Source of the DNA: Candidatus Rokuibacteriota bacterium
GTDB taxonomy: Bacteria > Methylomirabilota > Methylomirabilia > Rokubacteriales > CSP1-6
Length of the DNA stretch: 64,000 nucleotides
Direction of reading: 5' to 3'
Assembly (NCBI GenBank): GCA_003220685.1
Contig: QHTE01000056.1
Coordinates: forward strand, 1,231-65,230
Under the pieces are notes generated by a model. That model was not told where the DNA came from, did no database searches, and worked only from the letters and a program-made list of their open reading frames with translations. A program made the translations under genes and the position numbers. This document shows, piece by piece, positions 1 to 64,000 of this stretch (its first letter is position 1; every line of letters begins with the position of its first letter).

Positions 1-32
1 CGGTGCTCGACCCGCGCATACGCTACGGATGA
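1..32 (+). CDS. 3' end of peptide/nickel ABC transporter permease (DppB/OppB-like), truncated by window edge
   Basis: Reads ...VLDPRIRYG* (typical OppB C-terminal DPR motif); its TGA overlaps the ATG of the next permease (ATGA at 29-32). Confidence 0.65.
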   Translation, partial: VLDPRIRYG

Positions 33-862
33 GCCGACTCCGACGCTATCCGATGGCCGTCGTCGGCGGTCTGATTCTCGGCGCGGTGATCCTCGCCGCC
101 GCCGGGGCGCCGCTGCTGTCGCCCGCCGATCCGATCAAGCCGAGCTTCGGCAAGCGCCTGCAGCCCCCGCGGGTGCTCGGCGGCGCCCCTCCGTACCTGC
201 TGGGGACGGACAACCTCGGGCGCGACATCCTGGCGCGCCTGCTATACGGCGGCCGTGTCTCGCTCGCGCTGGCGACGAGTGCGGTCGTGCTGGCGGCGGC
301 GGTCGGTGTCGCAGTGGGGCTCGCCGCCGGCGTGCTCGGAGGCCGCGTGGACGACCTCGTCATGCGCGTGGCCGACGTGCAGCTCGCGTTTCCCGTCATC
401 ATGCTGGCGATCGCCATCGTCGCGGTCGTGGGGACCAGCCCGGGCGCGCTCGTGTCGGTGCTGGCGCTCTCGGGCTGGGTGCTCTACGCGCGGACGGTGC
501 GGGCCAGCGTGCTCACGATTCGCCAGCTCGACTACGTGGAGGCGGCCCGCACCCTGGGCGCCAGCGACCTCCGCGTCATCATCCATCACATCCTTCCCAA
601 CACGCTCGCGCCGATCCTTGTCATCGGCTCGAGCCAGTTCGCGACGATGGTCCTGCTCGAGTCAGGTCTGTCCTTCCTCGGCCTGGGCGTCCAGCCACCG
701 CAGCCCTCGTGGGGCGCGATGCTCGCCGAAGGACGCGACTATCTCTCCAACGCCTGGTGGCTGGCGACCGTGCCGGGCATGGCCATCTCGCTCGTCGTGC
801 TGGGCGCCAACCTCCTTGGCGACGGGCTGCGCGACCTCCTCGATCCACGTCTCCGGCAGTAA
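29..862 (+). CDS. Peptide/nickel ABC transporter permease (DppC/OppC family)
   Basis: LLGTDNLGRD, EAA loop (YVEAARTLGAS), HILPN, LSFLGLG...PSWG, GDGLRDLLDPR. Confidence 0.93.
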   Translation: MSRLRRYPMAVVGGLILGAVILAAAGAPLLSPADPIKPSFGKRLQPPRVLGGAPPYLLGTDNLGRDILARLLYGGRVSLALATSAVVLAAAVGVAVGLAAGVLGGRVDDLVMRVADVQLAFPVIMLAIAIVAVVGTSPGALVSVLALSGWVLYARTVRASVLTIRQLDYVEAARTLGASDLRVIIHHILPNTLAPILVIGSSQFATMVLLESGLSFLGLGVQPPQPSWGAMLAEGRDYLSNAWWLATVPGMAISLVVLGANLLGDGLRDLLDPRLRQ

Positions 863-883
863 CGCCCGCGAGCCGCGAAGTGA

Positions 884-1432
884 TGCCGGAGCCGAAGCTA
901 CAATGCTCAAAGCGCGGCCACAGGGAGTCTCGTCTGCCACCGCGACCTCACTCAAGCGTTCTTCTTCCATCCGGAGCACAACCACTGGCATCTGAGAGAC
1001 GTGGCTCTATTCGAAGTGCGCTCGGCGGCACCGGGAGACGACGGTACCGGCGGACGGTGGGGCCCAGTCCTGGGGAATTCGGTCAAGGAGACCTTCTGCC
1101 TCATCGACTACGTGCCCGCTGACGGCACCAAGCCGGAATCGCGCGCGCACTTCTCGTGCTTCGGAGATCAGGGGATCAGCGTTGGTTGGATCGATCAATA
1201 CCATCACTCCACGCCATTGCAGGACATCGATATCACTGGCGCGCCGACGGGCGTTTACTACCTCGTCAGCAAGGCGAACCCGGTCGAAATTTTCCTGGAG
1301 AGCGACTACGCGAATAACGTTGCCTGGACGAGCTTCAGACTGTTGCGCGAGAGCAGTGGCAATGCCAAGATTGCGGTCATCTCGCATTCGCCCTGCACCG
1401 GCGACCTTTGCGGATTCTCGACCAACCGATGA
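884..1432 (+). pseudogene. N-terminally truncated bacterial lysyl oxidase (LOX)-family domain
   Basis: Frame open from 884: FFFHPEHNHWH (Cu-His motif, upstream of the called GTG at 1001), VKETFCLID, QGISVGWIDQY, IDITGAPTGVYYL, NP..FLESDYANN. In-frame TGA at 881 and no start codon before the His motif. Confidence 0.75.
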
Positions 1433-1867
1433 CCTGAGGCTCCGTCGAACATCGCATTTCACCTGACGGCCGGGCTCCACCGAGCATAATGCGGGCGCTC
1501 GTTCGCGCCTCGCGCGTCCAGAGAAGTTCGGATACCCTAGTTTGGGCGGCGTCGTACGCGGTCCGAAAAGATCAGTTATCGGACCGCTTGGGCCAACCTT
1601 TTCAATTCGTCGGGGCTGGCGGCCCGCGCCCGGCTCGTGTCCAACAGCCAGTCCGCGTCGCGTACGGACGGCTCCGAGCGACGGCCCGTTGCTTGCGGCG
1701 ACACCTCTGCAGGAGGCCATCAGTGACGGTGTAAATGCCGTCAAGCGCCTCTTCGGTAACTAGAAAGCAGTCGCAGAGTCCAGCCCCGAGCACAGCCGAC
1801 GCTCCGTTTCTTGACCACGACGCCCAGACACATAGTTGGCCGTATGAGAAGATGGTGACATGTCGAG

Positions 1868-2434
1868 ATGATCTATCAGTTCACGCTCGATCACCTGGCA
1901 TTTCTCCTCGGCATCTCGGTTGTCCTTGCCGCGTGTTCGACTGTGTCCGGGGCGTCGCTCAACAATTCTGCGACGGAGCTGCGTGGCTCCACGGATCAGA
2001 AGCGCGGCTCCGATCCAGAGTCATCTCCGACGGAGATGCCGCGACAACCCCGAGCCGTTCCTTCGCGCGGGGCCGAATCCCACCGGGGCCAGAGAGTTGT
2101 CGCGATCGCGCGAAAGCACGTCGGCACCCCGTACCGATTTGGCGGGACGAGCCCTTCGGGCTTCGACTGTTCCGGTCTGGTTCGGTACGTCTATGCGCAA
2201 GTCGGTGTCTCGCTTCCGCACAACGCCGCGCAGCAGTACCGGCACGGCATGCCGGTCTCCCGCGACCGTCTCGAGCCAGGCGACCTGGTCTTCTTCGATG
2301 GCCTTCGCCACAATGGGATTTACGTCGGCCGCGGCCGTTTTATCCACGCCAGGCAGACCGGCAAGCGAGTAGCCATCGCGAGCCTCGACGACAACTGGTA
2401 CGCCGAGCACTGGGTTGGCGCGCGACGACTCTAG
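1868..2434 (+). CDS. NlpC/P60 (C40) cell-wall peptidase, probable lipoprotein
   Basis: GTPYRFGG..GFDCSG catalytic Cys, HNGIY...FIHA; lipobox-like LAAC after a hydrophobic stretch. Confidence 0.9.
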   Translation: MIYQFTLDHLAFLLGISVVLAACSTVSGASLNNSATELRGSTDQKRGSDPESSPTEMPRQPRAVPSRGAESHRGQRVVAIARKHVGTPYRFGGTSPSGFDCSGLVRYVYAQVGVSLPHNAAQQYRHGMPVSRDRLEPGDLVFFDGLRHNGIYVGRGRFIHARQTGKRVAIASLDDNWYAEHWVGARRL

Positions 2435-2464
2435 CCGATCGCGTGGGCCGCGACAGCGAGGCCG

Positions 2465-4858
2465 ATGATTCCGGTGTCGAACCTGCTCACTCATGTCCGT
2501 GACGCGTGGCGACGGGCCCGCCCGCTCGCGGTCATCGCCCTCAGACGGGCTCGTGGCGTCGGGACGTTCAGGCTCGTCACGCTCGTCGTCGCCGGTGTCC
2601 TCGTTCTCGGCCTGATGACTGTGGGCGTGTACACCGCGGTCGAGTTGTCTCGCTTTCAGCGAGTCGAGTCGCGGCGGACGACGCTGGTGTATGCAGCCGG
2701 ACAACGGCTGGTCCCCGGCGTCAACGTCCGCACGATCGACTTGGCCGGCACACTACGCCGCCTTAAGTACAAAGAGGTGCAGGCGCCCGTCACGGCACCG
2801 GGACAGTTTCACCGAGAGGCGGATGCGTGGGAGCTCTACCTCAAAGGGGTGGGAGACGGCAAAGAGGGCGGCCCGACGCGCGTGCGGCTCGAGCTCGAGA
2901 GCGAACGCATCGCCCGCGTGCTACGCGACGGCGAGAGCCTCGGCGGCGCCGTCCTCGAACCGGAGATCCTCACGAGCGGGGCGACCCGACCCGGTGAGGA
3001 ATATCACCCCATAAGTCTCGCCGATGCGCCCCGCGTTCTGGTGCAGGCCGTCCTCGCCGCTGAGGACCATCGCTTCTTCGAGCACGGCGGCCTCGACGTG
3101 CGCGGGCTGCTCCGCGCCGCGTGGACCAATCTCAGGGCGGGCCGAGTCAGGCAGGGAGGTAGCACGATCACCCAGCAGCTGGTCAAGAACCGGCTGGTTG
3201 GATCCGAGCGGACGTTCTGGCGAAAGCTTCGCGAGGCGTGGCTGGCCACGATCGTCGAGGGGCGATATTCCAAGGAGCAGATTCTCGAGGCGTACCTGAA
3301 CGAAATCTATCTGGGCCAGCGCGGCTCGCTGGCGATCCGCGGAGTGGGCGCGGCCGCGCGAGCGTATTTTGGCACGGAGGTTCATCAGCTCGCGCTCGCC
3401 GACGCCGCCCTGATCGCCGGGTTGGTGCGCGCCCCCAACAGCTACTCTCCAGTCGGCAATCCCGAACGAGCGCGGCAGCGCCGTGATGCCGTCCTGCAGC
3501 GGATGCGCGAGCTGGGGTGGATCACCGTCGCTGATCTCGAGCGCGGACGCCGCCAGCCGATTCGCCTCCAGGCCGTCGCGGTGACCGCCCAGTCGGCCCC
3601 CTATTTCACCGACTACGTCAGACTGGAAGTCGAGCAGCGCCTCGGCGTCGGCGTCATCGACAGCCAGCGCGGCGCGAGGGTCCAGACGCCCCTCGACATC
3701 ACCCTTCAACGGTTCGCTGAGGCGGCCGTCGCGCGCGGGCTCGACCAGATCGAGCGGACCTGGCCGCGCCTGCGCCGAGCTGACGCCGTTGAGCGACTGC
3801 AGGCGGCCTTCGTCGCGCTCGACCCCACCACCGGCGAGATCCGCGCGCTGGTTGGCGGCCGCGAGTACCGTGCGAGCCAGTTCAACCGAGCGGTCCTCGC
3901 TCGCCGCCAACCGGGCTCTGCCTTCAAGCCGTTCGTCTATCTCGCGGCGCTCAGCGCTCGTCGGGGTAGTCCCGCCTTCACCCCCGCCACCTTCGTGGAT
4001 GACACACCGCTGACCCTCAAGGTCGGTTCGACCGAATGGAGCCCGCGCAACTACGAGGACCGATACGAAGGCCGGGTGACCGTCCGACGCGCGCTGGAGC
4101 GGTCACTCAATGCGGCGACGGTACGAGTGGCGCTGGAGATCGGACTCCCGGCCGTGATCGAGACGGCACGAGAGCTCGGCATCCCGGGCCCGCTCGCCGC
4201 CGTGCCGGCGACGGTGCTCGGCGCCTCCGAGGTGACCCCGCTCGAGTTGGCACGGGCCTATCTGCCGTTCGCGAACGGGGGTGTCCGCCATCAGAATTTG
4301 TCCGCAGTGACCGCGGTGTATGAGGCGAACGGTGCCCGCCTCGACGTCCAGAAGTCGGATGCGATCCAGGTCGTGCCGCCGGCCGAGGCTTACGTCATGA
4401 CGTCGCTCCTCGAGGGCGTCATCGAGGCCGGAACCGCTTCGTCAATACGAGGGCTGGGAAACGCGGGGACCGTGGCTGGCAAGACCGGGACGACCAACGA
4501 CGGCCGGGATGCGTGGTTCGTCGGATACACTCCGACGCTGCTCGCACTAGTCTGGGTCGGATTCGACAACGGGGAGGCCCACGGACTGACTGGCGCGCAG
4601 GCGGCGGTCCCCATCTGGGCCGACTTCATGCGGGCGGCCCTGGATGCGTACCCGCCGCCATCGTTCGCTGTGCCCGCCGGGGTGACGACCGTGAAGATCG
4701 ACGCGACCAACGGTCGGATCGCGAATCTCTTCTGCCCGGTCGTGATTTCAGAAACCCTTCTCACCGGCACGGAACCCGCCCCGTGCGAAGAGCACGGCGG
4801 AGTCCCCGCTCCGATTCTGAACTTGTGGCGGCGGTTCTCCGACTGGCTGCGGAGATGA
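2465..4858 (+). CDS. Class A penicillin-binding protein (PBP1B-like; UB2H, transglycosylase, transpeptidase)
   Basis: N-terminal TM; EDHRFFEHGG, QGGSTITQQLVKN, RKLREA, YLNEIYLG; transpeptidase motifs SAFK, SLN, KTGT. Confidence 0.92.
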   Translation: MIPVSNLLTHVRDAWRRARPLAVIALRRARGVGTFRLVTLVVAGVLVLGLMTVGVYTAVELSRFQRVESRRTTLVYAAGQRLVPGVNVRTIDLAGTLRRLKYKEVQAPVTAPGQFHREADAWELYLKGVGDGKEGGPTRVRLELESERIARVLRDGESLGGAVLEPEILTSGATRPGEEYHPISLADAPRVLVQAVLAAEDHRFFEHGGLDVRGLLRAAWTNLRAGRVRQGGSTITQQLVKNRLVGSERTFWRKLREAWLATIVEGRYSKEQILEAYLNEIYLGQRGSLAIRGVGAAARAYFGTEVHQLALADAALIAGLVRAPNSYSPVGNPERARQRRDAVLQRMRELGWITVADLERGRRQPIRLQAVAVTAQSAPYFTDYVRLEVEQRLGVGVIDSQRGARVQTPLDITLQRFAEAAVARGLDQIERTWPRLRRADAVERLQAAFVALDPTTGEIRALVGGREYRASQFNRAVLARRQPGSAFKPFVYLAALSARRGSPAFTPATFVDDTPLTLKVGSTEWSPRNYEDRYEGRVTVRRALERSLNAATVRVALEIGLPAVIETARELGIPGPLAAVPATVLGASEVTPLELARAYLPFANGGVRHQNLSAVTAVYEANGARLDVQKSDAIQVVPPAEAYVMTSLLEGVIEAGTASSIRGLGNAGTVAGKTGTTNDGRDAWFVGYTPTLLALVWVGFDNGEAHGLTGAQAAVPIWADFMRAALDAYPPPSFAVPAGVTTVKIDATNGRIANLFCPVVISETLLTGTEPAPCEEHGGVPAPILNLWRRFSDWLRR

Positions 4859-4980
4859 ACGGCCGACGCTGCGATACAGAATCGAACTCGTGTTCCGGCT
4901 TCGAGGTGACAGGCGTTAGAGAAGTGGGTGTGAAGAGGCACCGGGAAGTGTCCCGATGCCCCCGACACGTGAGACGCGTC

Positions 4981-5095
4981 CGATCAATCCGAATCAGTCC
5001 CGATCAGTCCCGGTCAGTCGTCATCGTCGTGGCGGGAGCCCCTAGCACACGAACAAGCACAAGGCGCTTTCGCGCCCGCGGGGACTGGTCGGGAT
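4981..5095. repeat. Tandem 10-bp repeats (consensus CGATCAGTCC, four imperfect copies) plus an inverted copy next to the tRNA-Leu 3' end
   Basis: cgatcaatcc/gaatcagtcc/cgatcagtcc/cggtcagtcg at 4981-5020; ggactggtcg at 5082-5091 is the reverse complement of cgaccagtcc. Confidence 0.7.
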
Positions 5096-5120
5096 CTTTC
5101 CGTAACTACTCAATTAGGTT

Positions 5121-5207
5121 TGGTGCCGAAGCGGGGACTCGAACCCCGACACCCTTGCGGGCACTAGACCCTGAATCTAGCGCGTCTGCCAATTCCGCCA
5201 CTTCGGC
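5121..5207 (-). tRNA. tRNA-Leu (CAG)
   Basis: Minus strand GCCGAAG...CTAGA-TTCAGGG-TCTAG, long variable arm, GGTTCGAGTCC, CTTCGGC-ACCA; CCA encoded. Confidence 0.97.
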
Positions 5208-5239
5208 CCGAAACGCGTGAGTCATAATACCGTTCGGAC

Positions 5240-5728
5240 ATGGTAAGTCAAGCCAGCAAGGCCTCGGGCGACCGTCCGATCGCGACCAATCGTCGCGCGC
5301 GGCACGAGTACGAGATCCTCGAGACGGTCGAGGCCGGGCTGGTACTCCGCGGCACCGAGGTCAAGTCGCTTCGTGAAGGCCAGGTCAGCTTCAAGGACAG
5401 CTATGCGTCGGTCCGGAACGGGGAGGGCTGGCTCCTCGGGTGCCATATCAATCCCTACAGCCATGGGACGGACGCCAACCACGACCCCGAAAGGGACCGG
5501 AAGCTCCTCCTTCATAAAAGGGAGATCGCGCGGCTCAGCGGCAAGATCAGCGAGCGCGGTCTGACGCTCGTTCCGCTCCGCCTCTATTTCAAGGACGGCC
5601 GGGCCAAGGTCGAGCTCGGCCTGGCGCGCGGCAAGAAGCTCCACGACAAGCGGGCCGCGCTGCGCGAGCGGGAGGTTCGTCGCGAGATGGACAAGACCGC
5701 CCGCGCCGCCCGACGCGGTGCCTGGTAG
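5240..5728 (+). CDS. smpB: SsrA-binding protein SmpB
   Basis: IATNRRARHEY, EAGLVLRGTEVKSLR, RKLLLHKREI, GKKLHDKR; directly upstream of tmRNA. Confidence 0.98.
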   Translation: MVSQASKASGDRPIATNRRARHEYEILETVEAGLVLRGTEVKSLREGQVSFKDSYASVRNGEGWLLGCHINPYSHGTDANHDPERDRKLLLHKREIARLSGKISERGLTLVPLRLYFKDGRAKVELGLARGKKLHDKRAALREREVRREMDKTARAARRGAW

Positions 5729-5729
5729 G

Positions 5730-5738
5730 TGCTATACT
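5730..5738 (+). promoter_or_regulatory. Extended -10 promoter element (TGcTATACT) upstream of tmRNA
   Basis: tgctatact about 25 nt before the mature tmRNA 5' end. Confidence 0.55.
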
Positions 5739-5762
5739 CTTGGTAAATCGGATCGTTTCAAA

Positions 5763-6118
5763 GGGGGCGACAGGTTTCGACGGGGATCAGTGAGGTCCAG
5801 GCTGCGTCTCGAGGTTTCTCTCCCCTCGTTAATAAGAGAGAACGGTATAGCTGCCGACACACAGCTAGCCCTGGCGGCCTAACACCCGTCAGCGCCCGCC
5901 GGATCGAGCCATCAGGGTTCGGGAACGGGCGTCATATTCTGGTGGCTGGCTCCGAACCTGGCCTCAGGGGAGGGGCGAGACTTTTGAGGCTGGCCGCGCG
6001 GTGATCCTGTCGATCGGAGTGCCGCGCGGCGAGAAGCAGTAGCGTAGATCGACTATCGACGTAGACGCCTGCGGCTGAGGGTTTCCGGACGTGGGTTCGA
6101 TTCCCACCGCCTCCACCA
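5763..6118 (+). ncRNA. ssrA: tmRNA; tag peptide (A)ADTQLALAA
   Basis: 5' GGGGGCG pairs with 3' CGCCTCC-ACCA including the G3:U wobble; T-loop GGTTCGATTCC; tag frame gcc gac aca cag cta gcc ctg gcg gcc taa at 5853-5882. Confidence 0.97.
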
Positions 6119-6181
6119 ACAACTCAGACGAATCCTCGAAGCCTCCCCGAGCATCACCCAGGTACCGGGGGGGGATGGCCG

Positions 6182-7207
6182 ATGATTGACGTTCGACTGG
6201 TTGGTGCGGGTATCGACGAGTCGGCTGACGCCACCGCACCGACCGCGGTCGACCACTCGAGCGGCCTCGACGATCGCGATCTGCTCGACTCGTACTCGCG
6301 GGCGGTCGTCACGGTCGTGGAGCGCGTCGGCCCTGCGGTCGTGAGCATTGTGGCCGGCCGCGGGTCGCGCAAGGGGGCGGGCGTCGTCGGCGCCGGATCC
6401 GGTGTGATCTTCACGCCCGACGGGTACGTCCTGACCAACAGCCACGTGGTGCACGAGGCCATCGACCTTGGCGTCACGCTGACCGATGGATCCGCCCTGG
6501 GCGCGACGCTTGTCGGGAGCGACCCCGCGACCGATCTGGCAGTCATCCGGGCCGAGGGGTCCGGGTTGCCGACCGCCGAGCTAGGCGAGTCGGCGTCGCT
6601 CCGAGCCGGGCAACTCGTCGTCGCCATCGGGAACCCGTTCGGGTTTCAGTCGACCGTGTCGGCCGGCGTGGTCAGCGCCATCGGTCGATCGCTGCGAACT
6701 GCCACTGGACGGCTGATCGAGAACGTCATCCAAACGGACGTCGCGCTGAATCCCGGCAATTCGGGCGGGCCCCTGGTGGACACGCGGGCGCGAGTCGTCG
6801 GGATCAATACGGCCATCATTGCGATGGCCCAGGGCATCAGCTTCGCCGTCCCGATCGACACCGCGAAGCGCGTGGTGAGTGAGCTGCTCGCGCACGGCCA
6901 CGTTCGTCGCGCGTATCTCGGCATCGTCGGACAGACGCGACCGATCGACCGCCTGGTCGCGCGGCGCTACGCGCTGTCGCAGGCTCATGCCGTCGAAATC
7001 ACGTCGGTCGTCCCCCGCGGCCCGGCTGCGCTCGCCGGGCTGCGCGAAGGGGATCTGGTCGTCTCGCTCGACGATCGCGCCGTCCGTACGGTGGACGACA
7101 TGCATCGCATGCTGGTCGGCCGGCGCTTCGGCGACGAGCTCACCATCGGGGTGATCCGAGGAGATCGGCGCCTGGACGTCGTCGTGGTGCCTGTGGAAGC
7201 TGAGTAG
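6182..7207 (+). CDS. HtrA/DegP-type trypsin-like serine protease with one PDZ domain
   Basis: GSGVI..LTNSHVV, DLAV, IQTDVALNPGNSGGPL, C-terminal PDZ (GPAALAGLREGD). Confidence 0.93.
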   Translation: MIDVRLVGAGIDESADATAPTAVDHSSGLDDRDLLDSYSRAVVTVVERVGPAVVSIVAGRGSRKGAGVVGAGSGVIFTPDGYVLTNSHVVHEAIDLGVTLTDGSALGATLVGSDPATDLAVIRAEGSGLPTAELGESASLRAGQLVVAIGNPFGFQSTVSAGVVSAIGRSLRTATGRLIENVIQTDVALNPGNSGGPLVDTRARVVGINTAIIAMAQGISFAVPIDTAKRVVSELLAHGHVRRAYLGIVGQTRPIDRLVARRYALSQAHAVEITSVVPRGPAALAGLREGDLVVSLDDRAVRTVDDMHRMLVGRRFGDELTIGVIRGDRRLDVVVVPVEAE

Positions 7208-7321
7208 ATACCCCCTGCGTCGCGGCCTCGCTGGTCGGCTGCGCCAGCACCGGCCCCCTGTGGGCGAAGCTCTCGCCCGCTCGCTAGCGCACCGGGCGGC
7301 TCACGCCGTGTAGCCCTCGAC

Positions 7322-7415
7322 AGTCGGTCACGATCCCGTGAGACTCACGGTCGCAGAGCTCGTGTTCCTCGCGCGCCAGCTCGTTGATCCGATCGAGGAC
7401 CTCCTGATCATCCAC
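7322..7415 (-). pseudogene. 5' remnant of a small DUF2630-like protein
   Basis: RBS (agagggg) plus GTG, then DDQEVLDRINELAREEHEL; resemblance is lost after about 30 codons. Confidence 0.45.
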
Positions 7416-7576
7416 GTCGCCCCTCTCTGATGTTCGCGAAGAGCCGCCTCCGTACAGGTCTTTGGATGCAGGAATGACGGCCGCGGTGACGGCCGAGTGG
7501 AACATTTTTCCCGCGGTCCTGCCCCGAGGCGATGCAATTTGTCAGTTTTCTCAGCGATTTGCAGATAGAGAAATGA

Positions 7577-7616
7577 TGGTACAGTGTGGATGAGACTCAC
7601 ATATAACTCACATATA
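7577..7616 (+). promoter_or_regulatory. Putative extended -10 (TGgTACAGT) followed by a perfect 11-bp direct repeat (ACTCACATATA x2)
   Basis: AT-rich intergenic DNA upstream of the 7687-16029 operon; repeat copies at 7595-7605 and 7606-7616. Confidence 0.55.
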
Positions 7617-7686
7617 AAGGAAGCTGGGCGACGGCTCCAATTGGTTACGCCCGCCTCCGCCAACTCACGACGACACTGATTCTTTT

Positions 7687-8373
7687 TTGATCGCGAACGA
7701 CCGCGCTGCTGTGCTGTTCGACTTCGGCGGAACGCTGGACGCCGACGGGCTTCCCTGGAAAGAACGGATGGGCCGCTTGTTCCGCGACGAGGGCGCCGTC
7801 GTCGCCCGCGACCGCTTCGACCCAGCCTACTACGCGGCCGACGACGCGCTGGTCGGCGCCTTGCCGGCGACGACCTCGTTCCGGGCGACGGTCGAGCGGC
7901 TCGCCGCGGGCGTCGCCGCAGCGCTCGAGCTTTCCGATCCGGCGATCGCCGATCGCGTCGCGCGGCGGTTCCTGAGCGACGCGCGGCACGCCCTCGACGC
8001 GAACACGCCGCTGCTCCGCGAGCTCGGCCGGCGCTATCGACTCGGCATCGTCTCCAACTTCTACGGAAACCTGGCGCAGGTGTGCGACGATGCCGGTATT
8101 CGTTCACTGTTTGGTGTGCTCGTCGATTCGGCCGAGGTTGGATGCACGAAGCCGGCCCCGCGAATCTTCCAGCTGGCACTCGACGCCCTCGGCGCCTCCG
8201 CGGCGACGGCCACCTTCGTCGGCGATTCGCTGCCGCGGGACATGGCGGGCGCGCGCGGCGTCGGTATGCGCCACATCTGGCTCGTCGGAGCCGAGTCGCC
8301 GCCGGCGAAGCCGTGCTGCCGCGACGATCGGCAGATCCGCTCGCTCCGGGAGCTGGAGACGATTCTGCTGTGA
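7687..8373 (+). CDS. HAD-superfamily hydrolase/phosphatase
   Basis: Motif I variant FDFGGTLD, motif II VSN, KP, motif IV VGDSLPRD; TTG start. Confidence 0.88.
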   Translation: MIANDRAAVLFDFGGTLDADGLPWKERMGRLFRDEGAVVARDRFDPAYYAADDALVGALPATTSFRATVERLAAGVAAALELSDPAIADRVARRFLSDARHALDANTPLLRELGRRYRLGIVSNFYGNLAQVCDDAGIRSLFGVLVDSAEVGCTKPAPRIFQLALDALGASAATATFVGDSLPRDMAGARGVGMRHIWLVGAESPPAKPCCRDDRQIRSLRELETILL

Positions 8374-9071
8374 GCGTGTTCGCGGGCGGCATCATCGCTG
8401 CGGGTGAGGGCAGCCGGCTGCGCCAGGGCGGGTTCGCGATGCCCAAGCCGATGGTGCCGGTCGCCGGCGTGCCGCTGATCGAGTCGACCATCCGCAATCT
8501 TCGCGCCGCGCGCGTTGGTCCGCTCGCGATCATCGTGAACGAGCGGGAGCGCGAGTGCGTCGACTGGGTCCGCACCCGCTTCCCCGATCTCGACGTCGAG
8601 TTCATCGTCAAGACGACGCAGTCGTCGCTGGAGAGCTTCGGCGAGGTGATCCGACGGCATCCCGGCGGCCGGATGCTCGTGACGACCGTCGACGCGTGGT
8701 GCCTCGAGTCCGACTTCGTGCGGTTGGTGCAGGCCGCGGCCCGACGCCCGCTCGGCGCGACCGTCCTGGCCGTCACGCCGCTGATCGCCGACGAGACGCC
8801 GCTGCGCGTCGTGATGGCGGCCGACGGCCGAATCGAGGAGGTCGGGGGCGCGACGGGCCATCTCGTCACCGCCGGCATGTACCTGGTGCCCGAATCGGTC
8901 CGTGCCGTGCCGCCGCCCGCTGGCCTCGGCCGGCTGCGCGACTTTCTGCAATGGCTGGCGCGCTCGGGCGCGCCGCTGTACGGCGAGATCATCGAACAGG
9001 TCGTGGACGTGGATCGGGCCGACGACGTGGCACTTGCCGAGACGCTCGCCTTGGCGGGCCGGGTATCATAG
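8370..9071 (+). CDS. Nucleotidyltransferase (NTP_transf; IPCT/LicC-like cytidylyltransferase candidate)
   Basis: IIAAGEGSRL...PKPMVPVAG, C-terminal VDVDRADD; GTG start overlaps the HAD stop (GTGA). Confidence 0.85.
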   Translation: MSVFAGGIIAAGEGSRLRQGGFAMPKPMVPVAGVPLIESTIRNLRAARVGPLAIIVNERERECVDWVRTRFPDLDVEFIVKTTQSSLESFGEVIRRHPGGRMLVTTVDAWCLESDFVRLVQAAARRPLGATVLAVTPLIADETPLRVVMAADGRIEEVGGATGHLVTAGMYLVPESVRAVPPPAGLGRLRDFLQWLARSGAPLYGEIIEQVVDVDRADDVALAETLALAGRVS

Positions 9072-9092
9072 ATCGAATCGAGGAGGCCCCGA

Positions 9093-9929
9093 GTGAGCAG
9101 AGTCTGCTGGGGAATCTTTCGCGAGGCGACCCACTCGCCGGGCCGAGAGTCCGACGACACCGAGATTTTGAGGCTGACCGGCAAGCACCTGGAAGCGAAA
9201 GGCTTCCACGTCGAGCTCAAGACGGCCGACGAGGTCACTGAGAACGCGGACAGCTGGCCGCGCTTCGTCTTCCTCATGTGCGAGCGTCTGGAGGTGCTCG
9301 AGCGGCTTCGTGCCCTCGAGGTGGGCGGCGTGCCCCACGTGAACACGCCGCGGGCCGTGCACAACACCTATCGTGACCGGATGATCGCGGTGCTCGACGA
9401 GGCCAACGTGCCGTTCATCCCGAGCCGCGTCCTCGCCACGAGCGAGGCCCCCGAGCCGTGCTCGCTGCCGGTCTGGGTGAAGCGCGGCGACGTCCACAAC
9501 ACGCAGGAAGGCGACGTCGTGCTCGCGTCGGCCGCCGGCGACGTCGAGACCGCGCTCCGCGGGCTCGCCGTGCGCGGCATCGAGCGCGCCGTCCTCCAGC
9601 CGCACGTCGAGGGCGACCTGATCAAGTTCTACGGCATCGGCGCCGGCGGCGGCCCGCATCGCGAGCCGCCCTGGTTTCGCTGGTTCTATCACAAGGACCA
9701 GAAGCTCGCCGGCCATCCGCTGGATCAGCGTCAGCTCGCTCGGCTCGTCCGCCGTGCGGCGGCCGCGCTCGGTCTCGAGGTGTACGGCGGCGATGCGATC
9801 GCGACGGCGACGGGCCAGCTGGTGCTCCTGGACGTGAACGCATGGCCGAGCTTCGCGCTCTACCGTGACGAGGCGTCTGCGGCGATCGCGTCGTACCTGG
9901 CCCTTCGATTCTCGGGAGGCAAGCGTTGA
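9093..9929 (+). CDS. ATP-grasp fold protein with ITPK1-like motifs
   Basis: NTYRDRM, PVWVKRGDVH, VLQPHVEGDLIKFY, LGLEVYGGDAI...LLDVNAWPSF. Confidence 0.75.
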   Translation: MSRVCWGIFREATHSPGRESDDTEILRLTGKHLEAKGFHVELKTADEVTENADSWPRFVFLMCERLEVLERLRALEVGGVPHVNTPRAVHNTYRDRMIAVLDEANVPFIPSRVLATSEAPEPCSLPVWVKRGDVHNTQEGDVVLASAAGDVETALRGLAVRGIERAVLQPHVEGDLIKFYGIGAGGGPHREPPWFRWFYHKDQKLAGHPLDQRQLARLVRRAAAALGLEVYGGDAIATATGQLVLLDVNAWPSFALYRDEASAAIASYLALRFSGGKR

Positions 9930-11254
9930 CCAAACGACGTGAGGTGGGACCGCGCTCGCAGCAGATCGTCGCTCAGGAACGAAAGCACCTCGCCTCCGGC
10001 TCCCAGGGGTTCTCGCTCTACGCGGGGCTCGCGATGGCGCGCGGGGTCGACTGCACCCTGATCGACGAGGACGGCAACGAGTACATCGACTTCATCGCCG
10101 GCATCGCGGTCGGGAGCATCGGCCATTGCCACCCGCACTACGTCGAGGCGCTCAAGCACCAGGTCGAGCGGCTCACCTTCGGCAGCTTCACGACCGAGAC
10201 GCGGGCCAAGTTCCTCGACCTGCTCGGCTCGGTCACGCCCGAGGGGCTCACGCGCATCCAGATGTTCTCGGGTGGGGCCGAAGCGGTGGAAGCCGCGCTG
10301 CGGCTCGCCCACGCCGCCACCGGAAAGGCCGAGGTGCTCGGGTTCTGGGGCGGCTTCCACGGCAAGACCGGCGGCGTGTTGCCGCTGCTCGGCAGCGAGT
10401 TCAAGCACCATCTCGGGCCGTTCATGCCGGGCCGCCATCTCGCGCCCTACGCTGACTGCTACCGCTGCCCGCTCAAGCTCAAGTATCCGGACTGTGGGAT
10501 CGCCTGCGCCGACTTCGTGCGCGACGTCATCCGCTATCAAACGGCCGGCGAGATCGCCGCGATCATCGTCGAGCCGATGCAGGGCACCGCCGGCAACGTC
10601 ATCCCGCCCGAGGGATTCCTGCGCGCGGTGGCCGGGATCGCGCGAGAGCACGGCGCATTGTTCATCGCGGACGAGATGATCACCGGCTTCGGCCGCACCG
10701 GCGCCATGTGGGGCTCGGACCACGAGGGCGTGGTGCCTGACATCATGACGGTCGGCAAAGGCGTGGGCGGCGGCTTTCCGCTCGCGTGCGTGATCTCGAC
10801 CGACGCGCTCACGGCCGCGAAGCCGTGGTCGAACCCGAGCGCCAGCTCGTCCAGCTACGGGGGTAATCCGCTCGCCTCGGCCGCCGGCCTCGCCGCGCTC
10901 GAGATCATCCTGAAGGAAGACCTGGTCAAGAACGCCGAGCGCGTCGGCAAGGTGATGCTCGGTCGGCTCGAGGCGCTCAAGGAGAAGTACCGGTGCGTCG
11001 GCGAGGTGCGCGGGCGCGGCCTCATGCTCGGCATCGAGCTCGTGCGCGACCGGACGACGAAGGAGCCGCTCCCGAAGACGGTGACGCAGGCGCTCTACCA
11101 GGAATGTCTCCGCCGTGGGCTCGTCGCGATGACCTACACGCCGTCGGTCCGCATCAACCCGCCGCTCACGATCAAAGAGGACACGGCGCTGGCGGGGCTC
11201 GCGATCCTGGACGAGGCGCTCGAGGTGGTCGTGAGAGATCACGGGCTCCGATAG
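9926..11254 (+). CDS. Class III PLP-dependent aminotransferase
   Basis: DEDGNEYIDF, GAEAVE, GGFHGKT, EPMQG, IADEMITGFGRTG, PDIMTVGKG (PLP Lys), SYGGNPLA; TTGA overlap with the upstream gene. Confidence 0.93.
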   Translation: MTKRREVGPRSQQIVAQERKHLASGSQGFSLYAGLAMARGVDCTLIDEDGNEYIDFIAGIAVGSIGHCHPHYVEALKHQVERLTFGSFTTETRAKFLDLLGSVTPEGLTRIQMFSGGAEAVEAALRLAHAATGKAEVLGFWGGFHGKTGGVLPLLGSEFKHHLGPFMPGRHLAPYADCYRCPLKLKYPDCGIACADFVRDVIRYQTAGEIAAIIVEPMQGTAGNVIPPEGFLRAVAGIAREHGALFIADEMITGFGRTGAMWGSDHEGVVPDIMTVGKGVGGGFPLACVISTDALTAAKPWSNPSASSSSYGGNPLASAAGLAALEIILKEDLVKNAERVGKVMLGRLEALKEKYRCVGEVRGRGLMLGIELVRDRTTKEPLPKTVTQALYQECLRRGLVAMTYTPSVRINPPLTIKEDTALAGLAILDEALEVVVRDHGLR

Positions 11255-11255
11255 G

Positions 11256-12287
11256 ATGCAGCGCGGCGCGATCATCGGCCTGGGCAACGTCGCCCTTCAC
11301 GGCCACCTGCCCGGCTGGCGCCGCCGGCGCGACGTCGAGATCGTCGCGGTCACCGATGCGCGGCCCGAGCAGCAGGCCCTCGTCTCGGCCCATGCGCCCA
11401 CAGCCCGCTGGTACCCGACCCCGGCCGAGCTCCTGGCCGAGGCCGCCGTGGACTTCGTCGACATCTGCACCCCGCCGAGCAGTCACGCGCCGCTGATCCG
11501 CCTGGCGCTCGAGCGCGGCCGGCACGTGCTCTGCGAGAAGCCGCTCGTCAGCGCCCCCGACGATCTGGCGCCGCTGGCGCGTCTGGCCGAGAAGACCGGA
11601 CGTGTGCTCCACACCGTCCACAACTGGCACCACGCTCCGATCGTGCGCCGTACGGCGGAGCTGATCCGGGACGGCCGGATCGGCCGGGTCGAGCACGTGA
11701 TCTGGCACACTCTGCGTACCCGGCCGGCCGCGGCCGGCGACGAGCGCACCGGGAACTGGCGCGTCGATCCGGCCATCGCGGGCGGCGGCGTCCTCTCCGA
11801 TCACGGCTGGCACGTGTTCTATGTCGTTCAACGCTGGGTCGGCCAGCCGCCGCTGTCGGTGAGCGCCCGGCTCGAGCGGCGGCGGTACGCCGCGTGGGAC
11901 GTCGAGGACACCGCGACGGTTCGCGTGACGTACGCCGGGGCGACCGCCGAGATCCTGTTGACGTGGGCGTCCGAGGTCCGCCGGAACTGGGCCGAGGTCG
12001 GCGGGAGCGCGGGCATGCTCGAATTGCACGACGACACGCTCGTGCTGAAGAGCGGCGGGCCCGCCGCGGATGCCTCCTGGCCGTGTCCGCCGCCGATGTC
12101 GGACGGCTCGCATCACCCGGACTGGTTCGCCGCGGTCGCGAGCCAGTTCCTCGCCGAGACGACCGGCGCAGCGCCGCGCGGGGTGAACCTCGCCGAGGCG
12201 CGGCTCTGCGTGGCGCTCGAGCACGCGGCGCGCGAGTCGAGTCGACAGAAAGGCCGCGAGATCTCCGTCGCGGGAGCCCGGATCTGA
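11256..12287 (+). CDS. Gfo/Idh/MocA-family NAD(P) oxidoreductase (family of inositol dehydrogenases)
   Basis: IIGLGNVA, HVLCEKP, GGGVLSDHGWH, VEDTA. Confidence 0.92.
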   Translation: MQRGAIIGLGNVALHGHLPGWRRRRDVEIVAVTDARPEQQALVSAHAPTARWYPTPAELLAEAAVDFVDICTPPSSHAPLIRLALERGRHVLCEKPLVSAPDDLAPLARLAEKTGRVLHTVHNWHHAPIVRRTAELIRDGRIGRVEHVIWHTLRTRPAAAGDERTGNWRVDPAIAGGGVLSDHGWHVFYVVQRWVGQPPLSVSARLERRRYAAWDVEDTATVRVTYAGATAEILLTWASEVRRNWAEVGGSAGMLELHDDTLVLKSGGPAADASWPCPPPMSDGSHHPDWFAAVASQFLAETTGAAPRGVNLAEARLCVALEHAARESSRQKGREISVAGARI

Positions 12288-13468
12288 CGACCGCGGTCGC
12301 CGTGTCCGTCCGGTCGGCGGAAAGCCTGCTGCTGGTCGTGCCGCCCGAGCCCGGAACGGCCACCAGCGTGTCGCCGGGCATCGTGGTGGCCGGGCTTCCG
12401 CTGCTGCGCCGGATCGTGCTTGCCGGCTCGCGCGCCGGGTTCTCGCGCGTCCTGGTCCAGATTAGCCATGGCGACGCCGAGCGCCTGCTCGGCGGAACGG
12501 CGGCCGGCGCCCTGAGCGGCGCGCGCCTGCCTGACTCGCGGCGGCGGATCGTGATCCTGCCGGCGAACGTGGTGCCCCAGCCGCGATGGCTTCGCGCCCT
12601 TCGCGAGGCCGAGATCGAGCCCGAGCGCCTCTACGCCGACGGACAGCTGGCCGCGGTCGTCGATACCGACGATCCCGCGGGCGTGCTCGAAGCCGCGGTG
12701 CGGTGCCGGGACGTCGGCGAGCTTCTGGCGACCTTGCGCGGCCGGTTCGACGAGGCCAAGCTCGACGTCGACGAGACCGGGCGGTTTCCGATGACGGAGA
12801 CGGCCGACGCCAAGAGGGCGGAAGCGTGGCTCCTGCGCAGCCTGATCAAGCAGCGCGAGGGTTTCATGTCGCGCCACTTCGAGCGGAAGATCTCGCTGGC
12901 GATCACGCGCCGGCTGGCGGTCACGCGCGTCACGCCCGACGTCATGACACTCGTGAGCGTAGCGATCGGGCTGGTCGGCGCCTCATTCTTCCTGTCGTCG
13001 TCGCCCGTGTACCAGCTCGCCGGGGCGCTCCTGTTCCTGGCCCATTCGATCCTCGACGGCTGCGACGGCGAGCTCGCGCGGCTCAAGTTCATGGAGTCGT
13101 CCCGCGGCGCCGTCCTCGACTTCTGGGGCGACAACGTCGTCCACGTCGGCGTGTTCGCGTGCATGGCGCTCGGCCTGAGCCTTGCCCAGGAAGCGACGTG
13201 GCCGCTCGCGCTCGGCGCGGTCACGGTCGTCGCCACGCTCGGCGCCGCGGCGTGCCAGTCGCGCGCCATCATGCTGGACACGGCCGTCGGTGCCGACGCC
13301 AGTTGGATCGCGCGCTTCGCCGAGGCGTTCTCCCACCGCGACTTCATCTATCTGGTGATCGCCCTGTCGGCCTTTGGGAAGGCCCACGTGTTCCTGATCC
13401 TGGCGTCCATCGGAACGCCAATCTTCTTCGGTCTCCTTCTCTGGGTCGGGGCGCGGCGGCGCGCCTGA
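12284..13468 (+). CDS. CDP-alcohol phosphotransferase with degenerate N-terminal nucleotidyltransferase-like domain (IPCT/DIPPS-like architecture)
   Basis: LDGCDGELAR...GAVLDFWGD signature; EGFMSRHFERKIS..VTP; N-terminal VAGLPLLRRIVLAG. Start uncertain (CTG 12284 overlapping the upstream TGA, or GTG 12302). Confidence 0.85.
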   Translation: MTTAVAVSVRSAESLLLVVPPEPGTATSVSPGIVVAGLPLLRRIVLAGSRAGFSRVLVQISHGDAERLLGGTAAGALSGARLPDSRRRIVILPANVVPQPRWLRALREAEIEPERLYADGQLAAVVDTDDPAGVLEAAVRCRDVGELLATLRGRFDEAKLDVDETGRFPMTETADAKRAEAWLLRSLIKQREGFMSRHFERKISLAITRRLAVTRVTPDVMTLVSVAIGLVGASFFLSSSPVYQLAGALLFLAHSILDGCDGELARLKFMESSRGAVLDFWGDNVVHVGVFACMALGLSLAQEATWPLALGAVTVVATLGAAACQSRAIMLDTAVGADASWIARFAEAFSHRDFIYLVIALSAFGKAHVFLILASIGTPIFFGLLLWVGARRRA

Positions 13469-13475
13469 GCTCGCG

Positions 13476-15047
13476 GTGGCGGGGTTCGTCGAGGTCCTTC
13501 TCCGAGGGCTAGCCCTGTGCGGGCAGGCGGTCGCCATCGGCGGCGTGCTCTTCGCGCTGATGCAGCTGCGTCCAACGCTCCCGGAAGGCGCGCCCGCTCG
13601 CTCGCGCCTGGCGAGAAGTCTCGCGCTGACGGCCATCGGGGTGGCGGTCGTCGCCGCCGCGCAACTGCTCTCCCTGGGGGTCCAGCTCTCGGTCCTCGCC
13701 GAGGCGGGCTCCGGCTGGCCCATCGCCGAGGTCGCGCGCACGAGCTTCTTCCGCGCCGGCGCCGTGCGGATCCTGGCCTGCGCGGGGCTCGTGGTCGGGT
13801 GCCTGGTCCTGGCGAGGCACCCGGATCGGCGGCGCTGGTGGATCGCGCTCGCCGCGCTCACGGTGCTCCTGGGCGTCGGCAGCGCGTGGACGAGTCACGC
13901 CGCCGGCCGCCTCGGGCCGCGAGCCGGGCTCCTGATCCTCGATGCGCTGCACCAGCTCGCCGCCGGCGTGTGGATCGGCGGCCTTCTTCATCTGACTCTC
14001 GTCGCGTCCACACGCGCCGAGGCCGGGTGGTCGGCGGCGTTGCTCAAGCGGTTCTCGGCGACGGCGTTCGCGTCCGTGGCGCTTCTGATCGTCGCCGGGG
14101 TGGGGCTGAGCCTGTCCTACGTCGACGGCGCGAGCGCGCTCCTGGGCACCTCGTACGGCAGCATGATTCTCACGAAGAGCGCGGTGCTCGCCGGGCTCGT
14201 CGTCCTGGGCGCGGCGAACTTCGTCGCGGTGCGACGCCTGCCGGAAGGCTCGAGCGTCTCGATCCCGCGGCTTCGGCGCTTCGTCGAGGTCGAATTCGGC
14301 CTGGGGGCGACGGTCCTGTTCATCGCCGCCTCGCTGACGTCGCTGCCCCCCGCGAGTGACGTCGTGGCCGACCGCGCCTCGTTCGCCGAGGTCAGCATCC
14401 GATTCACGCCGCGCTGGCCTGTCTTCACCTCGCCGAGGATCGCGGACATGCCGGTGGACGACCGCAACGCGCCGCGCACGGACGCTGACCGCGCGTGGTC
14501 GGAGTTCAATCATCACTGGGCCGGTATCTTCGTGCTCGTCATGGGGTTGCTGGCCCTCGTGCACGCCACCGGTCGAGTCCGCTGGACGCGCCACTGGCCG
14601 CTGGTGTTCCTCGGCCTCGCGGGCTTCTTGCTCGTCCGCAACGACCCCGGCGCCTGGCCGCTCGGGCCGCTCGGCTTCTTGGAGAGCATGCGGTATCCCG
14701 AGGTGCTCCAGCATCGGATCTTCGTGCTGCTGGTCGTCGCCTTCGGCGTCTTCGAGTGGCTCGTCCGGACGGATCGCGTGCGCGTGCACGGTGCGGCGCT
14801 CGTCTTTCCGCTCCTCTGCGCCGTCGGCGGCGGGCTCCTCCTCACGCACTCGCACGCGGGGCTGAACCTGAAGGAGGAGTACCTCATCGAGATCACGCAC
14901 GTGCCACTGGGGCTCCTGGCCATGATCACGGGCTGGGCGCGCTGGCTCGAGCTGCGCCTGCCGTCGGCCGGGCGGCTGCCGGGTCGGATCTGGCCGCTCG
15001 CATTCACCCTGATCGGTATGTCGCTCATCCTCTACCGGGAAAGCTGA
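13476..15047 (+). CDS. CopD-family copper-uptake/resistance membrane protein with His-rich C-terminal membrane domain
   Basis: WTSHAAG, LHQLAAGVWIGGL, KRFS, TSYG..ILTK, LGAAN; C-terminal WSEFNHH, QHR, THSH. Confidence 0.8.
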   Translation: MAGFVEVLLRGLALCGQAVAIGGVLFALMQLRPTLPEGAPARSRLARSLALTAIGVAVVAAAQLLSLGVQLSVLAEAGSGWPIAEVARTSFFRAGAVRILACAGLVVGCLVLARHPDRRRWWIALAALTVLLGVGSAWTSHAAGRLGPRAGLLILDALHQLAAGVWIGGLLHLTLVASTRAEAGWSAALLKRFSATAFASVALLIVAGVGLSLSYVDGASALLGTSYGSMILTKSAVLAGLVVLGAANFVAVRRLPEGSSVSIPRLRRFVEVEFGLGATVLFIAASLTSLPPASDVVADRASFAEVSIRFTPRWPVFTSPRIADMPVDDRNAPRTDADRAWSEFNHHWAGIFVLVMGLLALVHATGRVRWTRHWPLVFLGLAGFLLVRNDPGAWPLGPLGFLESMRYPEVLQHRIFVLLVVAFGVFEWLVRTDRVRVHGAALVFPLLCAVGGGLLLTHSHAGLNLKEEYLIEITHVPLGLLAMITGWARWLELRLPSAGRLPGRIWPLAFTLIGMSLILYRES

Positions 15048-15048
15048 G

Positions 15049-16029
15049 CTGCGCTACTTCCGCGTCTCGCTCCTCGTGCTCGGTGTGGCGCTGCTCGCGG
15101 CGCTGGTCGCCCAGAACGACCCGGCGGTGGTGCTCGCGTCGATTGCCGATCTCCACTGGCGGCTCGGCGTCGTTCTCTTCTTCCCGGCCGTGCTCGTCGC
15201 GCTCTTCGACACGCTCGGCTGGCGTTACGCCTTCCTGCGCGAGGCCGTCCCGTTCCGCGCGCTGGCGTGGGCCCGGCTCGCCGGCGAGGCCTTCAACATG
15301 ACGACGCCGACCGCCGCCGTGGGCGGCGAGGCCGTCAAGGCCTGGCTGCTCCGCGGGTACGCGCCGCTCGACGCGACCCTCGCGTCGGTGATCGTCGCGA
15401 AGACCACGATCACCCTGGGTCAGGGGCTGTTCTTCCTGGTGGGGGTGGTCGTGGCGTGGGAGACGGGACTGACCGGGACGGCGCTCCTCTACGCCATGCT
15501 CTGGTTCCTGGTGATCGAAGCGATCGCCCTCGGCCTGTTCGTGCTGGTCCAGACGCGCGGCATGCTCGGCTGGACGGGGCGGCTGCTCGAGCGGGTCGGA
15601 ATTCGCCCGGCGAGGGTGCAGGAGATGCTCGGGCGCGTGGACGAATCGCTCGGCCGGTTCTACCGGACCGCCCCGGGGCGGCTCGGCCTCTCAATCTGGT
15701 TCCACTTCGTCGCCTGGTTCCTGGGCTCCGTCGAGACGTGGCTCATCCTGAAATTTCTCGGGAGAGAGGTGTCGCTGGCGACCGCGACCGTGATCGAGGC
15801 GTTCGCCACGGGGATCAAGGTCGCCACTTTCCTGGTTCCGGCCAGCCTCGGCGTGCTCGAGGGCGGCTTCGTGGCCACGGCCGCCACCTTCGGGCTCTCG
15901 GCCACCACGGCGATCTCCTTCAGCCTCGTGCGGCGCCTGCGGGAGGCCGCCTGGGTCGCGATCGGGCTGGTGGCCTTCGCCGCAATGCGGCCGCGCCAGT
16001 CCAGGGCCCCTGATCCCCCCCGATCATAA
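15049..16029 (+). CDS. Lysylphosphatidylglycerol-synthase TM / flippase-like membrane protein (UPF0104/HpnL type)
   Basis: GEAFNMTTPTAAVGGEAVK, VPASLGVLEGG, RRLRE; multiple TM helices. Start CTG 15049 or GTG 15076. Confidence 0.85.
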   Translation: MRYFRVSLLVLGVALLAALVAQNDPAVVLASIADLHWRLGVVLFFPAVLVALFDTLGWRYAFLREAVPFRALAWARLAGEAFNMTTPTAAVGGEAVKAWLLRGYAPLDATLASVIVAKTTITLGQGLFFLVGVVVAWETGLTGTALLYAMLWFLVIEAIALGLFVLVQTRGMLGWTGRLLERVGIRPARVQEMLGRVDESLGRFYRTAPGRLGLSIWFHFVAWFLGSVETWLILKFLGREVSLATATVIEAFATGIKVATFLVPASLGVLEGGFVATAATFGLSATTAISFSLVRRLREAAWVAIGLVAFAAMRPRQSRAPDPPRS

Positions 16030-16070
16030 AGACTTTCCCCTGCGCGGTCCGTTGTTAGAATTGGCTCCCG

Positions 16071-17552
16071 ATGAGCTGTAGATGTCTGGCCGGTGTCCTG
16101 CTCGTGCTCGTGCTCGCCTCGGCGGCCTGGGCGGTGCCGCCTTTGCCCATTGTCACGCACGACGGGCGCCCGTACGTCGAGCTGACCCGGGTGGCGGCCT
16201 CGATCCAGACGAAGGGCACACCGCCGGCGCAGGTCGTCGCGACCCCGGCGAGCACGCGAGCGCAGCTACGCGCCGGGGGCAAGGTCGTCACGCTCACGCG
16301 GAACTGGTCGCAGGTGCTGGTCAACGGAAAGCCGGTTGTGCTCGACGCCCCGGTGCGGGTGAAGCGCGGGGTATGGCTGGTGCCCGAGTCCTTCCTCGGT
16401 CGCGTCGTCCCCGCGCTCCTGGCGAGCGCGCCGATCGCCCCGGTGGCCTCGCGCTTGGCGGCCGCGGCGGTCGAGGTCGGCCTGGAGGACGTCAGGGTCA
16501 GATCGTATCCGTCATTCACGCGTATCGTCGTCGAGACATCGGCGGCCGTCACTCACCGCATCGAGTCGAGCGGGCCCAAGGAAGCGCGCGTGCGGCTGGT
16601 CGGCCTCGGGAGCGGGACGAACGCCCAGGAGATCGGCGACGGGCTCATCGCTGAAGTGCGCCTGGATCGCGCCGGGGCAGACGGGATCCTGCGCGTGGTC
16701 TACGAGGGCGCGGCCGGGACGCTCCGCGCGATGACCCTGGCCGATCCCCCGCGCATCGTGCTCGACGTCTCCCGGCCGGTGGACCCGGGCACACGCGAGA
16801 GCCGGGAGCAGATCGCCCCGCTGAAGACGATCGTGCTCGACGCCGGTCACGGCGGCCACGACACGGGCGCCACCGGGCCGAGCGGCCTCATGGAAAAGGA
16901 CCTCGTGCTCGACGTCACCCGCCGCGTGGCCAAGCTCGTCGAGGCCCGCCTGGGGCTCAAGGTGCTCCTGACGCGCGACTCGGACAATTTCGTCACCCTG
17001 CGCGACCGGACGAGCTTCGCCAACCGACAGCACGCCGACCTGTTCGTGTCGATCCACGCCAACGCGCATCGCGAAGCGGCGGCCGACGGGGTGGAGACAT
17101 ACTTCCTGTCGTCGGAGGCGACGGACAGCGCGGCGCGCCAGGTGGCGGCGCTCGAGAACAGTGCGGTCCAGCTCGAGCAGCCGGCCGGACGCGGAGCCGC
17201 CCAGGCGGATATCGTGAAGGCGATTCTCTGGGACCTCGCGCAATCCGAGTTCCAGGTTGAGTCCTCGCGGCTGGCCGAGGTCGTCCACGATTCGATGACG
17301 CAGACTCTGAGGATCTCGAGCCGCGGCGTGAAACAGGCCGGATTCTACGTGCTCGGCGGCGCGGCGATGCCGGCGATCCTGCTCGAGATCGGCTTCGTCA
17401 CGAATCCCAGGGAAGAGCGCAAGCTCAAGGACACGAAGTACCGGGACGAGATCGCGCGCGCCATCTTCGCCGGCCTCGCGGAGTACAAGCGCACGTGGGA
17501 CCAGCGCGCGCGGGCGGCGGCCGAGACACGCGCCGTCACGCGAACGCGCTAA
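16071..17552 (+). CDS. N-acetylmuramoyl-L-alanine amidase (Amidase_3 with AMIN-like domains)
   Basis: Signal peptide; [36 protein letters not shown]; extended -10 TGtTAGAAT just upstream. Confidence 0.93.
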
Positions 17553-17556
17553 CGCG

Positions 17557-18288
17557 ATGCCACGCCCCGACGGCCGCGCCCCGGACCAGCTCCGTCCCGT
17601 CACGATCACGCGCGACTTCCTCCTGCATCCGGAGGGCTCGGTCCTGGTGGAGTTCGGCGCGACGAAGGTCATCTGCACCGCGTCGGTCGAGGACAAGGTG
17701 CCGCCCTTCCTCAAAGGACAGGGCCAGGGCTGGGTCACGGCCGAGTACGCGATGCTTCCCCGATCCACCAACACGCGGACCCCCCGCGAGAACCGCGGGC
17801 CGAGCGGGCGCTCGCAGGAGATCCAGCGGCTCGTCGGCCGAGCGCTGCGGGCCGTCATCGATCGAAGCAAGATCGGCGAGCGCACCGTGTGGGTGGACTG
17901 CGACGTGATCCAGGCCGATGGCGGCACGCGCACGGCGGCCATCACCGGCGGCTTCGTCGCCGTGGCCGACGCGATCTCGCGCGCGCCCAGCCTGCAGCCG
18001 ACGGCGGCGATCCGCGACTGCGTCGGCGCGATCAGCGTCGGCATCGTTCACGGCCAGGCGGTGCTCGACCTGAACTACGTGGAGGACTCGAGCGCCGAGG
18101 TCGACATGAACGTCGTCATGACCGGCGCCGGCGAGTTCGTCGAGGTGCAGGGAACTGCCGAGCAGGTGCCGTTCGGCCGCGCCCGGCTCGACGCGCTCCT
18201 GGCGATCGCCGAGGGGGGCATCCGTCGCCTCGTCGCGCTCCAGCGCCGCGCCCTCGAATCGCGTGCCGAGCGCGTCTTCAAGCTCTAG
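17557..18288 (+). CDS. rph: Ribonuclease PH
   Basis: [47 protein letters not shown]. Confidence 0.97.
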
Positions 18289-18874
18289 AGCGGTTCTCGT
18301 CCTCGCCACGCTCAATCCCGCCAAAGGGCGCGAGCTCCAGGCACTCCTGGGCGACGTGCCGTTCGAGGTCCGGCTGCTGGCCGACGTTCCCGGCGCGCGC
18401 CTTCCCGACGAGACCGGCGCGACGTACGGCGACAACGCGCTCGTGAAGGCGCGGACCGCGGCCGAGCTGACCGGATCGCTGGCGCTCGGCGACGACACCG
18501 GGCTCGAGGTGGACGCGCTCGGAGGCGCGCCGGGGCTCTACACGGCACGCTTCGGCGGGCCGGGACTCGACGACCGGAGACGCTTGGAGCATCTGCTCGA
18601 GCGGCTCCGCGGCGTGCCCCCGGCGCGCCGGACCGCGCGCTTCCGCTGCGTGATCGCGCTGGTGGGCCCGGCGCACGCCGAGAAGGTAGTGGAAGGTGTG
18701 GCCGAAGGCCGGATCGCGGAGGCCCCGCGGGGGAATGGCGGTTTCGGATACGATCCGCTGTTCTTCTATCCGCCGCTTGCCCGGACGTTCGCCGAGCTCT
18801 CCGACGAGGACAAGGCGCGAGTGAGCCATCGCGGCCGAGCCCTCGAGACGGTCAGGCGGCTTCTCCGCGGGTGA
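18263..18874 (+). CDS. rdgB: Non-canonical purine NTP pyrophosphatase (RdgB/HAM1)
   Basis: [40 protein letters not shown]; conserved position after rph; start approximate. Confidence 0.93.
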
Positions 18875-18914
18875 TATAGTCGGAGCCGAGCGGACTCGAA
18901 CGCGCGCTGGCCGA

Positions 18915-18991
18915 CGGGGTGTGGCGCAGCCTGGTAGCGCACCTGCTTTGGGAGCAGGGGGCCGGAGGTTCAAATCCTCTCACCCCGACCA
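18915..18991 (+). tRNA. tRNA-Pro (TGG)
   Basis: CGGGGTG...CCTGC-TTTGGGA-GCAGG...GGTTCAAATCC...CACCCCG-ACCA; upstream TGaTATAGT extended -10 at 18872-18880. Confidence 0.97.
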
Positions 18992-19025
18992 TATTTATTC
19001 TGAGTGTCCGAGGAGGTCGGCCGCC

Positions 19026-20204
19026 GTGATGCTCGACAGGCGCCGCCGGATTGCGATCGTGGCCGCGTTCGTCGCCGGACTTACCGCCGGCGCGGTCGGC
19101 GCGCCGAACGTCCGGGCAGGGCCAGGCGGCTGGAATCGAGAGGCGGCCGCGATGTACCTGGACGAACGGATGGACGTGTGGTTCGCGACGGCCACGAAGC
19201 TGCGGGCCGGTCAAAGCGAGACGACGTGCGTCTCGTGTCACACGGTCGTTCCGTATGCACTGGCACGGCCGGGCCTGAGGCGGGCGATGCACGTGGGGGC
19301 GCCGACGCCGCAGGAGGTGCGGCTGCTCGGGGACGTCATCCGGCGTGTCGACACGTACGACGCTCACCAGCCGTACTACGACTTCGACGAAGCCAAGAAG
19401 GTTGAGTCACGAGGCACTGAGGCGGTCCTCAACGCGCTGATCCTGGCGAGCTCGGACACCGAGCCCGAACGGAGTGAGGCCCGGGACTCGGTTCGGCGTG
19501 CCTTCCGCCGCTTGTGGCAAACCCAGCGCCCTGACGGCGCGTGGGACTGGCTGGACTTCGGGCTGGAGCCGTTCGAGAGCGCTGATGCCGTCTACTTTGG
19601 CGCCACTCTGGCCGCGCTGGCGGTCGGGAGCGCGTCCGGCTCGTTCACCAGCCAAGAGCCTCTAGCGGCTTCCGGCATCGACAGGCTGCGCCGCTATCTC
19701 ACCGAGCGGTATCGCGCACAGAATCTCTTCAACCGGGCGTGGCTGCTGCTGGCGTCGACACGATGGAAGGACTTGATCGCGCCCGCGCAGCGCGAGGCCC
19801 TCGTCGCGGAGATACGGAAGGCCCAGCGGGACGACGGGGGCTGGTCGCTGTGGACGATGGGTGGCTGGAGGTGGAGCACGGCCGCAAGGCCTGCGCGGCC
19901 GCCCGGGACCCCTGACACCTCGCTCCTGGCGAGGTCCGACGGCTACGCGACCGGGATGGCGATCTACACGCTGCGATGCGCCGGTCTTCCGGCCGCTGAT
20001 CCGGGAGTCAGGGCCGGAGTGCAATGGCTCAAGGCGAATCAGCAGGGGATCCGGGTCGGTGAACGAACGCATCCCGCCTGGCGGTCGTACTCGCTGAATC
20101 ACGATCGTGAGCACGGCGGCGCCAAGGGCGAGCCGTGGCGAAGGCTGTTCATGTCCGACGCCGCGACGGCCTTCGCCGTCCTCGCTCTGCTTACGTCCGA
20201 CTGA
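19026..20204 (+). CDS. Exported protein with CxxCH motif and QW (squalene-hopene cyclase/prenyltransferase-like) repeats
   Basis: RBS aggagg at 19011; signal-peptide-like N-terminus; CVSCH; QRPDGAW, QRDDGGW, WLKANQ. The ORF-track start at 18921 lies inside the tRNA and is not real. Confidence 0.65.
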   Translation: MMLDRRRRIAIVAAFVAGLTAGAVGAPNVRAGPGGWNREAAAMYLDERMDVWFATATKLRAGQSETTCVSCHTVVPYALARPGLRRAMHVGAPTPQEVRLLGDVIRRVDTYDAHQPYYDFDEAKKVESRGTEAVLNALILASSDTEPERSEARDSVRRAFRRLWQTQRPDGAWDWLDFGLEPFESADAVYFGATLAALAVGSASGSFTSQEPLAASGIDRLRRYLTERYRAQNLFNRAWLLLASTRWKDLIAPAQREALVAEIRKAQRDDGGWSLWTMGGWRWSTAARPARPPGTPDTSLLARSDGYATGMAIYTLRCAGLPAADPGVRAGVQWLKANQQGIRVGERTHPAWRSYSLNHDREHGGAKGEPWRRLFMSDAATAFAVLALLTSD

Positions 20205-20331
20205 GGACCGCTATCTCCCCGACGCTCTCAGACCGCACGGGCGAGCCTGACGGGCACGTGCCGCGCGCCATTTCTGTCAGCGACGAGCCGCGGACGCTCT
20301 GGAACCTATTGATTGTCTGAATCCTGCCGGC

Positions 20332-20907
20332 GTGGCCGTTGTTTTGCACTCAGGGTTCGGCAGGAGGGTGCTGCCCATCAAGCCTGGCGCGTGGCCTCTC
20401 GCTCGCACGATGTTCGCGACGGCCGCTGCTGTCGTCGTCCTCGTCGTCGAGGCCCCGGCCCAGCCCGGCGGTTGGCTACTGCTGACCCCGCCGACGATTC
20501 CCGAGAAGCGCGCGTTGATGAAAGTCTATACGGCGAGCTCCGACGCCGAGGTCCGAGCGGCCGTCGCCAGCTTGCCCGGCGACGAGCAGGTTCGCCTGGT
20601 CATGAAGGCGTACGAAATCCTCACGATCCCGACGGTCGCCGCCCGCACCGAGGCGCTGCTCGACGCGCTGCAGGACGCGTCGGCGCCGGTGTCCAGGTGG
20701 CGTCGCATCGAGACGTTCGAGTCGGCTGCGTCCTGCGAGCGTCAGCGCCAGCGCGCGCTCCAGAGCTTCGAGCGCGCCGCAGCTCGAGTACGCTCCTCGT
20801 CCCCCGAGAGCGACGAGCTCGCCGTCGAGGACTGGACGATATTCGAGGGGTTAGCCGCCTGTCGATTGAGCCGCTGCGTGCCGGAATCGACTCTCCCACT
20901 CCGCTGA
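20332..20907 (+). CDS. Hypothetical exported protein
   Basis: Hydrophobic N-region, WLLLTPP, W....TFESAASCE, C-terminal RCVP; real start probably ATG near 20410. Confidence 0.55.
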   Translation: MAVVLHSGFGRRVLPIKPGAWPLARTMFATAAAVVVLVVEAPAQPGGWLLLTPPTIPEKRALMKVYTASSDAEVRAAVASLPGDEQVRLVMKAYEILTIPTVAARTEALLDALQDASAPVSRWRRIETFESAASCERQRQRALQSFERAAARVRSSSPESDELAVEDWTIFEGLAACRLSRCVPESTLPLR

Positions 20908-21104
20908 CGCTGTCAACGCGCGCCCGATATCGGTAGCCTGCCCGGCTCGACGTTCCACTCGACAGCAACCCCGCGCGGGCTCTCGGACGGCACGCCGCGG
21001 CTCTGAACAAAAAATGTAAGACATCGGCTCACGGCGCGCCGGATCAGGCTAGAATGCCGACGGATGGGCTCGACGCGCACACCCACCCGAGGAAGAGGGC
21101 GCGC

Positions 21105-21401
21105 ATGAGAATCGTCGCCGTCCTGGTCCTGTCCGCCGCCCTCGTCCTCGTCGGCCCCGCCTCCTGGGCGTACAACTGCCCGGTCGTGATCAAGCAGGCG
21201 GAGGACACCATCAAGAAGGCTGAAGCCGGTAAGGTGAGCCCGGAGACACGGCAGCTCATCGAGGAAGCCAAGAAGCTCCTGGCCGAGGCGAAAGCTCACC
21301 ACGAGAACGCCAGGACGAAGCGCGACCACGGCGACTCGGTCCGCAAGGCCAAGACCGCCATCGCCTACGCCGAAGAGGCCATCATCCTCCAGAACCCATA
21401 G
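21105..21401 (+). CDS. Small secreted helical protein (NCP N-terminus, His residues)
   Basis: Clear signal peptide ending ASWA; GC3-rich codons. Confidence 0.75.
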   Translation: MRIVAVLVLSAALVLVGPASWAYNCPVVIKQAEDTIKKAEAGKVSPETRQLIEEAKKLLAEAKAHHENARTKRDHGDSVRKAKTAIAYAEEAIILQNP

Positions 21402-21408
21402 CGAGCCA

Positions 21409-22236
21409 TTGGGGGGACGTCGCCAGCGTTTTGCCGGCAACGCGGTCTTCATCACCGGCGCATCGTCGGGTATCGGCGCCGCCCTCGCCCGAGAATTCGC
21501 CCGTGAGGGCGCCGACGTGGCCCTGGCGGCTCGCCGCCTGGATCGGCTCGAAGCACTGGCGTCGGAGATCGGCCGCGCGGGGCGCCGAGCCATCGTGATC
21601 CCCTGCGACGTCACCCGCGACGGCGACCTCGAGCGCGCCGCAGACAAGGCCCGGGGCGCCCTGGGCAAGCTGGACGTCGTCGTCGCGAATGCGGGCTTCG
21701 GTGTGACCGGCAAGCTCGAGACCTTGACGCTCGACGACTACCGCCGCCAGCTCGAGACCAACGTTTTCGGCGTACTTCGGACGGTCTACGCGACCCTCGA
21801 AGACCTCAAGAAGACCCGCGGCCGGCTCGTCCTGATCGGCAGCGTCAGCGGCCACGTCGCCGTCCCGGGCTCCTCGGCCTACTCGATGAGCAAGTTCGCC
21901 GTGCACGCGCTCGCCGCCTCGCTCGGCCACGAGCTGGCGCCTTACGGCGTCGCGGTGACGTTGATCAGCCCCGGCTTCGTCGAGTCGGAGATCGGTCAGG
22001 TCGACAACCGCGGCGTCTGGCGCGCTCAGGCGCCGCGGCGCCCGATTCCCGCGGCGTTCGTCATGGCGACGCCCACCGCGGCGCGAAAAATCGTGCGCGC
22101 GGTCGCACGGCGGCGCCGAGAGGTCGTGATCACCGGCTTCGGAAAGGCGGCGGTGGTGCTCCATCGGCACGCGCCGTGGCTGCTCGCGGCGATAATTCGA
22201 CGTTTCGGCATTAAAGGACGACGCGAACCGCGTTAA
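21409..22236 (+). CDS. Short-chain dehydrogenase/reductase
   Basis: TGASSGIG, VANAG, YSMSK (YxxxK), PGFV. Confidence 0.92.
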   Translation: MGGRRQRFAGNAVFITGASSGIGAALAREFAREGADVALAARRLDRLEALASEIGRAGRRAIVIPCDVTRDGDLERAADKARGALGKLDVVVANAGFGVTGKLETLTLDDYRRQLETNVFGVLRTVYATLEDLKKTRGRLVLIGSVSGHVAVPGSSAYSMSKFAVHALAASLGHELAPYGVAVTLISPGFVESEIGQVDNRGVWRAQAPRRPIPAAFVMATPTAARKIVRAVARRRREVVITGFGKAAVVLHRHAPWLLAAIIRRFGIKGRREPR

Positions 22237-22275
22237 TATGGCCGCAACGGCGCCAAGGCGCCGGGAGGGAGGCGA

Positions 22276-23067
22276 ATGCTCCACTTCACGATCGACGGGT
22301 TTCGGGGGTTCCGCTCTCGCTTCGACGACGCGCACCTGATCCAGGAAGTCCTCGAGGACGCGCCGGCGCAGCTCGGACTCAAGCGGGCGATGCCGGCCTT
22401 CGTGCTTCCGTACTACAACGGGGTCGTGCCCGAAGATTGCGGGATCAGCGCGTTCGTGTTCCTGGCGGGCGGCCACTTCACGCTCCACACCTTCTCGTTC
22501 CGCGAGACGTACTTCGCCGACCTGGTGGCGCCGGACGAGTTCGACCCGGCCAAGCTCCGGGCGCTGCTCGAGGCGGTCTTCCCGTGCGCGCTCACCAGCG
22601 TCCGGACCGTAGAGCGGCAGGACCTGAAGGACTCCGAACCCGACGTCGAGAACGACTTCGGGCCGCATCTGTTCCTGAATATCGATGCCTACCAGGGCCC
22701 ACGGGACCTCGATTCACTGTTCCAGCTGTTCGACCGGCTCCCGGCCGAGATCGGGATGACGCCGATCATGCGGCCCTACGTCATCCGCGATACCACCACC
22801 GACGGCCAGCCCGTGCTGAGCGCCCTGACGATGATCGCGGAGAGTCACGTGAGCCTGCACGTGTTCCCCCGCGAGGAGCGTGCGTACTTCGACATCTTCT
22901 CGTGCCGATTCTTCGACCGGTCGTTCGTCGTGCCCCGACTCCTCGCCCAGTTCCCGGGCGGGAGCGTCCAGGAGGCGCTGGTCGCCCGGGGTAGCCGCTA
23001 TCGCTACCTCCGGACCGAGCGGGCCGACGAGCACGCCAAGTCGCGCACCTGGCTTCCTCAGCGATAG
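22276..23067 (+). CDS. Tandem two-domain pyruvoyl-dependent decarboxylase (SpeD/AdoMetDC class 1B-like)
   Basis: Domain 1 PEDCGISAFVFLAGGHFTLHTF lacks the E-S cleavage site; domain 2 FGPHL...GMTPI..PYV...MIAESHVSLHVFP...FDIFSC is intact. Confidence 0.85.
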   Translation: MLHFTIDGFRGFRSRFDDAHLIQEVLEDAPAQLGLKRAMPAFVLPYYNGVVPEDCGISAFVFLAGGHFTLHTFSFRETYFADLVAPDEFDPAKLRALLEAVFPCALTSVRTVERQDLKDSEPDVENDFGPHLFLNIDAYQGPRDLDSLFQLFDRLPAEIGMTPIMRPYVIRDTTTDGQPVLSALTMIAESHVSLHVFPREERAYFDIFSCRFFDRSFVVPRLLAQFPGGSVQEALVARGSRYRYLRTERADEHAKSRTWLPQR

Positions 23068-23075
23068 GAGCGAAC

Positions 23076-24152
23076 ATGACTCGTGAGCCGCGATTCGACG
23101 ACCCGAACCTCGTCCGCGAACCGATGACCGTCGCCGAAGACGTCGGACGGGGCAGCGTGCTGTCCCTGCTCGGCCGGATGAGCAAGTCCGCCTTCCAGGG
23201 CCGCAAGCTCGGCGAGGCCTTCGAAGCCTGGAAGGGCATGATCGAGGGCGAGAGCCTCATCTGCCTGGGCTACGCCGCCTCGATGTCCAGCGCCGGGATG
23301 TGGCCGCTGATCACCTGGCTGGTCGAGCGCGGCTACATCGACGTCCTCGCGTCGACCTCGGCCAACATCACGGAGGACCTGCTCGACATGATGGACGGGA
23401 CGCGGGTCTACCGGGTCGACCCCGAGCACGTGGACGACGTGGCCCTCGCCGAGAAGGGTTACTACCGGTTCTACGACCACATCGTCTCCTCCAAGAAGTA
23501 CGACCAGATGGAGACGGTCGTCACCGGCCGATTCTTCGACGAGCTCGCCGACACCTGGCGGAAGCCCACGATCCCCACCGTCCGGCTGCTATTCGAGCTC
23601 GGGAGCTGGCTCAACGCCAAGGGCTTCGAGAAGTCGATCCTGGCGACGGCGGCGCGTAACCAGGTGCCCGTCTTCTGCTGCGGGCTGCCCGACGGCCCGA
23701 TCGGCGAGGGGTACAGCACCTCGCCCAAGGCCGAGCAGGCGCCCGTCGTCGATTTCTTCAAGGACTACCGGATCGCGACCGACATCATGGACAACGCGAT
23801 GATGTCGCCCCGAGGTACCTCGGTCGTCTTCCTGGGCGGCGGCGTGCCCAAAGATTTCCTGCAGATCACCGCGACCAGCGTGCGGACGCGCCACGGCAAC
23901 GTGGACCCGACGCCGCACAAGGCCTCGATCCAGATCACGACCGACAACACGGTCTACGGCGGCCTCGGCGGTGCCACGCTCGCCACCGAATGCATCTCGT
24001 GGGGAAAAGAGGCGCACGGGAGCGCCAACGTCATGTGCTTCGCCGACGTCACGATCGCGCTGCCGATCATATGTCAGGGGCTCGCCGAGCACTTTGGGCG
24101 CGGCCACCGGCGCGAGCGGGCCAAGCCGTTGAAGTTGTCCGAAGTTTTCTAG
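23076..24152 (+). CDS. Deoxyhypusine-synthase-like protein (bacterial DHS/SpeY-type)
   Basis: AFQGRKLGEA, MSSAG, STSANITED, LGGGVPKDF, GGLGGAT..ECISWGK (catalytic Lys position kept), DVTIALP. Confidence 0.9.
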   Translation: MTREPRFDDPNLVREPMTVAEDVGRGSVLSLLGRMSKSAFQGRKLGEAFEAWKGMIEGESLICLGYAASMSSAGMWPLITWLVERGYIDVLASTSANITEDLLDMMDGTRVYRVDPEHVDDVALAEKGYYRFYDHIVSSKKYDQMETVVTGRFFDELADTWRKPTIPTVRLLFELGSWLNAKGFEKSILATAARNQVPVFCCGLPDGPIGEGYSTSPKAEQAPVVDFFKDYRIATDIMDNAMMSPRGTSVVFLGGGVPKDFLQITATSVRTRHGNVDPTPHKASIQITTDNTVYGGLGGATLATECISWGKEAHGSANVMCFADVTIALPIICQGLAEHFGRGHRRERAKPLKLSEVF

Positions 24153-24162
24153 AGCTCCCGCG

Positions 24163-24534
24163 ATGCGGCGACGCGCTCTGCTGATCGCGGTGGCGGCCTT
24201 CGTCGCCGCCGCCGCGAGCACGCGGGCGCAGCCGCCGCCCGGTCGGCCGACGGCCGAATCGTTCCGGATCGAGTGGGTGCGGCGCCCGCCGTCGATGCGG
24301 CCGGGCGTGGACGGCTACATCTACAACGATTCCCGCTGGCGGGTGACCAACATCCGCGTCCGCGCCGTGGTGGTCGACGCCGCCGGCACCCCCGTCCGCG
24401 AGAGCCTCGTGTCGGTCTGGGGCAACGCCGTGCCGGGAACCCGCACGTTCTTCGTCTTGCCGTCGATCGGCGAGGGCGAGATCTACCAGCTCACGGTCGT
24501 GACGTTCGACCTGATCTCGGAGCAGACCCCGTAG
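24163..24534 (+). CDS. Hypothetical exported protein (FxLYD-like Ig fold)
   Basis: Signal peptide; GYIYNDS...V.A..VDAAG...PG.RTFF pattern. Confidence 0.6.
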   Translation: MRRRALLIAVAAFVAAAASTRAQPPPGRPTAESFRIEWVRRPPSMRPGVDGYIYNDSRWRVTNIRVRAVVVDAAGTPVRESLVSVWGNAVPGTRTFFVLPSIGEGEIYQLTVVTFDLISEQTP

Positions 24535-24555
24535 CGAGAGTCGCGGCGGGCCTCG

Positions 24556-24936
24556 CTATCGAGGCCGGAACCGCACGACGGTGTAGCCGAGCGAGGAGGC
24601 CTGGCCGAGCCGGAGCCGCCGCCGGAGCCGTCGTCGGTCGGGCGCCCGCTGCCGCAGGTCGTGACGCCGGTCGCCCTTCCGGCGCTCGAGAATAACCTTC
24701 ACCCCGCGCACTCCCTCCAGCCGGCGCTGGAGATATTCGAACAGCGCGACGTCGTGACGGCGGACCACGATCAAGAGCTCGATGTCGGGGAACGACAGGG
24801 ACGGAAGCGACGCGAGCAGCAGCGCCGCGTGCCGCGGACAGTACCCGTGCGTTTCGGTGGGATTGTCGAACGGCGCTTTCTCACCGAGATCACCGGGACG
24901 GCCCTCGGCACGGCACGACGCGCAGATGACTTTCAT
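24556..24936 (-). CDS. Hypothetical protein: CxxC...HGYCxxH metal-binding-like N-domain plus RxxxR-rich C-domain
   Basis: MKVICASC, ETHGYCPRH, VILERRKGDRR...DRRR; RBS ggagg upstream. Confidence 0.7.
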   Translation of the reverse strand: MKVICASCRAEGRPGDLGEKAPFDNPTETHGYCPRHAALLLASLPSLSFPDIELLIVVRRHDVALFEYLQRRLEGVRGVKVILERRKGDRRHDLRQRAPDRRRLRRRLRLGQASSLGYTVVRFRPR

Positions 24937-25134
24937 GCGGCCCGAGAACCTTTGCCTCCTCCCGCGCTCGCCTTGGCCGTCTATAATTCAGGAAAGAATC
25001 GCCGCGGCCACACGTGAGCACGACACTCTAGCACCTTCTCCCCGCGCGTTCGAGCGCGGCCAGCGTAAACGCGCGAACCCGCCCGTTCGTCTGGCGAGGT
25101 GTACCATGACTGGAAGAAGAATCCGGAGGCCAGC

Positions 25135-25578
25135 GTGATCAAAGCCGGACGGATCTCCAGTACCGCGTTGCTGCTGGCTCTCGCGTGCGTCTCTCGCGCC
25201 GGGGCCGAGGATCTCGAGCACTTCGCCATGAGTCACGTTCGACTGTCCACCGACTCCGCGATCGCCTCGGGATGCGCGCGCGTGTCCAGAGTCAGCGACG
25301 ATTCGCTCCGAGATCTGCGGCGGAAGGTCGTGCGATCCGGTGGCAACACCGCGGTCCTCTCGTTCTCGACCGACGACCTGGGGATGATCCTCGCGGACGT
25401 CTACCGCTGTACGCCGCCGGCGGCACGCCGCCCGCCGAACGTTCCGCCGCCCCCGGCGGGGCCGCCGCCGCCACCACCGCCGTCGTCGAGCCCGCCCCCG
25501 CCGCCGCCGTCCGGGACTCCGCCGCCGCCTCCGGCGGGTGGTCCGCCCCCGCCACCTCCGCCGCCGCCCTCGCGGTAG
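25135..25578 (+). CDS. Hypothetical exported protein with poly-proline tail
   Basis: Signal-like LLLALACVSRAGA; small domain with two Cys; about 45-residue Pro-rich tail (CCG repeats ~25430-25570). Confidence 0.6.
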   Translation: MIKAGRISSTALLLALACVSRAGAEDLEHFAMSHVRLSTDSAIASGCARVSRVSDDSLRDLRRKVVRSGGNTAVLSFSTDDLGMILADVYRCTPPAARRPPNVPPPPAGPPPPPPPSSSPPPPPPSGTPPPPPAGGPPPPPPPPPSR

Positions 25579-25629
25579 GCGCGGGCCGCTTCGGGCGGAG
25601 CGCGGCCTGCGACTGGTCGGTGGTCTGGC

Positions 25630-26295
25630 TCAGCGTCCGGCGCCGACCAGAGCCGCCAATGCCCAGTCGACGGATGGAGCCAGCACGTCGGCAACGCTGA
25701 CGGCCCAGAGCGCCGTCACGATCGCCGCGAAGACGTCCATCGTGTAGTGCGCGCGGAGCACCAGCACCGCTGCCGCTTCGACGCCGGCGATCACGACACC
25801 CAGGACCGGCAGGATCGGCCCGCCCATTCGCGCCAGCTCGACGCTTCCGAAGACCGCTATCGCGGTGTGGCCCGAGAAGAACAGATCCGTCGCGGTGTCA
25901 TAGGTAACGAGCAGCGAGGGAATGCCGGGCCGGCGCCAGATCATCCCCTCGGGGGGCGGCAGCGCGCACAGGCCCTGGCAGAGCTGTCGCAGCGCGTAGA
26001 GGATCAGCAGCCCCAGGAACGGGCGAATGCTCGGTCCGAAGATCGATCGCGCGAGGATGAAAAGCCCGAGCATATCGATGATCGCCGACGTCGTGACCAG
26101 GAGCGCGTCGGCGGCGCGCGGGTGCTCCCGGAGATATCGGTTTAGCGGCGCGGTCAGCTGATGGACGCCGTCGCCGATGTTTCCAGCGGGCCACGCTCGT
26201 TGACCGATCAGCCGCTGCGTCCAGAACCAGCCGGCCAGGCCGGCGATGACCAGACCGAGGCGCACCGCCCACAGCTCCGCAGTCGCTCCGCTCAT
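25630..26295 (-). CDS. Sphingomyelin-synthase/IPC-synthase-like PAP2 membrane enzyme (PAP2_C)
   Basis: LPPPEG, TDLFFSGHT (D3-like), AHYTMDV (D4-like); ATG at 26295 overlaps the MFS stop (ATGA). Confidence 0.82.
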   Translation of the reverse strand: MSGATAELWAVRLGLVIAGLAGWFWTQRLIGQRAWPAGNIGDGVHQLTAPLNRYLREHPRAADALLVTTSAIIDMLGLFILARSIFGPSIRPFLGLLILYALRQLCQGLCALPPPEGMIWRRPGIPSLLVTYDTATDLFFSGHTAIAVFGSVELARMGGPILPVLGVVIAGVEAAAVLVLRAHYTMDVFAAIVTALWAVSVADVLAPSVDWALAALVGAGR

Positions 26296-27572
26296 CGCGC
26301 GCTCCGCGTCGGCGTCGCTACGGTCGTGCGCGCGGCCTCGAGATCGGTTTCCAGGGTCGCCCGGCCCGCCAGGAGCACCGCGCCGGCCGCCGCCAGCAAG
26401 CATCCGGCGACGAGGATGGGCACGCGGAGCCCGATCTGGTCCGAGGCGACGCCGATGAGCCAGGGCGATGCGGCGTCGCCGAGCAGGTGCATCAGTAGCG
26501 TCGTCACCGCGAATCCCCGCGCGCGCAGCTCGGCCGGCAGCACGTTCGCCATCGCCGCGTTCGTCGGCCCGATGTTCACGAAGAGCAGCAGCAACGTGAC
26601 GAATATGGCCGGCCAGAACACGGCCGGCTGCGGCGCCAGCACCGCGAAGAGCGTGAAGACGATGGACATCGCGAGCGACCAACCCGATACGATGAAATCG
26701 GCGCTGGGGTGCCGCCGCGCCACCGCCGAGGAAAGGCGCCCGCCGAGCAAGGTGCCGGCGAAGCCGGCGACGACGAGGAGCAGGCCGAAGGTCGCCGCGG
26801 CGCTCGTCAGCGGGATGCCGCGCTCGCGCACGAAGTAGGTCGGCATCCACGTCGCCAGCCCGCCCATGCTGAAGGTGTAGATGATCTGCGCCGCGGTGTT
26901 GACGGCGTAGCTCCGGCGGCTCATGAGCGCGCGCAGCGAGGGGGCTAGACCGAGCGGCGTGGCCGCGCCGTGCACGCTGTCCTGGGAGCCGCGCGCGGGC
27001 TCGGTCAGCAGCAGCAGGAGGAAGGCGAGAACGGCGCCCGGCGCGCCGGCCACGAAGAAAGCGGCGCGCCAGCCGTGCGCCTCGCCGATCACGCCGCCCA
27101 CGATGTAGCCGAGGGCCGAGCCGATCGGGATCGCCGCGTAGAAGATGCCGAGCATACGCGCCCGCCGTTCGGCCGGGTAACAGTCGGAGAGAAGCGATGG
27201 GGTGACGACCGCGTAGCTCGCCTCGCCGATACCGATCACGGCGCGGGCGAGGAGGAGCCAGCCGTAGGTGGGCGCCAGGCCCGACGCCACGGTGGCGATG
27301 CTCCACACGAACACGCCGCTCGCGACCAGGCGCAGGCGCTTGCCGGCGTCGCCGAGCCAGCCGGCCGGCCCGCACGCCAGGGAATAGGCGACGATGAAGA
27401 GGGACTGGAGCAGACCGCCCTGAGCATCCGAGATCGCCAGGTCGGCCAGGATGAGGGGCAGGGTGGCCGCGGAGACGTAGCGGTCCAGATAGTTCAGGGC
27501 GTTGAGCGTCGTGAGGGAGCCGAGGATGAGCCGCGGCGACTGCGACCAGCGGCTAGCGGACATCACTCGCAC
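26292..27572 (-). CDS. Spinster (SPNS)-like MFS transporter
   Basis: LNYLDRY, GWLGD, RAVIGIGEASY, SDCYP...RMLGIFYAAIPIGSALGY, HLLGDAASP. Confidence 0.88.
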   Translation of the reverse strand: MRVMSASRWSQSPRLILGSLTTLNALNYLDRYVSAATLPLILADLAISDAQGGLLQSLFIVAYSLACGPAGWLGDAGKRLRLVASGVFVWSIATVASGLAPTYGWLLLARAVIGIGEASYAVVTPSLLSDCYPAERRARMLGIFYAAIPIGSALGYIVGGVIGEAHGWRAAFFVAGAPGAVLAFLLLLLTEPARGSQDSVHGAATPLGLAPSLRALMSRRSYAVNTAAQIIYTFSMGGLATWMPTYFVRERGIPLTSAAATFGLLLVVAGFAGTLLGGRLSSAVARRHPSADFIVSGWSLAMSIVFTLFAVLAPQPAVFWPAIFVTLLLLFVNIGPTNAAMANVLPAELRARGFAVTTLLMHLLGDAASPWLIGVASDQIGLRVPILVAGCLLAAAGAVLLAGRATLETDLEAARTTVATPTRSAR

Positions 27573-28950
27573 GATCTGATCCGAGCACCTCGGGCGGCAC
27601 GCGGTCCGCGAGATCGCGAACCTCTCCCACGAGCGCTCGCCGCTCGTCGAGGAGCCGCCGGTGCAGCCCGCGATCGGTGAGGAACCAGAAGAAGGCTCGC
27701 GCCTGACGGATGAATCGGCCGAGCCGCTCGCGCCAGACCAGCGCCAGCAAGCCCGACGGCACGATCAGAACGATGAACAGTAGCAGCGCGCCGCGGCCGG
27801 CGAGCCGCCAGACGAGCCAGCCCTCGATCGCCCAGAGGACCGGATAGAACACGAGACCGACCGCCATCTTGTCGGTCGCCTCCTCCTCGGAGGTTCGCCC
27901 GAGTCGCTTCACGATCTGACCGGTCAGCCAGTAGGGCGCCGCGTGACTCACGATCCCCCAGCATGCCAGAGGCAGGCCGAGCGCCAGCCACAGCATATTG
28001 GTCGCGACGTAGGAGAGGACGAGGCCGGGCTTGTATGGCAGGCCGAGCTGGTCGCTCGCGATCCCGACCTCGTCGAGATGGCCGCGGTAGACTTCGATCT
28101 TGCGCCGGAGCGCGGCCACGCGGTGCGGCTCGCGCGCGGCGAGGTAGCGCCCCGCCCGCATCACCCGTTGCTTCCAGGCAAGCGCGTACTCGGCGGCCTC
28201 GCCCGGCCGCGGCTCGGGCTCGCCGCGGGGGGCCGCCTCTTGCCACCACGCGCGCTCGAGCACAGCGAGGAGCTCGAGCGAGTACTGGTCCTGGGCTTCG
28301 ACGATCTGGGCGCCGATGGATTCCGTGAGCCGAGCGGTGATCGCCCGCACGGCGTCTTCCGGACGATCACGATGGGCCGCCGTGAGATCGGCGGTCTCGA
28401 TGGGGCCGCCGATCGTGATCTGGACCGACGCGGACCGAAACGTGCCCGGGTCGTGGAAGACCATTCCGACGGGCAGGAGCGTCACGCGGCCGGCGCCGCC
28501 CATGGCGCGCTCGGCCCCGAGGGCCAGGCGCGCGGCGCCCGTGCGCAGCGGCAACAAGATCGGCTGGGGCTGCGTCCGTCCTTCGGGAAAGATCAGGATG
28601 ACGCCGCCCGCGCGCAGAGCTTCGATCGCCGCGGCGAACATCTCCTCGTTCTTCCGCGGGTCGTCGCCGGCCTCCGCGCGCCGGCGGACCGGCACGGCGC
28701 CCAGCAGGTGCAGCGGCGGGCCGACGAGCGGGTGGCGAAAGAGCGGCGCGTTGGCGAGCACCGTGACGGCGCGGGGGACGGTCACGATGATCAGCATCGC
28801 GTCGACGACGGAGTTGTGGTGGTTGGCGGCGATGATCACCCCGCCGCTCGCGGGAATGCGCTCGCGCCCGACCACGTCGATCCGCCGGTAAAAGAGCCAC
28901 AGGAGGAGGCGGACCAGGACCCGGACGACCCGATAGGCCACGGCATCCAA
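27553..28950 (-). CDS. Glycerophospholipid/lysophospholipid acyltransferase (PlsC superfamily) with C-terminal TM region
   Basis: ANHHNSVVD (HxxxxD), GAVPVRR, IFPEG, LRTGAAR; overlaps the MFS start. Confidence 0.88.
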   Translation of the reverse strand: MDAVAYRVVRVLVRLLLWLFYRRIDVVGRERIPASGGVIIAANHHNSVVDAMLIIVTVPRAVTVLANAPLFRHPLVGPPLHLLGAVPVRRRAEAGDDPRKNEEMFAAAIEALRAGGVILIFPEGRTQPQPILLPLRTGAARLALGAERAMGGAGRVTLLPVGMVFHDPGTFRSASVQITIGGPIETADLTAAHRDRPEDAVRAITARLTESIGAQIVEAQDQYSLELLAVLERAWWQEAAPRGEPEPRPGEAAEYALAWKQRVMRAGRYLAAREPHRVAALRRKIEVYRGHLDEVGIASDQLGLPYKPGLVLSYVATNMLWLALGLPLACWGIVSHAAPYWLTGQIVKRLGRTSEEEATDKMAVGLVFYPVLWAIEGWLVWRLAGRGALLLFIVLIVPSGLLALVWRERLGRFIRQARAFFWFLTDRGLHRRLLDERRALVGEVRDLADRVPPEVLGSDRASDVR

Positions 28951-29033
28951 CCTATCCGAAACCTCGCGTTCGTTGGACAGACATTCGGCGCCCGTCTTGA
29001 CCCCCGGCGATCGGTGGAGCTACCCTCCCGGCC

Positions 29034-30161
29034 ATGAGCTACCGCATCATTTCAGCCGACTGCCATATCGATATGACCTGGATGCCCGGCGACCTATGGG
29101 TCAAGAACGGACCCGCGAAGTTCCGCGATCGGGTGCCGCAGGTGCGGCAAACCGACGACGGGCCCCGCTGGTTCGCCGAGGAAAAGGAGCTCGGGGTCTA
29201 CGGCGGGCTGGGCTTCGGCTTCGACCGCGTCCAGCGCGGATTCTCCAAGCACGTCGAGAGGATGTTCGAGGTCGGCTTCTACGAGGGCGGCCCGCACCCC
29301 ACCACGCCCGCGCTGCGGCTGAAGGATCAAGACCTCGACGGCATCGACGCCGAGGTCATGTACGGGATCCTCGGAATCGGCCTGCGCATGCAGGATCGCG
29401 AGCTCATCCAGGCGGTCTACGAGGTCTACAACAGCTGGGCCGCCGACTTCTGCAAGACCAATCCGCGGCGCTTCGTCGGGCTCGCGTGCATTCCGAGCCA
29501 CGATCCCGAGGCTGCCGCGAAGGAGCTCCGGCGCGCGGCGGCGCTCGGTCTCAAGGGCGCCGACTTCGCGGTGTCCACCGCGGCGTTTCCGATCTGGCAC
29601 GGCGCCTGGGATCCGTTGTGGGAGGCCGCCCAGGAGTGCCGCATGGCGATCTCGTTCCACACCACGGGATATCCGGTGCGCGAGCCGGCCGACGACGTGA
29701 TGAAGCAGGAGTACGACCTGCGCTATCGCGCCACGCGCACCACGATGTTCCAGATTTGCGCCGCCGAGTTTCTCGCGAGCATCGTGTTCTCAGGCGCGCT
29801 CGATCGGTTCCCGGGCTTCAAGTTCGTGCTCGGCGAGGCCGGCGTGAGCTGGCGGCCGTACATCCTCGACCGGATGGACGAGGAGTACGAGGACCGCTAT
29901 CACCAGCTCGCGCTGTCGATGAAGCCGAGCGAGCTGTGGCGCCGCCAGGGCTACTCGACATATCAGCACGAGCCGTTCGTGGCGGTCATGATCCCGCTCA
30001 TCGGCGAGGACAACATCATGTGGGGCTCGGATTATCCGCACCCCGACGGCATCTGGCCCGACTCGCAGAAGTGGATCGCCGAGGACCTCCGTTCGGTCAG
30101 CCCGGCGGTGCAGCGCAAGATCCTCTGCGAGAACGCCGGCAAGCTGTACGGACTCCTGTAG
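29034..30161 (+). CDS. Amidohydrolase family 2 protein
   Basis: ISADCH, DGIDAEVMY, WDPLWEA..SFH, MWGSDYPHPD, ENAGKLY. Confidence 0.9.
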   Translation: MSYRIISADCHIDMTWMPGDLWVKNGPAKFRDRVPQVRQTDDGPRWFAEEKELGVYGGLGFGFDRVQRGFSKHVERMFEVGFYEGGPHPTTPALRLKDQDLDGIDAEVMYGILGIGLRMQDRELIQAVYEVYNSWAADFCKTNPRRFVGLACIPSHDPEAAAKELRRAAALGLKGADFAVSTAAFPIWHGAWDPLWEAAQECRMAISFHTTGYPVREPADDVMKQEYDLRYRATRTTMFQICAAEFLASIVFSGALDRFPGFKFVLGEAGVSWRPYILDRMDEEYEDRYHQLALSMKPSELWRRQGYSTYQHEPFVAVMIPLIGEDNIMWGSDYPHPDGIWPDSQKWIAEDLRSVSPAVQRKILCENAGKLYGLL

Positions 30162-30185
30162 AGATCGCACGACAAGGAGACGACC

Positions 30186-30590
30186 ATGGCCAGGATCAAA
30201 CACATCGCCATCCGGACGCCAGATCCAGAGAAGACCGCGGCCTTCTACAAGGACGTGTTCGGCCTCAAGGAGGTAGGCCAGGCGCGGACGGGCTGCTACC
30301 TGTCCGACGGCTACATCAACCTGGCCATCCTGAAATCGAGGGACGAGGGCAGCGGCGAGAGCCCGCGCGACGAGGCCGCCTACGCCGGCGTGCACCACTT
30401 CGGGTTCATGGTGGACGACGTGGACGAGACCTGCCGGAAGCTGGAAGCGGCGGGCGCCACGGCCATGACCGACCGGACCGACCCGCGCCACGCACCCGCG
30501 GCGGGCGCGCGCTCGTACTACGAGATCAAGTTCCGCGGGCCCGACAACCAGGAGTTCGACGTCACCGAGAGCGGCTGGATCACGGGCTAG
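30186..30590 (+). CDS. VOC/glyoxalase family protein
   Basis: IKHIAI, FYKDVFGL, LSDGYINLA, HHFGFMVDD, EIKFRGPD. Confidence 0.88.
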   Translation: MARIKHIAIRTPDPEKTAAFYKDVFGLKEVGQARTGCYLSDGYINLAILKSRDEGSGESPRDEAAYAGVHHFGFMVDDVDETCRKLEAAGATAMTDRTDPRHAPAAGARSYYEIKFRGPDNQEFDVTESGWITG

Positions 30591-31498
30591 GGCAGGGGAC
30601 GGCGCGAGCGCGCGACCTCACGCGCCACCCTGGCGAACGCCTGGACCAGCGACAGCTCGCTGTCGCGTCGCCAGGCGATGACGGTCTCCAGCGCCGGACC
30701 GGCCGGCGTCAACCGGCGATAGGCGATGGCCGGCCGGCCGACCGTCTGCAGCGACGCCGGTACCAGCGAGATGCCGAGGCCGGCCTCGACGATGGCCAGG
30801 ATCGTCTGCGGGTGTTCCACCTCGTACTTGACCCTCAAGGTCAGCCCCGCGTCGTGGCAGGCGCGGGCGACGAGAGCCTCGAAGGCCGGTGCTCGCCGAC
30901 GCGAGAACAGCACGTACGGCTCGTCGACGAGCGCGCCCCAGGGAACCCGTCCGTAGCGCTTGAAGCGATGCCCGCGCGGAAACGCGACGACCAGGTTCTC
31001 CGACAAGAGCCGCTCGCTCGTCAGTGCCTTGCTCTGGACCGGCGGCCGAAGAATCCCCACGTGAATGCGCCCGCCCTCCAGCGCCGCGATCTGCTCCGTG
31101 GCCGTGAGATCGCGCAGCTCGACCTCGACGTCGGGATGATGCCGGGCGAACAGCGGGATGATGCTCGCCCCGTTGAGGAAGTCGGCCCAGAGGTCGCAGC
31201 CCACCAGTAGCTGGCCGATCTCGCCGCGACTCGCGCGGTGCGCGTTCCCGACGGCCTGCTCGGCTTGCGCGACGAGCGCTCGGGCGTCGCCGAGGAAGAC
31301 GCGGCCCGCGTTCGTCAGCTCGACGTGCCGCTTCGTCCGATGAAAGAGCGCCGCCTGCAGCTCCTTCTCGAGGCGCCGAATCTGCTGGCTCAGGGGCGGC
31401 TGGGAGATGTGCAGCCGCGCCGCTGCCCGGCCGAAATGCAGCTCTTCGGCGACCGCCAGGAAGTAGCGCAGGTGACGCAGCTCCATGCGCGGACTCAT
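30587..31498 (-). CDS. LysR-family transcriptional regulator
   Basis: MELRHLRYFLAVAEELHFGRAA..ISQPPLSQQIRRLE HTH plus substrate-binding domain. Confidence 0.95.
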   Translation of the reverse strand: MSPRMELRHLRYFLAVAEELHFGRAAARLHISQPPLSQQIRRLEKELQAALFHRTKRHVELTNAGRVFLGDARALVAQAEQAVGNAHRASRGEIGQLLVGCDLWADFLNGASIIPLFARHHPDVEVELRDLTATEQIAALEGGRIHVGILRPPVQSKALTSERLLSENLVVAFPRGHRFKRYGRVPWGALVDEPYVLFSRRRAPAFEALVARACHDAGLTLRVKYEVEHPQTILAIVEAGLGISLVPASLQTVGRPAIAYRRLTPAGPALETVIAWRRDSELSLVQAFARVAREVARSRRPLP

Positions 31499-31800
31499 AT
31501 CACCAACGTCTCAGTATTGCCGGAAAAATGTATTGGACACGGGCTCCGGCCGGTTGGATCGTGGCCGCGACACCGCAGCGTCGACGCTCGAGTCTGGCTC
31601 GAGTCTGGAAAGGGGAGGCCCATGCCCCTGTTCCGGGTCACGCGACAACAATTCCAGTCCCATCGACGCCGCGGCCGTCGTGTGCGTCCTGGAGGACGGG
31701 TCGTCGTGTTTCCAGCGGTCGTTCCCGTGCTCGATCGAATCGAGGTGTCGCGCACTATCCAGTGGGCTCTTGCAATCCGTGACGTCGAAGGAGGAGCTCT

Positions 31801-32295
31801 ATGCGGATCGCATCCGGGCTTGCTACGGCATTCGCGCTCCTGATCGGCTCGACGTTGAGCGGCTGGGCCCAGGGGCCCGGCACAACGGGCTCGACGCCAG
31901 CGGCGAGTGGCAGCACCGCGGGCACGCTACTCGGGGTGGGCATCCTCGTGGTGCTCGTGATCGCGATCGTCGTCGGAGCCAGATATGTCTCCGCGCGGCG
32001 GAAGCGGATCGAAGAGGCGATCATCTTACAGTCGCAGCTATCGGACGTCGTCGCCCGCGAGCCTCAGCTGCATGGCCTGGTCATCACGCCGCGCGCGCGT
32101 GTATCCGGCTGGCGCAAGTCGCAGGTGACGATCGAAGTGGCCGGCGAAGTCCCGACGCCGGAGCTTCGCGAGACGGTGATGCGGATCGTGGGGGCGGAAG
32201 CGTGGAGACTCCGGCCGGACGTCATCACCCTCGATCATCTCTTCATCGTTCCACCGGTGCGCCGGCCGTCGGACGCGATCGCTTCGCGCGGGTGA
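31801..32295 (+). CDS. Hypothetical membrane protein with BON-like C-domain
   Basis: RBS aggag; signal peptide plus TM helix; VTIEVAGEVPTPELRE..DHL. Confidence 0.6.
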   Translation: MRIASGLATAFALLIGSTLSGWAQGPGTTGSTPAASGSTAGTLLGVGILVVLVIAIVVGARYVSARRKRIEEAIILQSQLSDVVAREPQLHGLVITPRARVSGWRKSQVTIEVAGEVPTPELRETVMRIVGAEAWRLRPDVITLDHLFIVPPVRRPSDAIASRG

Positions 32296-32411
32296 GACGC
32301 CGCCCAGAAAGAACGGCTACTCGCCCAGCGCCGGTCGAACGCGGGCCGGCGCGGCTCGGCCACCGTGTGGCGGTCATCCAGGCGGGGTAAGGCTCTCCTG
32401 GTCCGGATCGG

Positions 32412-33071
32412 TCAGCGGCTTGACAGGGCCCGCGCCGCGCCGAGGATCGATTCCTCCGGCGGCAATTTGCCGACGCCGCCAATGCCTTCTTTGGCGCACT
32501 CGATGTTGGCCCAGCGCACGATGCCATCGCGATCGATCAGGAATTGTCCCTTGAGCTGGGGCCACTGGCGTTCCATGTCGGCCTGATCGGCTTTCGTCTC
32601 GGCATAGCCGTCCAGGCGCCCCACCGCCGTCGCGGCATCGACGATCGGTAGCGGCTCGGAAAGCACACCGTCGGGATTAATCTTCGTCGAGGCTAGAGCC
32701 TCCATGAACTCTGAATTCACCGCCGGCCGCGGTATGCCGTAGGCGCGATGCGTGAAGAGCTCGGGGTCGGACGCAAGCCGTACGCGGGTCGGACGGAACT
32801 TGAAATATAGCCGCGCGTTCTCGGGGGCCGTGGCGACCACCGCGAGACTTTCGACGCCGAGCGCCTTCAGCTTGCTCTCGATCGTCCCGAGCTGCGCGAT
32901 CTGCCGGCGGCAGAACGGACACCACAACCCGACCAGCAGCGCCAGGAATACGGGGCTGCGGCCCCGGTAGTCGGCCAGCGACACGTCCTCGTTGCGGTCG
33001 ACTGCCGGCAGAGTGAAGTCGGGCGCCGGCTCTCCAGGCGCGATCGGCTGCCGTGCTTCGGCCATCGTCAT
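32412..33071 (-). CDS. AhpC/TSA-like redoxin
   Basis: GEPAPDFTLP, WCPFC, FLIDRDGIVRW. Confidence 0.88.
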   Translation of the reverse strand: MTMAEARQPIAPGEPAPDFTLPAVDRNEDVSLADYRGRSPVFLALLVGLWCPFCRRQIAQLGTIESKLKALGVESLAVVATAPENARLYFKFRPTRVRLASDPELFTHRAYGIPRPAVNSEFMEALASTKINPDGVLSEPLPIVDAATAVGRLDGYAETKADQADMERQWPQLKGQFLIDRDGIVRWANIECAKEGIGGVGKLPPEESILGAARALSSR

Positions 33072-33114
33072 ATCGAGCTCCTTCGTGTGGGGACGGATGA
33101 CACCGCGACGGGTC

Positions 33115-36100
33115 TCAGCATAGGAACGGAAGCACCATCAGCGTGTCGGGCTCGAGCCCGGCCCGCTCGCAAACCTCCTGAGCCTTCGCCAGGTACGACT
33201 CGGCGAGCGCCCGGTTGCCGGCATCCAGGTGCAGGGTGGCCAGGCCGTCGTAGCAGGGAAACAGCAGCTGCGGCTCGCCGGCCTGCTCGGCCAGACCGAG
33301 TGCTTCCTGGTACGACGCGAACGCGGCGGCGTGCTCGCCGTGACACTGGTGAATCTGGCCGAGCACGATCAGCGGGACGGCCAGGTGATCGATCAGCCCG
33401 AGCCGCCGATCGAGGTCGATCGCGGCGCGCGCCGCTTCGACCCCTTCGGCCTCACACCGATCCGTCAAGGCACAGTAGGCCACCGCGAGATTCGCATAGA
33501 GCCGCGACTGAAAGCCGAGGTCACCTACCTTCTTTGCGGTCGCGAGGCCTCTGAGGCACGTCTCGATGCTTCGCTGCGGATCGAGCGAGCTATAAAGCAC
33601 TCCAAGATTCGTATACCCGCGGCAAGCGTCCTGCAACAGATCGCACGCCTCCGCCAGCCCGATGCTCTGCTCGATCTGCGCGACTGCTTCGGTCAGGCGC
33701 CCCGTTCTCGCCAGCGCGACGCCCAGGGTGTTATAGGCCTGAGCGCGCACGGCGGTGACCTCGCGGGCCCGGGCGGAATTGACGGTCGCTTCGTGCTCGC
33801 GCGCGACCTCCGCCAGCGCGCGCTCGGCCCATTCGATGGCGCCGGCGTTGTCGCCCGCGCGAAACGCGAGGCGGCCCATCTCCTGGAAAAGGTGCGCACG
33901 CTCGAGCGGATCGCCGTCATCGCCCAAGCGTTCGAGACCCGCCGCAAAGCAGGCGCCGGCGCGCTCGCGGTCGCCGGCTTCCCAGTGCAGACCGCCGATC
34001 TTCCGGTGCAGGCGCGCGCCGGTCGCGTGATCGCCGCAGGCCTCGATCTCCTTCAGTACCGATTCGTAGTGCGCGAGTGCCTCGGCCCGCCGCCCGATGA
34101 GGCCCAGCAGATCGGCGAGGCGCTCGCGCGCGGCGCGTGTCTCGCCCTCGCCGAGCTCGCACTGGGCGAGCGTGCGCAGCGCGCGCTCGTAGTGACGGAT
34201 CGCGTCGTCGTTGGCGTAAACCGCACGCGCCCAGTCGCCGGCCGCCAGCAGATAGCGGGCTCCGCGTGGCTTATCGGCGCTGAGGCTCCAGTGGTGGCCG
34301 AGCGCTTCGAGGTCGCTGAGCCGCTCGGGGTGAGGGCCGGCGGCACGCTCGAGCGCGCGGCCAGCCTTCTCGTGCAGCTCGGTGCGGCGCGCCAGCAGGA
34401 GATTCTGATAGACCACCTCGTGCACGAGGGCATGAGTGAAGCGGTATCGCGCTCCATCGCGTCCGGGTCCGGCCGACTGGATCAGATCGGCCTCGACCAG
34501 GGGACCGAGCGCGAGCGAGGCAGCGGATGGATCATTCACGACGTCCCGGAGCAGCGTCTCCTCGAACTCCGCGCCCAGTACCGCCGCCTCTTGTAGAACG
34601 CGGCGCGCGTCGCCCGGAAGTCGATCGACCCGCGAGAGCAGCAGGCCGTGCAATGTCGGCGGGACGCCGGCCGCCTCACAGGCGCCCGTGCTCGCCCAGC
34701 GGTCGCCCCTACGGACGACCACGCCCTTGCCCACGAGGCTGCGTACGATCTCCTCGACGAACAGCGGATTGCCGCTGGCCCGCGCGGCGACGAAGTCCTG
34801 GAGCTGACCGAGCTCGTCGGGCGTCACGGCGAAAAGACCGCCCACGAGCGCCCGCGTCTCGTCGCGGGACAGGGGATGGACGCGGATGACCGTTTGCGCG
34901 GCTCGGGTGACCTGGGGCGGTCGTGTCTCCGGGCGGTGCGAGAGGAGTACCATCAAGGGGCGCTCCGCGAGGTGATCGACGACGTTCCGCAGCAGATCGA
35001 TGGAGGCGCTATCCGCCCAGTGGACATCGTCGACCACGAGCATGAGGGGCTCGTGCTGCACCCGCCGCTCGATCAGGGTGCGCGCCGCCAGCACGATCTG
35101 GCGCTGCAACTGCTCGGGCTCGACGTCTCGGGGCTTGGCGTCCTCCACGCCGAGCACGTAGCTCAGCACCGGGGCGATGGCTTCGGCCTCTTCGGCTCTT
35201 GCCCCGAGCGCGCGAAGGCCTTCGGCCAGCTTCTGCCGGGCGACCCGGAGCGTATCGGCCGGATCGACCCTGTAGGCCTCGCGGAAGAGCGCGCCGAAGA
35301 TGCCATAGGTCGGCTCGCCCAGCGACGAGCACGTTGCCCGCCTGACAACCGTGCCCGCGAGACGGCCCTCCGCGTCGTGTCGCGAGAAGAACTCGTCGAG
35401 GAGCCGCGACTTGCCCGTTCCGGCCTCGCCCACGAGGCTGACCAGCTGGGCCCGGCCGCGCTGCATCCGGTCAAAGGCGCTTCGGAGCTGGTCCAGCTCG
35501 TCGGCACGCCCGACGAGCGGTGCCGCGAGCCCCAGCGCCGCGAGCCCACGGCCGGACCCGGGCTCGAGCAGCGTGCCGAGGAGCCGATGGACGACGAGTG
35601 ACTCGGACTTGCCGCGAAGGGTCAGCTCGGCGGCGGGCTCGAACGAAAAACGATGACGCGTCAGCGCGTAAGTGGCCTCCGACACCAGAACGGTGCCGGG
35701 CGCCGCGGCTGCCAGGAGCCGCGCGGTTGTGTTCACGGTGTCGCCGGTCACCGCGTAAGTGGCACCGGCGGCGGCCCCGAGGCTGCCGGCGACGACCGGA
35801 CCGCTGTGGACGCCGATGTGAAGCATGACCCGCTGGCCCAGACGCGGTGCCCATTGCTGGCTGAGCGCCGCGGCGCGCTCGAGCATGTCGAGCGCCGCCT
35901 CGAGCGCGCGCTGCGGGTCGTCCTCGTGAGCGGCCGGCGCGCCGAAGACCGCCATCACCGCGTCGCCGACGAATTTCTCGACGAAGCCGCCATAGCGCGC
36001 GATCGCCTGCGCCAGGGCCTCGAACAGCGCGTTCTGGAACGCGCGGACCTCTTCGGGATCGAGCCGCTCCGCCAGCGAGGTGAATCCGGTGAGGTCGGCG

Positions 36101-36333
36101 AAGAGCACGGTGACCTGCCTCCGGTCGGCTTCCCGCGTGTCGGTTTGCGCGGCCGTTCGTGGGCTCGTGGTGCCGGCGGCTGAGCTCCGCGCCGCCCCGC
36201 ACCGCGGGCAGAACGCGAAATCGGGCTCGCACAAGGCGCCGCACACCGCGCACGGCGCCGGCAGGCGACGGCCGCAGCGCGGGCAGAAGGCGAAGTCCGG
36301 AGATGTGTCGAAGCCGCAGCCGCCGCAGGTCAT
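33115..36333 (-). CDS. Class III nucleotide cyclase with double zinc ribbon, STAND/AAA ATPase and TPR repeats
   Basis: Start MTCGGCG (36333) with four CxxC; VLFADLTGFT, VEKFVGDAVM, GDTVNTTARL; Walker A GEAGTGKS, Walker B LVVDD; GNPLFVEE; TPR helices. Confidence 0.9.
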   Translation of the reverse strand: MTCGGCGFDTSPDFAFCPRCGRRLPAPCAVCGALCEPDFAFCPRCGAARSSAAGTTSPRTAAQTDTREADRRQVTVLFADLTGFTSLAERLDPEEVRAFQNALFEALAQAIARYGGFVEKFVGDAVMAVFGAPAAHEDDPQRALEAALDMLERAAALSQQWAPRLGQRVMLHIGVHSGPVVAGSLGAAAGATYAVTGDTVNTTARLLAAAAPGTVLVSEATYALTRHRFSFEPAAELTLRGKSESLVVHRLLGTLLEPGSGRGLAALGLAAPLVGRADELDQLRSAFDRMQRGRAQLVSLVGEAGTGKSRLLDEFFSRHDAEGRLAGTVVRRATCSSLGEPTYGIFGALFREAYRVDPADTLRVARQKLAEGLRALGARAEEAEAIAPVLSYVLGVEDAKPRDVEPEQLQRQIVLAARTLIERRVQHEPLMLVVDDVHWADSASIDLLRNVVDHLAERPLMVLLSHRPETRPPQVTRAAQTVIRVHPLSRDETRALVGGLFAVTPDELGQLQDFVAARASGNPLFVEEIVRSLVGKGVVVRRGDRWASTGACEAAGVPPTLHGLLLSRVDRLPGDARRVLQEAAVLGAEFEETLLRDVVNDPSAASLALGPLVEADLIQSAGPGRDGARYRFTHALVHEVVYQNLLLARRTELHEKAGRALERAAGPHPERLSDLEALGHHWSLSADKPRGARYLLAAGDWARAVYANDDAIRHYERALRTLAQCELGEGETRAARERLADLLGLIGRRAEALAHYESVLKEIEACGDHATGARLHRKIGGLHWEAGDRERAGACFAAGLERLGDDGDPLERAHLFQEMGRLAFRAGDNAGAIEWAERALAEVAREHEATVNSARAREVTAVRAQAYNTLGVALARTGRLTEAVAQIEQSIGLAEACDLLQDACRGYTNLGVLYSSLDPQRSIETCLRGLATAKKVGDLGFQSRLYANLAVAYCALTDRCEAEGVEAARAAIDLDRRLGLIDHLAVPLIVLGQIHQCHGEHAAAFASYQEALGLAEQAGEPQLLFPCYDGLATLHLDAGNRALAESYLAKAQEVCERAGLEPDTLMVLPFLC

Positions 36334-36438
36334 GGTGTTGAACAGTCTAACCGGTTCGGCTCCACTCCGTCTCGGGACGGAACGCCTCAAGACGCCGTGC
36401 CAGGATGCTACAACTACGTCAGTACGGGAGGCCGTGCG

Positions 36439-37995
36439 ATGGACCGACATAAGCGCCAGATCGCGGCCGGCGCGCTCGCGCTGATCCTGGCCGCGTCGAC
36501 GTACTTGCTCGCGGCGCCCGAGACACGCGCGGAGGCTCCGGCGGGTCAGATCACCTGGGCGCTTCACTTCACCCTGGCGCCGACACTGTTCGAGCCCGCC
36601 GAAACGCCGGGGCTCATCACGCCCTTCCTGGTGCTGTATGCGCTCCACGACGCGATGCTGAAGCCGATGCCGGGCAAGAGCGTGGCGCCGAGCCTGGCCG
36701 AGTCGTGGACGATGTCGCCGGACGGCCTCGTCTACGAGTTCGTCCTGCGCAAGGGCCCGCGATTCCACAGCGGTGAGCCCGTGACGGCCGAGGACGTCAA
36801 GTTCTCGTTCGAGCGCTACCGCGGCATCTCCGCGAAGCTGCTGAAGGACAAGGTGGCCGCGGTCGAGACGCCGGATCCGGCTCGCGTTCGCTTCCGGCTC
36901 AAGCAGCCGTGGCCCGACTTCATGACGTTCTACGGCACGCCCGCCACGGGCGCCGGCTGGATCGTCCCCAAGAAATACGTCGAGAAGGTGGGCGAGGAGG
37001 GCTTCAAGAAGCATCCGATCGGCGCCGGGCCGTATCGCTTCGTCTCGTTCAATCCCGGCGTCGAGCTCGTGCTCGAGGCCTTCGACGGCTACTGGCGCAA
37101 GGCGCCCAGCGTGAGGCAGCTCTCGTTCAAGGTGGCCACGGACATTTCCACGCGGCTGGCTATGCTCAAGCGCGGCGAGGCCGACATCGCCTACGCGATC
37201 ACCGGCCCGCTCGGCGAGGAAGTCCGGCGCACCCCGGGGCTCACGCTGAAGTCGACTCCGTTCTCGAGCACCCACTGGCTCGTCTTCGCCGATCAATGGG
37301 ACGCGAGCTCACCCTGGCACGACCGCCGCGTGCGCCTCGCCGCGACCTACGCGGTCGACCGCCAGGCGATCAACCAGGCGGAGACCCTCGGGTTCTCGAA
37401 GATCACCGGGAGCTTCATCCCGGCCAGCTTCGAGTTCTACTGGCAGCCGCCGATCTATCAGTACGACCCCGCGAAGGCCCGGCAGCTCCTCACGGAGGCC
37501 GGGTACCCCAAAGGCTTCGACGCCGGAGATTTCTGGTGCGACGCGGGGGCCACCAGTTTCTGCGAGCCGGTGCAGAACTATCTCCAGGCGGCCGGCATCC
37601 GGACGAAGCTCCGCCCGCTGGAGCGCGCGGCGTTCATGAAGGCCTATCAGGAGAAGAAGCTGAAGAACATCATCTACGGCCTGAGCGGCGTCTCCGGCAA
37701 CGCGGCCACGCGGATCGAGGCGTTCACCGCCTCGAGCGGCTCGTACGCCTACGGCGGCTATCCCGACATCGACGGGCTCTTCCGTGAGCAGGCGACCGAG
37801 CTCGACGCGAAGAAGCGCGAGGTGATTCTGCATCGCATCCAGCAGCTGATCCACGACAAGGTCATGTACCTGCCGATCTGGCAGCTCTCACTTCTCCAGG
37901 CCCACGGTCCGCGGATCGCCGAGTCCGGGCTCGGCCTCATCGCGGACTATCCGTGGTCGGCGCCGTACGAGGAGCTCAAGCTCAAGGCGAAGTGA
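36439..37995 (+). CDS. ABC transporter substrate-binding protein, family 5
   Basis: Signal peptide; PSLAESW, FHSGEPVTAEDVKFS, GAGPY, DRRVR. Confidence 0.92.
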   Translation: MDRHKRQIAAGALALILAASTYLLAAPETRAEAPAGQITWALHFTLAPTLFEPAETPGLITPFLVLYALHDAMLKPMPGKSVAPSLAESWTMSPDGLVYEFVLRKGPRFHSGEPVTAEDVKFSFERYRGISAKLLKDKVAAVETPDPARVRFRLKQPWPDFMTFYGTPATGAGWIVPKKYVEKVGEEGFKKHPIGAGPYRFVSFNPGVELVLEAFDGYWRKAPSVRQLSFKVATDISTRLAMLKRGEADIAYAITGPLGEEVRRTPGLTLKSTPFSSTHWLVFADQWDASSPWHDRRVRLAATYAVDRQAINQAETLGFSKITGSFIPASFEFYWQPPIYQYDPAKARQLLTEAGYPKGFDAGDFWCDAGATSFCEPVQNYLQAAGIRTKLRPLERAAFMKAYQEKKLKNIIYGLSGVSGNAATRIEAFTASSGSYAYGGYPDIDGLFREQATELDAKKREVILHRIQQLIHDKVMYLPIWQLSLLQAHGPRIAESGLGLIADYPWSAPYEELKLKAK

Positions 37996-38001
37996 CGCAT
38001 T

Positions 38002-39357
38002 CTAGTCCGCGAAGAGCTTCTGCCACCACGGGCGGTTGTCGGGCTTGACCTCGCCGAGGGGACCGATCTTCCGGCGCACGTCTTCGATGGGCCAGCCGGT
38101 GAGCGAAGAGAGGTTCGCGGCCTCTCGCTCGGCGCGGACGCGAAGCGCTTGACGATAGCGCTCGGCGGCCTCGCACTTCACTTCTCCCTTCCACGGGTGG
38201 TGCAGGATGTAGCGTCCCTGGAAGTTGGCGCGATCGACGGTTTCCTGGAAGACGAGATCCTCGGGAAAGCTCGTCGCGTCGTAGCGGACGTGGAGACGAG
38301 TCATGAAGACGTCGACCGGCCCGCCCGGGCGAATGCGCCGCGGGTCAGGAGCACCGCCGGCGCCATTCTCGGCGAGCCAGAAGACGCCGAGCTTGCGGAG
38401 CTCCTCCGGGGAGAGCGGATCGGCGGCGCACGGATCGCACCAGCTCATGTCCCAGGCGTATTCGAGGAAGACCGCGCGCATGGATTCGCGCTTCACCTGC
38501 TCGGCGAACATGGCTCGATAGAACTGGGGGAACTCGTCCTTGACGTAAAGGGGCAGCTCCGAGCCGGTTGGCAGCCGCACCGTGCGATAGTTCGTCGTCT
38601 CCACCCGGCCCTTGCGCGTCAGCGCGAAGACGAACAGCTCTTGAGGTCCGTCGGCGTTCAGCGTGCCCAGCCTGATGGGCAACATGAACTTCGGTGACTC
38701 GAAGGCCATCTGGAGCGGGCGCAAGTACGTGAAGCCGAGCCGGGCCTGCTCCTTGAGATTCACGCGGGCCACGAAGAACTTCATCCCTTGCTTCAGGTAG
38801 CTGCCGAGCACGGCCGAAGCCCCGGTGGGCAGGCGATAACCGCCGTCGCGCAGCCAGGCCTCGAGGCCGGCGCTTTCCTTGGCCGACAGGATCAGGATGT
38901 CGTACTCGCCGACCGTGTATTGGGCCTCGATGGTCACGCCGAGGCTCTTGGCGCGCTCGGCCATCCTGTCCTGCGCCGCCAGCTCCCGTAGAGTGGCCCC
39001 CCGAGAATAGTATTGGATGTGGGGCCGGCACGGGTCGTCGTCGAAATACTCCACGAGCCGGGGGGCCGAGTACGCGTCGAGATGCTCGATCACGGCGCGA
39101 TCGCCGACCCGGATCTGCCCTTTCTCTAGAATTGTCGGCACGGGCACCACGATGGCGAACTCCTTGGGATCGCCCTTGAAGTCGTTGGCCATCGTGATGA
39201 CGGTCTTGTTCTCGTGGCGGACCAGGACCACCTGCGAAGCCTGGTTAAACAGCTTCGTGTCGGCCCTGGCCACGTAGAATCCGCAGAACGCCAGGGCCGT
39301 GGCCGCCGCGAGCGCGACGGTGAGGACTGTAGTCACGACAATCGCCGCGAGCTTCAT
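38002..39357 (-). CDS. DUF2330-domain exported protein
   Basis: Signal peptide then FCGFYVA..LFNQASQV, EFAIVVPVP, SAPRLVEY, WCDPC; ATG overlaps the upstream stop. Confidence 0.8.
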   Translation of the reverse strand: MKLAAIVVTTVLTVALAAATALAFCGFYVARADTKLFNQASQVVLVRHENKTVITMANDFKGDPKEFAIVVPVPTILEKGQIRVGDRAVIEHLDAYSAPRLVEYFDDDPCRPHIQYYSRGATLRELAAQDRMAERAKSLGVTIEAQYTVGEYDILILSAKESAGLEAWLRDGGYRLPTGASAVLGSYLKQGMKFFVARVNLKEQARLGFTYLRPLQMAFESPKFMLPIRLGTLNADGPQELFVFALTRKGRVETTNYRTVRLPTGSELPLYVKDEFPQFYRAMFAEQVKRESMRAVFLEYAWDMSWCDPCAADPLSPEELRKLGVFWLAENGAGGAPDPRRIRPGGPVDVFMTRLHVRYDATSFPEDLVFQETVDRANFQGRYILHHPWKGEVKCEAAERYRQALRVRAEREAANLSSLTGWPIEDVRRKIGPLGEVKPDNRPWWQKLFAD

Positions 39358-40250
39358 ACGAGCTTCCTTTCCCCCGGGTGGGCGGTCGCTGCCGGCCACC
39401 GAAAGCGCGGGCCCGGCAGGAACCGGTCGATCAACGGCACGGAGAGCGAGCAGACCGCCAGCGACCACAAGAGGCCGTTGGTCCGAAACAGCCAGAACTG
39501 AACCGTATACGCCCCCAGCGCCACCAGCGCAGCGAACAGGACGCGTCCGAGTCTCGAATCCGGCGTCGTCCGTGGATCGGAGATCATGAAGAACGAGAAC
39601 AGCACGAGGGCGCCGTTCTCGAGCCGATGCAGCGGGATGGCGAGCGGCTCCCCGAGCCAGAGCGAGCGTCCGATCAGCAGGCCCGCGTAGCACGCGAGGA
39701 AGGCCAGGGTGACGTCGGCGCGGGCCGCGCGATTCACGACCAGGGCTCCAGCCGACGCCAGCAGGAACGCGAAGACGATGCCGCTGCCCCACTGGCCGGG
39801 CGACACCCATACGTCCTGCGCGAAGAGCAGCATCGCGACCAGCGCGAAGTTGGTCGGGTTGAAAACGTGCTTGTCCCTTATGCGCAGCGTGAACTTACTG
39901 GCGATAGCGGTGATGGCGGCGAGAACGGCCAGGCTCGGTACACCCGTGCGCATCAGGAGGCAAAGCGAGAGCCCGGAGATCAGCGCGCTGCGTGGATCGA
40001 AGGGGCCTCGGCCGGCCAGTCGCGTGCATACGAGCTGGGTGACGAGCGCGCTGAGAACGATCGTCACCGCGGTCTGGGGCTGGACCTCGAGATCCAGCCA
40101 CCAGATGCCGTAGCCGAGGAGGCCCGCCAGCGTGGCGATCTGGTAGAGCCGAGGATCCCAGCGGGGCGCCGTCGGGGCGGGAAGCACCCCGACGGTCGCC
40201 GTCGCTGAGACGGGTAGGGCTTCGGCCTCTACCAAGGCCAGGCGATTCAT
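39354..40250 (-). CDS. RnfD/NqrB-like integral membrane protein (stand-alone)
   Basis: DPRLYQI, SALISGLSLCLL, SKF...KHVFNPTNF, FFMISDPRTTP. Confidence 0.8.
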   Translation of the reverse strand: MNRLALVEAEALPVSATATVGVLPAPTAPRWDPRLYQIATLAGLLGYGIWWLDLEVQPQTAVTIVLSALVTQLVCTRLAGRGPFDPRSALISGLSLCLLMRTGVPSLAVLAAITAIASKFTLRIRDKHVFNPTNFALVAMLLFAQDVWVSPGQWGSGIVFAFLLASAGALVVNRAARADVTLAFLACYAGLLIGRSLWLGEPLAIPLHRLENGALVLFSFFMISDPRTTPDSRLGRVLFAALVALGAYTVQFWLFRTNGLLWSLAVCSLSVPLIDRFLPGPRFRWPAATAHPGERKLV

Positions 40251-40357
40251 GATTGCTTAGACAGATCATCGCTACCGAAGTTCCCGAGGGCGCTCTATTT
40301 GCGTGTCCCCCGGGCGGGTAGTACAAGTAGACGACTCATGGTCCCGGCGCCGCCACG

Positions 40358-41416
40358 ATGAGGGAAGTCAACGTCCTCGTCATCCAGCCCATCGCGGACG
40401 AGGAGCTCGCCTATATCGCGCGGCTCGACTCGCGGCTCCGCGTCGTCGACGCCCGCGGCTGGTTCGACGAGGAGATCCGGCAAACCTGGCCGCAGTGGAG
40501 CGTGGAGCGCTACCTGGGAAAGCGTTCCTGTCCGCCGAGCACGCGCCAGGACCGCGACCACCTCCTGGCTCAGGCCGAGGTGATCCTGGGCGGCTGGCCC
40601 TTTCCGCTCGATCTGCGGGCGCGCTCGCCACGGCTGCGGTGGTTTCATCAACGCCCGGCCGGCGCCAGCAATTTGCTGCGCGGCGATCTCTGGGGCAGCG
40701 ACGTCATCGTCACCACATCGCGCGGCCAGGGCAACACCGGAGCCATGGCCGAGTATGTCCTGGCCTGTTTTCTCCACTTTGCCCGCGGGCTGCATCGGGC
40801 CTACCGCGACCGACAGCGTCAGCGCTTCGAGCACGGCAGCTATCGACCGATCCTGATCGAGGGCAAGTCCGTCTGCGTCGTCGGAGCCGGGGGGATCGGG
40901 CAGGCGGTCGGACGCCTGTGCGCCGGCGCGGGGATGCGCGTCGTCGGCACGCGACGGCACGTTTCCCCGGGTGACGCGTTGCCCTCGGGATTCAGCCGCC
41001 TCGAAGGTCCCGAGCACCTCCGTTCGCTGCTCGGTGAGAGCGACTTCGTGGCCGTCTGTTGCCAGTGGACTCCGGAAACGACTCGTCTGATCGGTCGCGC
41101 GGCGTTCGAGGCCATGCGCCCGGGGACGGTGCTGGTCAACGTCGCCCGCGGCGAGATCCTCGACGAGGAGGCGCTGATCGCCGCGCTCGCGACGGGCAAG
41201 CTGCGCGGCGTCGGGCTCGACGTCTACGTGGGGGAGTTCGAGCACGCCCCCGATCCGCGCCTCTGGCAGGACGAGCGCGTGTTGATCACGCCGCACGTCT
41301 CCGGCGGCACCGACGTGGCGCAGCATCGCGGTGTCGACGTGTTCTCGGACAACCTGCACGCGTACCTGGACGGGCGGCCCCTCGCCAACGTGATCGAGTG
41401 GGCGCGGGGCTACTGA
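40358..41416 (+). CDS. D-isomer-specific 2-hydroxyacid dehydrogenase
   Basis: VVGAGGIG, LVNVARG, GLDVYVGE, ITPHVSG. Confidence 0.9.
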   Translation: MREVNVLVIQPIADEELAYIARLDSRLRVVDARGWFDEEIRQTWPQWSVERYLGKRSCPPSTRQDRDHLLAQAEVILGGWPFPLDLRARSPRLRWFHQRPAGASNLLRGDLWGSDVIVTTSRGQGNTGAMAEYVLACFLHFARGLHRAYRDRQRQRFEHGSYRPILIEGKSVCVVGAGGIGQAVGRLCAGAGMRVVGTRRHVSPGDALPSGFSRLEGPEHLRSLLGESDFVAVCCQWTPETTRLIGRAAFEAMRPGTVLVNVARGEILDEEALIAALATGKLRGVGLDVYVGEFEHAPDPRLWQDERVLITPHVSGGTDVAQHRGVDVFSDNLHAYLDGRPLANVIEWARGY

Positions 41417-41546
41417 GTGGGCGCGAGCGGTTGACACGATAACCATCCCTCGCCTAGAGTCGGCGCGATCCTTCGAGACTCAAATGTTCGGCTCCCGGAG
41501 GAGAGTGCGCCTCGGTCCCATCGAAGGTCTATCCCGGAGGACGGCC

Positions 41547-42110
41547 ATGAGCGACAACGGTGGTATGACTCCGGCCCGGAGGACAACAGCAGTCAATCGG
41601 CGGGACTTCATGCGGGTCGCGGGCGCGTCGACCATTGGCGTGGCCATCACCGACATGATCGGGCCGGCAACCGCCGCCGCTCCGGACCATGCCGGCGGGC
41701 AGGTCCGAGAATTCATCCGCAAGGTCAAGGCGGCTCGCCTCTTCGATCTCTCCCCCGTCTGGGATGAGAACTCGCCGATCGCGAGCGTCAATCCCCCGTA
41801 CGCCATGGAGTTGAACAAGACTCACGCGTTCGCGACCGTCGATCCGACCCGAGGTACCCGGGACACGTTCGGCGACGGCGGCCAGCTCTCGTTTACCTCC
41901 GAGGTGCAGCATTTCAGCGGCCAGCACGGTGCGCCGAGCCTCGATGCCATCGGTCATATTGGACGCAATGGGTTCCTCTTCGGCCACGTCGACGCGGCGG
42001 CCGCGACGAGTGATCTCCGAGGCATCGGCCGGAGCGGAGTCGGGGCCCACGTGTTTACCAGAATGCCGCGACCAACGCGCTCGGAGCTCTCGTGGTTGGT
42101 CGCATCGTGA
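41547..42110 (+). pseudogene. Tat-exported cyclase (kynurenine-formamidase-like) family protein, 3'-truncated near 42050
   Basis: RRDFMR twin-arginine signal; FDLS, SGQHGAPSLDAIGHIG; the C-terminal half of the fold is missing. Confidence 0.65.
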
Positions 42111-42559
42111 AGAGAGACGGCTCCGGCGCGCCCATTAACCTGAAGGAGATCGGGTCGGGGTTGGACGAGATCGAACGCACGAACTTCAGCACGACCCATG
42201 CGGGGAGCAATGGAGCAGGTAGTGTGCTGAAGGTGGACGATCACGACTGGAGCCCGGCCCTGAACGATTCGTGGTTAATGGGCGGCATCCATGCTCGCTT
42301 TGACTTCTACGTAGCGTCACCCCGGACGGAGCAAAACATTCTCGATCCGACGTACGCGGCCACGGTGACGGGTCGAGAGCTGCTGGGGCTGACCACCTTC
42401 GGCTATACGCTGCATCCCAATACCAGGCTTGGGGAGGTGTATGTCTGCACCGATCAGGCCTGCGCGCTGAGGGCCAGCTTCGTCGCCTATCAGAAGGCCT
42501 TCGATTCGGCCAAATCGAGTGGCGGATTCAGCAAGCTGGTGAAGAGAGACGCGAGCTAG
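42050..42559 (+). pseudogene. Probably 5'-truncated hypothetical protein (toxin-domain-like motif pattern)
   Basis: Coding-like frame runs back to ~42050 (RVYQNAATNALGAL) without an RBS; WSPALNDSWLMGGIH, FYVASPR, TVTGRELLGL..FGY. Confidence 0.45.
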
Positions 42560-42581
42560 CCGTGGGGATTGAAGCCCGTTC

Positions 42582-42603
42582 GTGTATCGTAAGTGCCTGA
42601 CGC
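42582..42603 (+). repeat. 22-bp direct repeat, copy 1 (GTGTATCGTAAGTGCCTGACGC)
   Basis: Identical to 44559-44580. Confidence 0.9.
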
Positions 42604-42672
42604 CCGCCCGGGCGGGACGACGCCCAGGGCCCGCCACAACTCCTGCGTGTCTCCGACGATCGGCGGTAGAGC

Positions 42673-43065
42673 CTACGGCTTGAGGGCCAAGATCCCCACG
42701 ATGCCCACGAGGCGTGACGGGTCGATCGGCTTCGCGATGTGATACTGGAACCCCGCCCTCAAGATGCGCGCCCGGTCTTCGGGACTGGCGGACCCCGTGA
42801 GGCAGGCAGCTGGCGTCAGGCCACCCCGGTCCGGCGCGAGTGCGCGAACCCTGCCTATGAGCCAGTAGCCGTTCTTCTCCGGCATCTCGAGGTCGCTGAG
42901 GAGCACATCCGGTCGTAATCGCTCCAGGAGATCGAGGGCGTGTTCGGCGGTGCCGACCGCCGTCACCCTGGCGCCATGCTGCTCCAGCAGTTGGGTGAGA
43001 ATCTCGCGAATCTCGGACGAATCGTCGACGACGAGCACGTGGACCGAAGGGAGCCGTTGATCCAT
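42673..43065 (-). CDS. Single-domain response regulator (receiver)
   Basis: VLVVDD, PDVLLSDLEMP..NG, LTG, HIAKP. Confidence 0.88.
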   Translation of the reverse strand: MDQRLPSVHVLVVDDSSEIREILTQLLEQHGARVTAVGTAEHALDLLERLRPDVLLSDLEMPEKNGYWLIGRVRALAPDRGGLTPAACLTGSASPEDRARILRAGFQYHIAKPIDPSRLVGIVGILALKP

Positions 43066-43079
43066 CGAGCCCTGGTCCT

Positions 43080-43487
43080 CTAGAAGGCGTCCGCAAACGT
43101 CTTGCCGACGGCGGCAACGACGTCCGCGACGCCGTAGGGCTCCCCGAAGATGATCTCGACGACGCCGGACGCTCCCACCGCCGCTTCGAGCGCCTTCTTG
43201 TCGGTGGTCGTGAGCACCCACGTCGCCGCTTTGAGCGAGTCGGTCTCCTTCAGGAGCCGGAGAAAGTTCCAGTGGGTTTCGTACGGGCGCGGCAAGTCAT
43301 AGACGATCAGTTCAGGCTTGTGGAGATGAACGAAGGCGAGCAGATCCAGCACCCCGTTCTGAATATCGGCGAGGTGGGCGCAGGCCGTGGTGAATCCGTC
43401 GGCTTCAAGGGCCAAGCGAAGGGCCTCGATGAAGTCCGGCCGTGAATTGAAGATCGCCACGCGGTGTGCCGTTCTAGACTTGGCCAT
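43080..43487 (-). CDS. Atypical receiver-domain protein
   Basis: Receiver topology (VAIFNS, PELIVYDL, VLTT, FGEPY) lacking the acidic pair and the conserved Lys. Confidence 0.65.
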   Translation of the reverse strand: MAKSRTAHRVAIFNSRPDFIEALRLALEADGFTTACAHLADIQNGVLDLLAFVHLHKPELIVYDLPRPYETHWNFLRLLKETDSLKAATWVLTTTDKKALEAAVGASGVVEIIFGEPYGVADVVAAVGKTFADAF

Positions 43488-44003
43488 GTCAGGTGTTCCT
43501 TTCCCCGCGCGGAGCCTCGGGTAGGCGCATTCAGCGGGCGAGCTCGGTCCAAAACGTCCTGCGAGAGCCTAAGGAGGGCTTGCGTCTTCCTCTCAAACGC
43601 CCTCCTCCTTCTATATCTTTTACAATTTATATAATATATGGTTCGGGAGTCAAGGTAGATCGAACCCGTGTTTGGGCGCGGTCACGTTTTCGCCACTATT
43701 TCCAATCATTTCCGGGCGGTTATGACTCGAAATCGATAACGTCGTCCTCTTCACGACGGACTTTCGCCCAGGCCAGGATTGATGAGAGTAGGCGCAAGCC
43801 GGCGCCAACCGTCCAGCTTGGGCTCGGCGATGTAGGCGCCGTCTGCCAGCCTGGAGAGGTTGGTCAGGCGAGTTCAGTCCCGCACCGATGACACGGTTGC
43901 ATGAGACACGATGCCACTGCGGCATCTCTGTACGGAATTTCTGCGGGAGTATTGGGGATGCGCCTGGCCCTGCCGTTGCACAGTCGAGCGGTAGGAGGCG
44001 TCC

Positions 44004-44447
44004 ATGGCGAAACGAAGCTTGCTTATCACTGTATTCGCGGTATCAGCACTCGCCTCGGTCCCGAACACCGAGGCCGTCGCTGGTGATGTGAACGTCGGGG
44101 TCCATATCGGCATCCCAGTACCGCCGCCGCCGAAAATTGCCTTGCCAGCGCCTCCGGCCGTCGTCGCCGTACCGAACACGACGGTCTCGTACGCTCCAAG
44201 CGTAGACTTCAACCTCTTCGTCTATGGCGGTCGGTACTACACCTTCCACGACGGCTCATGGTTTTACGCCACCCGCCACAGCGGTCCCTGGGTCTTCATT
44301 CCAACCGAGCGAGTGCCGCGGCCGGTCGTTGGAGTGCCAATGAAGTACTACAAGGTTCCGCCCGGCCATGCGATGAAGACGGCGCAGCCGCCAGGAGCGT
44401 CCGGCGGGTTCTGCCCTCCAGGCCAAGCAAAGAAAGGGCGGTGCTAG
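44004..44447 (+). CDS. Secreted Pro/aromatic-rich protein with PPGQAKK motif
   Basis: RBS aggagg; signal peptide; DVNVGVHIG, YY..HDGSWF..SGPW, VPPGH...CPPGQAKKGRC. Confidence 0.75.
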   Translation: MAKRSLLITVFAVSALASVPNTEAVAGDVNVGVHIGIPVPPPPKIALPAPPAVVAVPNTTVSYAPSVDFNLFVYGGRYYTFHDGSWFYATRHSGPWVFIPTERVPRPVVGVPMKYYKVPPGHAMKTAQPPGASGGFCPPGQAKKGRC

Positions 44448-44558
44448 CTCAGCGACGCGTGCCGCAACAGGTCAGCGTCCGCTTCTTCTGGCGTGACCCA
44501 GCGAATGGAGCCGCTGAACTAGCCCGTAACCAGCCCGCCGTCAGTTGGCCCGTCGCTG

Positions 44559-44580
44559 GTGTATCGTAAGTGCCTGACGC
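44559..44580 (+). repeat. 22-bp direct repeat, copy 2, abutting and overlapping the tRNA-Arg 5' end
   Basis: Identical to 42582-42603; preceded by aactagcccg/aaccagcccg repeats at 44517-44537. Confidence 0.9.
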
Positions 44581-44656
44581 GCCTGTAGCTCAGATGGACC
44601 AGAGCATCGGACTTCTAATCCGAGGGTCGCAGGTTCGACTCCTGCCAGGCGCACCA
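44579..44656 (+). tRNA. tRNA-Arg (TCT)
   Basis: GCGCCTG...TCGGA-CTTCTAA-TCCGA...GGTTCGACTCC...CAGGCGC-ACCA. Confidence 0.96.
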
Positions 44657-44869
44657 TCACCGACAGCTGCTTCGCGATGAGCACGCGTCACTCCTCTAGC
44701 ATGCAGTCGGCGAATACGTGATACGCTCTCTGGCGTCGGCTCCTTCCTGTCCGTGACGGCGAGTCCAGGTCGCGAGAGCCATCGTGTTCGGAGCACCGTC
44801 TGCATCGCAGCACGGATCTCACATTGGGCGTCCGTCCAAGACGCCGATGAAAGGCGAAAACGAAGACGC

Positions 44870-45088
44870 ATGAGCAAAGAAGACGCAATCGAGGTGCAGG
44901 GCAAGGTGGTCGAGCCGCTGCCGAACGCGATGTTCCGGGTGGTGATGGAGAATGGCCACAAGGTCCTGGCCCACGTGTCGGGCAAGATGCGAATGCACCG
45001 TATCCGGATCCTGCCCGGCGACACGGTCACGATGGAGCTGTCGCCTTACGACCTGACCCGCGGTCGGATCACGTACCGGTTCAGGTAG
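44870..45088 (+). CDS. infA: Translation initiation factor IF-1
   Basis: [50 protein letters not shown]. Confidence 0.97.
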
Positions 45089-45228
45089 GAGTCGACGGCC
45101 AGCGGCGCATCGGCGCATTCTGGTGCGGTCGTGGGTCCATGCGCGCGATGTCGATCGCGCCGCCCGATCAATCCTCTCGCGGTGCCACTGAGGACTGAGC
45201 GAAGCACACCTGCTGCTATGCTGTGGCG

Positions 45229-46506
45229 ATGAGCGACGGGTCTGTCGCTTCGAGAGCCACCCACCGGGCTGCTGTGTCGTCACCGGCCGGCTCAGTCGCC
45301 ATCGGCACGACCTTCGCGGTCATCCTGTCGCTGAGCTTCTGCCACTTGCTCAACGACTTGATGCAGTCGCTGGTGCCCGCGCTCTATCCCATTCTCAAGA
45401 GCTCCTACGGCCTGAGCTTCAGCCAGGTCGGCCTGATCACCCTGGCCTTCCAGTTCACGGCCTCCATGCTGCAGCCCGTGGTCGGCCTCTATACCGACCG
45501 CCACCCGCGACCGTATTCCCTGACGGTCGGCATCGGCCTCACCCTCGTCGGCCTCCTGTTGATGTCCCGGGCGTGGACTTATCCCGCGATCCTGCTCGCG
45601 GCCACGTTGATCGGGATGGGCTCGGCGATCTTCCATCCCGAGGCCTCTCGCGTGGCGCGCATGGCGGCCGGCGGCCGGTATGGGCTTGCCCAATCCCTGT
45701 TCCAGGTGGGCGGGAACATTGGTTCCACGTCGGGCCCATTGCTCGCGGCATTTGTCGTCGTCCCCCACGGGCAGTCGAGCATTGCGTGGTTCTCTGCTGC
45801 GGCGCTGATCGCCATCTTTGTATTGCTGCAGGTCGGGAGCTGGTACGCGCACCGCACGCCTGCGCGACCGGGGCCGCGGACCCCGGCAGCCGCCGTGGTG
45901 TCCGCCACGGCTCCACGCAAGAGCACGTTGCCGCGCCGGAAGGTCGTCCAGGCGGTCGTCATCCTCGTAGCCCTGCTCTTCTCTAAGAACGTGTACAGCG
46001 CGAGCCTGAGCTCGTACTACACCTTCTATCTGATCGACCGGTTCCACCTGTCGATACAGACGGCGCAGTTCCATCTGGTCGCCTTCCTCGTCGGCATCGT
46101 GATGGGCACGATTGCCGGCGGAGCCGTCGGTGATCGCGTGGGACGCAAGCCCGTCATGTGGTTCTCGATCCTGGGGGCCTTGCCGTTCGCGGTGGTCCTG
46201 CCGTACGCCAACCTGTTCTGGACCGGCATTCTGGCCGTGCTCATCGCCATGATCATGGCCTCGGCCTTCTCCGCCATCCTCGTCTATGCGCAAGAGCTGC
46301 TGCCGGGCAGGGTGGGTCTGGCCGCGGGGATGTTCTATGGCTTCTCGTTCGGTCTGGGGGGTCTGGGCGCCGCCGCCCTTGGGAAGCTGGCTGACCTCAC
46401 TAGCATCACCACCGTCTACCGCGTGTGCCCCTTTCTCCTCCTTCTGGGGCTCTTGACCGCTTTCTTGCCTCGGCGGCCCGGCGCGCCCTCGATGAAGGCG
46501 GCGTAA
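45229..46506 (+). CDS. MFS transporter, Fsr (fosmidomycin resistance)-like
   Basis: CHLLNDLMQS, SAIFHPEASRVAR, AQSLFQVGGN, SAFSAILVYAQEL. Confidence 0.88.
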   Translation: MSDGSVASRATHRAAVSSPAGSVAIGTTFAVILSLSFCHLLNDLMQSLVPALYPILKSSYGLSFSQVGLITLAFQFTASMLQPVVGLYTDRHPRPYSLTVGIGLTLVGLLLMSRAWTYPAILLAATLIGMGSAIFHPEASRVARMAAGGRYGLAQSLFQVGGNIGSTSGPLLAAFVVVPHGQSSIAWFSAAALIAIFVLLQVGSWYAHRTPARPGPRTPAAAVVSATAPRKSTLPRRKVVQAVVILVALLFSKNVYSASLSSYYTFYLIDRFHLSIQTAQFHLVAFLVGIVMGTIAGGAVGDRVGRKPVMWFSILGALPFAVVLPYANLFWTGILAVLIAMIMASAFSAILVYAQELLPGRVGLAAGMFYGFSFGLGGLGAAALGKLADLTSITTVYRVCPFLLLLGLLTAFLPRRPGAPSMKAA

Positions 46507-47314
46507 CGAACCGGAAGAAGGAGTCTCTAGTTCGCAGCGCGACGACATCGGCCACTCGGGAGTCCGGGCTCTAGCCGTCAAAGTCGACCGGAAGATGTGC
46601 TGCGGCTGACCAACACGTATCCGCGCGTGAATCTTACCCACTTCTCGGTCTGTTCCGGAGGGGTACTAGCGGTAAGGTGAATCCGCACACGAAGACCCGG
46701 CAGTTCATGGACTTGGTCAAGGGTCCTCTGGTTCATGTCCCGCTGAGTGGGAAGACCATGCAGTTCGACGGCCGCGGGAAGTGCACGGCGGGGTGCTAGC
46801 CAGCCGAGCTGCCTATCCAACGCCGAGCTCCCCGTCGCTCTTGACCGAGTTCCGCGGCGCGCGCCGCCAGAGGGCCGGAAGCGCGATACGCGACGGCCAC
46901 GGATTCCGCCGATGCCTGAGCACGCCGAAGCGGTTCGGTCCGGCTGTCACCGCACATGTCACTCGCCGCCGCACCCGCGCGCACCTTCCTGCGACACCGC
47001 GCATCCAGGCGGCTGTCATCGACGCGGCCCGATCGAAGGCCACGAGGTCGCCCTGGTCGCGCCCGAGGACCTGATCATCTCCTGCCAGGCGCACCAGAAA
47101 ATCCGCTCCCCCTGGGCCCGGCTCCTTGACCCCGCCCCGTGTTCGGCGCAGGATTGGCTGGGCCGTCGCGGGAGAGCTATCGCCGGCGCTCGCCTTCCGC
47201 CCGAGTGGTGGCGTTTCGGCGCCGGCTAAGTTCCCGGGAGCCCGGTTCCGCCGTATGGGGCGCTCGGCGAGGACCGCCGCTGGAGTACTTATGCGCTCCG
47301 ACAGGAGATGAACT

Positions 47315-49102
47315 GTGCGCAGAGTCGACCTTACCATTGGTATTGGTGGCGCGGCGGGCCAGGGAATTGCCACTCCCGGCGACATTCTGGCGCGGATCTT
47401 CGTCCGCCGCGGGCTCCACGTGAATGCCTACAATGCGTACCAATCCATCATTCGCGGCGGTCACATCTTCTTGACCCTCCGCACGAGTGACCAGCCCGTT
47501 CTCAGTCAGGGTGACAAGATCGATGTGCTCGTCCCGTTGAATCAGGACACCATGGATCGACACTTGAGGCTGATGCGCCCGGGCTCCGCGGTGCTCTTCA
47601 ACAGCGACACGATCAAGCCGGGTGTCGTCGCCGATGGCGTGCAACTCTGCCCGTTTTCCGTCAAAGCCCTGGCGCCCGCCATCAGGGGCGATCTCGTCCA
47701 GAACACCATAGCGCTGGCCGCGATCCTTCGCATGATCAAGGTCGAGTTCAAGATTCTCGAGGAGATCTTGGCGATCCAGTTCAGGAGGCGGGGCGCGGCC
47801 GCCGTGGCCGAAAACACGGGCGTCGCACGAGCAGGCTACGACTGCGCGGCGACTCATTTCACCGAATTCTCATTCTCGCTGCCTGACATGGGCAAGCGCC
47901 TGGCGTTCTTCGAGGGCAACCAGGCGCTCGCGATGGGCGGCGCCGCCGCCGGCGTGCGCTTTTACTGTGCCTATCCCATGAGCCCGGCGTCCGGAGTGCT
48001 TCACTGGATGTCGCGGCACGCGCGGCAGCTCGGCATCATGGTTCGGCAGGTCGAGGACGAGATCGGCGTGATCAACATGGCGATCGGGGCGGCTCACACG
48101 GGCTGCCGCGCCATGTGCGCGACCTCGGGCGGCGGCTTCGCCCTCATGACCGAAGCGCTGGGCGCGGCGGCCATGATGGAGATCCCCGTCGTCTGCATCA
48201 ACGTCCAGCGGGCGGGCCCGGCCACCGGCGTGCCCACCAAGACCGAGCAGGGCGATCTCTGGCAGGTGCTGGGTGCCGGCCAGGGAGACTATCCCCGGAT
48301 CATCGTCGCGCCGACGAACATCGTCGATTGCTTCAAGCTCGTCCCGACGCTCTTCAACCTGGTCGACAAGTTCCAGTGTCCGGGCATCATCCTCTCCGAT
48401 CTTCTTCTGTCGGAGGGCCGGTCCAGCATCGACCCGGCGGAGCTTGATTTCAAAGTCCCCATCGACCGCGGCGACGTCATCGGCCTTAACGGTGACGGGC
48501 CGCCCGTTAATGGCCACTTCAAGCGTTACCTCGTCACGGAAAGCGGTATCTCGCCGCGGGCGTTACCAGGGACTCCCGGCTTCAGCCATGTCGTGGCCAC
48601 CGACGAGCACGACGAGGATGGCGTGCTGATCAGCGACGAATTCACGGACCCGCACAAGCGTCAGGCCATCCACGAGAAGCGGATGCGCAAGATGGACGGA
48701 GTGCTGCCGCTCCTCCCGTCGCCGGAGCTTCATGGGGCTGCGGGCGCGCAAGTCACGCTGTTGGGCTGGGGCTCGACCGAAGGGGTCATTCGCGAAGCCA
48801 TCCAACAGCTAGCCGAGGCAAACGTCGCGGCCAACAACCTCCAGATTAGGTGGCTGGTCCCGCTGCACGCCGAGGCGATCCTTTCGATCCTGTCCAAGTG
48901 TCGGAAGGTCATCGTCGTCGAGAACAACTACAGCGGGCAGTTCGCGCGCTACTTGCGATCGGAGACCGGGTTCGCCGCCGACGGTCACATCCGAAAATAC
49001 GACGGGGAGCCGTTCATGCCGCACCACCTCGTGGACGGGGTCAATGCCATTCTGGCGGGTTCGACCAAACTCTACGTGCCCGTGCACGAGATCCAGGTTT
49101 GA
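47315..49102 (+). CDS. korA: 2-oxoacid:ferredoxin oxidoreductase alpha subunit (gamma-alpha fusion)
   Basis: GGAAGQG, IRGGH, GNQA, AYPMSPAS, EDEIG, ATSGGG, QRAGPATGVPTKTEQGD. Confidence 0.9.
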   Translation: MRRVDLTIGIGGAAGQGIATPGDILARIFVRRGLHVNAYNAYQSIIRGGHIFLTLRTSDQPVLSQGDKIDVLVPLNQDTMDRHLRLMRPGSAVLFNSDTIKPGVVADGVQLCPFSVKALAPAIRGDLVQNTIALAAILRMIKVEFKILEEILAIQFRRRGAAAVAENTGVARAGYDCAATHFTEFSFSLPDMGKRLAFFEGNQALAMGGAAAGVRFYCAYPMSPASGVLHWMSRHARQLGIMVRQVEDEIGVINMAIGAAHTGCRAMCATSGGGFALMTEALGAAAMMEIPVVCINVQRAGPATGVPTKTEQGDLWQVLGAGQGDYPRIIVAPTNIVDCFKLVPTLFNLVDKFQCPGIILSDLLLSEGRSSIDPAELDFKVPIDRGDVIGLNGDGPPVNGHFKRYLVTESGISPRALPGTPGFSHVVATDEHDEDGVLISDEFTDPHKRQAIHEKRMRKMDGVLPLLPSPELHGAAGAQVTLLGWGSTEGVIREAIQQLAEANVAANNLQIRWLVPLHAEAILSILSKCRKVIVVENNYSGQFARYLRSETGFAADGHIRKYDGEPFMPHHLVDGVNAILAGSTKLYVPVHEIQV

Positions 49103-49113
49103 AGGAGACGGCG

Positions 49114-50013
49114 ATGGCCACCATGGTTCAGACCGAACGCGTCAAGGTAACGGTCAAGGATCTCAAAGGCAAGGTCGATCCCGATTGGTGTCCCGGATGC
49201 GGCGACTTCGGCGTGCTCGCGGCCCTGAAGCAGGCAATCGTCGAGGCGGGGCTCGAGCCCCACAAGGTCTTGACCATCAGCGGCATCGGCTGCTCGTCGA
49301 ACCTGCCCGGCTATCTCAACACGTATGGCATGCACACCTTGCATGGCCGTGCCCTGGCGGTGGCCACCGGAGCCCAGCTGGCCAATCATGACTTGAAGAT
49401 CGTCGTGACGGGCGGAGACGGCGACGGGTACGGCATCGGCGGCAATCACTTTGTCCACGCCATGCGCCGCAACGTCGATCTGACCTACATCGTGATGAAC
49501 AACCAGATCTACGGGCTGACGACCGGCCAGCTGTCACCCACCAGTATCAAGGGAATGAACACCAAGAGCACGCCATTCGGCAGCGTTGAAAACCCCATCA
49601 ACCCGATCCCGCTAGCCATCGCGGCTGGGGCCTCTTACGTCGCTCGCGGATTTACCGGGCAGCAGAGGCAGCTGGTCGAGCTGATCAAGGGGGGTCTGCA
49701 GCACCGAGGCTTCGCCCTGATCGACACCTTCAGCCCTTGCGTGACGTACAACCACGACAACACCCATGAATTTTTCAAGCAGAGGACCCGCAAACTGGAA
49801 GAAATGGGTCATGACCCGACCGACTTGCATGGCGCTCTGGAGAAGGGCTGGCTGTGGGGCGAAGTCATCCCGATCGGCCTTTTCTGGAGGCGCCAGGATC
49901 TGCCGGCGCTAGATCAGCTCGAGCCAGTCCTCGGTGAAGGCGGCCCGCTGGCGCACCGTCCGCTGGGCGTCGCCTCGGACATCGCGCAGGCACTCATCAA
50001 AGAATTGATGTAG
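49114..50013 (+). CDS. korB: 2-oxoacid:ferredoxin oxidoreductase beta subunit
   Basis: WCPGCGD, GIGCSS, HGRA, TPP motif GGDGD...NNQIYGLTTGQ, SPCVTY; RBS aggag. Confidence 0.92.
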   Translation: MATMVQTERVKVTVKDLKGKVDPDWCPGCGDFGVLAALKQAIVEAGLEPHKVLTISGIGCSSNLPGYLNTYGMHTLHGRALAVATGAQLANHDLKIVVTGGDGDGYGIGGNHFVHAMRRNVDLTYIVMNNQIYGLTTGQLSPTSIKGMNTKSTPFGSVENPINPIPLAIAAGASYVARGFTGQQRQLVELIKGGLQHRGFALIDTFSPCVTYNHDNTHEFFKQRTRKLEEMGHDPTDLHGALEKGWLWGEVIPIGLFWRRQDLPALDQLEPVLGEGGPLAHRPLGVASDIAQALIKELM

Positions 50014-50026
50014 CGCCCGCGGCGGC

Positions 50027-50552
50027 TCAGTTCCCGCTCGCATGGCAGACGCGACGCACCGCGGCCACGATCTTCTCTTGCGTGGGTGTTTTCAGATGCT
50101 CGAGGTTCCTCGCGGGGGGCGGTCGGCGGAGTGCAAGCCGACGAAACCGACGCCTGAGTCGACCACGACGGCCCTGTGAGTCTTCCTTACGGAACGGACG
50201 ATCGTCTGCTCGTCCATTGGGCGGAGCGTCCGTGGGTCCACGATCTCCACGGAGATCGAGTCCTTCTCGAGCGCCTCGGCCGCCTCCATCGCGCATCGGA
50301 CCGTTCCGATGTAGGCGACGACTGTGACGTCGTGCCCTTGGCGGCGCACGACCGCCTCACCGAGCGGAATCGTGAAGTCGGGATCTTCGGGCACCTCGCC
50401 TTTCAACCTTGAGCCCGGGCACGTCAACGAAGTACCTCACCGTCGACTGCGGGTGCCTTACCGCTAACTGGCGCATGGGATCGCCACGGCCGCGGATCAC
50501 GATCGGGACGTTGCATTGCCCGCCCGACACGTAGGAGAGCCTCGCCGCTGTT
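50027..50552 (-). pseudogene. Degraded 2-oxoacid dehydrogenase E1 beta subunit (PdhB-like)
   Basis: Fragments in three frames: YVSGGQCNVPIVIRG..HPQS..VPGLKV; LKGEVPEDPDFTIPLGEAVVRRQG.DVT..EIVDPRTLRP.D..SVRKT; ARNLEHLKTP..EKIVAAV. Internal deletions. Confidence 0.8.
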
Positions 50553-50606
50553 ACCAACATGGCAGCCTCGGCGCCGTACGAGGAGCTCAGGCTCAAAGGC
50601 AAATGA
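50553..50606 (+). pseudogene. 3' tail of a deleted family-5 SBP paralogue
   Basis: TNMAASAPYEELRLKGK* nearly matches the C-terminus of the next gene (TNMATSAPYEELRLKSK*, 52105-52158). Confidence 0.8.
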
Positions 50607-50613
50607 GGGACGC

Positions 50614-52158
50614 GTGACTCCAGTGGTCCGATCGTTCGCCGCTCTCGCCGCGCTCCTCGTCGCGTGGGCCGGACCGCCGGCGTCGTCCTTCGCCGCTGGT
50701 CCAGAAGGGACGTTGACGATCGCCCGGACCGAATCGACGGCGGCCCGATGGTTCGACCCTGCGGAAATGGACGGAGGGCTCACCGGATTCTTTTACTTCT
50801 ACGCCCTGCACGACGCGCTGGTTAAGCCTATGCCCGGCAATGCGCTTGCGCCGTGCCTGGCGGAATCGTGGAGCGCTTCGCCCGACGGGCTCGCGTACGA
50901 GTTCGTCCTGCGCAAGGGTGTCAGGTTCCACAACGGTGATCCGCTCACCACCGAGGACGTCAAGTTCTCCTTCGAGCGTTACCGCGGCGCGGCTGCCAAG
51001 ATGCTGAAGGACCACGTGGCATCGGTCGACATCGTCGATCCGACTCGCATTCGCTTCCGTCTGAAGCGGGCCTGGCCCGATTTCATGACCTTCTACGGAG
51101 GGCTGGCCACCAGCGCCGGGTGGGTCGTCCCCAAGAAATACGTGGAGAGGGTGGGCGACGACGGGTTCCGGAAGGCGCCGGTCGGGGCAGGACCCTACAA
51201 GTTCGTCTCGTTCAAGCCCGGTGTCGAGCTCGTCCTGGAAGCGAACGAGCAGTACTGGCGCAAGACTCCCGGCGTCAAGACACTCATCATGCGCGGTGTC
51301 CCCGATGTCGCCACGCGTCTGGTCATGCTCAAGCGCGGCGAGGCCGATATCGCGTACGCGTTTGCCAGCAGCATGGCGGAGGAGATCAAGCGGACCCCGG
51401 GGCTGACGCTCCGGCCCTTCTATCCTCCGTTCGTCGTCTGGCTGGTCTTCACCGAGCAGTGGGATCCGAAATCGCCATGGTCGGATCGACGGGTGCGTCT
51501 GGCCGCCAACCTGGCCATCAACCGGAACGCCATCAATCAGGCCGAGACCCTCGGACTCTCGAAGCTCACTGCGAGCATCGTTCCCCAGAGCTTCGACGGC
51601 TATTGGCCGGCGCCGCTCTACGCCTATGACCCACCGCGAGCAAAGCAGCTCCTGGCGGAAGCCGGATACCCCAATGGCTTCGACGCCGGGCCGATCTCGG
51701 TGGATATCTCGTGGGCGACCGTCACGGAGGCCATCGTCAACGACCTTCGCGCGGCGGGAATGCGCGCAACGGTCCGTCCGCTGGAGCGTGCGGCCTTCGT
51801 CAAGGAGTACCAGGACAAACGGCTCCGGCCCATCGTCCAGAGTGGAAGCGCTACCTTCGGCAACGCGGCGACCCGGCTCGACGCTTTCGTGGCGTCGACC
51901 GGTCCCTTCACCTACGGGACCTATCCGGACATCGAGGGGTTGATGCGAGAGCTCGCGGGCGAGGTGGACCGCGGTAAGCGCGAGACGATCCTCCACCGGA
52001 TCCAGCAGCTCGTCTACGAGAAGGTGATGTACGGGCCGCTCTGGGAGCAAGCGGGCATCGGCGCGTTCGGGCCCCGCGTGGAGGAGCCCGCGATCGGGCT
52101 CATCACCAACATGGCGACGTCGGCGCCGTACGAGGAGCTGAGACTGAAGAGCAAGTGA
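50614..52158 (+). CDS. ABC transporter substrate-binding protein, family 5 (paralogue of 36439-37995)
   Basis: YALHDALVKPMPG, LAESW, EDVKFSFERY, GAGPY, SAPYEEL. Confidence 0.92.
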   Translation: MTPVVRSFAALAALLVAWAGPPASSFAAGPEGTLTIARTESTAARWFDPAEMDGGLTGFFYFYALHDALVKPMPGNALAPCLAESWSASPDGLAYEFVLRKGVRFHNGDPLTTEDVKFSFERYRGAAAKMLKDHVASVDIVDPTRIRFRLKRAWPDFMTFYGGLATSAGWVVPKKYVERVGDDGFRKAPVGAGPYKFVSFKPGVELVLEANEQYWRKTPGVKTLIMRGVPDVATRLVMLKRGEADIAYAFASSMAEEIKRTPGLTLRPFYPPFVVWLVFTEQWDPKSPWSDRRVRLAANLAINRNAINQAETLGLSKLTASIVPQSFDGYWPAPLYAYDPPRAKQLLAEAGYPNGFDAGPISVDISWATVTEAIVNDLRAAGMRATVRPLERAAFVKEYQDKRLRPIVQSGSATFGNAATRLDAFVASTGPFTYGTYPDIEGLMRELAGEVDRGKRETILHRIQQLVYEKVMYGPLWEQAGIGAFGPRVEEPAIGLITNMATSAPYEELRLKSK

Positions 52159-52668
52159 GCGGCCCAGCTGGCGCTCATGAACGGCGAGAATCACGTCGAC
52201 CTACTCTCTTCGCCACGACGTCGCAACAGGCGACTGGTCTTGGCGCTGATGGTTTAGCCGTCGCGCCCGCACGGGAATCGTGAACGTGAACGTCGAGTCC
52301 ACAGGGTACATTTCATGTGATCCTCACGAGCGGCGACGGTCGGAAGTGCGCCAACGTTAGCGCCGATTGACGAAGGCGCTCAGGGACGCTAGAGTCTCGC
52401 CACTCTCATGACTCTCCGATCTTCGGTTCCATAAGCGACCGAGAAGGCCTGGTGACGGAGATCCGCACGCCGGGAGTGGCGGAGGCCGGAAACGGGCCGC
52501 GGCGCCAGTCCTCGACCCCACTCCAGACTGTGCGGGCTGGTCGGGCTGACGCTCCCGCAATCGATATTGATCAGGGCCGCAGAGATCGACCCGTAAGTGA
52601 GGAGCGCGCCCGGGCCCCCGCGGCATGACATACGGAGGATGAGCGTTCGAGTCTGAGGAGGGCACAGC

Positions 52669-54282
52669 ATGCGTCGCTCTCGCTTCGTTCCGATGGCTGG
52701 ATGGTTGTCTCTCGTGGTCCTGGTCGTCCTTGGCGCATCTCCCACGCTCGGTTTGGCACCCAACCACGGTGGCGAGCTCACTCTTCGGCTGCGCGAGGAC
52801 CTGCCGCAGGGATTCGCCATAAACGAAACCGCCACGATCTCTACCATGTGGCCGGCGATGCCCTGCTTGAGCAACCTGGTGCTCTTCGATCCGCTCAAGA
52901 CCACGCACAGTGTGGACGCGATCATCGGCGAACTGGCGGAGAGGTGGTCGTGGCAAAGCAACTACCGCAGCCTGGTGTTCTTCCTGCGGACGGGAGTGAG
53001 GTGGCACGACGGCAAGCCCTTCAGCTCCAAAGACGTCAAATTCACGTTCGACTTGCTTCGTGAGAGCCCGGACGCTCCGACCAAGCTGCGCATCAACCCG
53101 CGGCGGGACTGGTACGCGAACCTCGAAGCCGTTGACGCAGTCGATCCCCAAACCGTCGCGTTCCGGCTGAAGCGGCCGCAACCCTCGCTGCTCCTGATGC
53201 TCGCATCCGGCTACACGCCGATCTACGCGGCTCACGTGCCACCGGCCAGCTATCGCACGGGTTGCGTCGGGACCGGGCCCTACAAGCTGAAGGAGTGGCG
53301 CAAGGGTGAGTTCGTCGAGTACATAAAAAACCCGGACTATTTCGTCAAGGGACGGCCTTATCTGGCCGGCCTCCGGTATCTGATCATCGGCGAGCGGGGC
53401 ACGGCGACGGCGGCACTCCAGGCCGGCCGCGTGGACGCGGCGTTTCCGGGCCAGACGCCCAAGCCGATCGCGGAGCGGCTCAAGAAGGCAGTGCCCCAAC
53501 TCGTGATGACAACAGTGAACACGAGCGTCATGGATCATCTTGTCGTCAACACCCAGAAGCCGCCCTTCGATAATGCGAAGGTCCGGCTTGCTCTGAGCCG
53601 CGCCATCGATCGCCGCGCGCTGATCGACGGCGTGTACCAGGGCGGGGCGGTCCTCGGGGCCTCGATGGCTCCGCCACCCTATGGCGTGTGGGGGCTCCTC
53701 GACAAGGACATCCGTGCACTCCCCGGCAATGGTGAAGCGGCCGACGAGAAGGCGAAGGCGCGGACTCTCCTGGCCGAGGCTGGTTTCGGGCCCAACGCTC
53801 CATTGAGGCTCGAGCTGCTGACGCGCGCGCTGCCCGACTTCCTGGACGTGGCCTCCTTCGTGATCAATGAGTTGAAGCACGTCGGTGTTGAGGCCTCCCT
53901 GAGGCAGGTGGAGTCAGCGCAGTGGCACCCGCTGCAGACGCGCGGCGATTTTCAGATTGGGATAGAGCGGACCGGCATCGAGCCGGACGACCCGGACGCC
54001 AACTTCTACGAGAACTACGGCTGCGGGTCGCCGCGGAACTATCCCCGTTACTGCAACGAGGAGATCTCGCGCCTGATCGATCGGCAATCGCTGGAGTTGG
54101 ACCCCGCTAAGCGCCTCGCGCTGGTTCACACGATCCAGCGAAAGCTCGAGGAGGCGGCGGTCCGCCCGGTGCTGGGCTGGCGGCTGGATTACTACACGGT
54201 CTGGCCATATGTGAAAAACCTGATTCCTCACCAGTCCATCTATAGCTGGGGCCGCATGCAGGAAGTGTGGGTCGACAAGTAA
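52669..54282 (+). CDS. ABC transporter substrate-binding protein, family 5
   Basis: RBS gaggag; GELAERW, WHDGKPFSSKDVKFT, GTGPY, KPPFDNAKVR. Confidence 0.92.
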   Translation: MRRSRFVPMAGWLSLVVLVVLGASPTLGLAPNHGGELTLRLREDLPQGFAINETATISTMWPAMPCLSNLVLFDPLKTTHSVDAIIGELAERWSWQSNYRSLVFFLRTGVRWHDGKPFSSKDVKFTFDLLRESPDAPTKLRINPRRDWYANLEAVDAVDPQTVAFRLKRPQPSLLLMLASGYTPIYAAHVPPASYRTGCVGTGPYKLKEWRKGEFVEYIKNPDYFVKGRPYLAGLRYLIIGERGTATAALQAGRVDAAFPGQTPKPIAERLKKAVPQLVMTTVNTSVMDHLVVNTQKPPFDNAKVRLALSRAIDRRALIDGVYQGGAVLGASMAPPPYGVWGLLDKDIRALPGNGEAADEKAKARTLLAEAGFGPNAPLRLELLTRALPDFLDVASFVINELKHVGVEASLRQVESAQWHPLQTRGDFQIGIERTGIEPDDPDANFYENYGCGSPRNYPRYCNEEISRLIDRQSLELDPAKRLALVHTIQRKLEEAAVRPVLGWRLDYYTVWPYVKNLIPHQSIYSWGRMQEVWVDK

Positions 54283-54436
54283 CGGGGCGCATCGGCGCAT
54301 GGCGCGAAGAGCGCTTGACACTATCGATGGGCGGTGCTGTGATCGCCTTCGTTTCGATAGCGAGGATGTGCAGGCCGCGAGCCGGTCGCTCGTGGCAGCC
54401 GGGGTGGTACACGGTCCAGCGCGCCGGGGGTGAGCC

Positions 54437-55753
54437 ATGGCAATGCAGCCAGGCGGCGTAACGAGACTCGGTCGGCGGGCATTTCTGAGGACTGCGGGCG
54501 CGATGACGGGGGCCGTAGCGGTCGGCGGGCTCCCCGAAATGGTCGCGGCGCAGAAGGCCCCCAGCTTTCCGAAGGGAACAAAGCTCAGCATCCTGGAATG
54601 GGTGAGCTTCGTTCCGGCCTCCGACGTGGAGTTCAAGCGGCTCGCGGCGGAATTCGGGAAGGTCGCCGGGGTCGACGTCACAGTCGACTTGATCAACATG
54701 AACGACCTGAACCCCCGGATCGCCTCGGCCATCGAGACCAAGAGTGGTCCCGACATCATCATGATGATCTCCAACTGGCCGCATCTCTACGCCGACGGCC
54801 TCGCCGACGTGGACGATGTTGCGGAGGAGATCGCCAGCCGGGACGGCGCGTACTACGAGCACAACAAGAAGGTCAGCGTCGTCGGCAACCGCTGGAAGGC
54901 GGTTCCGCTCTGCTCGGTTCCCTCGACGTGGGCGTACCGCGAGGACTGGTTCAAGGAGGTCGGGGCCACCAAGTTCCCCGAGACCTGGGACGAGTGGCGC
55001 AAGGTGGGCATCGCGCTCAAGAAGAAGAACCAGCCCATGGGGCAGGCCTTCGGCCACAGCTTGGGCGATCCCAACAACTGGGCCTACTCGGTCACCTGGG
55101 GGTTCGGCGGCGCCGAGACCGACCAGAGCGGGAAGGTCATCATCAACAGCAAGGAGACGCTCGAGGCCGTGAAGTTTACCGTCGCCGCCTGGAAGGACTG
55201 CCTCGACGAGGGCGGGCTGGCCTGGGACGACAGCAGCAACAACCGCGCGTACCTCGCCGGGACGATCTCGGCGACGATCAATGGCGCGAGCATCTACTTC
55301 GTCGCCAAGCGGCAATTCCCCGACATCGCCAAGGTCACCGGTCACGCCCACATGCCGAAGGGCCCGGGCGGGCGCTTCTACAACATCGGCGGTCAGGGCC
55401 GCGCCGTCATGAAGTACTCCAAGAATCAGCAGGTGGCCAAGGAGTTCCTTCGCTGGTTCATGGACCGACCCCAGTACGACAAGTGGATGGCGGCGAACGA
55501 TGGCTACACCGTCGGCCCGACGCCTTACTGGGAGAAGCATTCCTTGTGGGAGAAGGACCCGAAGCTCATCCCGTTCAGGGAAGCATCGAAGTTTGGCCGC
55601 TGGCCGGGCTATCCCGGTCCGCCGAGCCGGAAGGCGTCCGAGGCGCTGGTCAAGTACATCCTCGTGGACATGTACGCCCAGGCCATCAAGGGCATGAAGC
55701 CCGAGGACGCCGTGAAATGGGCGGAGAGTGAGCTGAAGAAAGCTTACGCATAG
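54437..55753 (+). CDS. Carbohydrate (CUT1) ABC transporter substrate-binding protein, Tat-exported
   Basis: RRAFLR signal; GPDII, YREDWF, PETWDE, WDDSSNNRAY. Confidence 0.9.
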   Translation: MAMQPGGVTRLGRRAFLRTAGAMTGAVAVGGLPEMVAAQKAPSFPKGTKLSILEWVSFVPASDVEFKRLAAEFGKVAGVDVTVDLINMNDLNPRIASAIETKSGPDIIMMISNWPHLYADGLADVDDVAEEIASRDGAYYEHNKKVSVVGNRWKAVPLCSVPSTWAYREDWFKEVGATKFPETWDEWRKVGIALKKKNQPMGQAFGHSLGDPNNWAYSVTWGFGGAETDQSGKVIINSKETLEAVKFTVAAWKDCLDEGGLAWDDSSNNRAYLAGTISATINGASIYFVAKRQFPDIAKVTGHAHMPKGPGGRFYNIGGQGRAVMKYSKNQQVAKEFLRWFMDRPQYDKWMAANDGYTVGPTPYWEKHSLWEKDPKLIPFREASKFGRWPGYPGPPSRKASEALVKYILVDMYAQAIKGMKPEDAVKWAESELKKAYA

Positions 55754-55778
55754 GCGGAGCGCGGCCGGAATAGCGCCA

Positions 55779-56765
55779 ATGGCTGATCAGAGCATCGAGC
55801 CCATCCTGGCCAAGAGCGCGGCGTCTGGAGCGCCGGCGATCGCGGCTCCCGTCGTGGTCGCGGTCGCGAAGTCTCGTCGCCCGCGTCGGCTTGGCCATCT
55901 CCTGGAGCAGGAGCACATCCTGGCAGGTGCGCTCCTTGCGCCCACCCTCGTCATCCTGACGCTCTTCATCGCCTATCCGTTCGTCCTGGGTATCTGGCTC
56001 GCGGTCAGCGACAAGGTCGTCGGGCGGCCGGGCAACTTCGTCGGGCTACAGAACTTCTGGGTGAACCTGCACGACACGATTTTCCTCCGCGCTTTTCAAA
56101 ACACGTTCGTCTACACCTTCATCGCGACGATCCTCAAACTGGCGTTGGGGATGGGAGCCGCGCTCCTTCTCAATCACCACTTCCGGTTCAAGCGGATCGT
56201 GCGGGCGGGGATGCTCCTTCCCTGGATCGTGCCCACCGTCCTGAGCACGCTCGCGTGGCAGTGGATGTTCGACGCGACGTTCAGCGTGTTCAACTGGGTG
56301 CTCATCAACGTCGGCCTCATCTCGCAGCGAATCCTATGGCTGGGCGACGGCACCATGGCCATGGGCTGCCTGATCCTGGTCAACGTGTGGCGCGGCATGC
56401 CCTTCTTCGCCATCACCCTCCTGGCCGGGCTGCAGACCGTCAACCCCGATTTGCACGAGGCCGCGGAGATCGATGGGGCCAATGCCTGGCAGCGTTTCTG
56501 GCGGGTGACCCTTCCCTTGATCAAGCCGATCATGCTGGTGGTGGTCTTGTTCTCGATGATCGCGACCTTCGGCGACTTCCAGCTCATCTACGTTCTGACG
56601 CGAGGCGGGCCCTACAGCAGTACGCATGTCTTCGGGACGTACGCCTACGAGATCGCCATGCGGGCGGCCAAGCTGGGTCAAGGCGCCTCGATCTCGCTCT
56701 TCCTCTTCCCATTCCTCCTCATGGTCATCGTGTTTCAGCTCTGGTACATCCGGCGGAGCGACTGA
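55779..56765 (+). CDS. Carbohydrate ABC transporter permease (MalF-like)
   Basis: FVGLQNF, LLPWIVP, LAGLQ...LHEAAEIDGA, LTRGGP. Confidence 0.92.
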   Translation: MADQSIEPILAKSAASGAPAIAAPVVVAVAKSRRPRRLGHLLEQEHILAGALLAPTLVILTLFIAYPFVLGIWLAVSDKVVGRPGNFVGLQNFWVNLHDTIFLRAFQNTFVYTFIATILKLALGMGAALLLNHHFRFKRIVRAGMLLPWIVPTVLSTLAWQWMFDATFSVFNWVLINVGLISQRILWLGDGTMAMGCLILVNVWRGMPFFAITLLAGLQTVNPDLHEAAEIDGANAWQRFWRVTLPLIKPIMLVVVLFSMIATFGDFQLIYVLTRGGPYSSTHVFGTYAYEIAMRAAKLGQGASISLFLFPFLLMVIVFQLWYIRRSD

Positions 56766-56767
56766 CC

Positions 56768-57613
56768 ATGGCCGTCCGGTACGGGAGCCCCCTCAAGCGC
56801 GCGGTCACGTTCTACATTCCTCTGGTGCTGATGGTCGGGACGACGCTGTTTCCCTTCTACTGGATGGTGATCACCTCGATCCGGCCCGACTCCGAGCTCT
56901 ACAACGTGAAGATGAATCCCTTCTTCACGCTGCGCCCGACCCTCAAGCACTTCCAGGATCTGTTCGAGCTGACCATGTTCCTCCAGTGGGCGTGGAATAC
57001 GCTGTTCATCGCCGTCGTCTCGACCGGCATCTCGCTCTTCTGTGGCCTGCTCGCCGGGTACGCGCTGGCGCGCCTGCAGTTTCGCTGGGCGCCGTCCCTC
57101 GGGACGGTGATCTTCATCACCTACCTTGTTCCGCCGACTCTGCTCTTCATCCCGCTTGGCGACGTCGTCAAGGCCTTCGGGATCGGCGATACGCCGTGGG
57201 CCGTGATTCTGACGTACCCGACGTTCCTGATCCCGTTCTGCACCTGGCTCCTGATGGGGTATTTCAAGACCATTCCACGGGAGATCGAGGACTGCGCCCG
57301 GATCGACGGGGCGAGCCGGCTCCAGGCCATGGTCCGCATCAGCTTCCCGCTCGCCGTGCCCGGGATCCTGTCCGCCGGGATCTTCGCCTTCACCCTCTCG
57401 TGGAACGAGTTTCTCTACGCGCTCGTCTTCCTCTCATCGCCCCAGCAGAAGACGATCCCGATCGGAGTCTTCACCGAGCTCGTTCGCGGCGACGTCTTCT
57501 ACTGGGGGCCGCTCATGGCGGGCGCTCTTCTGGGCTCGATTCCGGTCGCCCTCGTCTATTCGCTTTTCGTCGAGCACTACGTCACCGCTCTGACGGGGGC
57601 GGTCAAGGGGTAG
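56768..57613 (+). CDS. Carbohydrate ABC transporter permease (MalG-like)
   Basis: MAVRYG start; FPFYWM, YFKTIPREIEDCARIDGA, SWNEFL, GAVKG. Confidence 0.92.
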   Translation: MAVRYGSPLKRAVTFYIPLVLMVGTTLFPFYWMVITSIRPDSELYNVKMNPFFTLRPTLKHFQDLFELTMFLQWAWNTLFIAVVSTGISLFCGLLAGYALARLQFRWAPSLGTVIFITYLVPPTLLFIPLGDVVKAFGIGDTPWAVILTYPTFLIPFCTWLLMGYFKTIPREIEDCARIDGASRLQAMVRISFPLAVPGILSAGIFAFTLSWNEFLYALVFLSSPQQKTIPIGVFTELVRGDVFYWGPLMAGALLGSIPVALVYSLFVEHYVTALTGAVKG

Positions 57614-58072
57614 TCAGCGCCACTTCTCCTCGACGGTGTTTGACAGCTGCGCCGCCGTGAGTGTTCGCGGGTCCTCGACGTCGACCGTCAGATGCTCGGT
57701 CGGCTTTGGCGTCGCGGTCATCAAGCTTACCCCCTCGGGTGAGTGGAAGCGGTGCCACGTGCCTTGGGGCACGACGACCAGCATCCCGGCGCTCACCGCA
57801 TAGGATTTCGGGCCGTCCTCCGCCATGATGAGTAGCGTCGCCGAGCCATCGACGATCTGCACGAGCTCATCGCCGTTCGGGTGGCGTTCCCACGCTCCAC
57901 CGCCGGCGAATTTGGCGCTGAAGATATTGCCGTCGCGGAACGGCGCCAACGTGGCGAAGCCTCCGCTCCCCTTCCGCTCGCCCTCGGTCATCTGCGGGGT
58001 GCGCCCGCGTAGCAGCTTCAATTTGGCGAACTCAGCTTTGAGATCCAGAATCGTGATCATCCTGTCCTCCAC
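57614..58072 (-). CDS. Cupin-domain protein
   Basis: WERHPNGDEL, VVVPQGTWHR; start may be ATG 58060. Confidence 0.85.
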   Translation of the reverse strand: MEDRMITILDLKAEFAKLKLLRGRTPQMTEGERKGSGGFATLAPFRDGNIFSAKFAGGGAWERHPNGDELVQIVDGSATLLIMAEDGPKSYAVSAGMLVVVPQGTWHRFHSPEGVSLMTATPKPTEHLTVDVEDPRTLTAAQLSNTVEEKWR

Positions 58073-58544
58073 CGTGCTAGCTCGTGATCAGGTTCTGCCT
58101 CCACGTCAAGCGGCCACGTAGATTACTAGATACCCGACCATCTTTACAGCGCCCAGGCACCGTGCGCGCCTGTCTTCCAGATGCCCCGTGGCGATCACGG
58201 CTGCGCCGAGTAACGTCTCCGACAGCCATTTCGCCCTGAATCACCGCCCATCTCTAAGTACCTACGTCATTTGAGATTCGCGGCTGGCACCGGCGTCGCC
58301 CTTTGGATCACGAAGCAAGCGATGGGGCGACCAAGCGAAGCTATGACGATCGGCGCGACCTGCCTGCTGACGATGATCGGCTGTGTGGTGAGGGAAAGGG
58401 ATTACGGGCATACAGAACGCGTAGTTACCCGCGGCAGGCATACCTGACTTATGGGTGTTTACTCCGGGAAATTTCGGGGAATTCCCCGCTTGTCCGAAGA
58501 TCGGCACCATTGCATATGACACGGAACGAGGAATGGAGGCGATC

Positions 58545-58781
58545 ATGGCAGATCTGGTCTTCATAGTGTCGCGCACTGAGGCGAAACAGTACCAGTACCT
58601 CAGGCATGTATACGCGGACGAGAGTCGGGACGTGGTTCTGGACCGTCGCTCGGGCGAACGGCGGCAGGGCCTGAGGCCGCCGCCGATCGAACGACGCCAC
58701 CAGGATCGGCGGCGCCATCGTGACATCACGCGAGAGCTCGAGTCATGGGGGTGGGCCTTGGCAAGGCGCCCAGTGAAGTAG
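58545..58781 (+). CDS. Small RxxxR-rich hypothetical protein (same family as the C-domain of 24556-24936)
   Basis: RBS ggagg; FIVSR..YQYLR...VVLDRRSGERR...ERRHQDRR...LESWGW. Confidence 0.7.
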   Translation: MADLVFIVSRTEAKQYQYLRHVYADESRDVVLDRRSGERRQGLRPPPIERRHQDRRRHRDITRELESWGWALARRPVK

Positions 58782-58891
58782 TGTGTGCGGATGCGGCAAA
58801 CTGAAGCGGCGCTAGTTGCTAACCGGGCTCTGCTGGACGAAGCTTGAACCGCGCTCGCCGCGCTCCGTGAGACCATCCGGCGGCGACGCCT

Positions 58892-59464
58892 TCACTTCTG
58901 AACTGTGATGGCTTGCTTCTTCGACGCCTCCTGGACCCGTGTCGCTGCCTGAACCAACGCCAGCGTAGTCGCCGTATGATCTGTCAAATGCTTCTGCGCT
59001 TCCGCCTGCTTGACCTTTGCCGACTGCAGTTGTCGTTGAAAGAAGTCGACCTCCCATGGGGCGGCGTGAGCGACCGCTCTCTGGGCCCCAGCGACCTCGT
59101 TGGCAGCGACACGCACCTGTTTCCAATCGTTCGCGGCAGCGTACAGGGCGGCGCAGGCGTCCGAGATTGGCGCACCGAGCGCCTTGTGGTCCCCACGACT
59201 GAGAGGGATTTGGTATTTCTTACGGATCGACGAGAGCCGCTTCTCGATTCTGCCGATCTTGACCATGAATTCGTCGTAGCTCGACTGAGCGCTGAGCACG
59301 GCGGATGCAGATCGGACGTCTACAAGCAGAGCGAGCAGCTCCTGCCGGAGTCGCTCGCTCTCCGGCCGGGCCGGCGCGGCGTTTGACGCCGATTGTTGTG
59401 CCAGTCCCAAGGATGGAGCGAGCGACACCAGAAGCACCAGTACAAGAGTCCTGATCGCCTTCAT
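58892..59464 (-). CDS. Hypothetical secreted helical protein
   Basis: RBS gaggag; signal peptide MKAIRTLVLV..GLA; lower GC3 than neighbours. Confidence 0.65.
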   Translation of the reverse strand: MKAIRTLVLVLLVSLAPSLGLAQQSASNAAPARPESERLRQELLALLVDVRSASAVLSAQSSYDEFMVKIGRIEKRLSSIRKKYQIPLSRGDHKALGAPISDACAALYAAANDWKQVRVAANEVAGAQRAVAHAAPWEVDFFQRQLQSAKVKQAEAQKHLTDHTATTLALVQAATRVQEASKKQAITVQK

Positions 59465-59639
59465 AACTGTCTCCTCGACGCGTTCATCGAGAGGATCGTC
59501 CCGGAAATCGACCAGAGTGCATAACCAGTGCCGGTGACAAGAAGTGAGCGTGAGTAAGTATTTGTATCTGATCGTCGCCAGCTGGTTACGGACAGAACGC
59601 TCCAGCTAGATGGACAAACCGCCTAGAGGGCGCCTGCGG

Positions 59640-60791
59640 TCACGCCGGCGCGAACACCCCACCCGCCGTCGCATCGGACAGCCGCGCCTCGCCGCCGGCG
59701 CCCGCTCGCGCGCTCGCGAACGCCGGATCCCGCTGGAGTACCGGCATGACACGGTCGGCGAAGAGGCGCATGTTGATCTCCGACTCCTCGTGCGGCATGC
59801 CGCCGAACGCGAACTCGGTGATGAGGTGGTCGAGGCCCGTCAGGCGGTGGAGCTCCCGCACCTGCTGCAAGCACTCGTCCGGCGTGCCGACGATCTGGAT
59901 GCTGACGTAGAAGTCGGTGGCCTTCTGCCGGAAGCCCTCGTCCTTCATCTTGGCGTACGTCTTCGCCATCTTTCCGTAGAACTCGTAGCCCTTGACGGTG
60001 GCGAGGTGCCCGTCCGAGAAGTGGTAGTGGCGGTCGATCGAGTCCCACTTGCGGGAGAGGTACTTCACGCCCCGCGCGCGCGCTTCATCGCGGCTCTCGG
60101 CGCACGAGACGTTGGTCAGGATGATCGGGGGCCGCGGCGCGTGGCCGACGCCGCTCGCGATCTGGCGGTAGCGCTCGATGTCCTCGGCGGCCTTGGGCCA
60201 CTCGTTCTGCATGACGACCAGCACGCCGAACCCGAGCTTCGCCATGATCTCGGCCGACTCCGGGCTCACCGACGAGGCGTAGAACCGTCGCTCGGGATGC
60301 GAGATCGGGCGGGGGCGAATCGACGTCCGCGGGATCTTGAAGAATTCGCCGTCCCACTCGAACGTCTCGTGCGTCAGGGCCTTCACCACGATCTGGGCCG
60401 CCTCGACGAATCGCGGCCGCGCCTCTTCCATCGGGACGCGAAAGCCGGCGTACTCCACGCTCGCGGCGCCGCGGCCGAAGCCGAAGATGCAGCGGCCGCC
60501 CGAGATGACGTCGAGAAGCGCGATCTCCTCGGCCACGCGGACGGGGTCGTGCCAGGGCAGGACGATGACGGCCGTGCCGAGCGCGAGGCGGCGGGTCCGG
60601 CCGGCGTAGTAGCTCAAGAGCTGGGTCGGGGCGGGCGACATGGCGTAGCCGGTGAAGTGATGCTCCAGCGCCCACAGCGAGTCGAAGCCGAGCGGCTCGG
60701 CGAGATCGCCGAGCGCCATGTGCTCGCCGAGCACCGCCGCGTCGGACAGGCCTTCCTTCGTCAACATGTTGAGCGCGATGCCGACTTTCAC
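59640..60791 (-). CDS. LLM-class (luciferase-like) flavin-dependent oxidoreductase
   Basis: AEPLGFDSLWALEHHF, LGTAVIVLPWHDPVRVAEE, FGFGRG, VGTPD, LFADRVMP. Confidence 0.92.
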   Translation of the reverse strand: MKVGIALNMLTKEGLSDAAVLGEHMALGDLAEPLGFDSLWALEHHFTGYAMSPAPTQLLSYYAGRTRRLALGTAVIVLPWHDPVRVAEEIALLDVISGGRCIFGFGRGAASVEYAGFRVPMEEARPRFVEAAQIVVKALTHETFEWDGEFFKIPRTSIRPRPISHPERRFYASSVSPESAEIMAKLGFGVLVVMQNEWPKAAEDIERYRQIASGVGHAPRPPIILTNVSCAESRDEARARGVKYLSRKWDSIDRHYHFSDGHLATVKGYEFYGKMAKTYAKMKDEGFRQKATDFYVSIQIVGTPDECLQQVRELHRLTGLDHLITEFAFGGMPHEESEINMRLFADRVMPVLQRDPAFASARAGAGGEARLSDATAGGVFAPA

Positions 60792-60890
60792 GATAGGCCT
60801 CCTCGATCGATCCGCTTTGCGCTAAGGTAGCCTGCCTTGGCAGGGGTCGGCAATCCGGCATGCCCGTCGACGTCGCGAGGAGGTGCGCTC

Positions 60891-62152
60891 ATGGACTTCT
60901 CTCGTCGTGATCTCCTGACCCTGAGTGGACTGGCCTGGGCCGGCACGGTGCTGGGGCCGACGGGGCTCCATGCGCAAACCCCCAAGCGCGGCGGCACGTT
61001 GACGCTTCGCGTCTGGGACCCGCCGCACTTCGACCCGTACCTGATCGTGGCCTTCAAGACCCAGGTCGTCTACAGCTTCACGCACAGCCGGCTCCTCAAG
61101 CACAAGGCCGGACCTTCGGTGCAACCCGGCAGCTTCGTCCTGGAAGGCGATCTGGCCGAATCCTGGAGCCAGCCCAACGAGACCACGTACGTTTTCCGGC
61201 TGCGGAAGGGTGCCCGGTGGCACACGAAGGCCCCCACGAACGGACGGGAGCTCACGGCCGACGACGTGGTCTACTCCATGGATCGCTTCCGCCACCTGAC
61301 GGGCAACCCCCAGAACTATTTGCTGGGCGCTGTCGACCGGGTCGAGGCGACCGATCGCTATACGGTCAAGGTGACGCTCAAGGAGCCCTACGTGTGGTTC
61401 CCCGACATCGTCGCCAACCCGATGACCGGCGCCATCGTGGCTCGCGAAGCGGTGGAGAAATTCGGCGACCTCAATTGGCCCTGAACCGCCAGGCCCTCGT
61501 CGAGGCGGTCGTCGATGGCGCGGCGGTCTTCAATCCGCCGGGTCTTCCCATCGCCCTCAGGGATTGGTCTCTCCCGATCGATCAGCTTGGCGAGGGCGCG
61601 CACTACTACAAGCACGACCCCGCCGAAGCCCGCCGGCTGCTCGCTCAGGCCGGCTACCCGCGGGGCTTTGCGACGGTGGTGGATTTCCACAGCTTCGGCG
61701 AGACGGCCCTGGTCGACGGGGCGCAGCTCCTTGCGACGGACTTGAAGGAGATCGGCATCGAGGCCAAGCTCAACCAGCGGGAGTACGGCGCCTACATCGC
61801 GACCGTGCCCCTCGGGAAATATGAGGGTATCGTCTGGGGGCCCGCGACCCCGTTCCTCGAGCCCGACAGTTTCCTGGCCACCGCCTACCTGCCGGACAGC
61901 CCCCGCAACAACATGAAGGTGAACGACCCCCCGCTCACCGACATGCTCCTGCGCCAGCGGCGCGTTCAAGACCCCGCGAAGCGGCGAGAGCTGATCCTCG
62001 AGATCCAGCGCTATCTGGCCAAGATGGTCTACCGGGCTTAAGCCTACTCCGCCGTCTTGCCTGCGGTGTGGGACCCTGCGCTCAAGAACTACGGGCCGAA
62101 CCTCGGCTACGACTACGGCGGCCGCCTGATGGCGGCCTGGCTCGATCGCTGA
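60891..62152 (+). pseudogene. Tat-exported family-5 SBP with internal deletion/frameshift (~61475) and nonsense codon (62039)
   Basis: SRRDLL signal, GDLAESW...FGDL, then a jump to LALNRQ in another frame; TAA at 62039-62041 followed in frame by ...KNYGPNLGYDYGGRLMAAWLDR*. Confidence 0.85.
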
Positions 62153-62322
62153 GCCTAGGGCCTCTGCGCGCTGCTCTCTTCCCTCCAAGCGGCCCCGGCA
62201 AGACGCTGGCGGTCATAGCCGTCGTTCGCTGGTTCGGGATCGACCTGCTGCGCATCGATCTGTCCCGGGTGGTGAGCAAGCACATCGGCGAGACCCAGAA
62301 GAATGTCGTGCGCGCACGATGA
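62153..62322 (+). pseudogene. Remnant of an AAA+ ATPase (Walker A region)
   Basis: ALFPPSGPGKTLA....GIDLLRIDLSRVVSKHIGETQKN. Confidence 0.7.
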
Positions 62323-62431
62323 GCTCGACCGCGACGAAACTATCGATGACTTTGGGGAGATTTGGGGTATGAATTCGACAGGGGGTTCACGGACTACATC
62401 GGCAAGCTAACTGGCTAGCGACCGAAATCAG

Positions 62432-62842
62432 GTGGACATGCTCCTCGTCAGAACCCGGTTGAAGCCCAGCAAGGTTCACGGACTCGGATGTTTTGCCGCC
62501 GAGCGCATTCCGCGGGGCACCGTCGTCTGGACATTGGACGAGAGCATCGATATCCAGATGCCGCTCGCCAAGCTCGGCAGCCTGTCGCCTCCCACCGAGA
62601 GGTTCTACTTGACCTACGGACACGTCGAGATGCGTGATGGCGAGAAGATCGTCATTCTGTGCGGCGATCACGCAAAGCACATGAATCATTCGGACAAGCC
62701 CAACGTGATCGAAGGAGACCCCGATCGGGAGGAGAACATTGCTGCCCGCGACATCGAAGCGGGCGAGGAGCTGACCTGCAACTACCACGCTTTTGACCTC
62801 GACGCGGTACGGAAGCTGAGCGGCGCCCTCGAGCCGGAATAG
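62432..62842 (+). CDS. SET-domain protein
   Basis: SKVHGLGCFA, MNHSDKPN, AARDIEAGEELTCNY. Confidence 0.9.
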   Translation: MDMLLVRTRLKPSKVHGLGCFAAERIPRGTVVWTLDESIDIQMPLAKLGSLSPPTERFYLTYGHVEMRDGEKIVILCGDHAKHMNHSDKPNVIEGDPDREENIAARDIEAGEELTCNYHAFDLDAVRKLSGALEPE

Positions 62843-62847
62843 CCGAC

Positions 62848-63399
62848 CTAGACGACTTCTGCGACTCGACGGATGGCGGCTCGGATGTCGGCCTCCGTCA
62901 GGGAGGCGTAGCCGAAGAGCAGGCCGCCGCGCGGCGGCGGGCTCGTATAAGAGGGCGCCACGGAGTAGAGGCCGACGCCGGCCTCGCGCGCGCGGGCGAT
63001 GACGGCGGAGAGCTCCCGTGGCCGCACGTCGTTCAGCCAGACCACGAGATGCACCCCCGTGTTCTCGCCTGCAATCTCCACGCGATCCCCGAAGTGCTGC
63101 CGCATGGCGCCGATCAGCGCCCGGCGTCTCGCGGCGTTCCGGTTCCCCGCGCGCCGAAGGTAGCGCTCGAACTGCCCGGTGGTGATGAAGTCTGTGAGCG
63201 CCTGCTGCGCGAGCGTGGCCGAGAATCGGTCCGCCGCCCACTTGGCGGCGACGAACGACGGCACGAGTGAGCGGGGCAGCACGAGGTACCCGATCCGCAA
63301 CGCCGGGAAGAGGGTCTTCGAGAACGTGCCGACGTAGATGACCCGGCCGTCGCGGTCCAGGGACTGCAGCGCCTCGTAGCTCGAAACTGGCTCTTTCAA
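62848..63399 (-). pseudogene. C-terminal fragment of a MocR/GabR PLP-dependent GntR regulator
   Basis: ALQSLD..GRVIYVGTFSKTLFPALRIGY, GVHLVVWL, GLLFGYA; HTH and N-terminal part absent. Confidence 0.8.
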
Positions 63400-63458
63400 C
63401 AGGCCAGAACCCGGCGCACGATGCGGGGGTACGATCCACCGCGACGGAGGAACAGGCG

Positions 63459-64000
63459 ATGGGCAATGCGGCCGAGCGGGGGCGCGCGCGCGTCAACGAC
63501 GTGGGGACACTCGAGCAGTTGAACCGCGCTACGTCCGGGCCGCCCAGGCATCGGACACCGGCTGGTTCGACAAGAATCTCGCGGCATGCTTCATGGCCAG
63601 CAACCCCGACGGGTCGCTGGTCGACCGCGCCGGGTTCCTGGAGCGGATCGGTCGGCCGAATCCCAGCAAGAACATGGAGGCCGTCGACACCCGTATTCGA
63701 ATCGTCGGTGACGTCGGCATCGTCGATTCGGGCTTCCGGTACACGAAGCCGGACGGCCAGGACGGCGCCGGTCACTACACCGACGTCTACGGCTTTCTGG
63801 AGGGACGCTGGCAGTGCGTCTCCGCGCACTTCGCCCTTCGCCCGGCCCCGCCCCAGGTCGGGGCCACGAAGACGGCCGACGTCGTGGCGGCGGTGCCGAG
63901 CCCGGCGGACCACGCAGCCCTGGCCGACCTCAACCATCACTACATCCGCTCGGTCCGGGAGTCGGATGTCCGGTGGTTCGACACGAATCTCGCGCCCGAG
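63459..64000 (+). pseudogene. Tandem DUF4440/NTF2-like protein with a 1-nt frameshift near 63528; runs off the window
   Basis: RBS ggagg plus ATG 63459 ...NDVGTLEQLNR, continuing in another frame YVRAAQASDTGWFDKNLA...YTDVY..GRWQCVSAH; second repeat LADLNHHYIRSVRESDVRWFDTNLA. Confidence 0.7.

Follow-up and report, generated by a model that had tools for sequence, protein, structure and literature searches.

An eight-gene operon of an uncultured Rokubacterium as a candidate pathway for an aminated inositol lipid head group

Introduction

Eight genes packed on one strand of a contig from a Candidatus Rokuibacteriota bacterium raise the question of which compound they make. They lie at positions 7687-16029 of the window, by which we mean the whole analysed stretch of 64,000 nucleotides. 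The initial annotation proposed a (poly)phosphorylated and/or amino-inositol head group and called the operon undescribed. In the present study, the inositol link and the pairing of a dehydrogenase with an aminotransferase stood up, nothing was found that points to a polyphosphorylated product, and the word undescribed held only by half. We read the operon, with about even confidence, as a Kennedy-type (CDP-alcohol) pathway whose product would be an aminated, myo-inositol-derived head group of a membrane lipid.

Organization and conservation of the operon

Eight plus-strand open reading frames fill the span, so that the co-directional, tightly packed arrangement is real, and Pfam agreed with seven of the eight earlier domain calls, the exception being the ATP-grasp gene at 9093-9929. 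The features are as follows.

7400-7686, plus strand: intergenic leader, A+T-richer than its surroundings, 5' of the first gene; presumed promoter region
7687-8373, plus strand: HAD-IA phosphatase, 228 aa, soluble (PF00702, 7.5e-16)
8370-9071, plus strand: nucleotidyltransferase (NTase), 233 aa, presumed CTP:cyclitol-phosphate cytidylyltransferase (NTP_transf_3, 4.1e-13)
9093-9929, plus strand: ATP-grasp-fold protein of an unnamed family, 278 aa (PDB profile matches, weak NCBIfam matches)
9926-11254, plus strand: class III (GABA-AT-like) PLP aminotransferase (AT3), 442 aa (Aminotran_3 PF00202, 9.1e-100)
11256-12287, plus strand: Gfo/Idh/MocA NAD(P) dehydrogenase (GFO), 343 aa (PF01408 and PF22725, N and C, 2.5e-22 and 3e-23)
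12302-13468, plus strand: CDP-alcohol phosphotransferase (CDP-AP) of AF2299 architecture (CDP-OH_P_transf PF01066, 3.5e-10)
13476-15047, plus strand: CopD-family polytopic membrane protein, 523 aa (CopD PF05425, 6.7e-20)
15076-16029, plus strand: flippase-like membrane protein, nearest model HpnL (LPG_synthase_TM PF03706, 4.7e-25)

Neither a sigma-70-like site nor an Rfam family was found in the leader, and its promoter role is therefore presumed from position only. Of the three gene overlaps first described, two (GTGA at 8370, TTGA at 9926) were confirmed. The third, CTGA at 12284, would need CTG, which is not a usual start; the reading frame offers its next start at 12302 (GTG), and relatives are conserved from about residue 13 on, so that this junction is probably a 15-base gap and not an overlap. 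The GTG start of the ATP-grasp gene is preceded by GGAGG. Contigs of two soil RNA libraries hold pieces identical to the window that span three gene junctions; DNA carry-over may be included in them.

Conservation of gene order had been named as a check on the operon, and the order proved to be conserved. The six core genes are complete in 58/58 related loci with room, 56 of which keep the same order and strand, so the arrangement recurs far more than by chance. The HAD gene was found in all 71 loci with room for it and the CopD-like gene in 46 of 59, the latter being absent from Methylomirabilis/Nitrospiraceae-type loci. At 40% identity or more, a flippase-like gene adjoins in 36/57 loci with room, and type-C loci have a more distant copy upstream of HAD. 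The ATP-grasp marker is present in 93 of the 201 sampled genomes of the phylum (55/104 of the high-quality ones). Its family counts 1163 representatives at E<=1e-3; fusions join NTase and ATP-grasp in 6 representatives, HAD, NTase and ATP-grasp in one protein (P0030), and ATP-grasp and CDP-AP in another single case. Together with a fusion of AT3 and GFO described below, they speak for a coupling of the steps.

Link to inositol

The window has no gene for myo-inositol-phosphate synthase (MIPS), as had been noted before; in this genome MIPS is encoded outside it. Co-occurrence with MIPS, the second check named earlier, was also found. Of 80 related loci, 19 have a MIPS gene next to the operon; in the Methylomirabilis/Nitrospiraceae type, all 8 loci have it immediately behind the CDP-AP gene. 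Among the 201 genomes, MIPS is present in 90/93 operon carriers versus 59/108 non-carriers. The adjacency spans three unrelated arrangements and two MIPS types. This argues against a pathway with no inositol at all, in which the group activated by the NTase and transferred by the CDP-AP would be a sugar-1-phosphate, an amino alcohol phosphate or a phosphonate. Several findings do lean that way: the best solved matches of the NTase profile are sugar-1-phosphate NTases (about 1e-10, versus 5.4e-5 over the full length for IPCT 2xme), AT3 scores strongly with two phospho-amine enzymes, at 9.4e-87 for the PbfA model and at 4.9e-65 for ethanolamine-phosphate phospho-lyase, and a TPP enzyme of phosphonopyruvate-decarboxylase size lies near a second module in one locus (L089). 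Nevertheless, the strong matches of the CDP-AP are only to enzymes of the inositol-phosphate type, and we hold such a pathway to be highly improbable.

The profile did not support the IPCT type named at first for the NTase, since IPCT lies no nearer to it than the sugar-1-phosphate NTases do; the motif AAGxGxRL...PKP is invariant in A5. The genome also has, elsewhere, a PIPS/AIPS-like gene that scores better than the CDP-AP of the window and was assigned to ordinary phosphatidylinositol (PI). With ordinary PI attributed to that gene, the operon probably makes something else; it may also be the PIPS-like enzyme, and not the operon, that draws on the MIPS of this genome.

Relation to known CDP-inositol enzymes

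The best models and structures of the CDP-AP are all inositol-phosphate enzymes (AF2299, IPCT/DIPPS, AIPS and PIPS). Its PDB matches are AF2299 at 2.6e-31, IPCT/DIPPS at 2.8e-22 and PIPS at about 1e-11. It matches the IPCT/DIPPS model at 4.6e-23, in the DIPPS part only and at 81.9 bits against an equivalog cut-off of 580, and the PIPS model at 39.7 bits against 170. The catalytic motif D-x2-D-G-x2-A-R-x8-G-x3-D-x3-D is intact and is the same in IPCT/DIPPS and in AF2299 of Archaeoglobus fulgidus, the best structural matches, which likewise have a cytosolic N-terminal domain ahead of the membrane domain. In the protein of the window, in contrast, this domain is degenerate, NTase-like and without the GxGxR nucleotide-binding signature, the NTase is a separate gene, and the organisms that carry the operon are mesophilic soil bacteria.

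AF2299 and DIPPS act on soluble substrates, and an NTase, a CDP-AP, a phosphatase and MIPS give the full logic of di-inositol-phosphate (DIP) synthesis, which the two systems have in common. The HAD, NTase and ATP-grasp proteins are, in addition, all soluble and found fused. The operon could thus make a soluble phosphodiester, a compatible solute like di-inositol phosphate or glycerophosphoinositol and perhaps aminated, if, as in the DIP pathway, the CDP-AP condensed a CDP-polyol with a polyol phosphate and the phosphate left over were then cleaved off by the HAD protein. The score far below the DIPPS cut-off speaks against such a product, as do the flippase-like membrane protein that goes with the Methylomirabilota/Nitrospiraceae arrangements and the linkage of the operon to Mla, MMPL and hopanoid genes. 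Furthermore, the homologous gut cluster was proposed (Heaver 2022, PMC9246714) from inositol-sphingolipid makers in which the other known pathway is absent. A solute is in our opinion distinctly unlikely. Unlike in IPCT/DIPPS, the flippase-like gene and the lipid-transport neighbours point to a lipid. The bacterial PIP synthase/PIP phosphatase route to PI (mycobacteria, BT_1523/BT_1525) likewise draws on the MIPS product and employs a phosphatase and an enzyme of the CDP-AP family, but its donor is CDP-diacylglycerol and, unlike the window, it needs neither an NTase nor an ATP-grasp protein.

The four-gene core in gut bacteria

NTase, ATP-grasp, CDP-AP and HAD genes occur together in 40 gut-metagenome loci, 34 of which have MIPS no more than 10 kb away. 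These loci, probably of Bacteroidota, are colinear with the genes of the window at 25-38% identity and have the ATP-grasp homologue between NTase and CDP-AP. AT3, GFO and CopD are absent from 40/40 of them, a flippase-like gene was detected in only 4/40, and their CDP-AP proteins (about 305 aa) are without the AF2299-like N-terminal domain seen in the window.

The Bacteroidota set of HAD, NTase, CDP-AP and LPG-synthase-like genes named in the initial annotation is in print. Heaver 2022 (PMC9246714) describes an "alternative inositol-lipid cluster" of Bacteroides vulgatus, proposed for PI-dihydroceramide synthesis and unconfirmed, with an NTP transferase, a CDP-alcohol phosphotransferase, a HAD hydrolase and an LPG-synthase-like membrane protein together with MIPS. 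By this published description its gene content matches the gut four-gene core. The ATP-grasp gene has 0 occurrences in the main text, and its homologue would fit the space left in the series of published locus tags (RS13095, RS13105, RS13115; PMC9246714). The core, already published as an unconfirmed prediction (PMC9246714), cannot be called undescribed; this is why the term was only half right. To the cluster described there, the window adds the class III aminotransferase, the Gfo/Idh/MocA dehydrogenase and the CopD-like protein. The inositol link thus stands on conserved gene order, on adjacency and co-occurrence of MIPS, on the published Bacteroidota set and on the colinear gut loci.

The aminotransferase and dehydrogenase pair

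Among the loci examined, the AT3/GFO pair is confined to the Methylomirabilota/Nitrospirota version of the operon, and AT3 is the best-conserved gene of the set (71-93% identity). Among solved structures it comes nearest to GABA aminotransferases, archaeal racemases and ethanolamine-phosphate phospho-lyase, that is, users of omega-amines, racemases or lyases. GFO matches the IolG model at 4.4e-18, far below the cut-off, and in the PDB an aldose-aldose oxidoreductase (1.3e-20) and inositol 2-dehydrogenase (5.2e-13). In the streptomycin scyllo-inosamine, WbpB/WbpE and GnnA/GnnB systems, a Gfo/Idh/MocA enzyme likewise forms a ketone, which a PLP aminotransferase then aminates. The known aminotransferases of inososes, however, belong to the DegT/StsC family, which is also the type of the known partners in these systems, whereas the partner in the window is class III and GABA-AT-like.

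The head group may also be plain inositol, with the operon serving as another way to make phosphatidylinositol or an inositol phospho-lipid and AT3/GFO doing other work, such as inositol epimerisation via a ketone, acceptor synthesis or a lyase/racemase reaction. The gut version without the pair agrees with this, as do the racemases, lyases and decarboxylases among the nearest solved class III relatives of AT3 and the ability of Gfo/Idh/MocA enzymes to reduce ketones as well. Against it, AT3 (73/73) and GFO (68/68) are present in every locus with room, between the ATP-grasp and CDP-AP genes, one protein fuses the two (P0253), and the genome already has its PIPS-like gene for ordinary PI. We consider a plain inositol head group unlikely. 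The constant company of AT3 and GFO and their fusion agree with the initial view of the pair as one unit.

The HAD and ATP-grasp proteins

The HAD protein matches HAD-IA subfamily models of NCBIfam, none at equivalog level, and no hydrophobic segment was found in it. The ATP-grasp protein matched no Pfam family and gave weak NCBIfam matches to RimK/MptN. Its 99-sequence profile matched a PsnB-type ATP-grasp protein (2.6e-7), ITPK4 (1.9e-5) and RimK-type ligases (5.8e-5) in the PDB, at about equal distance from ligases (PsnB, RimK) and inositol-phosphate kinases; K130, D247 and N249 are invariant and D234 nearly so. We propose it as a cyclitol kinase, a ligase being also possible as sequence does not tell the two apart.

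Hopanoid and lipid-transport surroundings

The tie of the operon to hopanoid, Mla and HpnN-like genes was missing from the initial annotation. In relatives the operon lies inside SHC-MlaEFDC-MIPS-MMPL clusters: in L070 and L093 within SHC-MlaEFDC...MIPS-MMPL, and in L084, L090, L098 and L104 directly beside SHC in the order SHC-Flp-HAD-NT-AG-AT3-GFO-CDP. In this genome MIPS stands between MlaC and an HpnN-like MMPL/sterol-sensing gene, with SHC and a radical SAM gene resembling HpnH as neighbours. The ATP-grasp gene is within 15 kb of SHC in 13/66 genomes, and MIPS in 66/102 genomes with listed positions. As SHC is present in 191/201 genomes of the phylum, physical linkage is informative and co-occurrence is not. 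Within the genus of this organism, however, hopanoid genes do not adjoin the operon. HpnL is the best model of the flippase-like protein (TIGR03476, 2.4e-48), at 165 bits below the cut-off of 195.65. HpnL, HpnM, HpnN, HpnH and HpnO are products of hopanoid-associated hpn genes; the MlaC of these clusters is HpnM-like and their MMPL is HpnN-like, and a radical SAM gene resembling HpnH also adjoins the operon in relatives.

These neighbours suit a composite hopanoid, in which the CDP-AP would put phospho-inositol or phospho-inosamine on a hydroxyl of bacteriohopanepolyol, or AT3 would act on the hopanoid side chain like HpnO, itself a class III aminotransferase, with export to the outer membrane by the HpnL-like protein and the HpnN-like transporter. 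Besides the HpnL score, several points weigh against it. In the Nitrospiraceae-labelled loci L094, L103 and L112, no SHC, Mla or MMPL gene was found near the operon. The four-gene core also occurs in the gut loci, and as their probable hosts, Bacteroidota, are not known as hopanoid makers, the acceptor need not be a hopanoid. We know of no hpn cluster described with MIPS, CDP-AP or NTase; the literature searched gave none, nor any paper joining bacteriohopanepolyols to inositol head groups. We judge a composite hopanoid unlikely.

Proposed pathway

In the aminated head-group pathway that we prefer, with substrates and order of steps as we infer them, MIPS would provide inositol-3-phosphate and the soluble HAD phosphatase would release free inositol. 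GFO would oxidise one hydroxyl of the ring, and AT3 would convert the resulting ketone to an amine, giving an inosamine. The ATP-grasp protein would then re-phosphorylate the cyclitol, the NTase would form the CDP-cyclitol, and the AF2299/DIPPS-like CDP-AP would transfer the phospho-cyclitol to a lipid alcohol, possibly a diacylglycerol-type lipid or bacteriohopanepolyol. The HpnL-like protein may carry the product across the membrane. The CopD-like protein, with 9 hydrophobic segments and a 230-aa C-terminal extension that matched no family, is outside this scheme. A lipid is preferred over a solute because of the flippase-like gene in the Methylomirabilota/Nitrospiraceae arrangements and the few gut loci, and because of the SHC-MlaEFDC-MIPS-MMPL clusters.

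No report of a lipid with an aminated inositol head group was found in the literature searched. If the proposed pathway is true, uncultured soil Rokubacteria would make a kind of lipid so far undescribed.

Results

The assembly that holds the window comprises 6.09 Mb in 137 contigs with a completeness of 87.6%, and the nearest named relatives are MAGs labelled Candidatus Rokubacteria or Rokuibacteriota, of the phylum Methylomirabilota. In the window, eight plus-strand ORFs follow one another, either overlapping or separated by a few bases. A simple hydropathy scan gave five soluble and three polytopic proteins. Seven of the eight have a Pfam assignment, namely HAD, NTP_transf_3 (nucleotidyltransferase, NTase), class III aminotransferase (AT3), Gfo/Idh/MocA dehydrogenase (GFO), CDP-alcohol phosphotransferase (CDP-AP), CopD and LPG_synthase_TM (flippase-like). 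The initial annotation had placed start/stop overlaps at 8370, 9926 and 12284; the first two are real in the sequence, whereas the codon at 12284 is CTG and the start of CDP-AP is more likely GTG 12302.

Features of the operon and its surroundings in the window
5240-5728: SmpB-sized ORF of 162 aa adjoining the tmRNA gene, probably SmpB by its homologous gene in the related locus L038
5763-6118: tmRNA (Rfam, 180.5 bits)
6182-7207: trypsin-like/PDZ (HtrA-type) protease gene, after the tmRNA
7400-7686: leader of about 290 bases
7687-16029, + strand: the eight-gene operon
9093-9929, + strand: third gene of the operon, ATP-grasp protein, in no Pfam family
16071-17552: N-acetylmuramoyl-L-alanine amidase with Cu_amine_oxidN1-like and AMIN domains, downstream of the operon

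The leader looks markedly richer in A+T than the window (65-72% G+C) and contains CTCACATATAA twice, as a near-repeat with one base of difference between the copies; it matched no Rfam family and the promoter scan of it was empty. Terminator-like sites within the operon numbered 7 vs 3.3 ± 1.8 in shuffles, which is not clearly above. The amidase was rejected as a member of the operon, since its synteny is found in close relatives only and it is an ordinary AmiC-type gene.

For the conservation survey the ATP-grasp protein was used as marker. Among species-representative genomes 383 relatives of it were found, and the best 80 loci were examined; these are mostly from Rokubacteria/Methylomirabilota MAGs, with a few labelled Nitrospira, Nitrospiraceae or Nitrospirae, and some bear other taxon labels that may be binning errors. 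The conservation of gene order, on which the initial annotation had made its proposal depend, was borne out, as order and strand are kept in 56 of the 58 related loci with room; in L089 and L093 the CDP-AP gene is placed upstream instead. AT3 is the best-conserved protein of the set. In 13 related loci (L106 6558-8588 and 12 others) the gene immediately upstream of HAD encodes a 676-aa molybdopterin oxidoreductase.

Presence of the operon genes in related loci with room and in gut loci longer than 12 kb
Related loci, six core genes (HAD, NTase, ATP-grasp, AT3, GFO, CDP-AP) all present: 58/58
Related loci, CopD-like gene: 46/59
Related loci, flippase-like gene, at least 40% identity: 36/57
Gut loci, ATP-grasp: 40/40
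Gut loci, CDP-AP: 40/40
Gut loci, HAD: 39/40
Gut loci, NTase: 35/40
Gut loci, myo-inositol-phosphate synthase (MIPS) within 10 kb: 34/40
Gut loci, flippase-like gene: 4/40
Gut loci, AT3, GFO or CopD-like gene: 0/40

Natural fusion proteins link four of the core proteins (six NTase-ATP-grasp, one HAD-NTase-ATP-grasp and one ATP-grasp-CDP-AP), and one AT3-GFO fused protein was also found (P0004, P0005, P0078, P0084, P0114, P0132, P0030, P0011, P0253); some of the fusions could be artefacts of gene calling on short metagenome contigs. In the phylum sample the marker is present in 93 of 201 genomes, and in 55 of the 104 of high quality. The counts on this sample include genomes flagged as unpublished (G090, and for squalene-hopene cyclase, SHC, also G065, G081, G127 and G166), whose omission shifts each count by at most 5.

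The window has no MIPS gene, just as the initial annotation had stated, and the one MIPS gene of the own genome lies on another contig. The proposed co-occurrence with MIPS was confirmed, since 90 of 93 marker-positive genomes carry it vs 59 of 108 marker-negative ones, counts that are no statistical test because the genomes are related. The three marker-positive genomes in which MIPS was missing are 78-88% complete. MIPS stands beside the operon in 19 of the 80 loci (16/48 among those of at least 15 kb), being of the type of the own genome in 11 loci and of a longer NAD_binding_5 type in 8; therefore, one operon has gained different MIPS types depending on the lineage. All eight Methylomirabilis/Nitrospiraceae-type loci have MIPS immediately after the CDP-AP gene; the order is SHC-flippase-like-HAD-NTase-ATP-grasp-AT3-GFO-CDP-AP-MIPS in Ca. 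Methylomirabilis and flippase-like-HAD-NTase-ATP-grasp-AT3-GFO-CDP-AP-MIPS-radical SAM/SPASM in L103. The pathway very probably uses the product of MIPS.

Some further genes were observed around these loci. Some relatives have, upstream of the operon and next to MIPS, a second, simpler module (an NTP_transf_3 protein, a CDP-AP paralogue 31-34% identical and a flippase-like protein), and a paralogous CDP-AP/flippase-like pair occurs in 8 of 11 more distant loci from other families of the order.

Further genes beside the operon in related loci
L103 14608-17348 and L112 (both Nitrospiraceae-labelled): long-type MIPS (447 aa, NAD_binding_5) at the end of the operon
L103, after MIPS: radical SAM/SPASM protein; in L112 its homologue stands at another place in the locus, on the opposite strand
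L089 1264-7312: second module, with a 395-aa TPP enzyme (TPP_enzyme_N/C) ahead of it
L071 1342-5692: second module
L075, L080, L102: second module

The most distant ATP-grasp clade, searched against metagenome contigs, gave 80 loci, mainly from gut and rumen, and the 40 longer than 12 kb were examined. Their gene order is NTase-ATP-grasp-CDP-AP-(flippase-like)-HAD; in L161 it is MIPS-NTase-ATP-grasp-CDP-AP-LPG_synthase_TM-HAD. In B. vulgatus and Prevotella, Heaver 2022 (PMC9246714) describes a 'putative alternative inositol lipid cluster' close to MIPS; these species lack the B. thetaiotaomicron genes and nevertheless produce inositol dihydroceramide, and the authors state that the functions of the cluster are not confirmed. 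The content of the gut loci is the same as that of this cluster. The main text names the NTase, the CDP-AP and the HAD protein, with a locus-tag spacing of five in steps of two, and within that main text there is no mention of an ATP-grasp gene (PMC9246714). We infer that the B. vulgatus gene between NTase and CDP-AP is a homologue of the third gene of the window. The operon of the window likewise has NTase, CDP-AP, HAD and LPG-synthase-like genes with colinear homology to the 40 gut loci and, because of its extra genes, it is considered a variant of the B. vulgatus-like cluster.

The ATP-grasp profile, built from 99 family members, matched five groups of ATP-grasp structures in the PDB, which places the protein in this superfamily; the matches include PsnB-type proteins (2.6e-7), ITPK4 (1.9e-5), RimK-type ligases (5.8e-5) and ITPK1 (6.5e-4). 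The ATP/Mg residues K130, D247 and N249 are invariant in the 99 sequences. The alignment to ITPK4 and ITPK1 is confined to the C-terminal third, and the RimK-type ligases cover more at similar E-values. In the ESM Atlas all clusters of this protein are named 'hypothetical protein', RimK making up 16% of one of them, and those of the CopD-like protein are generic CopD clusters; no structure was found there for either.

The CDP-AP protein scored 40.9 bits on PF01066 (cut-off 22) and has hydrophobic segments, as expected of a CDP-alcohol phosphotransferase; its motif D-x2-D-G-x2-A-R-x8-G-x3-D-x3-D is complete and invariant in 14 orthologues. The best PDB match was AF2299 of Archaeoglobus (4o6m, 2.6e-31), which aligned weakly over a further stretch in the N-domain, followed by an IPCT/DIPPS enzyme (2.8e-22), the PIP synthases being far behind. 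Like AF2299, the protein combines an N-terminal cytosolic domain with a CDP-AP membrane domain. The first approximately 170 residues are conserved among orthologues, weakly alignable to the AF2299 N-domain and devoid of GxGxR, and this part looks like an NTase-like domain that has lost the GxGxR loop. The top NCBIfam models were IPCT/DIPPS (NF041135, 81.9 bits vs cut-off 580, with the DIPPS part alone aligned), archaetidylinositol-phosphate synthase and PIP synthase (NF045883, 39.7 bits vs 170), all far under their cut-offs, so that the protein belongs to none of the IPCT/DIPPS and PIP synthase families. Because of its motif and its structure and model matches, we regard it as an AF2299-like member of the inositol-phosphate branch, equivalog of no characterised enzyme. 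In the PDB profile search, the NTase matched the IPCT structure 2xme at 5.4e-5 over its full length and sugar-1-phosphate NTases at about 1e-10.

Between the ATP-grasp and CDP-AP genes, AT3 is inserted in 73 of 73 and GFO in 68 of 68 Methylomirabilota/Nitrospirota loci with room. A dehydrogenase/aminotransferase pair is the standard means of replacing a hydroxyl by an amine via the ketone. GFO is nearest, at low scores, to aldose and inositol dehydrogenases, and with 65.2 bits vs a cut-off of 355 on the IolG model TIGR04380 it is assigned to the wider Gfo/Idh/MocA family only. Among solved structures AT3 is closest to GABA-type aminotransferases, to archaeal racemases and to a phospho-lyase, and a homologue search returned orthologues only, under generic names. 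To our knowledge, the aminotransferase family that acts on inososes is another than class III, which leaves an inosose as a candidate substrate here. The HpnO-type hopanoid aminotransferase is presumably of class III, with a fold in common with AT3.

The best model for the flippase-like protein was HpnL (TIGR03476, 165.1 bits vs cut-off 195.65); SHC, the expected neighbour of HpnL, adjoins the operon in some relatives and is absent near it in the window. In the own genome, MIPS is set among an HpnH-like radical SAM gene, a carotenoid-synthesis-like gene, SHC, MlaE, MlaF, MlaD, MlaC, MIPS and an MMPL/sterol-sensing (HpnN-like) gene, in this order.

Own-genome locus with MIPS
L117 (G000:C74:76000-95999) 2908-13227: MIPS/hopanoid cluster
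L117 13470-15509, - strand: molybdopterin oxidoreductase of the same 676-aa type, adjoining the HpnN-like gene

In L070 and L093 the operon is inserted into exactly this SHC-MlaEFDC-MIPS-MMPL cluster, in L084, L090, L098 and L104 it comes directly after SHC, and L069 has an HpnH-like gene downstream of it. Among genomes with both positions listed, MIPS and SHC lie within 15 kb of each other in 66 of 102 (G090, also counted as a carrier of ATP-grasp and MIPS, is one of the 66), ATP-grasp and MIPS in 17 of 78, and ATP-grasp and SHC in 13 of 66. Co-occurrence with SHC was rejected as evidence, and physical linkage alone counts for it, because the cyclase is nearly universal in the phylum sample (191/201).

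Rokubacteria and related bacteria are abundant in soil and uncultured. The 8.7-kb operon stretch was found near-whole (0.86-0.93 of sampled words) in 14 soil metagenome runs from 12 studies, one of which runs is possibly the source sample. Contigs from two soil RNA libraries of one study have 0-1 differences to the window and span the NTase/ATP-grasp, ATP-grasp/AT3 and GFO/CDP-AP junctions. Their support for operon transcription is weak because these libraries may include DNA carry-over, and over most of 13.5-16.1 kb contig cover is missing and uninformative. In the same comparison the runs X17 and X19, which have a small share, show many differences and probably derive from relatives.

Discussion

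The present results can be arranged into a Kennedy-type pathway of seven steps. MIPS would provide inositol-3-phosphate, from which the HAD protein would release free inositol; GFO and AT3 would turn this into inosamine, a step missing from the gut version. The ATP-grasp protein would then phosphorylate the cyclitol anew, the NTase would make the CDP-cyclitol, CDP-AP would pass the phospho-cyclitol to a lipid alcohol, and the flippase-like protein would translocate the product. This reading gives every enzyme a job, with putative substrates throughout, and we consider it evenly balanced between right and wrong; that the product is a membrane lipid is probable. It is based on the homology of the core to an inositol-lipid-tied cluster, on the fusions among the soluble HAD, NTase and ATP-grasp proteins and on the position of the transferase in the inositol-phosphate branch. 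Removing the phosphate and adding it back would also account for the need of the gut version for both HAD and ATP-grasp proteins, and from textbook inositol stereochemistry this exchange could shift the phosphate from the position delivered by MIPS to that of the head-group linkage.

For the lipid acceptor, a glycerolipid is the default. The hopanoid gene neighbourhood of the operon suggests bacteriohopanepolyol instead, although this acceptor cannot be a requirement of the gut version. The own genome also has one separate PIPS/AIPS-like gene, two PgsA-like genes and one PssA-like gene, so ordinary phospholipids are provided for. The PIPS/AIPS-like CDP-AP (L005, G000:C15, approximately 72329-72769, - strand) scored 163 bits vs a cut-off of 180 for AIPS and 128 vs 170 for PIPS; therefore, the genome probably also has a conventional way of making phosphatidylinositol from inositol phosphate.

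The four-gene core is a published, untested prediction (Heaver 2022, PMC9246714). In the limited literature collection that was searched, we found no follow-up of this alternative Bacteroidota pathway, no ATP-grasp member of an inositol-lipid core, no aminotransferase/dehydrogenase insertion and no AF2299-like transferase domain with hopanoid/Mla/MMPL embedding. Among the papers listed from the same collection, we found none that joins CDP-inositol with ATP-grasp and no report of an inosamine-bearing phospholipid, of inositol synthesis tied to hopanoid genes, of a bacteriohopanepolyol lipid with inositol or of an inositol/hopanoid link in Methylomirabilis, and nothing relevant on ValM/validone or, judged by titles and abstract starts, on Rokubacteria and inositol.

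Taken at its widest, the proposal is of an undescribed class of membrane lipids, made by Methylomirabilota (Rokubacteria, Methylomirabilis) and by some Nitrospirota, with an aminocyclitol phosphate (phospho-inosamine) head group that may sit on bacteriohopanepolyol and not on glycerol. ATP-grasp cyclitol kinases of a new family would be required for it and would also act, so far unnoticed, in the second inositol-lipid pathway that gut Bacteroidota have. We put this forward tentatively, as a possibility that is on balance doubtful. Independently of this, that unconfirmed second pathway seems to include the ATP-grasp gene as a conserved component that has been overlooked, which gives a concrete candidate gene for work on it. 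A conserved pathway to a nitrogen-bearing inositol head group would mean a new polar lipid class and a candidate geochemical biomarker of both Methylomirabilota and Nitrospirota; it would also be the first link of inositol metabolism to hopanoids and outer-membrane lipid transport.

What the first reader, a model, noticed from the sequence alone, without database searches (positions are those of the whole stretch)
25630..28950. Eukaryote-like lipid module: acyltransferase + Spinster transporter + sphingomyelin/IPC-synthase-like enzyme
Seen: three overlapping minus-strand genes. The MFS matches SPNS motifs closely (NYLDR, GIGEASY, MLGIFYAAIPIGSALGY). The last gene has DLFFSGHT and HYTMDV, matching the D3/D4 His-His-Asp motifs of sphingomyelin synthases and plant/kinetoplastid IPC synthases. 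The first is an HxxxxD/FPEG acyltransferase. Known: SPNS1/2 move lysophospholipids or sphingosine-1-P; SMS-family enzymes transfer phospho-headgroups between lipids. Inference: a bacterial lysolipid or sphingoid salvage, reacylation and headgroup-exchange system, analogous to but not homologous with LplT-Aas. It might use the product of the 7.7-16 kb operon as headgroup donor.
Basis: partly seen in the sequence, partly recalled or inferred. Interest (0 to 1): 0.75.

Follow-up and report, generated by a model that had tools for sequence, protein, structure and literature searches.

The report
Bacterial Spinster lysolipid-repair operon with PAP2_C enzyme
Three overlapping genes encode an acyltransferase, a Spinster-type lipid transporter and a sphingomyelin-synthase-like enzyme that most likely recycle damaged membrane phospholipids, which gives a testable clue to what bacterial Spinster transporters naturally carry.

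Summary
Three co-oriented, overlapping minus-strand genes encode a PlsC-type acyltransferase (AT) with a transmembrane tail, a true Spinster-family MFS and an SMS/PDCT-like PAP2_C enzyme.

The AT is the hub of a modular system.
- Of 80 PAP2_C loci from many phyla, 65 have a PF01553 AT just upstream and 36 also carry an MFS.
- That MFS is Spinster-type in 12 loci, in three gene orders, and LplT-type in 24, mostly as LplT-AT-acyl-ACP-synthetase fusions.
- Single polypeptides also exist for Spinster-AT-AMP-ligase, Spinster-AT and AT-PAP2_C.
- PAP2_C is optional: close congeners keep AT-Spinster with this gene cleanly absent.

Best reading: a Spinster-based analogue of the LplT/Aas lysophospholipid flip-and-reacylate repair system. 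It carries an accessory periplasm-facing phospho-headgroup transferase or PLC-like enzyme acting on glycerolipids.

The sphingolipid idea is not supported. No serine palmitoyltransferase was found in this 87.6%-complete genome, and sphingolipid-like clusters elsewhere in the phylum carry a different PAP2_3 enzyme.

The proposed link to the 7.7-16 kb operon has no support.

No paper in my searches describes the module. It is a new variant of a known kind, and PAP2_C chemistry is unresolved.

The parts
27553..28950 (-). Acyltransferase, 465 aa. It has an N-terminal PlsC/GPAT-fold domain carrying the HxxxxD and FPEG motifs, then a helical linker and a conserved C-terminal transmembrane region.
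   Evidence: PF01553 at residues 23-163, 1e-21. The best NCBIfam match is the AT domain of NF006386. H44, D50 and F121-P122-E123-G124 are invariant in 24 orthologues. The AF2 model has pLDDT 82.5 with long helices at 308-425. Foldseek gives GPAT and PlsC at about 2e-5. Hydrophobic segments lie at 310-408.
26292..27572 (-). Spinster-family MFS transporter, 426 aa (the start may be ATG 27563 instead). It is the proposed lysolipid flippase.
   Evidence: SPNS1 7e-52, SPNS2 4e-50 and HnSpns 2e-33. PF07690 at 3e-44 plus an OATP-type match. N27, Y28, D30 and R31 are nearly invariant, and G116-E117-A118 are invariant, in 24 orthologues. It is single-copy in the genome.
25630..26295 (-). PAP2_C (SMS/PDCT-like) six-helix membrane enzyme, 221 aa. 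Catalytic candidates are H143, H183 and D187.
   Evidence: PF24788 and PF14360 both score above their gathering cut-offs. H143, H183 and D187 are invariant or nearly so in two alignments. The AF2 model has pLDDT 95.3. The best structural match is human SMSr 8ijq (Foldseek E 4e-3, TMq 0.60; VIA Z 13.9, rmsd 3.5, 198 residues aligned). It is single-copy in the genome.

Best explanation
The three genes form one operon for remodelling or repair of envelope glycerophospholipids. The operon is built around the acyltransferase.

Proposed mechanism:
- The Spinster-type MFS does what LplT does in proteobacteria. It takes a lysophospholipid (or similar single-chain lysolipid) from the periplasmic leaflet of the inner membrane and flips it to the cytoplasmic leaflet, driven by protons.
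- The membrane-anchored PlsC-type AT re-acylates the lysolipid there.
- The PAP2_C enzyme is an optional third part. It is a six-helix SMS/PDCT-type enzyme whose His-His-Asp site faces the periplasmic leaflet. It most likely moves a phospho-headgroup between a phospholipid and diacylglycerol or monoacylglycerol, or cleaves it off PLC-fashion. It would thereby make or consume neutral or lyso lipids that the AT then handles.

What is shown: the family assignments, conservation of catalytic residues, gene order, synteny, the fusion proteins and the optional nature of PAP2_C.

What is inferred: the substrate, the direction of transport, the topology and the chemistry of PAP2_C.
For: 1. Family assignments.

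2. The 80 PAP2_C loci, as classified:
- 65 of 80 have a PF01553 AT (stand-alone or inside a fusion) directly upstream on the same strand.
- 12 of 80 also have a Spinster-type MFS, in three different gene orders: AT-Spns-PAP in L023, L029 and L043, as in the window; Spns-AT-PAP in 8 loci; AT-PAP-Spns in L048. The L021 MFS matches SPNS1 at 5.7e-47.
- 17 of 80 have an LplT-AT-AMP-ligase fusion 65-127 nt upstream of PAP2_C. The L074 protein scores 1396 bits against NF006386, cut-off 1221.
- 5 more have that fusion plus a second AT plus PAP2_C.
- 2 have an LplT-like MFS directly upstream (L026, and L049).

3. Fusion proteins:
- P0124 is AT plus PAP2_C in one chain.
- P0271, P0272 and P0273 are Spinster-type MFS plus AT plus AMP-binding. 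P0275 and P0276 are Spinster-type MFS plus AT.
- The MFS part of P0271 matches SPNS1 at 3.5e-48.

4. Seen from the Spinster side, in 29 loci of the phylum the AT lies directly upstream in 16.

5. All 9 strong PAP2_C orthologues in the 151-genome sample lie beside an AT of some type.

6. The genome has Lnt, a source of lyso-PE. No single ORF covers the whole LplT-Aas model.

7. The soluble AT fused N-terminally to PAP2_C (P0124) puts the PAP2_C N-terminus in the cytoplasm. With the helix map, H143, H183 and D187 then fall on the opposite, periplasmic side.

8. From papers:
- LplT and Aas are co-operonic, form a complex and flip and re-acylate lyso-PE; fused forms exist but are uncharacterised (PMC11416262, passages).
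- Human SPNS1 is described as a lysosomal lysophospholipid salvage transporter (PMC9546575, title and abstract start only).
- SMS and SMSr are reported to have PLC activity on PC and PE (PMC8648842 and PMC7988496, titles and abstract starts only).
Against: No biochemical data exist for any of the three proteins or their close relatives.

- PAP2_C is dispensable. Congeners L108 and L109 are colinear with the window but lack the gene exactly. None of 5 genomes that have AT-Spns without a neighbouring PAP2_C carries a PAP2_C anywhere; the positive control gave 5 of 5.
- 13 of 80 PAP2_C loci have no AT domain at all. At least 4 of these have short upstream flanks.
- 13 of 29 Spinster loci in the phylum have no AT within 1.5 kb.
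- Bacterial Spinster homologues have so far been linked experimentally to drug resistance, and their native substrates are stated to be unknown (PMC9440201, passages; bioRxiv 10.64898/2026.05.09.724020, passages).
- Structural Z-scores do not separate the phosphotransferases (SMSr 13.9, IPCS 13.5, Aur1 13.4) from the phosphatases LpxE (13.4) and PgpB (12.5).
- No acyl-ACP synthetase gene lies in the window operon.
- 4 of the 9 strong PAP2_C orthologues in the phylum sample lie in genomes that also have an SPT-like gene, against 27 of 151 overall. They are on other contigs and the genomes are related to each other.
Confidence: 0.55

Rival explanations
1. Biosynthesis and export. The AT makes a particular acylated lipid on the cytoplasmic face. 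The Spinster MFS exports or flips it outward, as SPNS2 exports S1P. PAP2_C then adds a phospho-headgroup (for example phosphoethanolamine or phosphoglycerol taken from PE or PG) on the periplasmic face, as SMS and IPC synthases do to ceramide.
For: The closest structural matches over the full length are headgroup transferases acting on an exoplasmic leaflet: SMSr, IPC synthase and Aur1. SPNS2, an exporter, matches the MFS almost as well as SPNS1 does. The periplasm-facing site is inferred. FA_hydroxylase-PAP2_C fusions (P0162, P0208) hint at a specialised lipid tail.
Against: In 24 of 80 loci the partner transporter is LplT-type. The MFS-AT-acyl-ACP-synthetase architecture is a salvage design, and it is repeated with a Spinster-type MFS. 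AT-Spns persists without PAP2_C, so the pair has a function of its own.
Confidence: 0.2
2. The module salvages sphingoid bases or lyso-sphingolipids, N- or O-acylates them, and PAP2_C acts as a ceramide phospho-headgroup transferase (a bacterial SMS, CPE or IPC synthase).
For: - The PAP2_C and PDCT Pfam families and the SMSr, IPCS and Aur1 fold matches.
- 27 of 151 genomes of the phylum have an SPT-like gene scoring 513-566 bits (one of them, G047, is flagged unpublished).
- 4 of the 9 strong PAP2_C orthologues lie in such genomes.
- The own genome has a homologue (41-43% identity) of the GNAT protein that sits next to the SPT-like genes.
Against: - The only alpha-oxoamine synthase found in the own genome is Kbl: TIGR01822 at 620 bits against a cut-off of 493, while the SPT models score 238-316 bits against cut-offs of 500-670.
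- The SPT-like/GNAT/FA-hydroxylase cluster of congener G118 has no DNA or protein counterpart here, although its flank is present inside contig C98. G118 itself lacks PAP2_C.
- The Spinster and SPT-like genes overlap in 4 genomes, where about 8 would be expected by chance.
- Where an SPT-like/GNAT/epimerase cluster was inspected (G018), the adjacent PAP2 enzyme is of the PAP2_3 (Aur1) type.
- PAP2_C is never on the same contig as the SPT-like gene in the 4 co-occurring genomes.
- The AT belongs to the O-acyltransferase PlsC family.
Confidence: 0.1
3. Unrelated neighbours. The MFS is a multidrug efflux pump like MsSpns, the AT is a housekeeping LPA acyltransferase and PAP2_C is a lipid phosphate phosphatase. 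The clustering carries no functional meaning.
For: A bacterial Spinster homologue confers drug resistance (PMC9440201, passages). Both partners are lost or absent in many relatives. PAP2 phosphatases score nearly as well in the fold comparison.
Against: The genes overlap translationally. The linkage recurs in three gene orders and across phyla. Fusion proteins join each pair. 65 of 80 PAP2_C loci have an AT upstream.
Confidence: 0.08

Closest known systems
LplT/Aas lysophospholipid remodelling system of Gram-negative bacteria, including the single-chain LplT-AT-AAS form (NCBIfam NF006386)
   Same: An MFS lipid transporter is encoded next to, and overlapping, a PF01553 acyltransferase. The AT domain's best NCBIfam match is the Aas AT domain. 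The same PAP2_C family sits directly downstream of true NF006386 proteins in 17 of 80 loci.
   Different: The MFS here is Spinster-type, not LplT-type: LplT is not among the best 25 of its 61 NCBIfam matches. The window operon has no acyl-ACP synthetase domain. The AT carries its own transmembrane tail, whereas Aas is peripheral (PMC11416262, passages). A third enzyme, PAP2_C, is added.
Human SPNS1 (lysosomal LPC/LPE exporter) and SPNS2 (S1P exporter); bacterial HnSpns and MsSpns
   Same: Clear sequence homology: 7e-52 to SPNS1, 4e-50 to SPNS2 and 2e-33 to HnSpns. The TM1 Asp-Arg pair and the TM4 Glu are conserved. The proposed job, moving a lysolipid from the exoplasmic side to the cytoplasmic side for re-acylation, has the same direction as SPNS1 salvage.
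   Different: No transport data exist. HnSpns and MsSpns have been studied as drug or lipophile transporters with unknown native substrates. The papers read do not mention an acyltransferase link.
Sphingomyelin synthase family (SMS1, SMS2, SMSr) and plant PDCT (ROD1): Pfam PF14360 and PF24788
   Same: Both Pfam models score above their cut-offs. The protein has six helices and conserved S-G-H and H-x3-D elements. SMSr is the best structural match. PDCT working together with lyso-PC acyltransferases in plant acyl editing is a functional parallel (recalled, not read here).
   Different: - Only 15% identity to SMSr in the structural alignment, and no sequence match to any solved chain.
- It is a bacterial protein with no SAM domain or other extension.
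- No ceramide supply was found in this genome.
- Its activity is unknown, and the donor lipids would be PE or PG rather than PC.
Earlier scan note e1-2828074: an AT, Aur1-like PAP2 and dikinase cassette linked to Aas/LplT in other phyla
   Same: The same theme: a PF01553 AT, sometimes fused to an MFS, beside a headgroup-transferase-like PAP2 enzyme, with repeated linkage to Aas/LplT.
   Different: That cassette uses a PAP2_3/Aur1-like enzyme and a PEP-utilising kinase. No such kinase appeared in the loci I annotated. Here the PAP2 enzyme is of the PAP2_C/PDCT type and the MFS is Spinster-type.

Membership tests
Spinster (Spns) subfamily of the MFS | MFS fold, with the closest similarity to SPNS1/2/3 rather than to other MFS families | tested here: met
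   PF07690 at 3e-44. Among solved structures SPNS1 scores 7e-52 and SPNS2 4e-50, against the next family (NorA) at 9e-11.
Spinster (Spns) subfamily of the MFS | Conserved TM1 Asp-Arg pair and TM4 Glu protonation switch. These residues are named in PMC9440201 (passages). | tested here: met
   NYLDR aligns with NYMDR of SPNS1, and GIGEASY aligns with GVGEASY. D30 and R31 are nearly invariant and E117 is invariant in 24 orthologues.
Spinster (Spns) subfamily of the MFS | Proton-coupled transport of a lysolipid or sphingoid lipid | not testable with these tools
   This needs a transport assay.
SMS/PDCT-type PAP2_C enzymes (LPT family) | Match to PF14360 and/or PF24788 above the gathering score | tested here: met
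   PF24788 at 43.7 bits and PF14360 at 33.2 bits, both with a cut-off of 27. PF01569 PAP2 scores 21 bits, below its cut-off.
SMS/PDCT-type PAP2_C enzymes (LPT family) | Catalytic His (S-G-H) plus His-x3-Asp (H-Y-T-x-D). The motif definitions are recalled from the SMS literature. | tested here: met
   H143, H183 and D187 are nearly invariant in 36 diverse sequences and invariant in 14.
SMS/PDCT-type PAP2_C enzymes (LPT family) | Six-helix fold closer to the phosphotransferases than to the PAP2 phosphatases | tested here: inconclusive
   SMSr is the top hit in Foldseek (E 4e-3, TMq 0.60, against at most 0.52 for phosphatases). In VIA-align it scores Z 13.9 with 198 residues aligned. LpxE at 13.4 and PgpB at 12.5 lie within or near 1 Z unit.
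SMS/PDCT-type PAP2_C enzymes (LPT family) | Phospho-headgroup transfer between a phospholipid and DAG or ceramide | not testable with these tools
   This needs an enzyme assay.
Bacterial sphingolipid pathway (as the context for an SMS-like enzyme) | Serine palmitoyltransferase present in the genome | tested here: not met
   17 PF00155 matches were found. Of the 13 strongest that I read, only one is an alpha-oxoamine synthase. It is Kbl (TIGR01822 at 620 bits against a cut-off of 493), and the SPT models fall below their cut-offs. The genome is 87.6% complete, so this means 'not found', not 'absent'.
LplT/Aas system | MFS of the LplT family (NF008397, or the N-terminal part of NF006386) | tested here: not met
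   The window MFS has no LplT model among its best 25 NCBIfam matches. True LplT-type partners (L074, L026) do match these models.
LplT/Aas system | PF01553 acyltransferase encoded next to the transporter | tested here: met
   The ORFs overlap. The best NCBIfam match of the AT is NF006386 positions 414-539.
LplT/Aas system | Acyl-ACP synthetase (AMP-binding) domain attached to the AT | tested here: not met
   None of the three window proteins has a PF00501 match. The domain is present in the related Spinster-AT-AMP fusions P0271, P0272 and P0273.
PlsC/GPAT-type lysophospholipid acyltransferases (PF01553) | HxxxxD and FPEG(R) motifs and the GPAT/PlsC fold | tested here: met
   PF01553 at 1e-21. 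H44, D50 and F121-G124 are invariant. Foldseek gives GPAT 1iuq at 2e-5 and PlsC 5kym at 3e-5.

The most novel reading that the evidence does not exclude
Bacterial Spinster transporters are lysophospholipid salvage flippases. They hand their cargo to a dedicated acyltransferase, which is the same logic as human SPNS1 in lysosomes and a repeated evolutionary alternative to LplT. The bacterial PAP2_C proteins are a so far unrecognised third arm of envelope lipid repair. They would be a periplasm-facing PDCT/SMS-type headgroup exchanger, giving bacteria a 'Lands cycle plus headgroup exchange' of the kind known from plant acyl editing.
Probability: 0.35. Interest if true: 0.8.

Novelty: new variant of a known kind. 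Interest (0 to 1): 0.62.

Why it matters
- **Native substrate of bacterial Spinster proteins.** The papers I read call it unknown, although these proteins serve as structural models for SPNS1 and SPNS2, which are of medical interest. A conserved operonic link to a lysophospholipid-type acyltransferase, backed by fusion proteins, gives a concrete hypothesis that can be tested with the published LplT/Aas assays.
- **The bacterial PAP2_C/PDCT-like family.** It is large: 1048 clusters at 50% identity with E up to 0.001. The source names and Atlas cluster names I saw are all generic (hypothetical protein, PAP2-related, PAP2 C-terminal, SMS-like domain). Its near-constant pairing with acyltransferases and LplT/Aas points to an unrecognised step in membrane lipid homeostasis of soil and water bacteria (Acidobacteriota, Verrucomicrobiota, Planctomycetota, Rokubacteria and others).
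- **Evolution.** It would show that MFS families were swapped within one repair machine.

Tried and rejected
- **Complex prediction.** Complex prediction on AT (A3) plus Spinster (A4) gave no verdict (score 0.00, mark 0.32). It counts neither for nor against binding.
- **First locus scan.** The search for related loci with the diverse alignment A1 failed because no stretch was conserved enough. I repeated it with the narrower alignment A2.
- **Sequence search of PAP2_C against solved structures.** Nothing meaningful was found; the best hit had E 1.3.
- **Promoter and terminator scan.** It found nothing.
- **The 7.6-16 kb operon as partner.** Only generic aminotransferase and SDR similarities appeared in the related loci, so I rejected it.
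- **SDR genes near the module.** They occur in two lineages, but their NCBIfam matches are generic and below every cut-off. I did not count them as part of the system.
- **C-terminal domain of the AT.** It has no relative among solved structures beyond the GPAT/PlsC core. It is not homologous to the C-terminal part of the roughly 405-aa 'type 2' ATs.
- **Literature.** Searches for a described bacterial Spinster/AT/PAP2_C module found none. Only 3 papers mention both 'spinster' and 'LplT', and none is about such a link by title or abstract. The lipocone paper PMC12419801 and the LtaA paper PMC8866510 were read in passages and are not relevant to the module.
- **Earlier findings of this scan.** The look-ups by sequence and by genome were empty.

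Full report
**What is there**

The window has 62-73% G+C. Between 25630 and 28950 the minus strand carries three ORFs with the high third-position G+C of real genes.
- AT: 27553-28950, 465 aa.
- MFS: 26292-27572, 426 aa.
- PAP2_C: a 221-aa protein starting at the ATG at 26295 within the long frame 25630-27375.

The MFS stop and the PAP2_C start share ATGA, and the AT and MFS ORFs overlap by up to 20 nt.

Upstream lies a divergent amidohydrolase gene (29001-30161, +). Downstream there is a gap of about 640 nt and then a small conserved ORF (24556-24987, -). The unit therefore looks like a three-gene operon. The promoter and terminator scan found nothing.

The nearest named relatives are 'Candidatus Rokuibacteriota' MAGs, at 60-76% protein identity in L023, L029 and L043. 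The organism is probably from that phylum, but I did not establish this.

**The three proteins**

*AT.*
- PF01553 covers residues 23-163 (1e-21).
- The best NCBIfam match is the AT segment (positions 414-539) of the LplT-Aas fusion model NF006386.
- HxxxxD (H44, D50) and FPEG (121-124) are invariant in 24 orthologues.
- The AF2 model (pLDDT 82.5) shows a GPAT/PlsC-fold head (Foldseek 1iuq 2e-5, 5kym 3e-5). A helical linker and long helices at 308-425 follow, and these coincide with hydrophobic segments.
- The tail is conserved, for example the nearly invariant E355-K361 stretch (K361 itself invariant).

*MFS.*
- Among solved structures it matches human SPNS1 (7e-52), SPNS2 (4e-50) and bacterial HnSpns (2e-33). 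The next family follows at 9e-11.
- The TM1 Asp-Arg pair and the TM4 Glu are conserved. PMC9440201 (passages) describes these as the proton switches and the substrate-binding arginine.

*PAP2_C.*
- PF24788 (AtPDCT1_2) and PF14360 (PAP2_C) score above their cut-offs, while the general PAP2 model does not.
- H143, H183 and D187 are conserved in 36 diverse relatives.
- The AF2 model is very confident (pLDDT 95.3, six long helices).
- Human SMSr is the best Foldseek hit (E 4e-3, TMq 0.60) and the best VIA hit (Z 13.9, rmsd 3.5, 198 residues aligned). IPC synthase 9vj4 (13.5) and Aur1 (13.4) follow.
- The phosphatases LpxE (13.4, 156 aligned) and PgpB from Bacillus (12.5) are statistically tied. 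Fold alone cannot decide between transferase and phosphatase.

**Distribution and synteny from the PAP2_C side**

The family is large. There are 1048 representatives at 50% identity with E up to 0.001. It is named only 'phosphatase PAP2-related', 'AtPDCT1/2 domain' or 'SMS-like domain' protein.

A scan of one genome per GTDB species returned more than 518 confirmed relatives, and the best 80 loci were kept. They come from Acidobacteriota, Rokubacteria, Verrucomicrobiota, Planctomycetota, Bdellovibrionota, Burkholderiales, Eremiobacterota, Chloroflexota and others.

I classified all 80 using tblastn with twelve queries, Pfam on 48 neighbouring ORFs from 15 of the 80 loci, and an AT-domain HMM on the negatives:

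| Arrangement | Loci |
|---|---|
| Spinster-type MFS plus window-type AT plus PAP2_C. Orders: AT-Spns-PAP in L023/L029/L043; Spns-AT-PAP in L019/021/024/028/035/039/050/054; AT-PAP-Spns in L048 | 12 |
| 1142-aa MFS-AT-AMP-binding protein 65-127 nt upstream of PAP2_C | 17 |
| That fusion plus a second, roughly 405-aa AT, plus PAP2_C (L034/036/038/044/046; L034 has a gap of about 1.8 kb) | 5 |
| L070: AT-AMP-binding without an MFS, plus AT, plus PAP2_C | 1 |
| LplT-like MFS directly upstream (L026, L049) | 2 |
| Window-type AT only (2 of these cut by the contig end) | 12 |
| Soluble 'type 2' AT only | 18 |
| No AT domain anywhere in the locus (at least 4 with short upstream flank) | 13 |

The L074 fusion is a true member of NF006386 (1396 bits, cut-off 1221). 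The L026 MFS matches the LplT part of that model. The L021 MFS is Spinster-type (SPNS1 5.7e-47).

In total 65 of 80 loci have an AT just upstream, and 36 of 80 have an MFS of one of two different families.

**From the Spinster side**

- In a sample of 151 genomes of the phylum, 45 have a Spinster orthologue (E up to 1e-40), patchily distributed (5 of 8 in the own genus).
- In the 29 loci returned, the AT is directly upstream in 16 and PAP2_C directly downstream in 5. Two loci have too little downstream sequence to judge.
- Congeners L108 and L109 are colinear with the window at 82-88% DNA identity on both sides. Window positions 25585-26319, which hold the PAP2_C gene, are replaced by about 58 nt.
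- A profile search found no PAP2_C anywhere in 5 of 5 AT-Spns genomes lacking it locally (88-100% complete). The same profile found it in 5 of 5 positive controls.
- PAP2_C-like matches occur in 16 of 151 genomes. Nine of these are strong orthologues, and all nine lie next to an AT: five AT-Spns-PAP, one AT-PAP, two fusion-PAP and one PAP-fusion.

**Fusion proteins**

- P0124 (632 aa) is a type-2 AT (61% identical to the L038 AT) followed by PAP2_C.
- Among proteins of at least 747 aa related to the window MFS, 8 reached E 1e-30. P0271, P0272 and P0273 are Spinster-type MFS plus AT plus AMP-binding. P0275 and P0276 are Spinster-type MFS plus AT.
- The MFS part of P0271 matches SPNS1 at 3.5e-48.
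- The LplT-AT-AAS architecture has therefore been built a second time with a Spinster MFS.
- Other PAP2_C fusions carry an FA_hydroxylase domain (P0162, P0208) or a tandem duplicate (P0121, P0129, P0133).

**Interpretation**

The AT is the hub. It recruits an MFS of either the Spinster or the LplT family, a PAP2_C enzyme, or both.

LplT/Aas is a proven lysophospholipid flip-and-reacylate system whose genes are co-operonic, whose proteins form a complex, and which exists as uncharacterised fusions (PMC11416262, passages). The parallel architectures make it likely that the Spinster protein here plays the LplT role.

This fits human SPNS1, described as a lysosomal lysophospholipid salvage transporter (PMC9546575, title and abstract start only). 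Its direction, from the exoplasmic side to the cytosol, is the same.

A source of lyso-PE exists in the genome: Lnt scores 347 bits against a cut-off of 133. No single ORF matches the whole LplT-Aas model.

For PAP2_C, the N-terminal fusion to a soluble, necessarily cytoplasmic AT (P0124) places its N-terminus inside. With the helix map, H143, H183 and D187 fall on the periplasmic side, as recalled for SMS enzymes. The enzyme and the AT then act on opposite leaflets. That would explain why a flippase is often, but not always, present: neutral products such as DAG or MAG cross unaided (established lipid biophysics, recalled).

Which reaction PAP2_C catalyses is not shown. SMS-family enzymes both transfer headgroups and act as PLCs (PMC8648842 and PMC7988496, titles and abstract starts only). 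DgkA-type DAG kinase (PF01219) was not found in this incomplete genome. This may or may not be relevant.

**The sphingolipid question**

- *Own genome.* Of 17 PF00155 matches I read the 13 strongest. Only one is an alpha-oxoamine synthase, and it is Kbl.
- *SPT-like genes in the phylum.* In the sample, 27 of 151 genomes have an SPT-like gene scoring 513-566 bits on NF047600. That is below the cut-off of 640 but far above the Kbl-like scores of at most 389. G047, flagged unpublished, is one of the 27.
- *Their clusters.* These genes sit in clusters with a GNAT-like protein and an epimerase or FA hydroxylase. In G018 a divergently transcribed PAP2_3 (Aur1-type) enzyme is also present.
- *Congener G118.* It has such a cluster but no PAP2_C. 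The own genome has PAP2_C but no counterpart of the cluster, although the flanking DNA lies inside contig C98.
- *Overlap with Spinster.* Spinster and SPT-like genes overlap in 4 genomes, where about 8 would be expected.
- *Evidence that leans the other way.* Strong PAP2_C orthologues and SPT-like genes overlap in 4 of 9 genomes, against a background of 27 of 151. They are on different contigs and within related genomes. The own genome also encodes a homologue (41-43% identity) of the GNAT-like protein, in a different cluster without any alpha-oxoamine synthase.

I therefore keep a residual 10% for a ceramide-like acceptor.

**The 7.6-16 kb operon**

It encodes a HAD hydrolase, a class-III aminotransferase, a GFO/IDH/MocA oxidoreductase, a CopD-like membrane protein and an LPG_synthase_TM protein. 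Housekeeping genes on the other strand separate it from the triad. None of its specific proteins recurs near PAP2_C or Spinster genes elsewhere, so there is no evidence for a link.

**Literature and novelty**

Six searches found no description of a bacterial Spinster/AT/PAP2_C module. The two bacterial Spinster papers read in passages state that native substrates are unknown, and neither mentions an acyltransferase.

Here I confirmed AT-PAP2 and LplT/Aas linkage for the PAP2_C family, but I did not see its kinase.

**Verdict**

This is a real, conserved but modular lipid operon. It is a Spinster-based variant of LplT/Aas-type lysolipid repair with an accessory SMS/PDCT-like enzyme of unknown chemistry. 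The sphingoid and headgroup-donor extensions do not.

Noticed in passing
window 7618-16029 (+): An operon encoding a HAD hydrolase, an unknown 285-aa protein, a class-III aminotransferase, a GFO/IDH/MocA oxidoreductase, a CopD-like 549-aa membrane protein and an LPG_synthase_TM (MprF flippase-like) protein. It could make an amino-sugar or inosamine-type lipid modification. It shows no linkage to the triad in other genomes.
   Followed up: partly
L139 (G018:C35) 1481-5718; L137 (G118:C166) 719-4805; L138 (G024:C273) 257-3087: Other genomes of the same phylum carry ceramide-pathway-like clusters. In G018 the cluster has an NAD-epimerase, an SPT-like alpha-oxoamine synthase (524-547 bits on NF047600, below the cut-off), a GNAT-like 367-373-aa protein and a divergent PAP2_3 (Aur1-type) enzyme. 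In G118 it includes an FA_hydroxylase protein. 27 of 151 genomes have the SPT-like gene, one of which (G047) is flagged unpublished.
   Followed up: partly
L144 (G000:C23:24000-38000), ORF 6374-7672 (+) and neighbours: The own genome has a 432-aa homologue (41-43% identity) of the GNAT-like protein found beside the SPT-like genes. Here it sits with two GMC oxidoreductases, an aminotransferase-III/dehydrogenase fusion (851 aa), a FemAB-like GNAT and an SDR. No alpha-oxoamine synthase is present. This may be a different N-acyl amino-lipid pathway.
   Followed up: partly
L074 3413-4297 (-) and equivalents in pattern-D loci; L021 4362-5159 (+), L024, L028: A short-chain dehydrogenase gene lies divergently next to the LplT-AT-AAS fusion plus PAP2_C loci, and directly upstream of the Spinster gene in Thermoanaerobaculia loci. 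The NCBIfam matches are generic and below the cut-offs. A hydroxysteroid-dehydrogenase neighbour is also mentioned for MsSpns.
   Followed up: partly
P0162, P0208 (FA_hydroxylase + PAP2_C); P0121, P0129, P0133 (tandem PAP2_C): Further domain architectures of the PAP2_C family: fusion to a fatty-acid hydroxylase/sterol-desaturase-type domain, and internal duplication.
   Followed up: no
window 25099-25578 (+) and 24556-24987 (-): Between PAP2_C and the next gene lies an ORF whose C-terminal third is almost pure proline, with G, S, A and T (possibly not a gene). The 143-aa Cys-containing ORF downstream has no Pfam match but is 87-89% identical in congeners.
   Followed up: no
window 22237-24152 (+): A pair of adjacent genes encoding an AdoMet-decarboxylase-like protein and a deoxyhypusine-synthase-like protein (polyamine or homospermidine type).
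   Followed up: no
G009:C13:33346-33980: The PAP2_C match in this genome is split in two pieces, one of which has an in-frame TGA. It may be a decaying copy.
   Followed up: no
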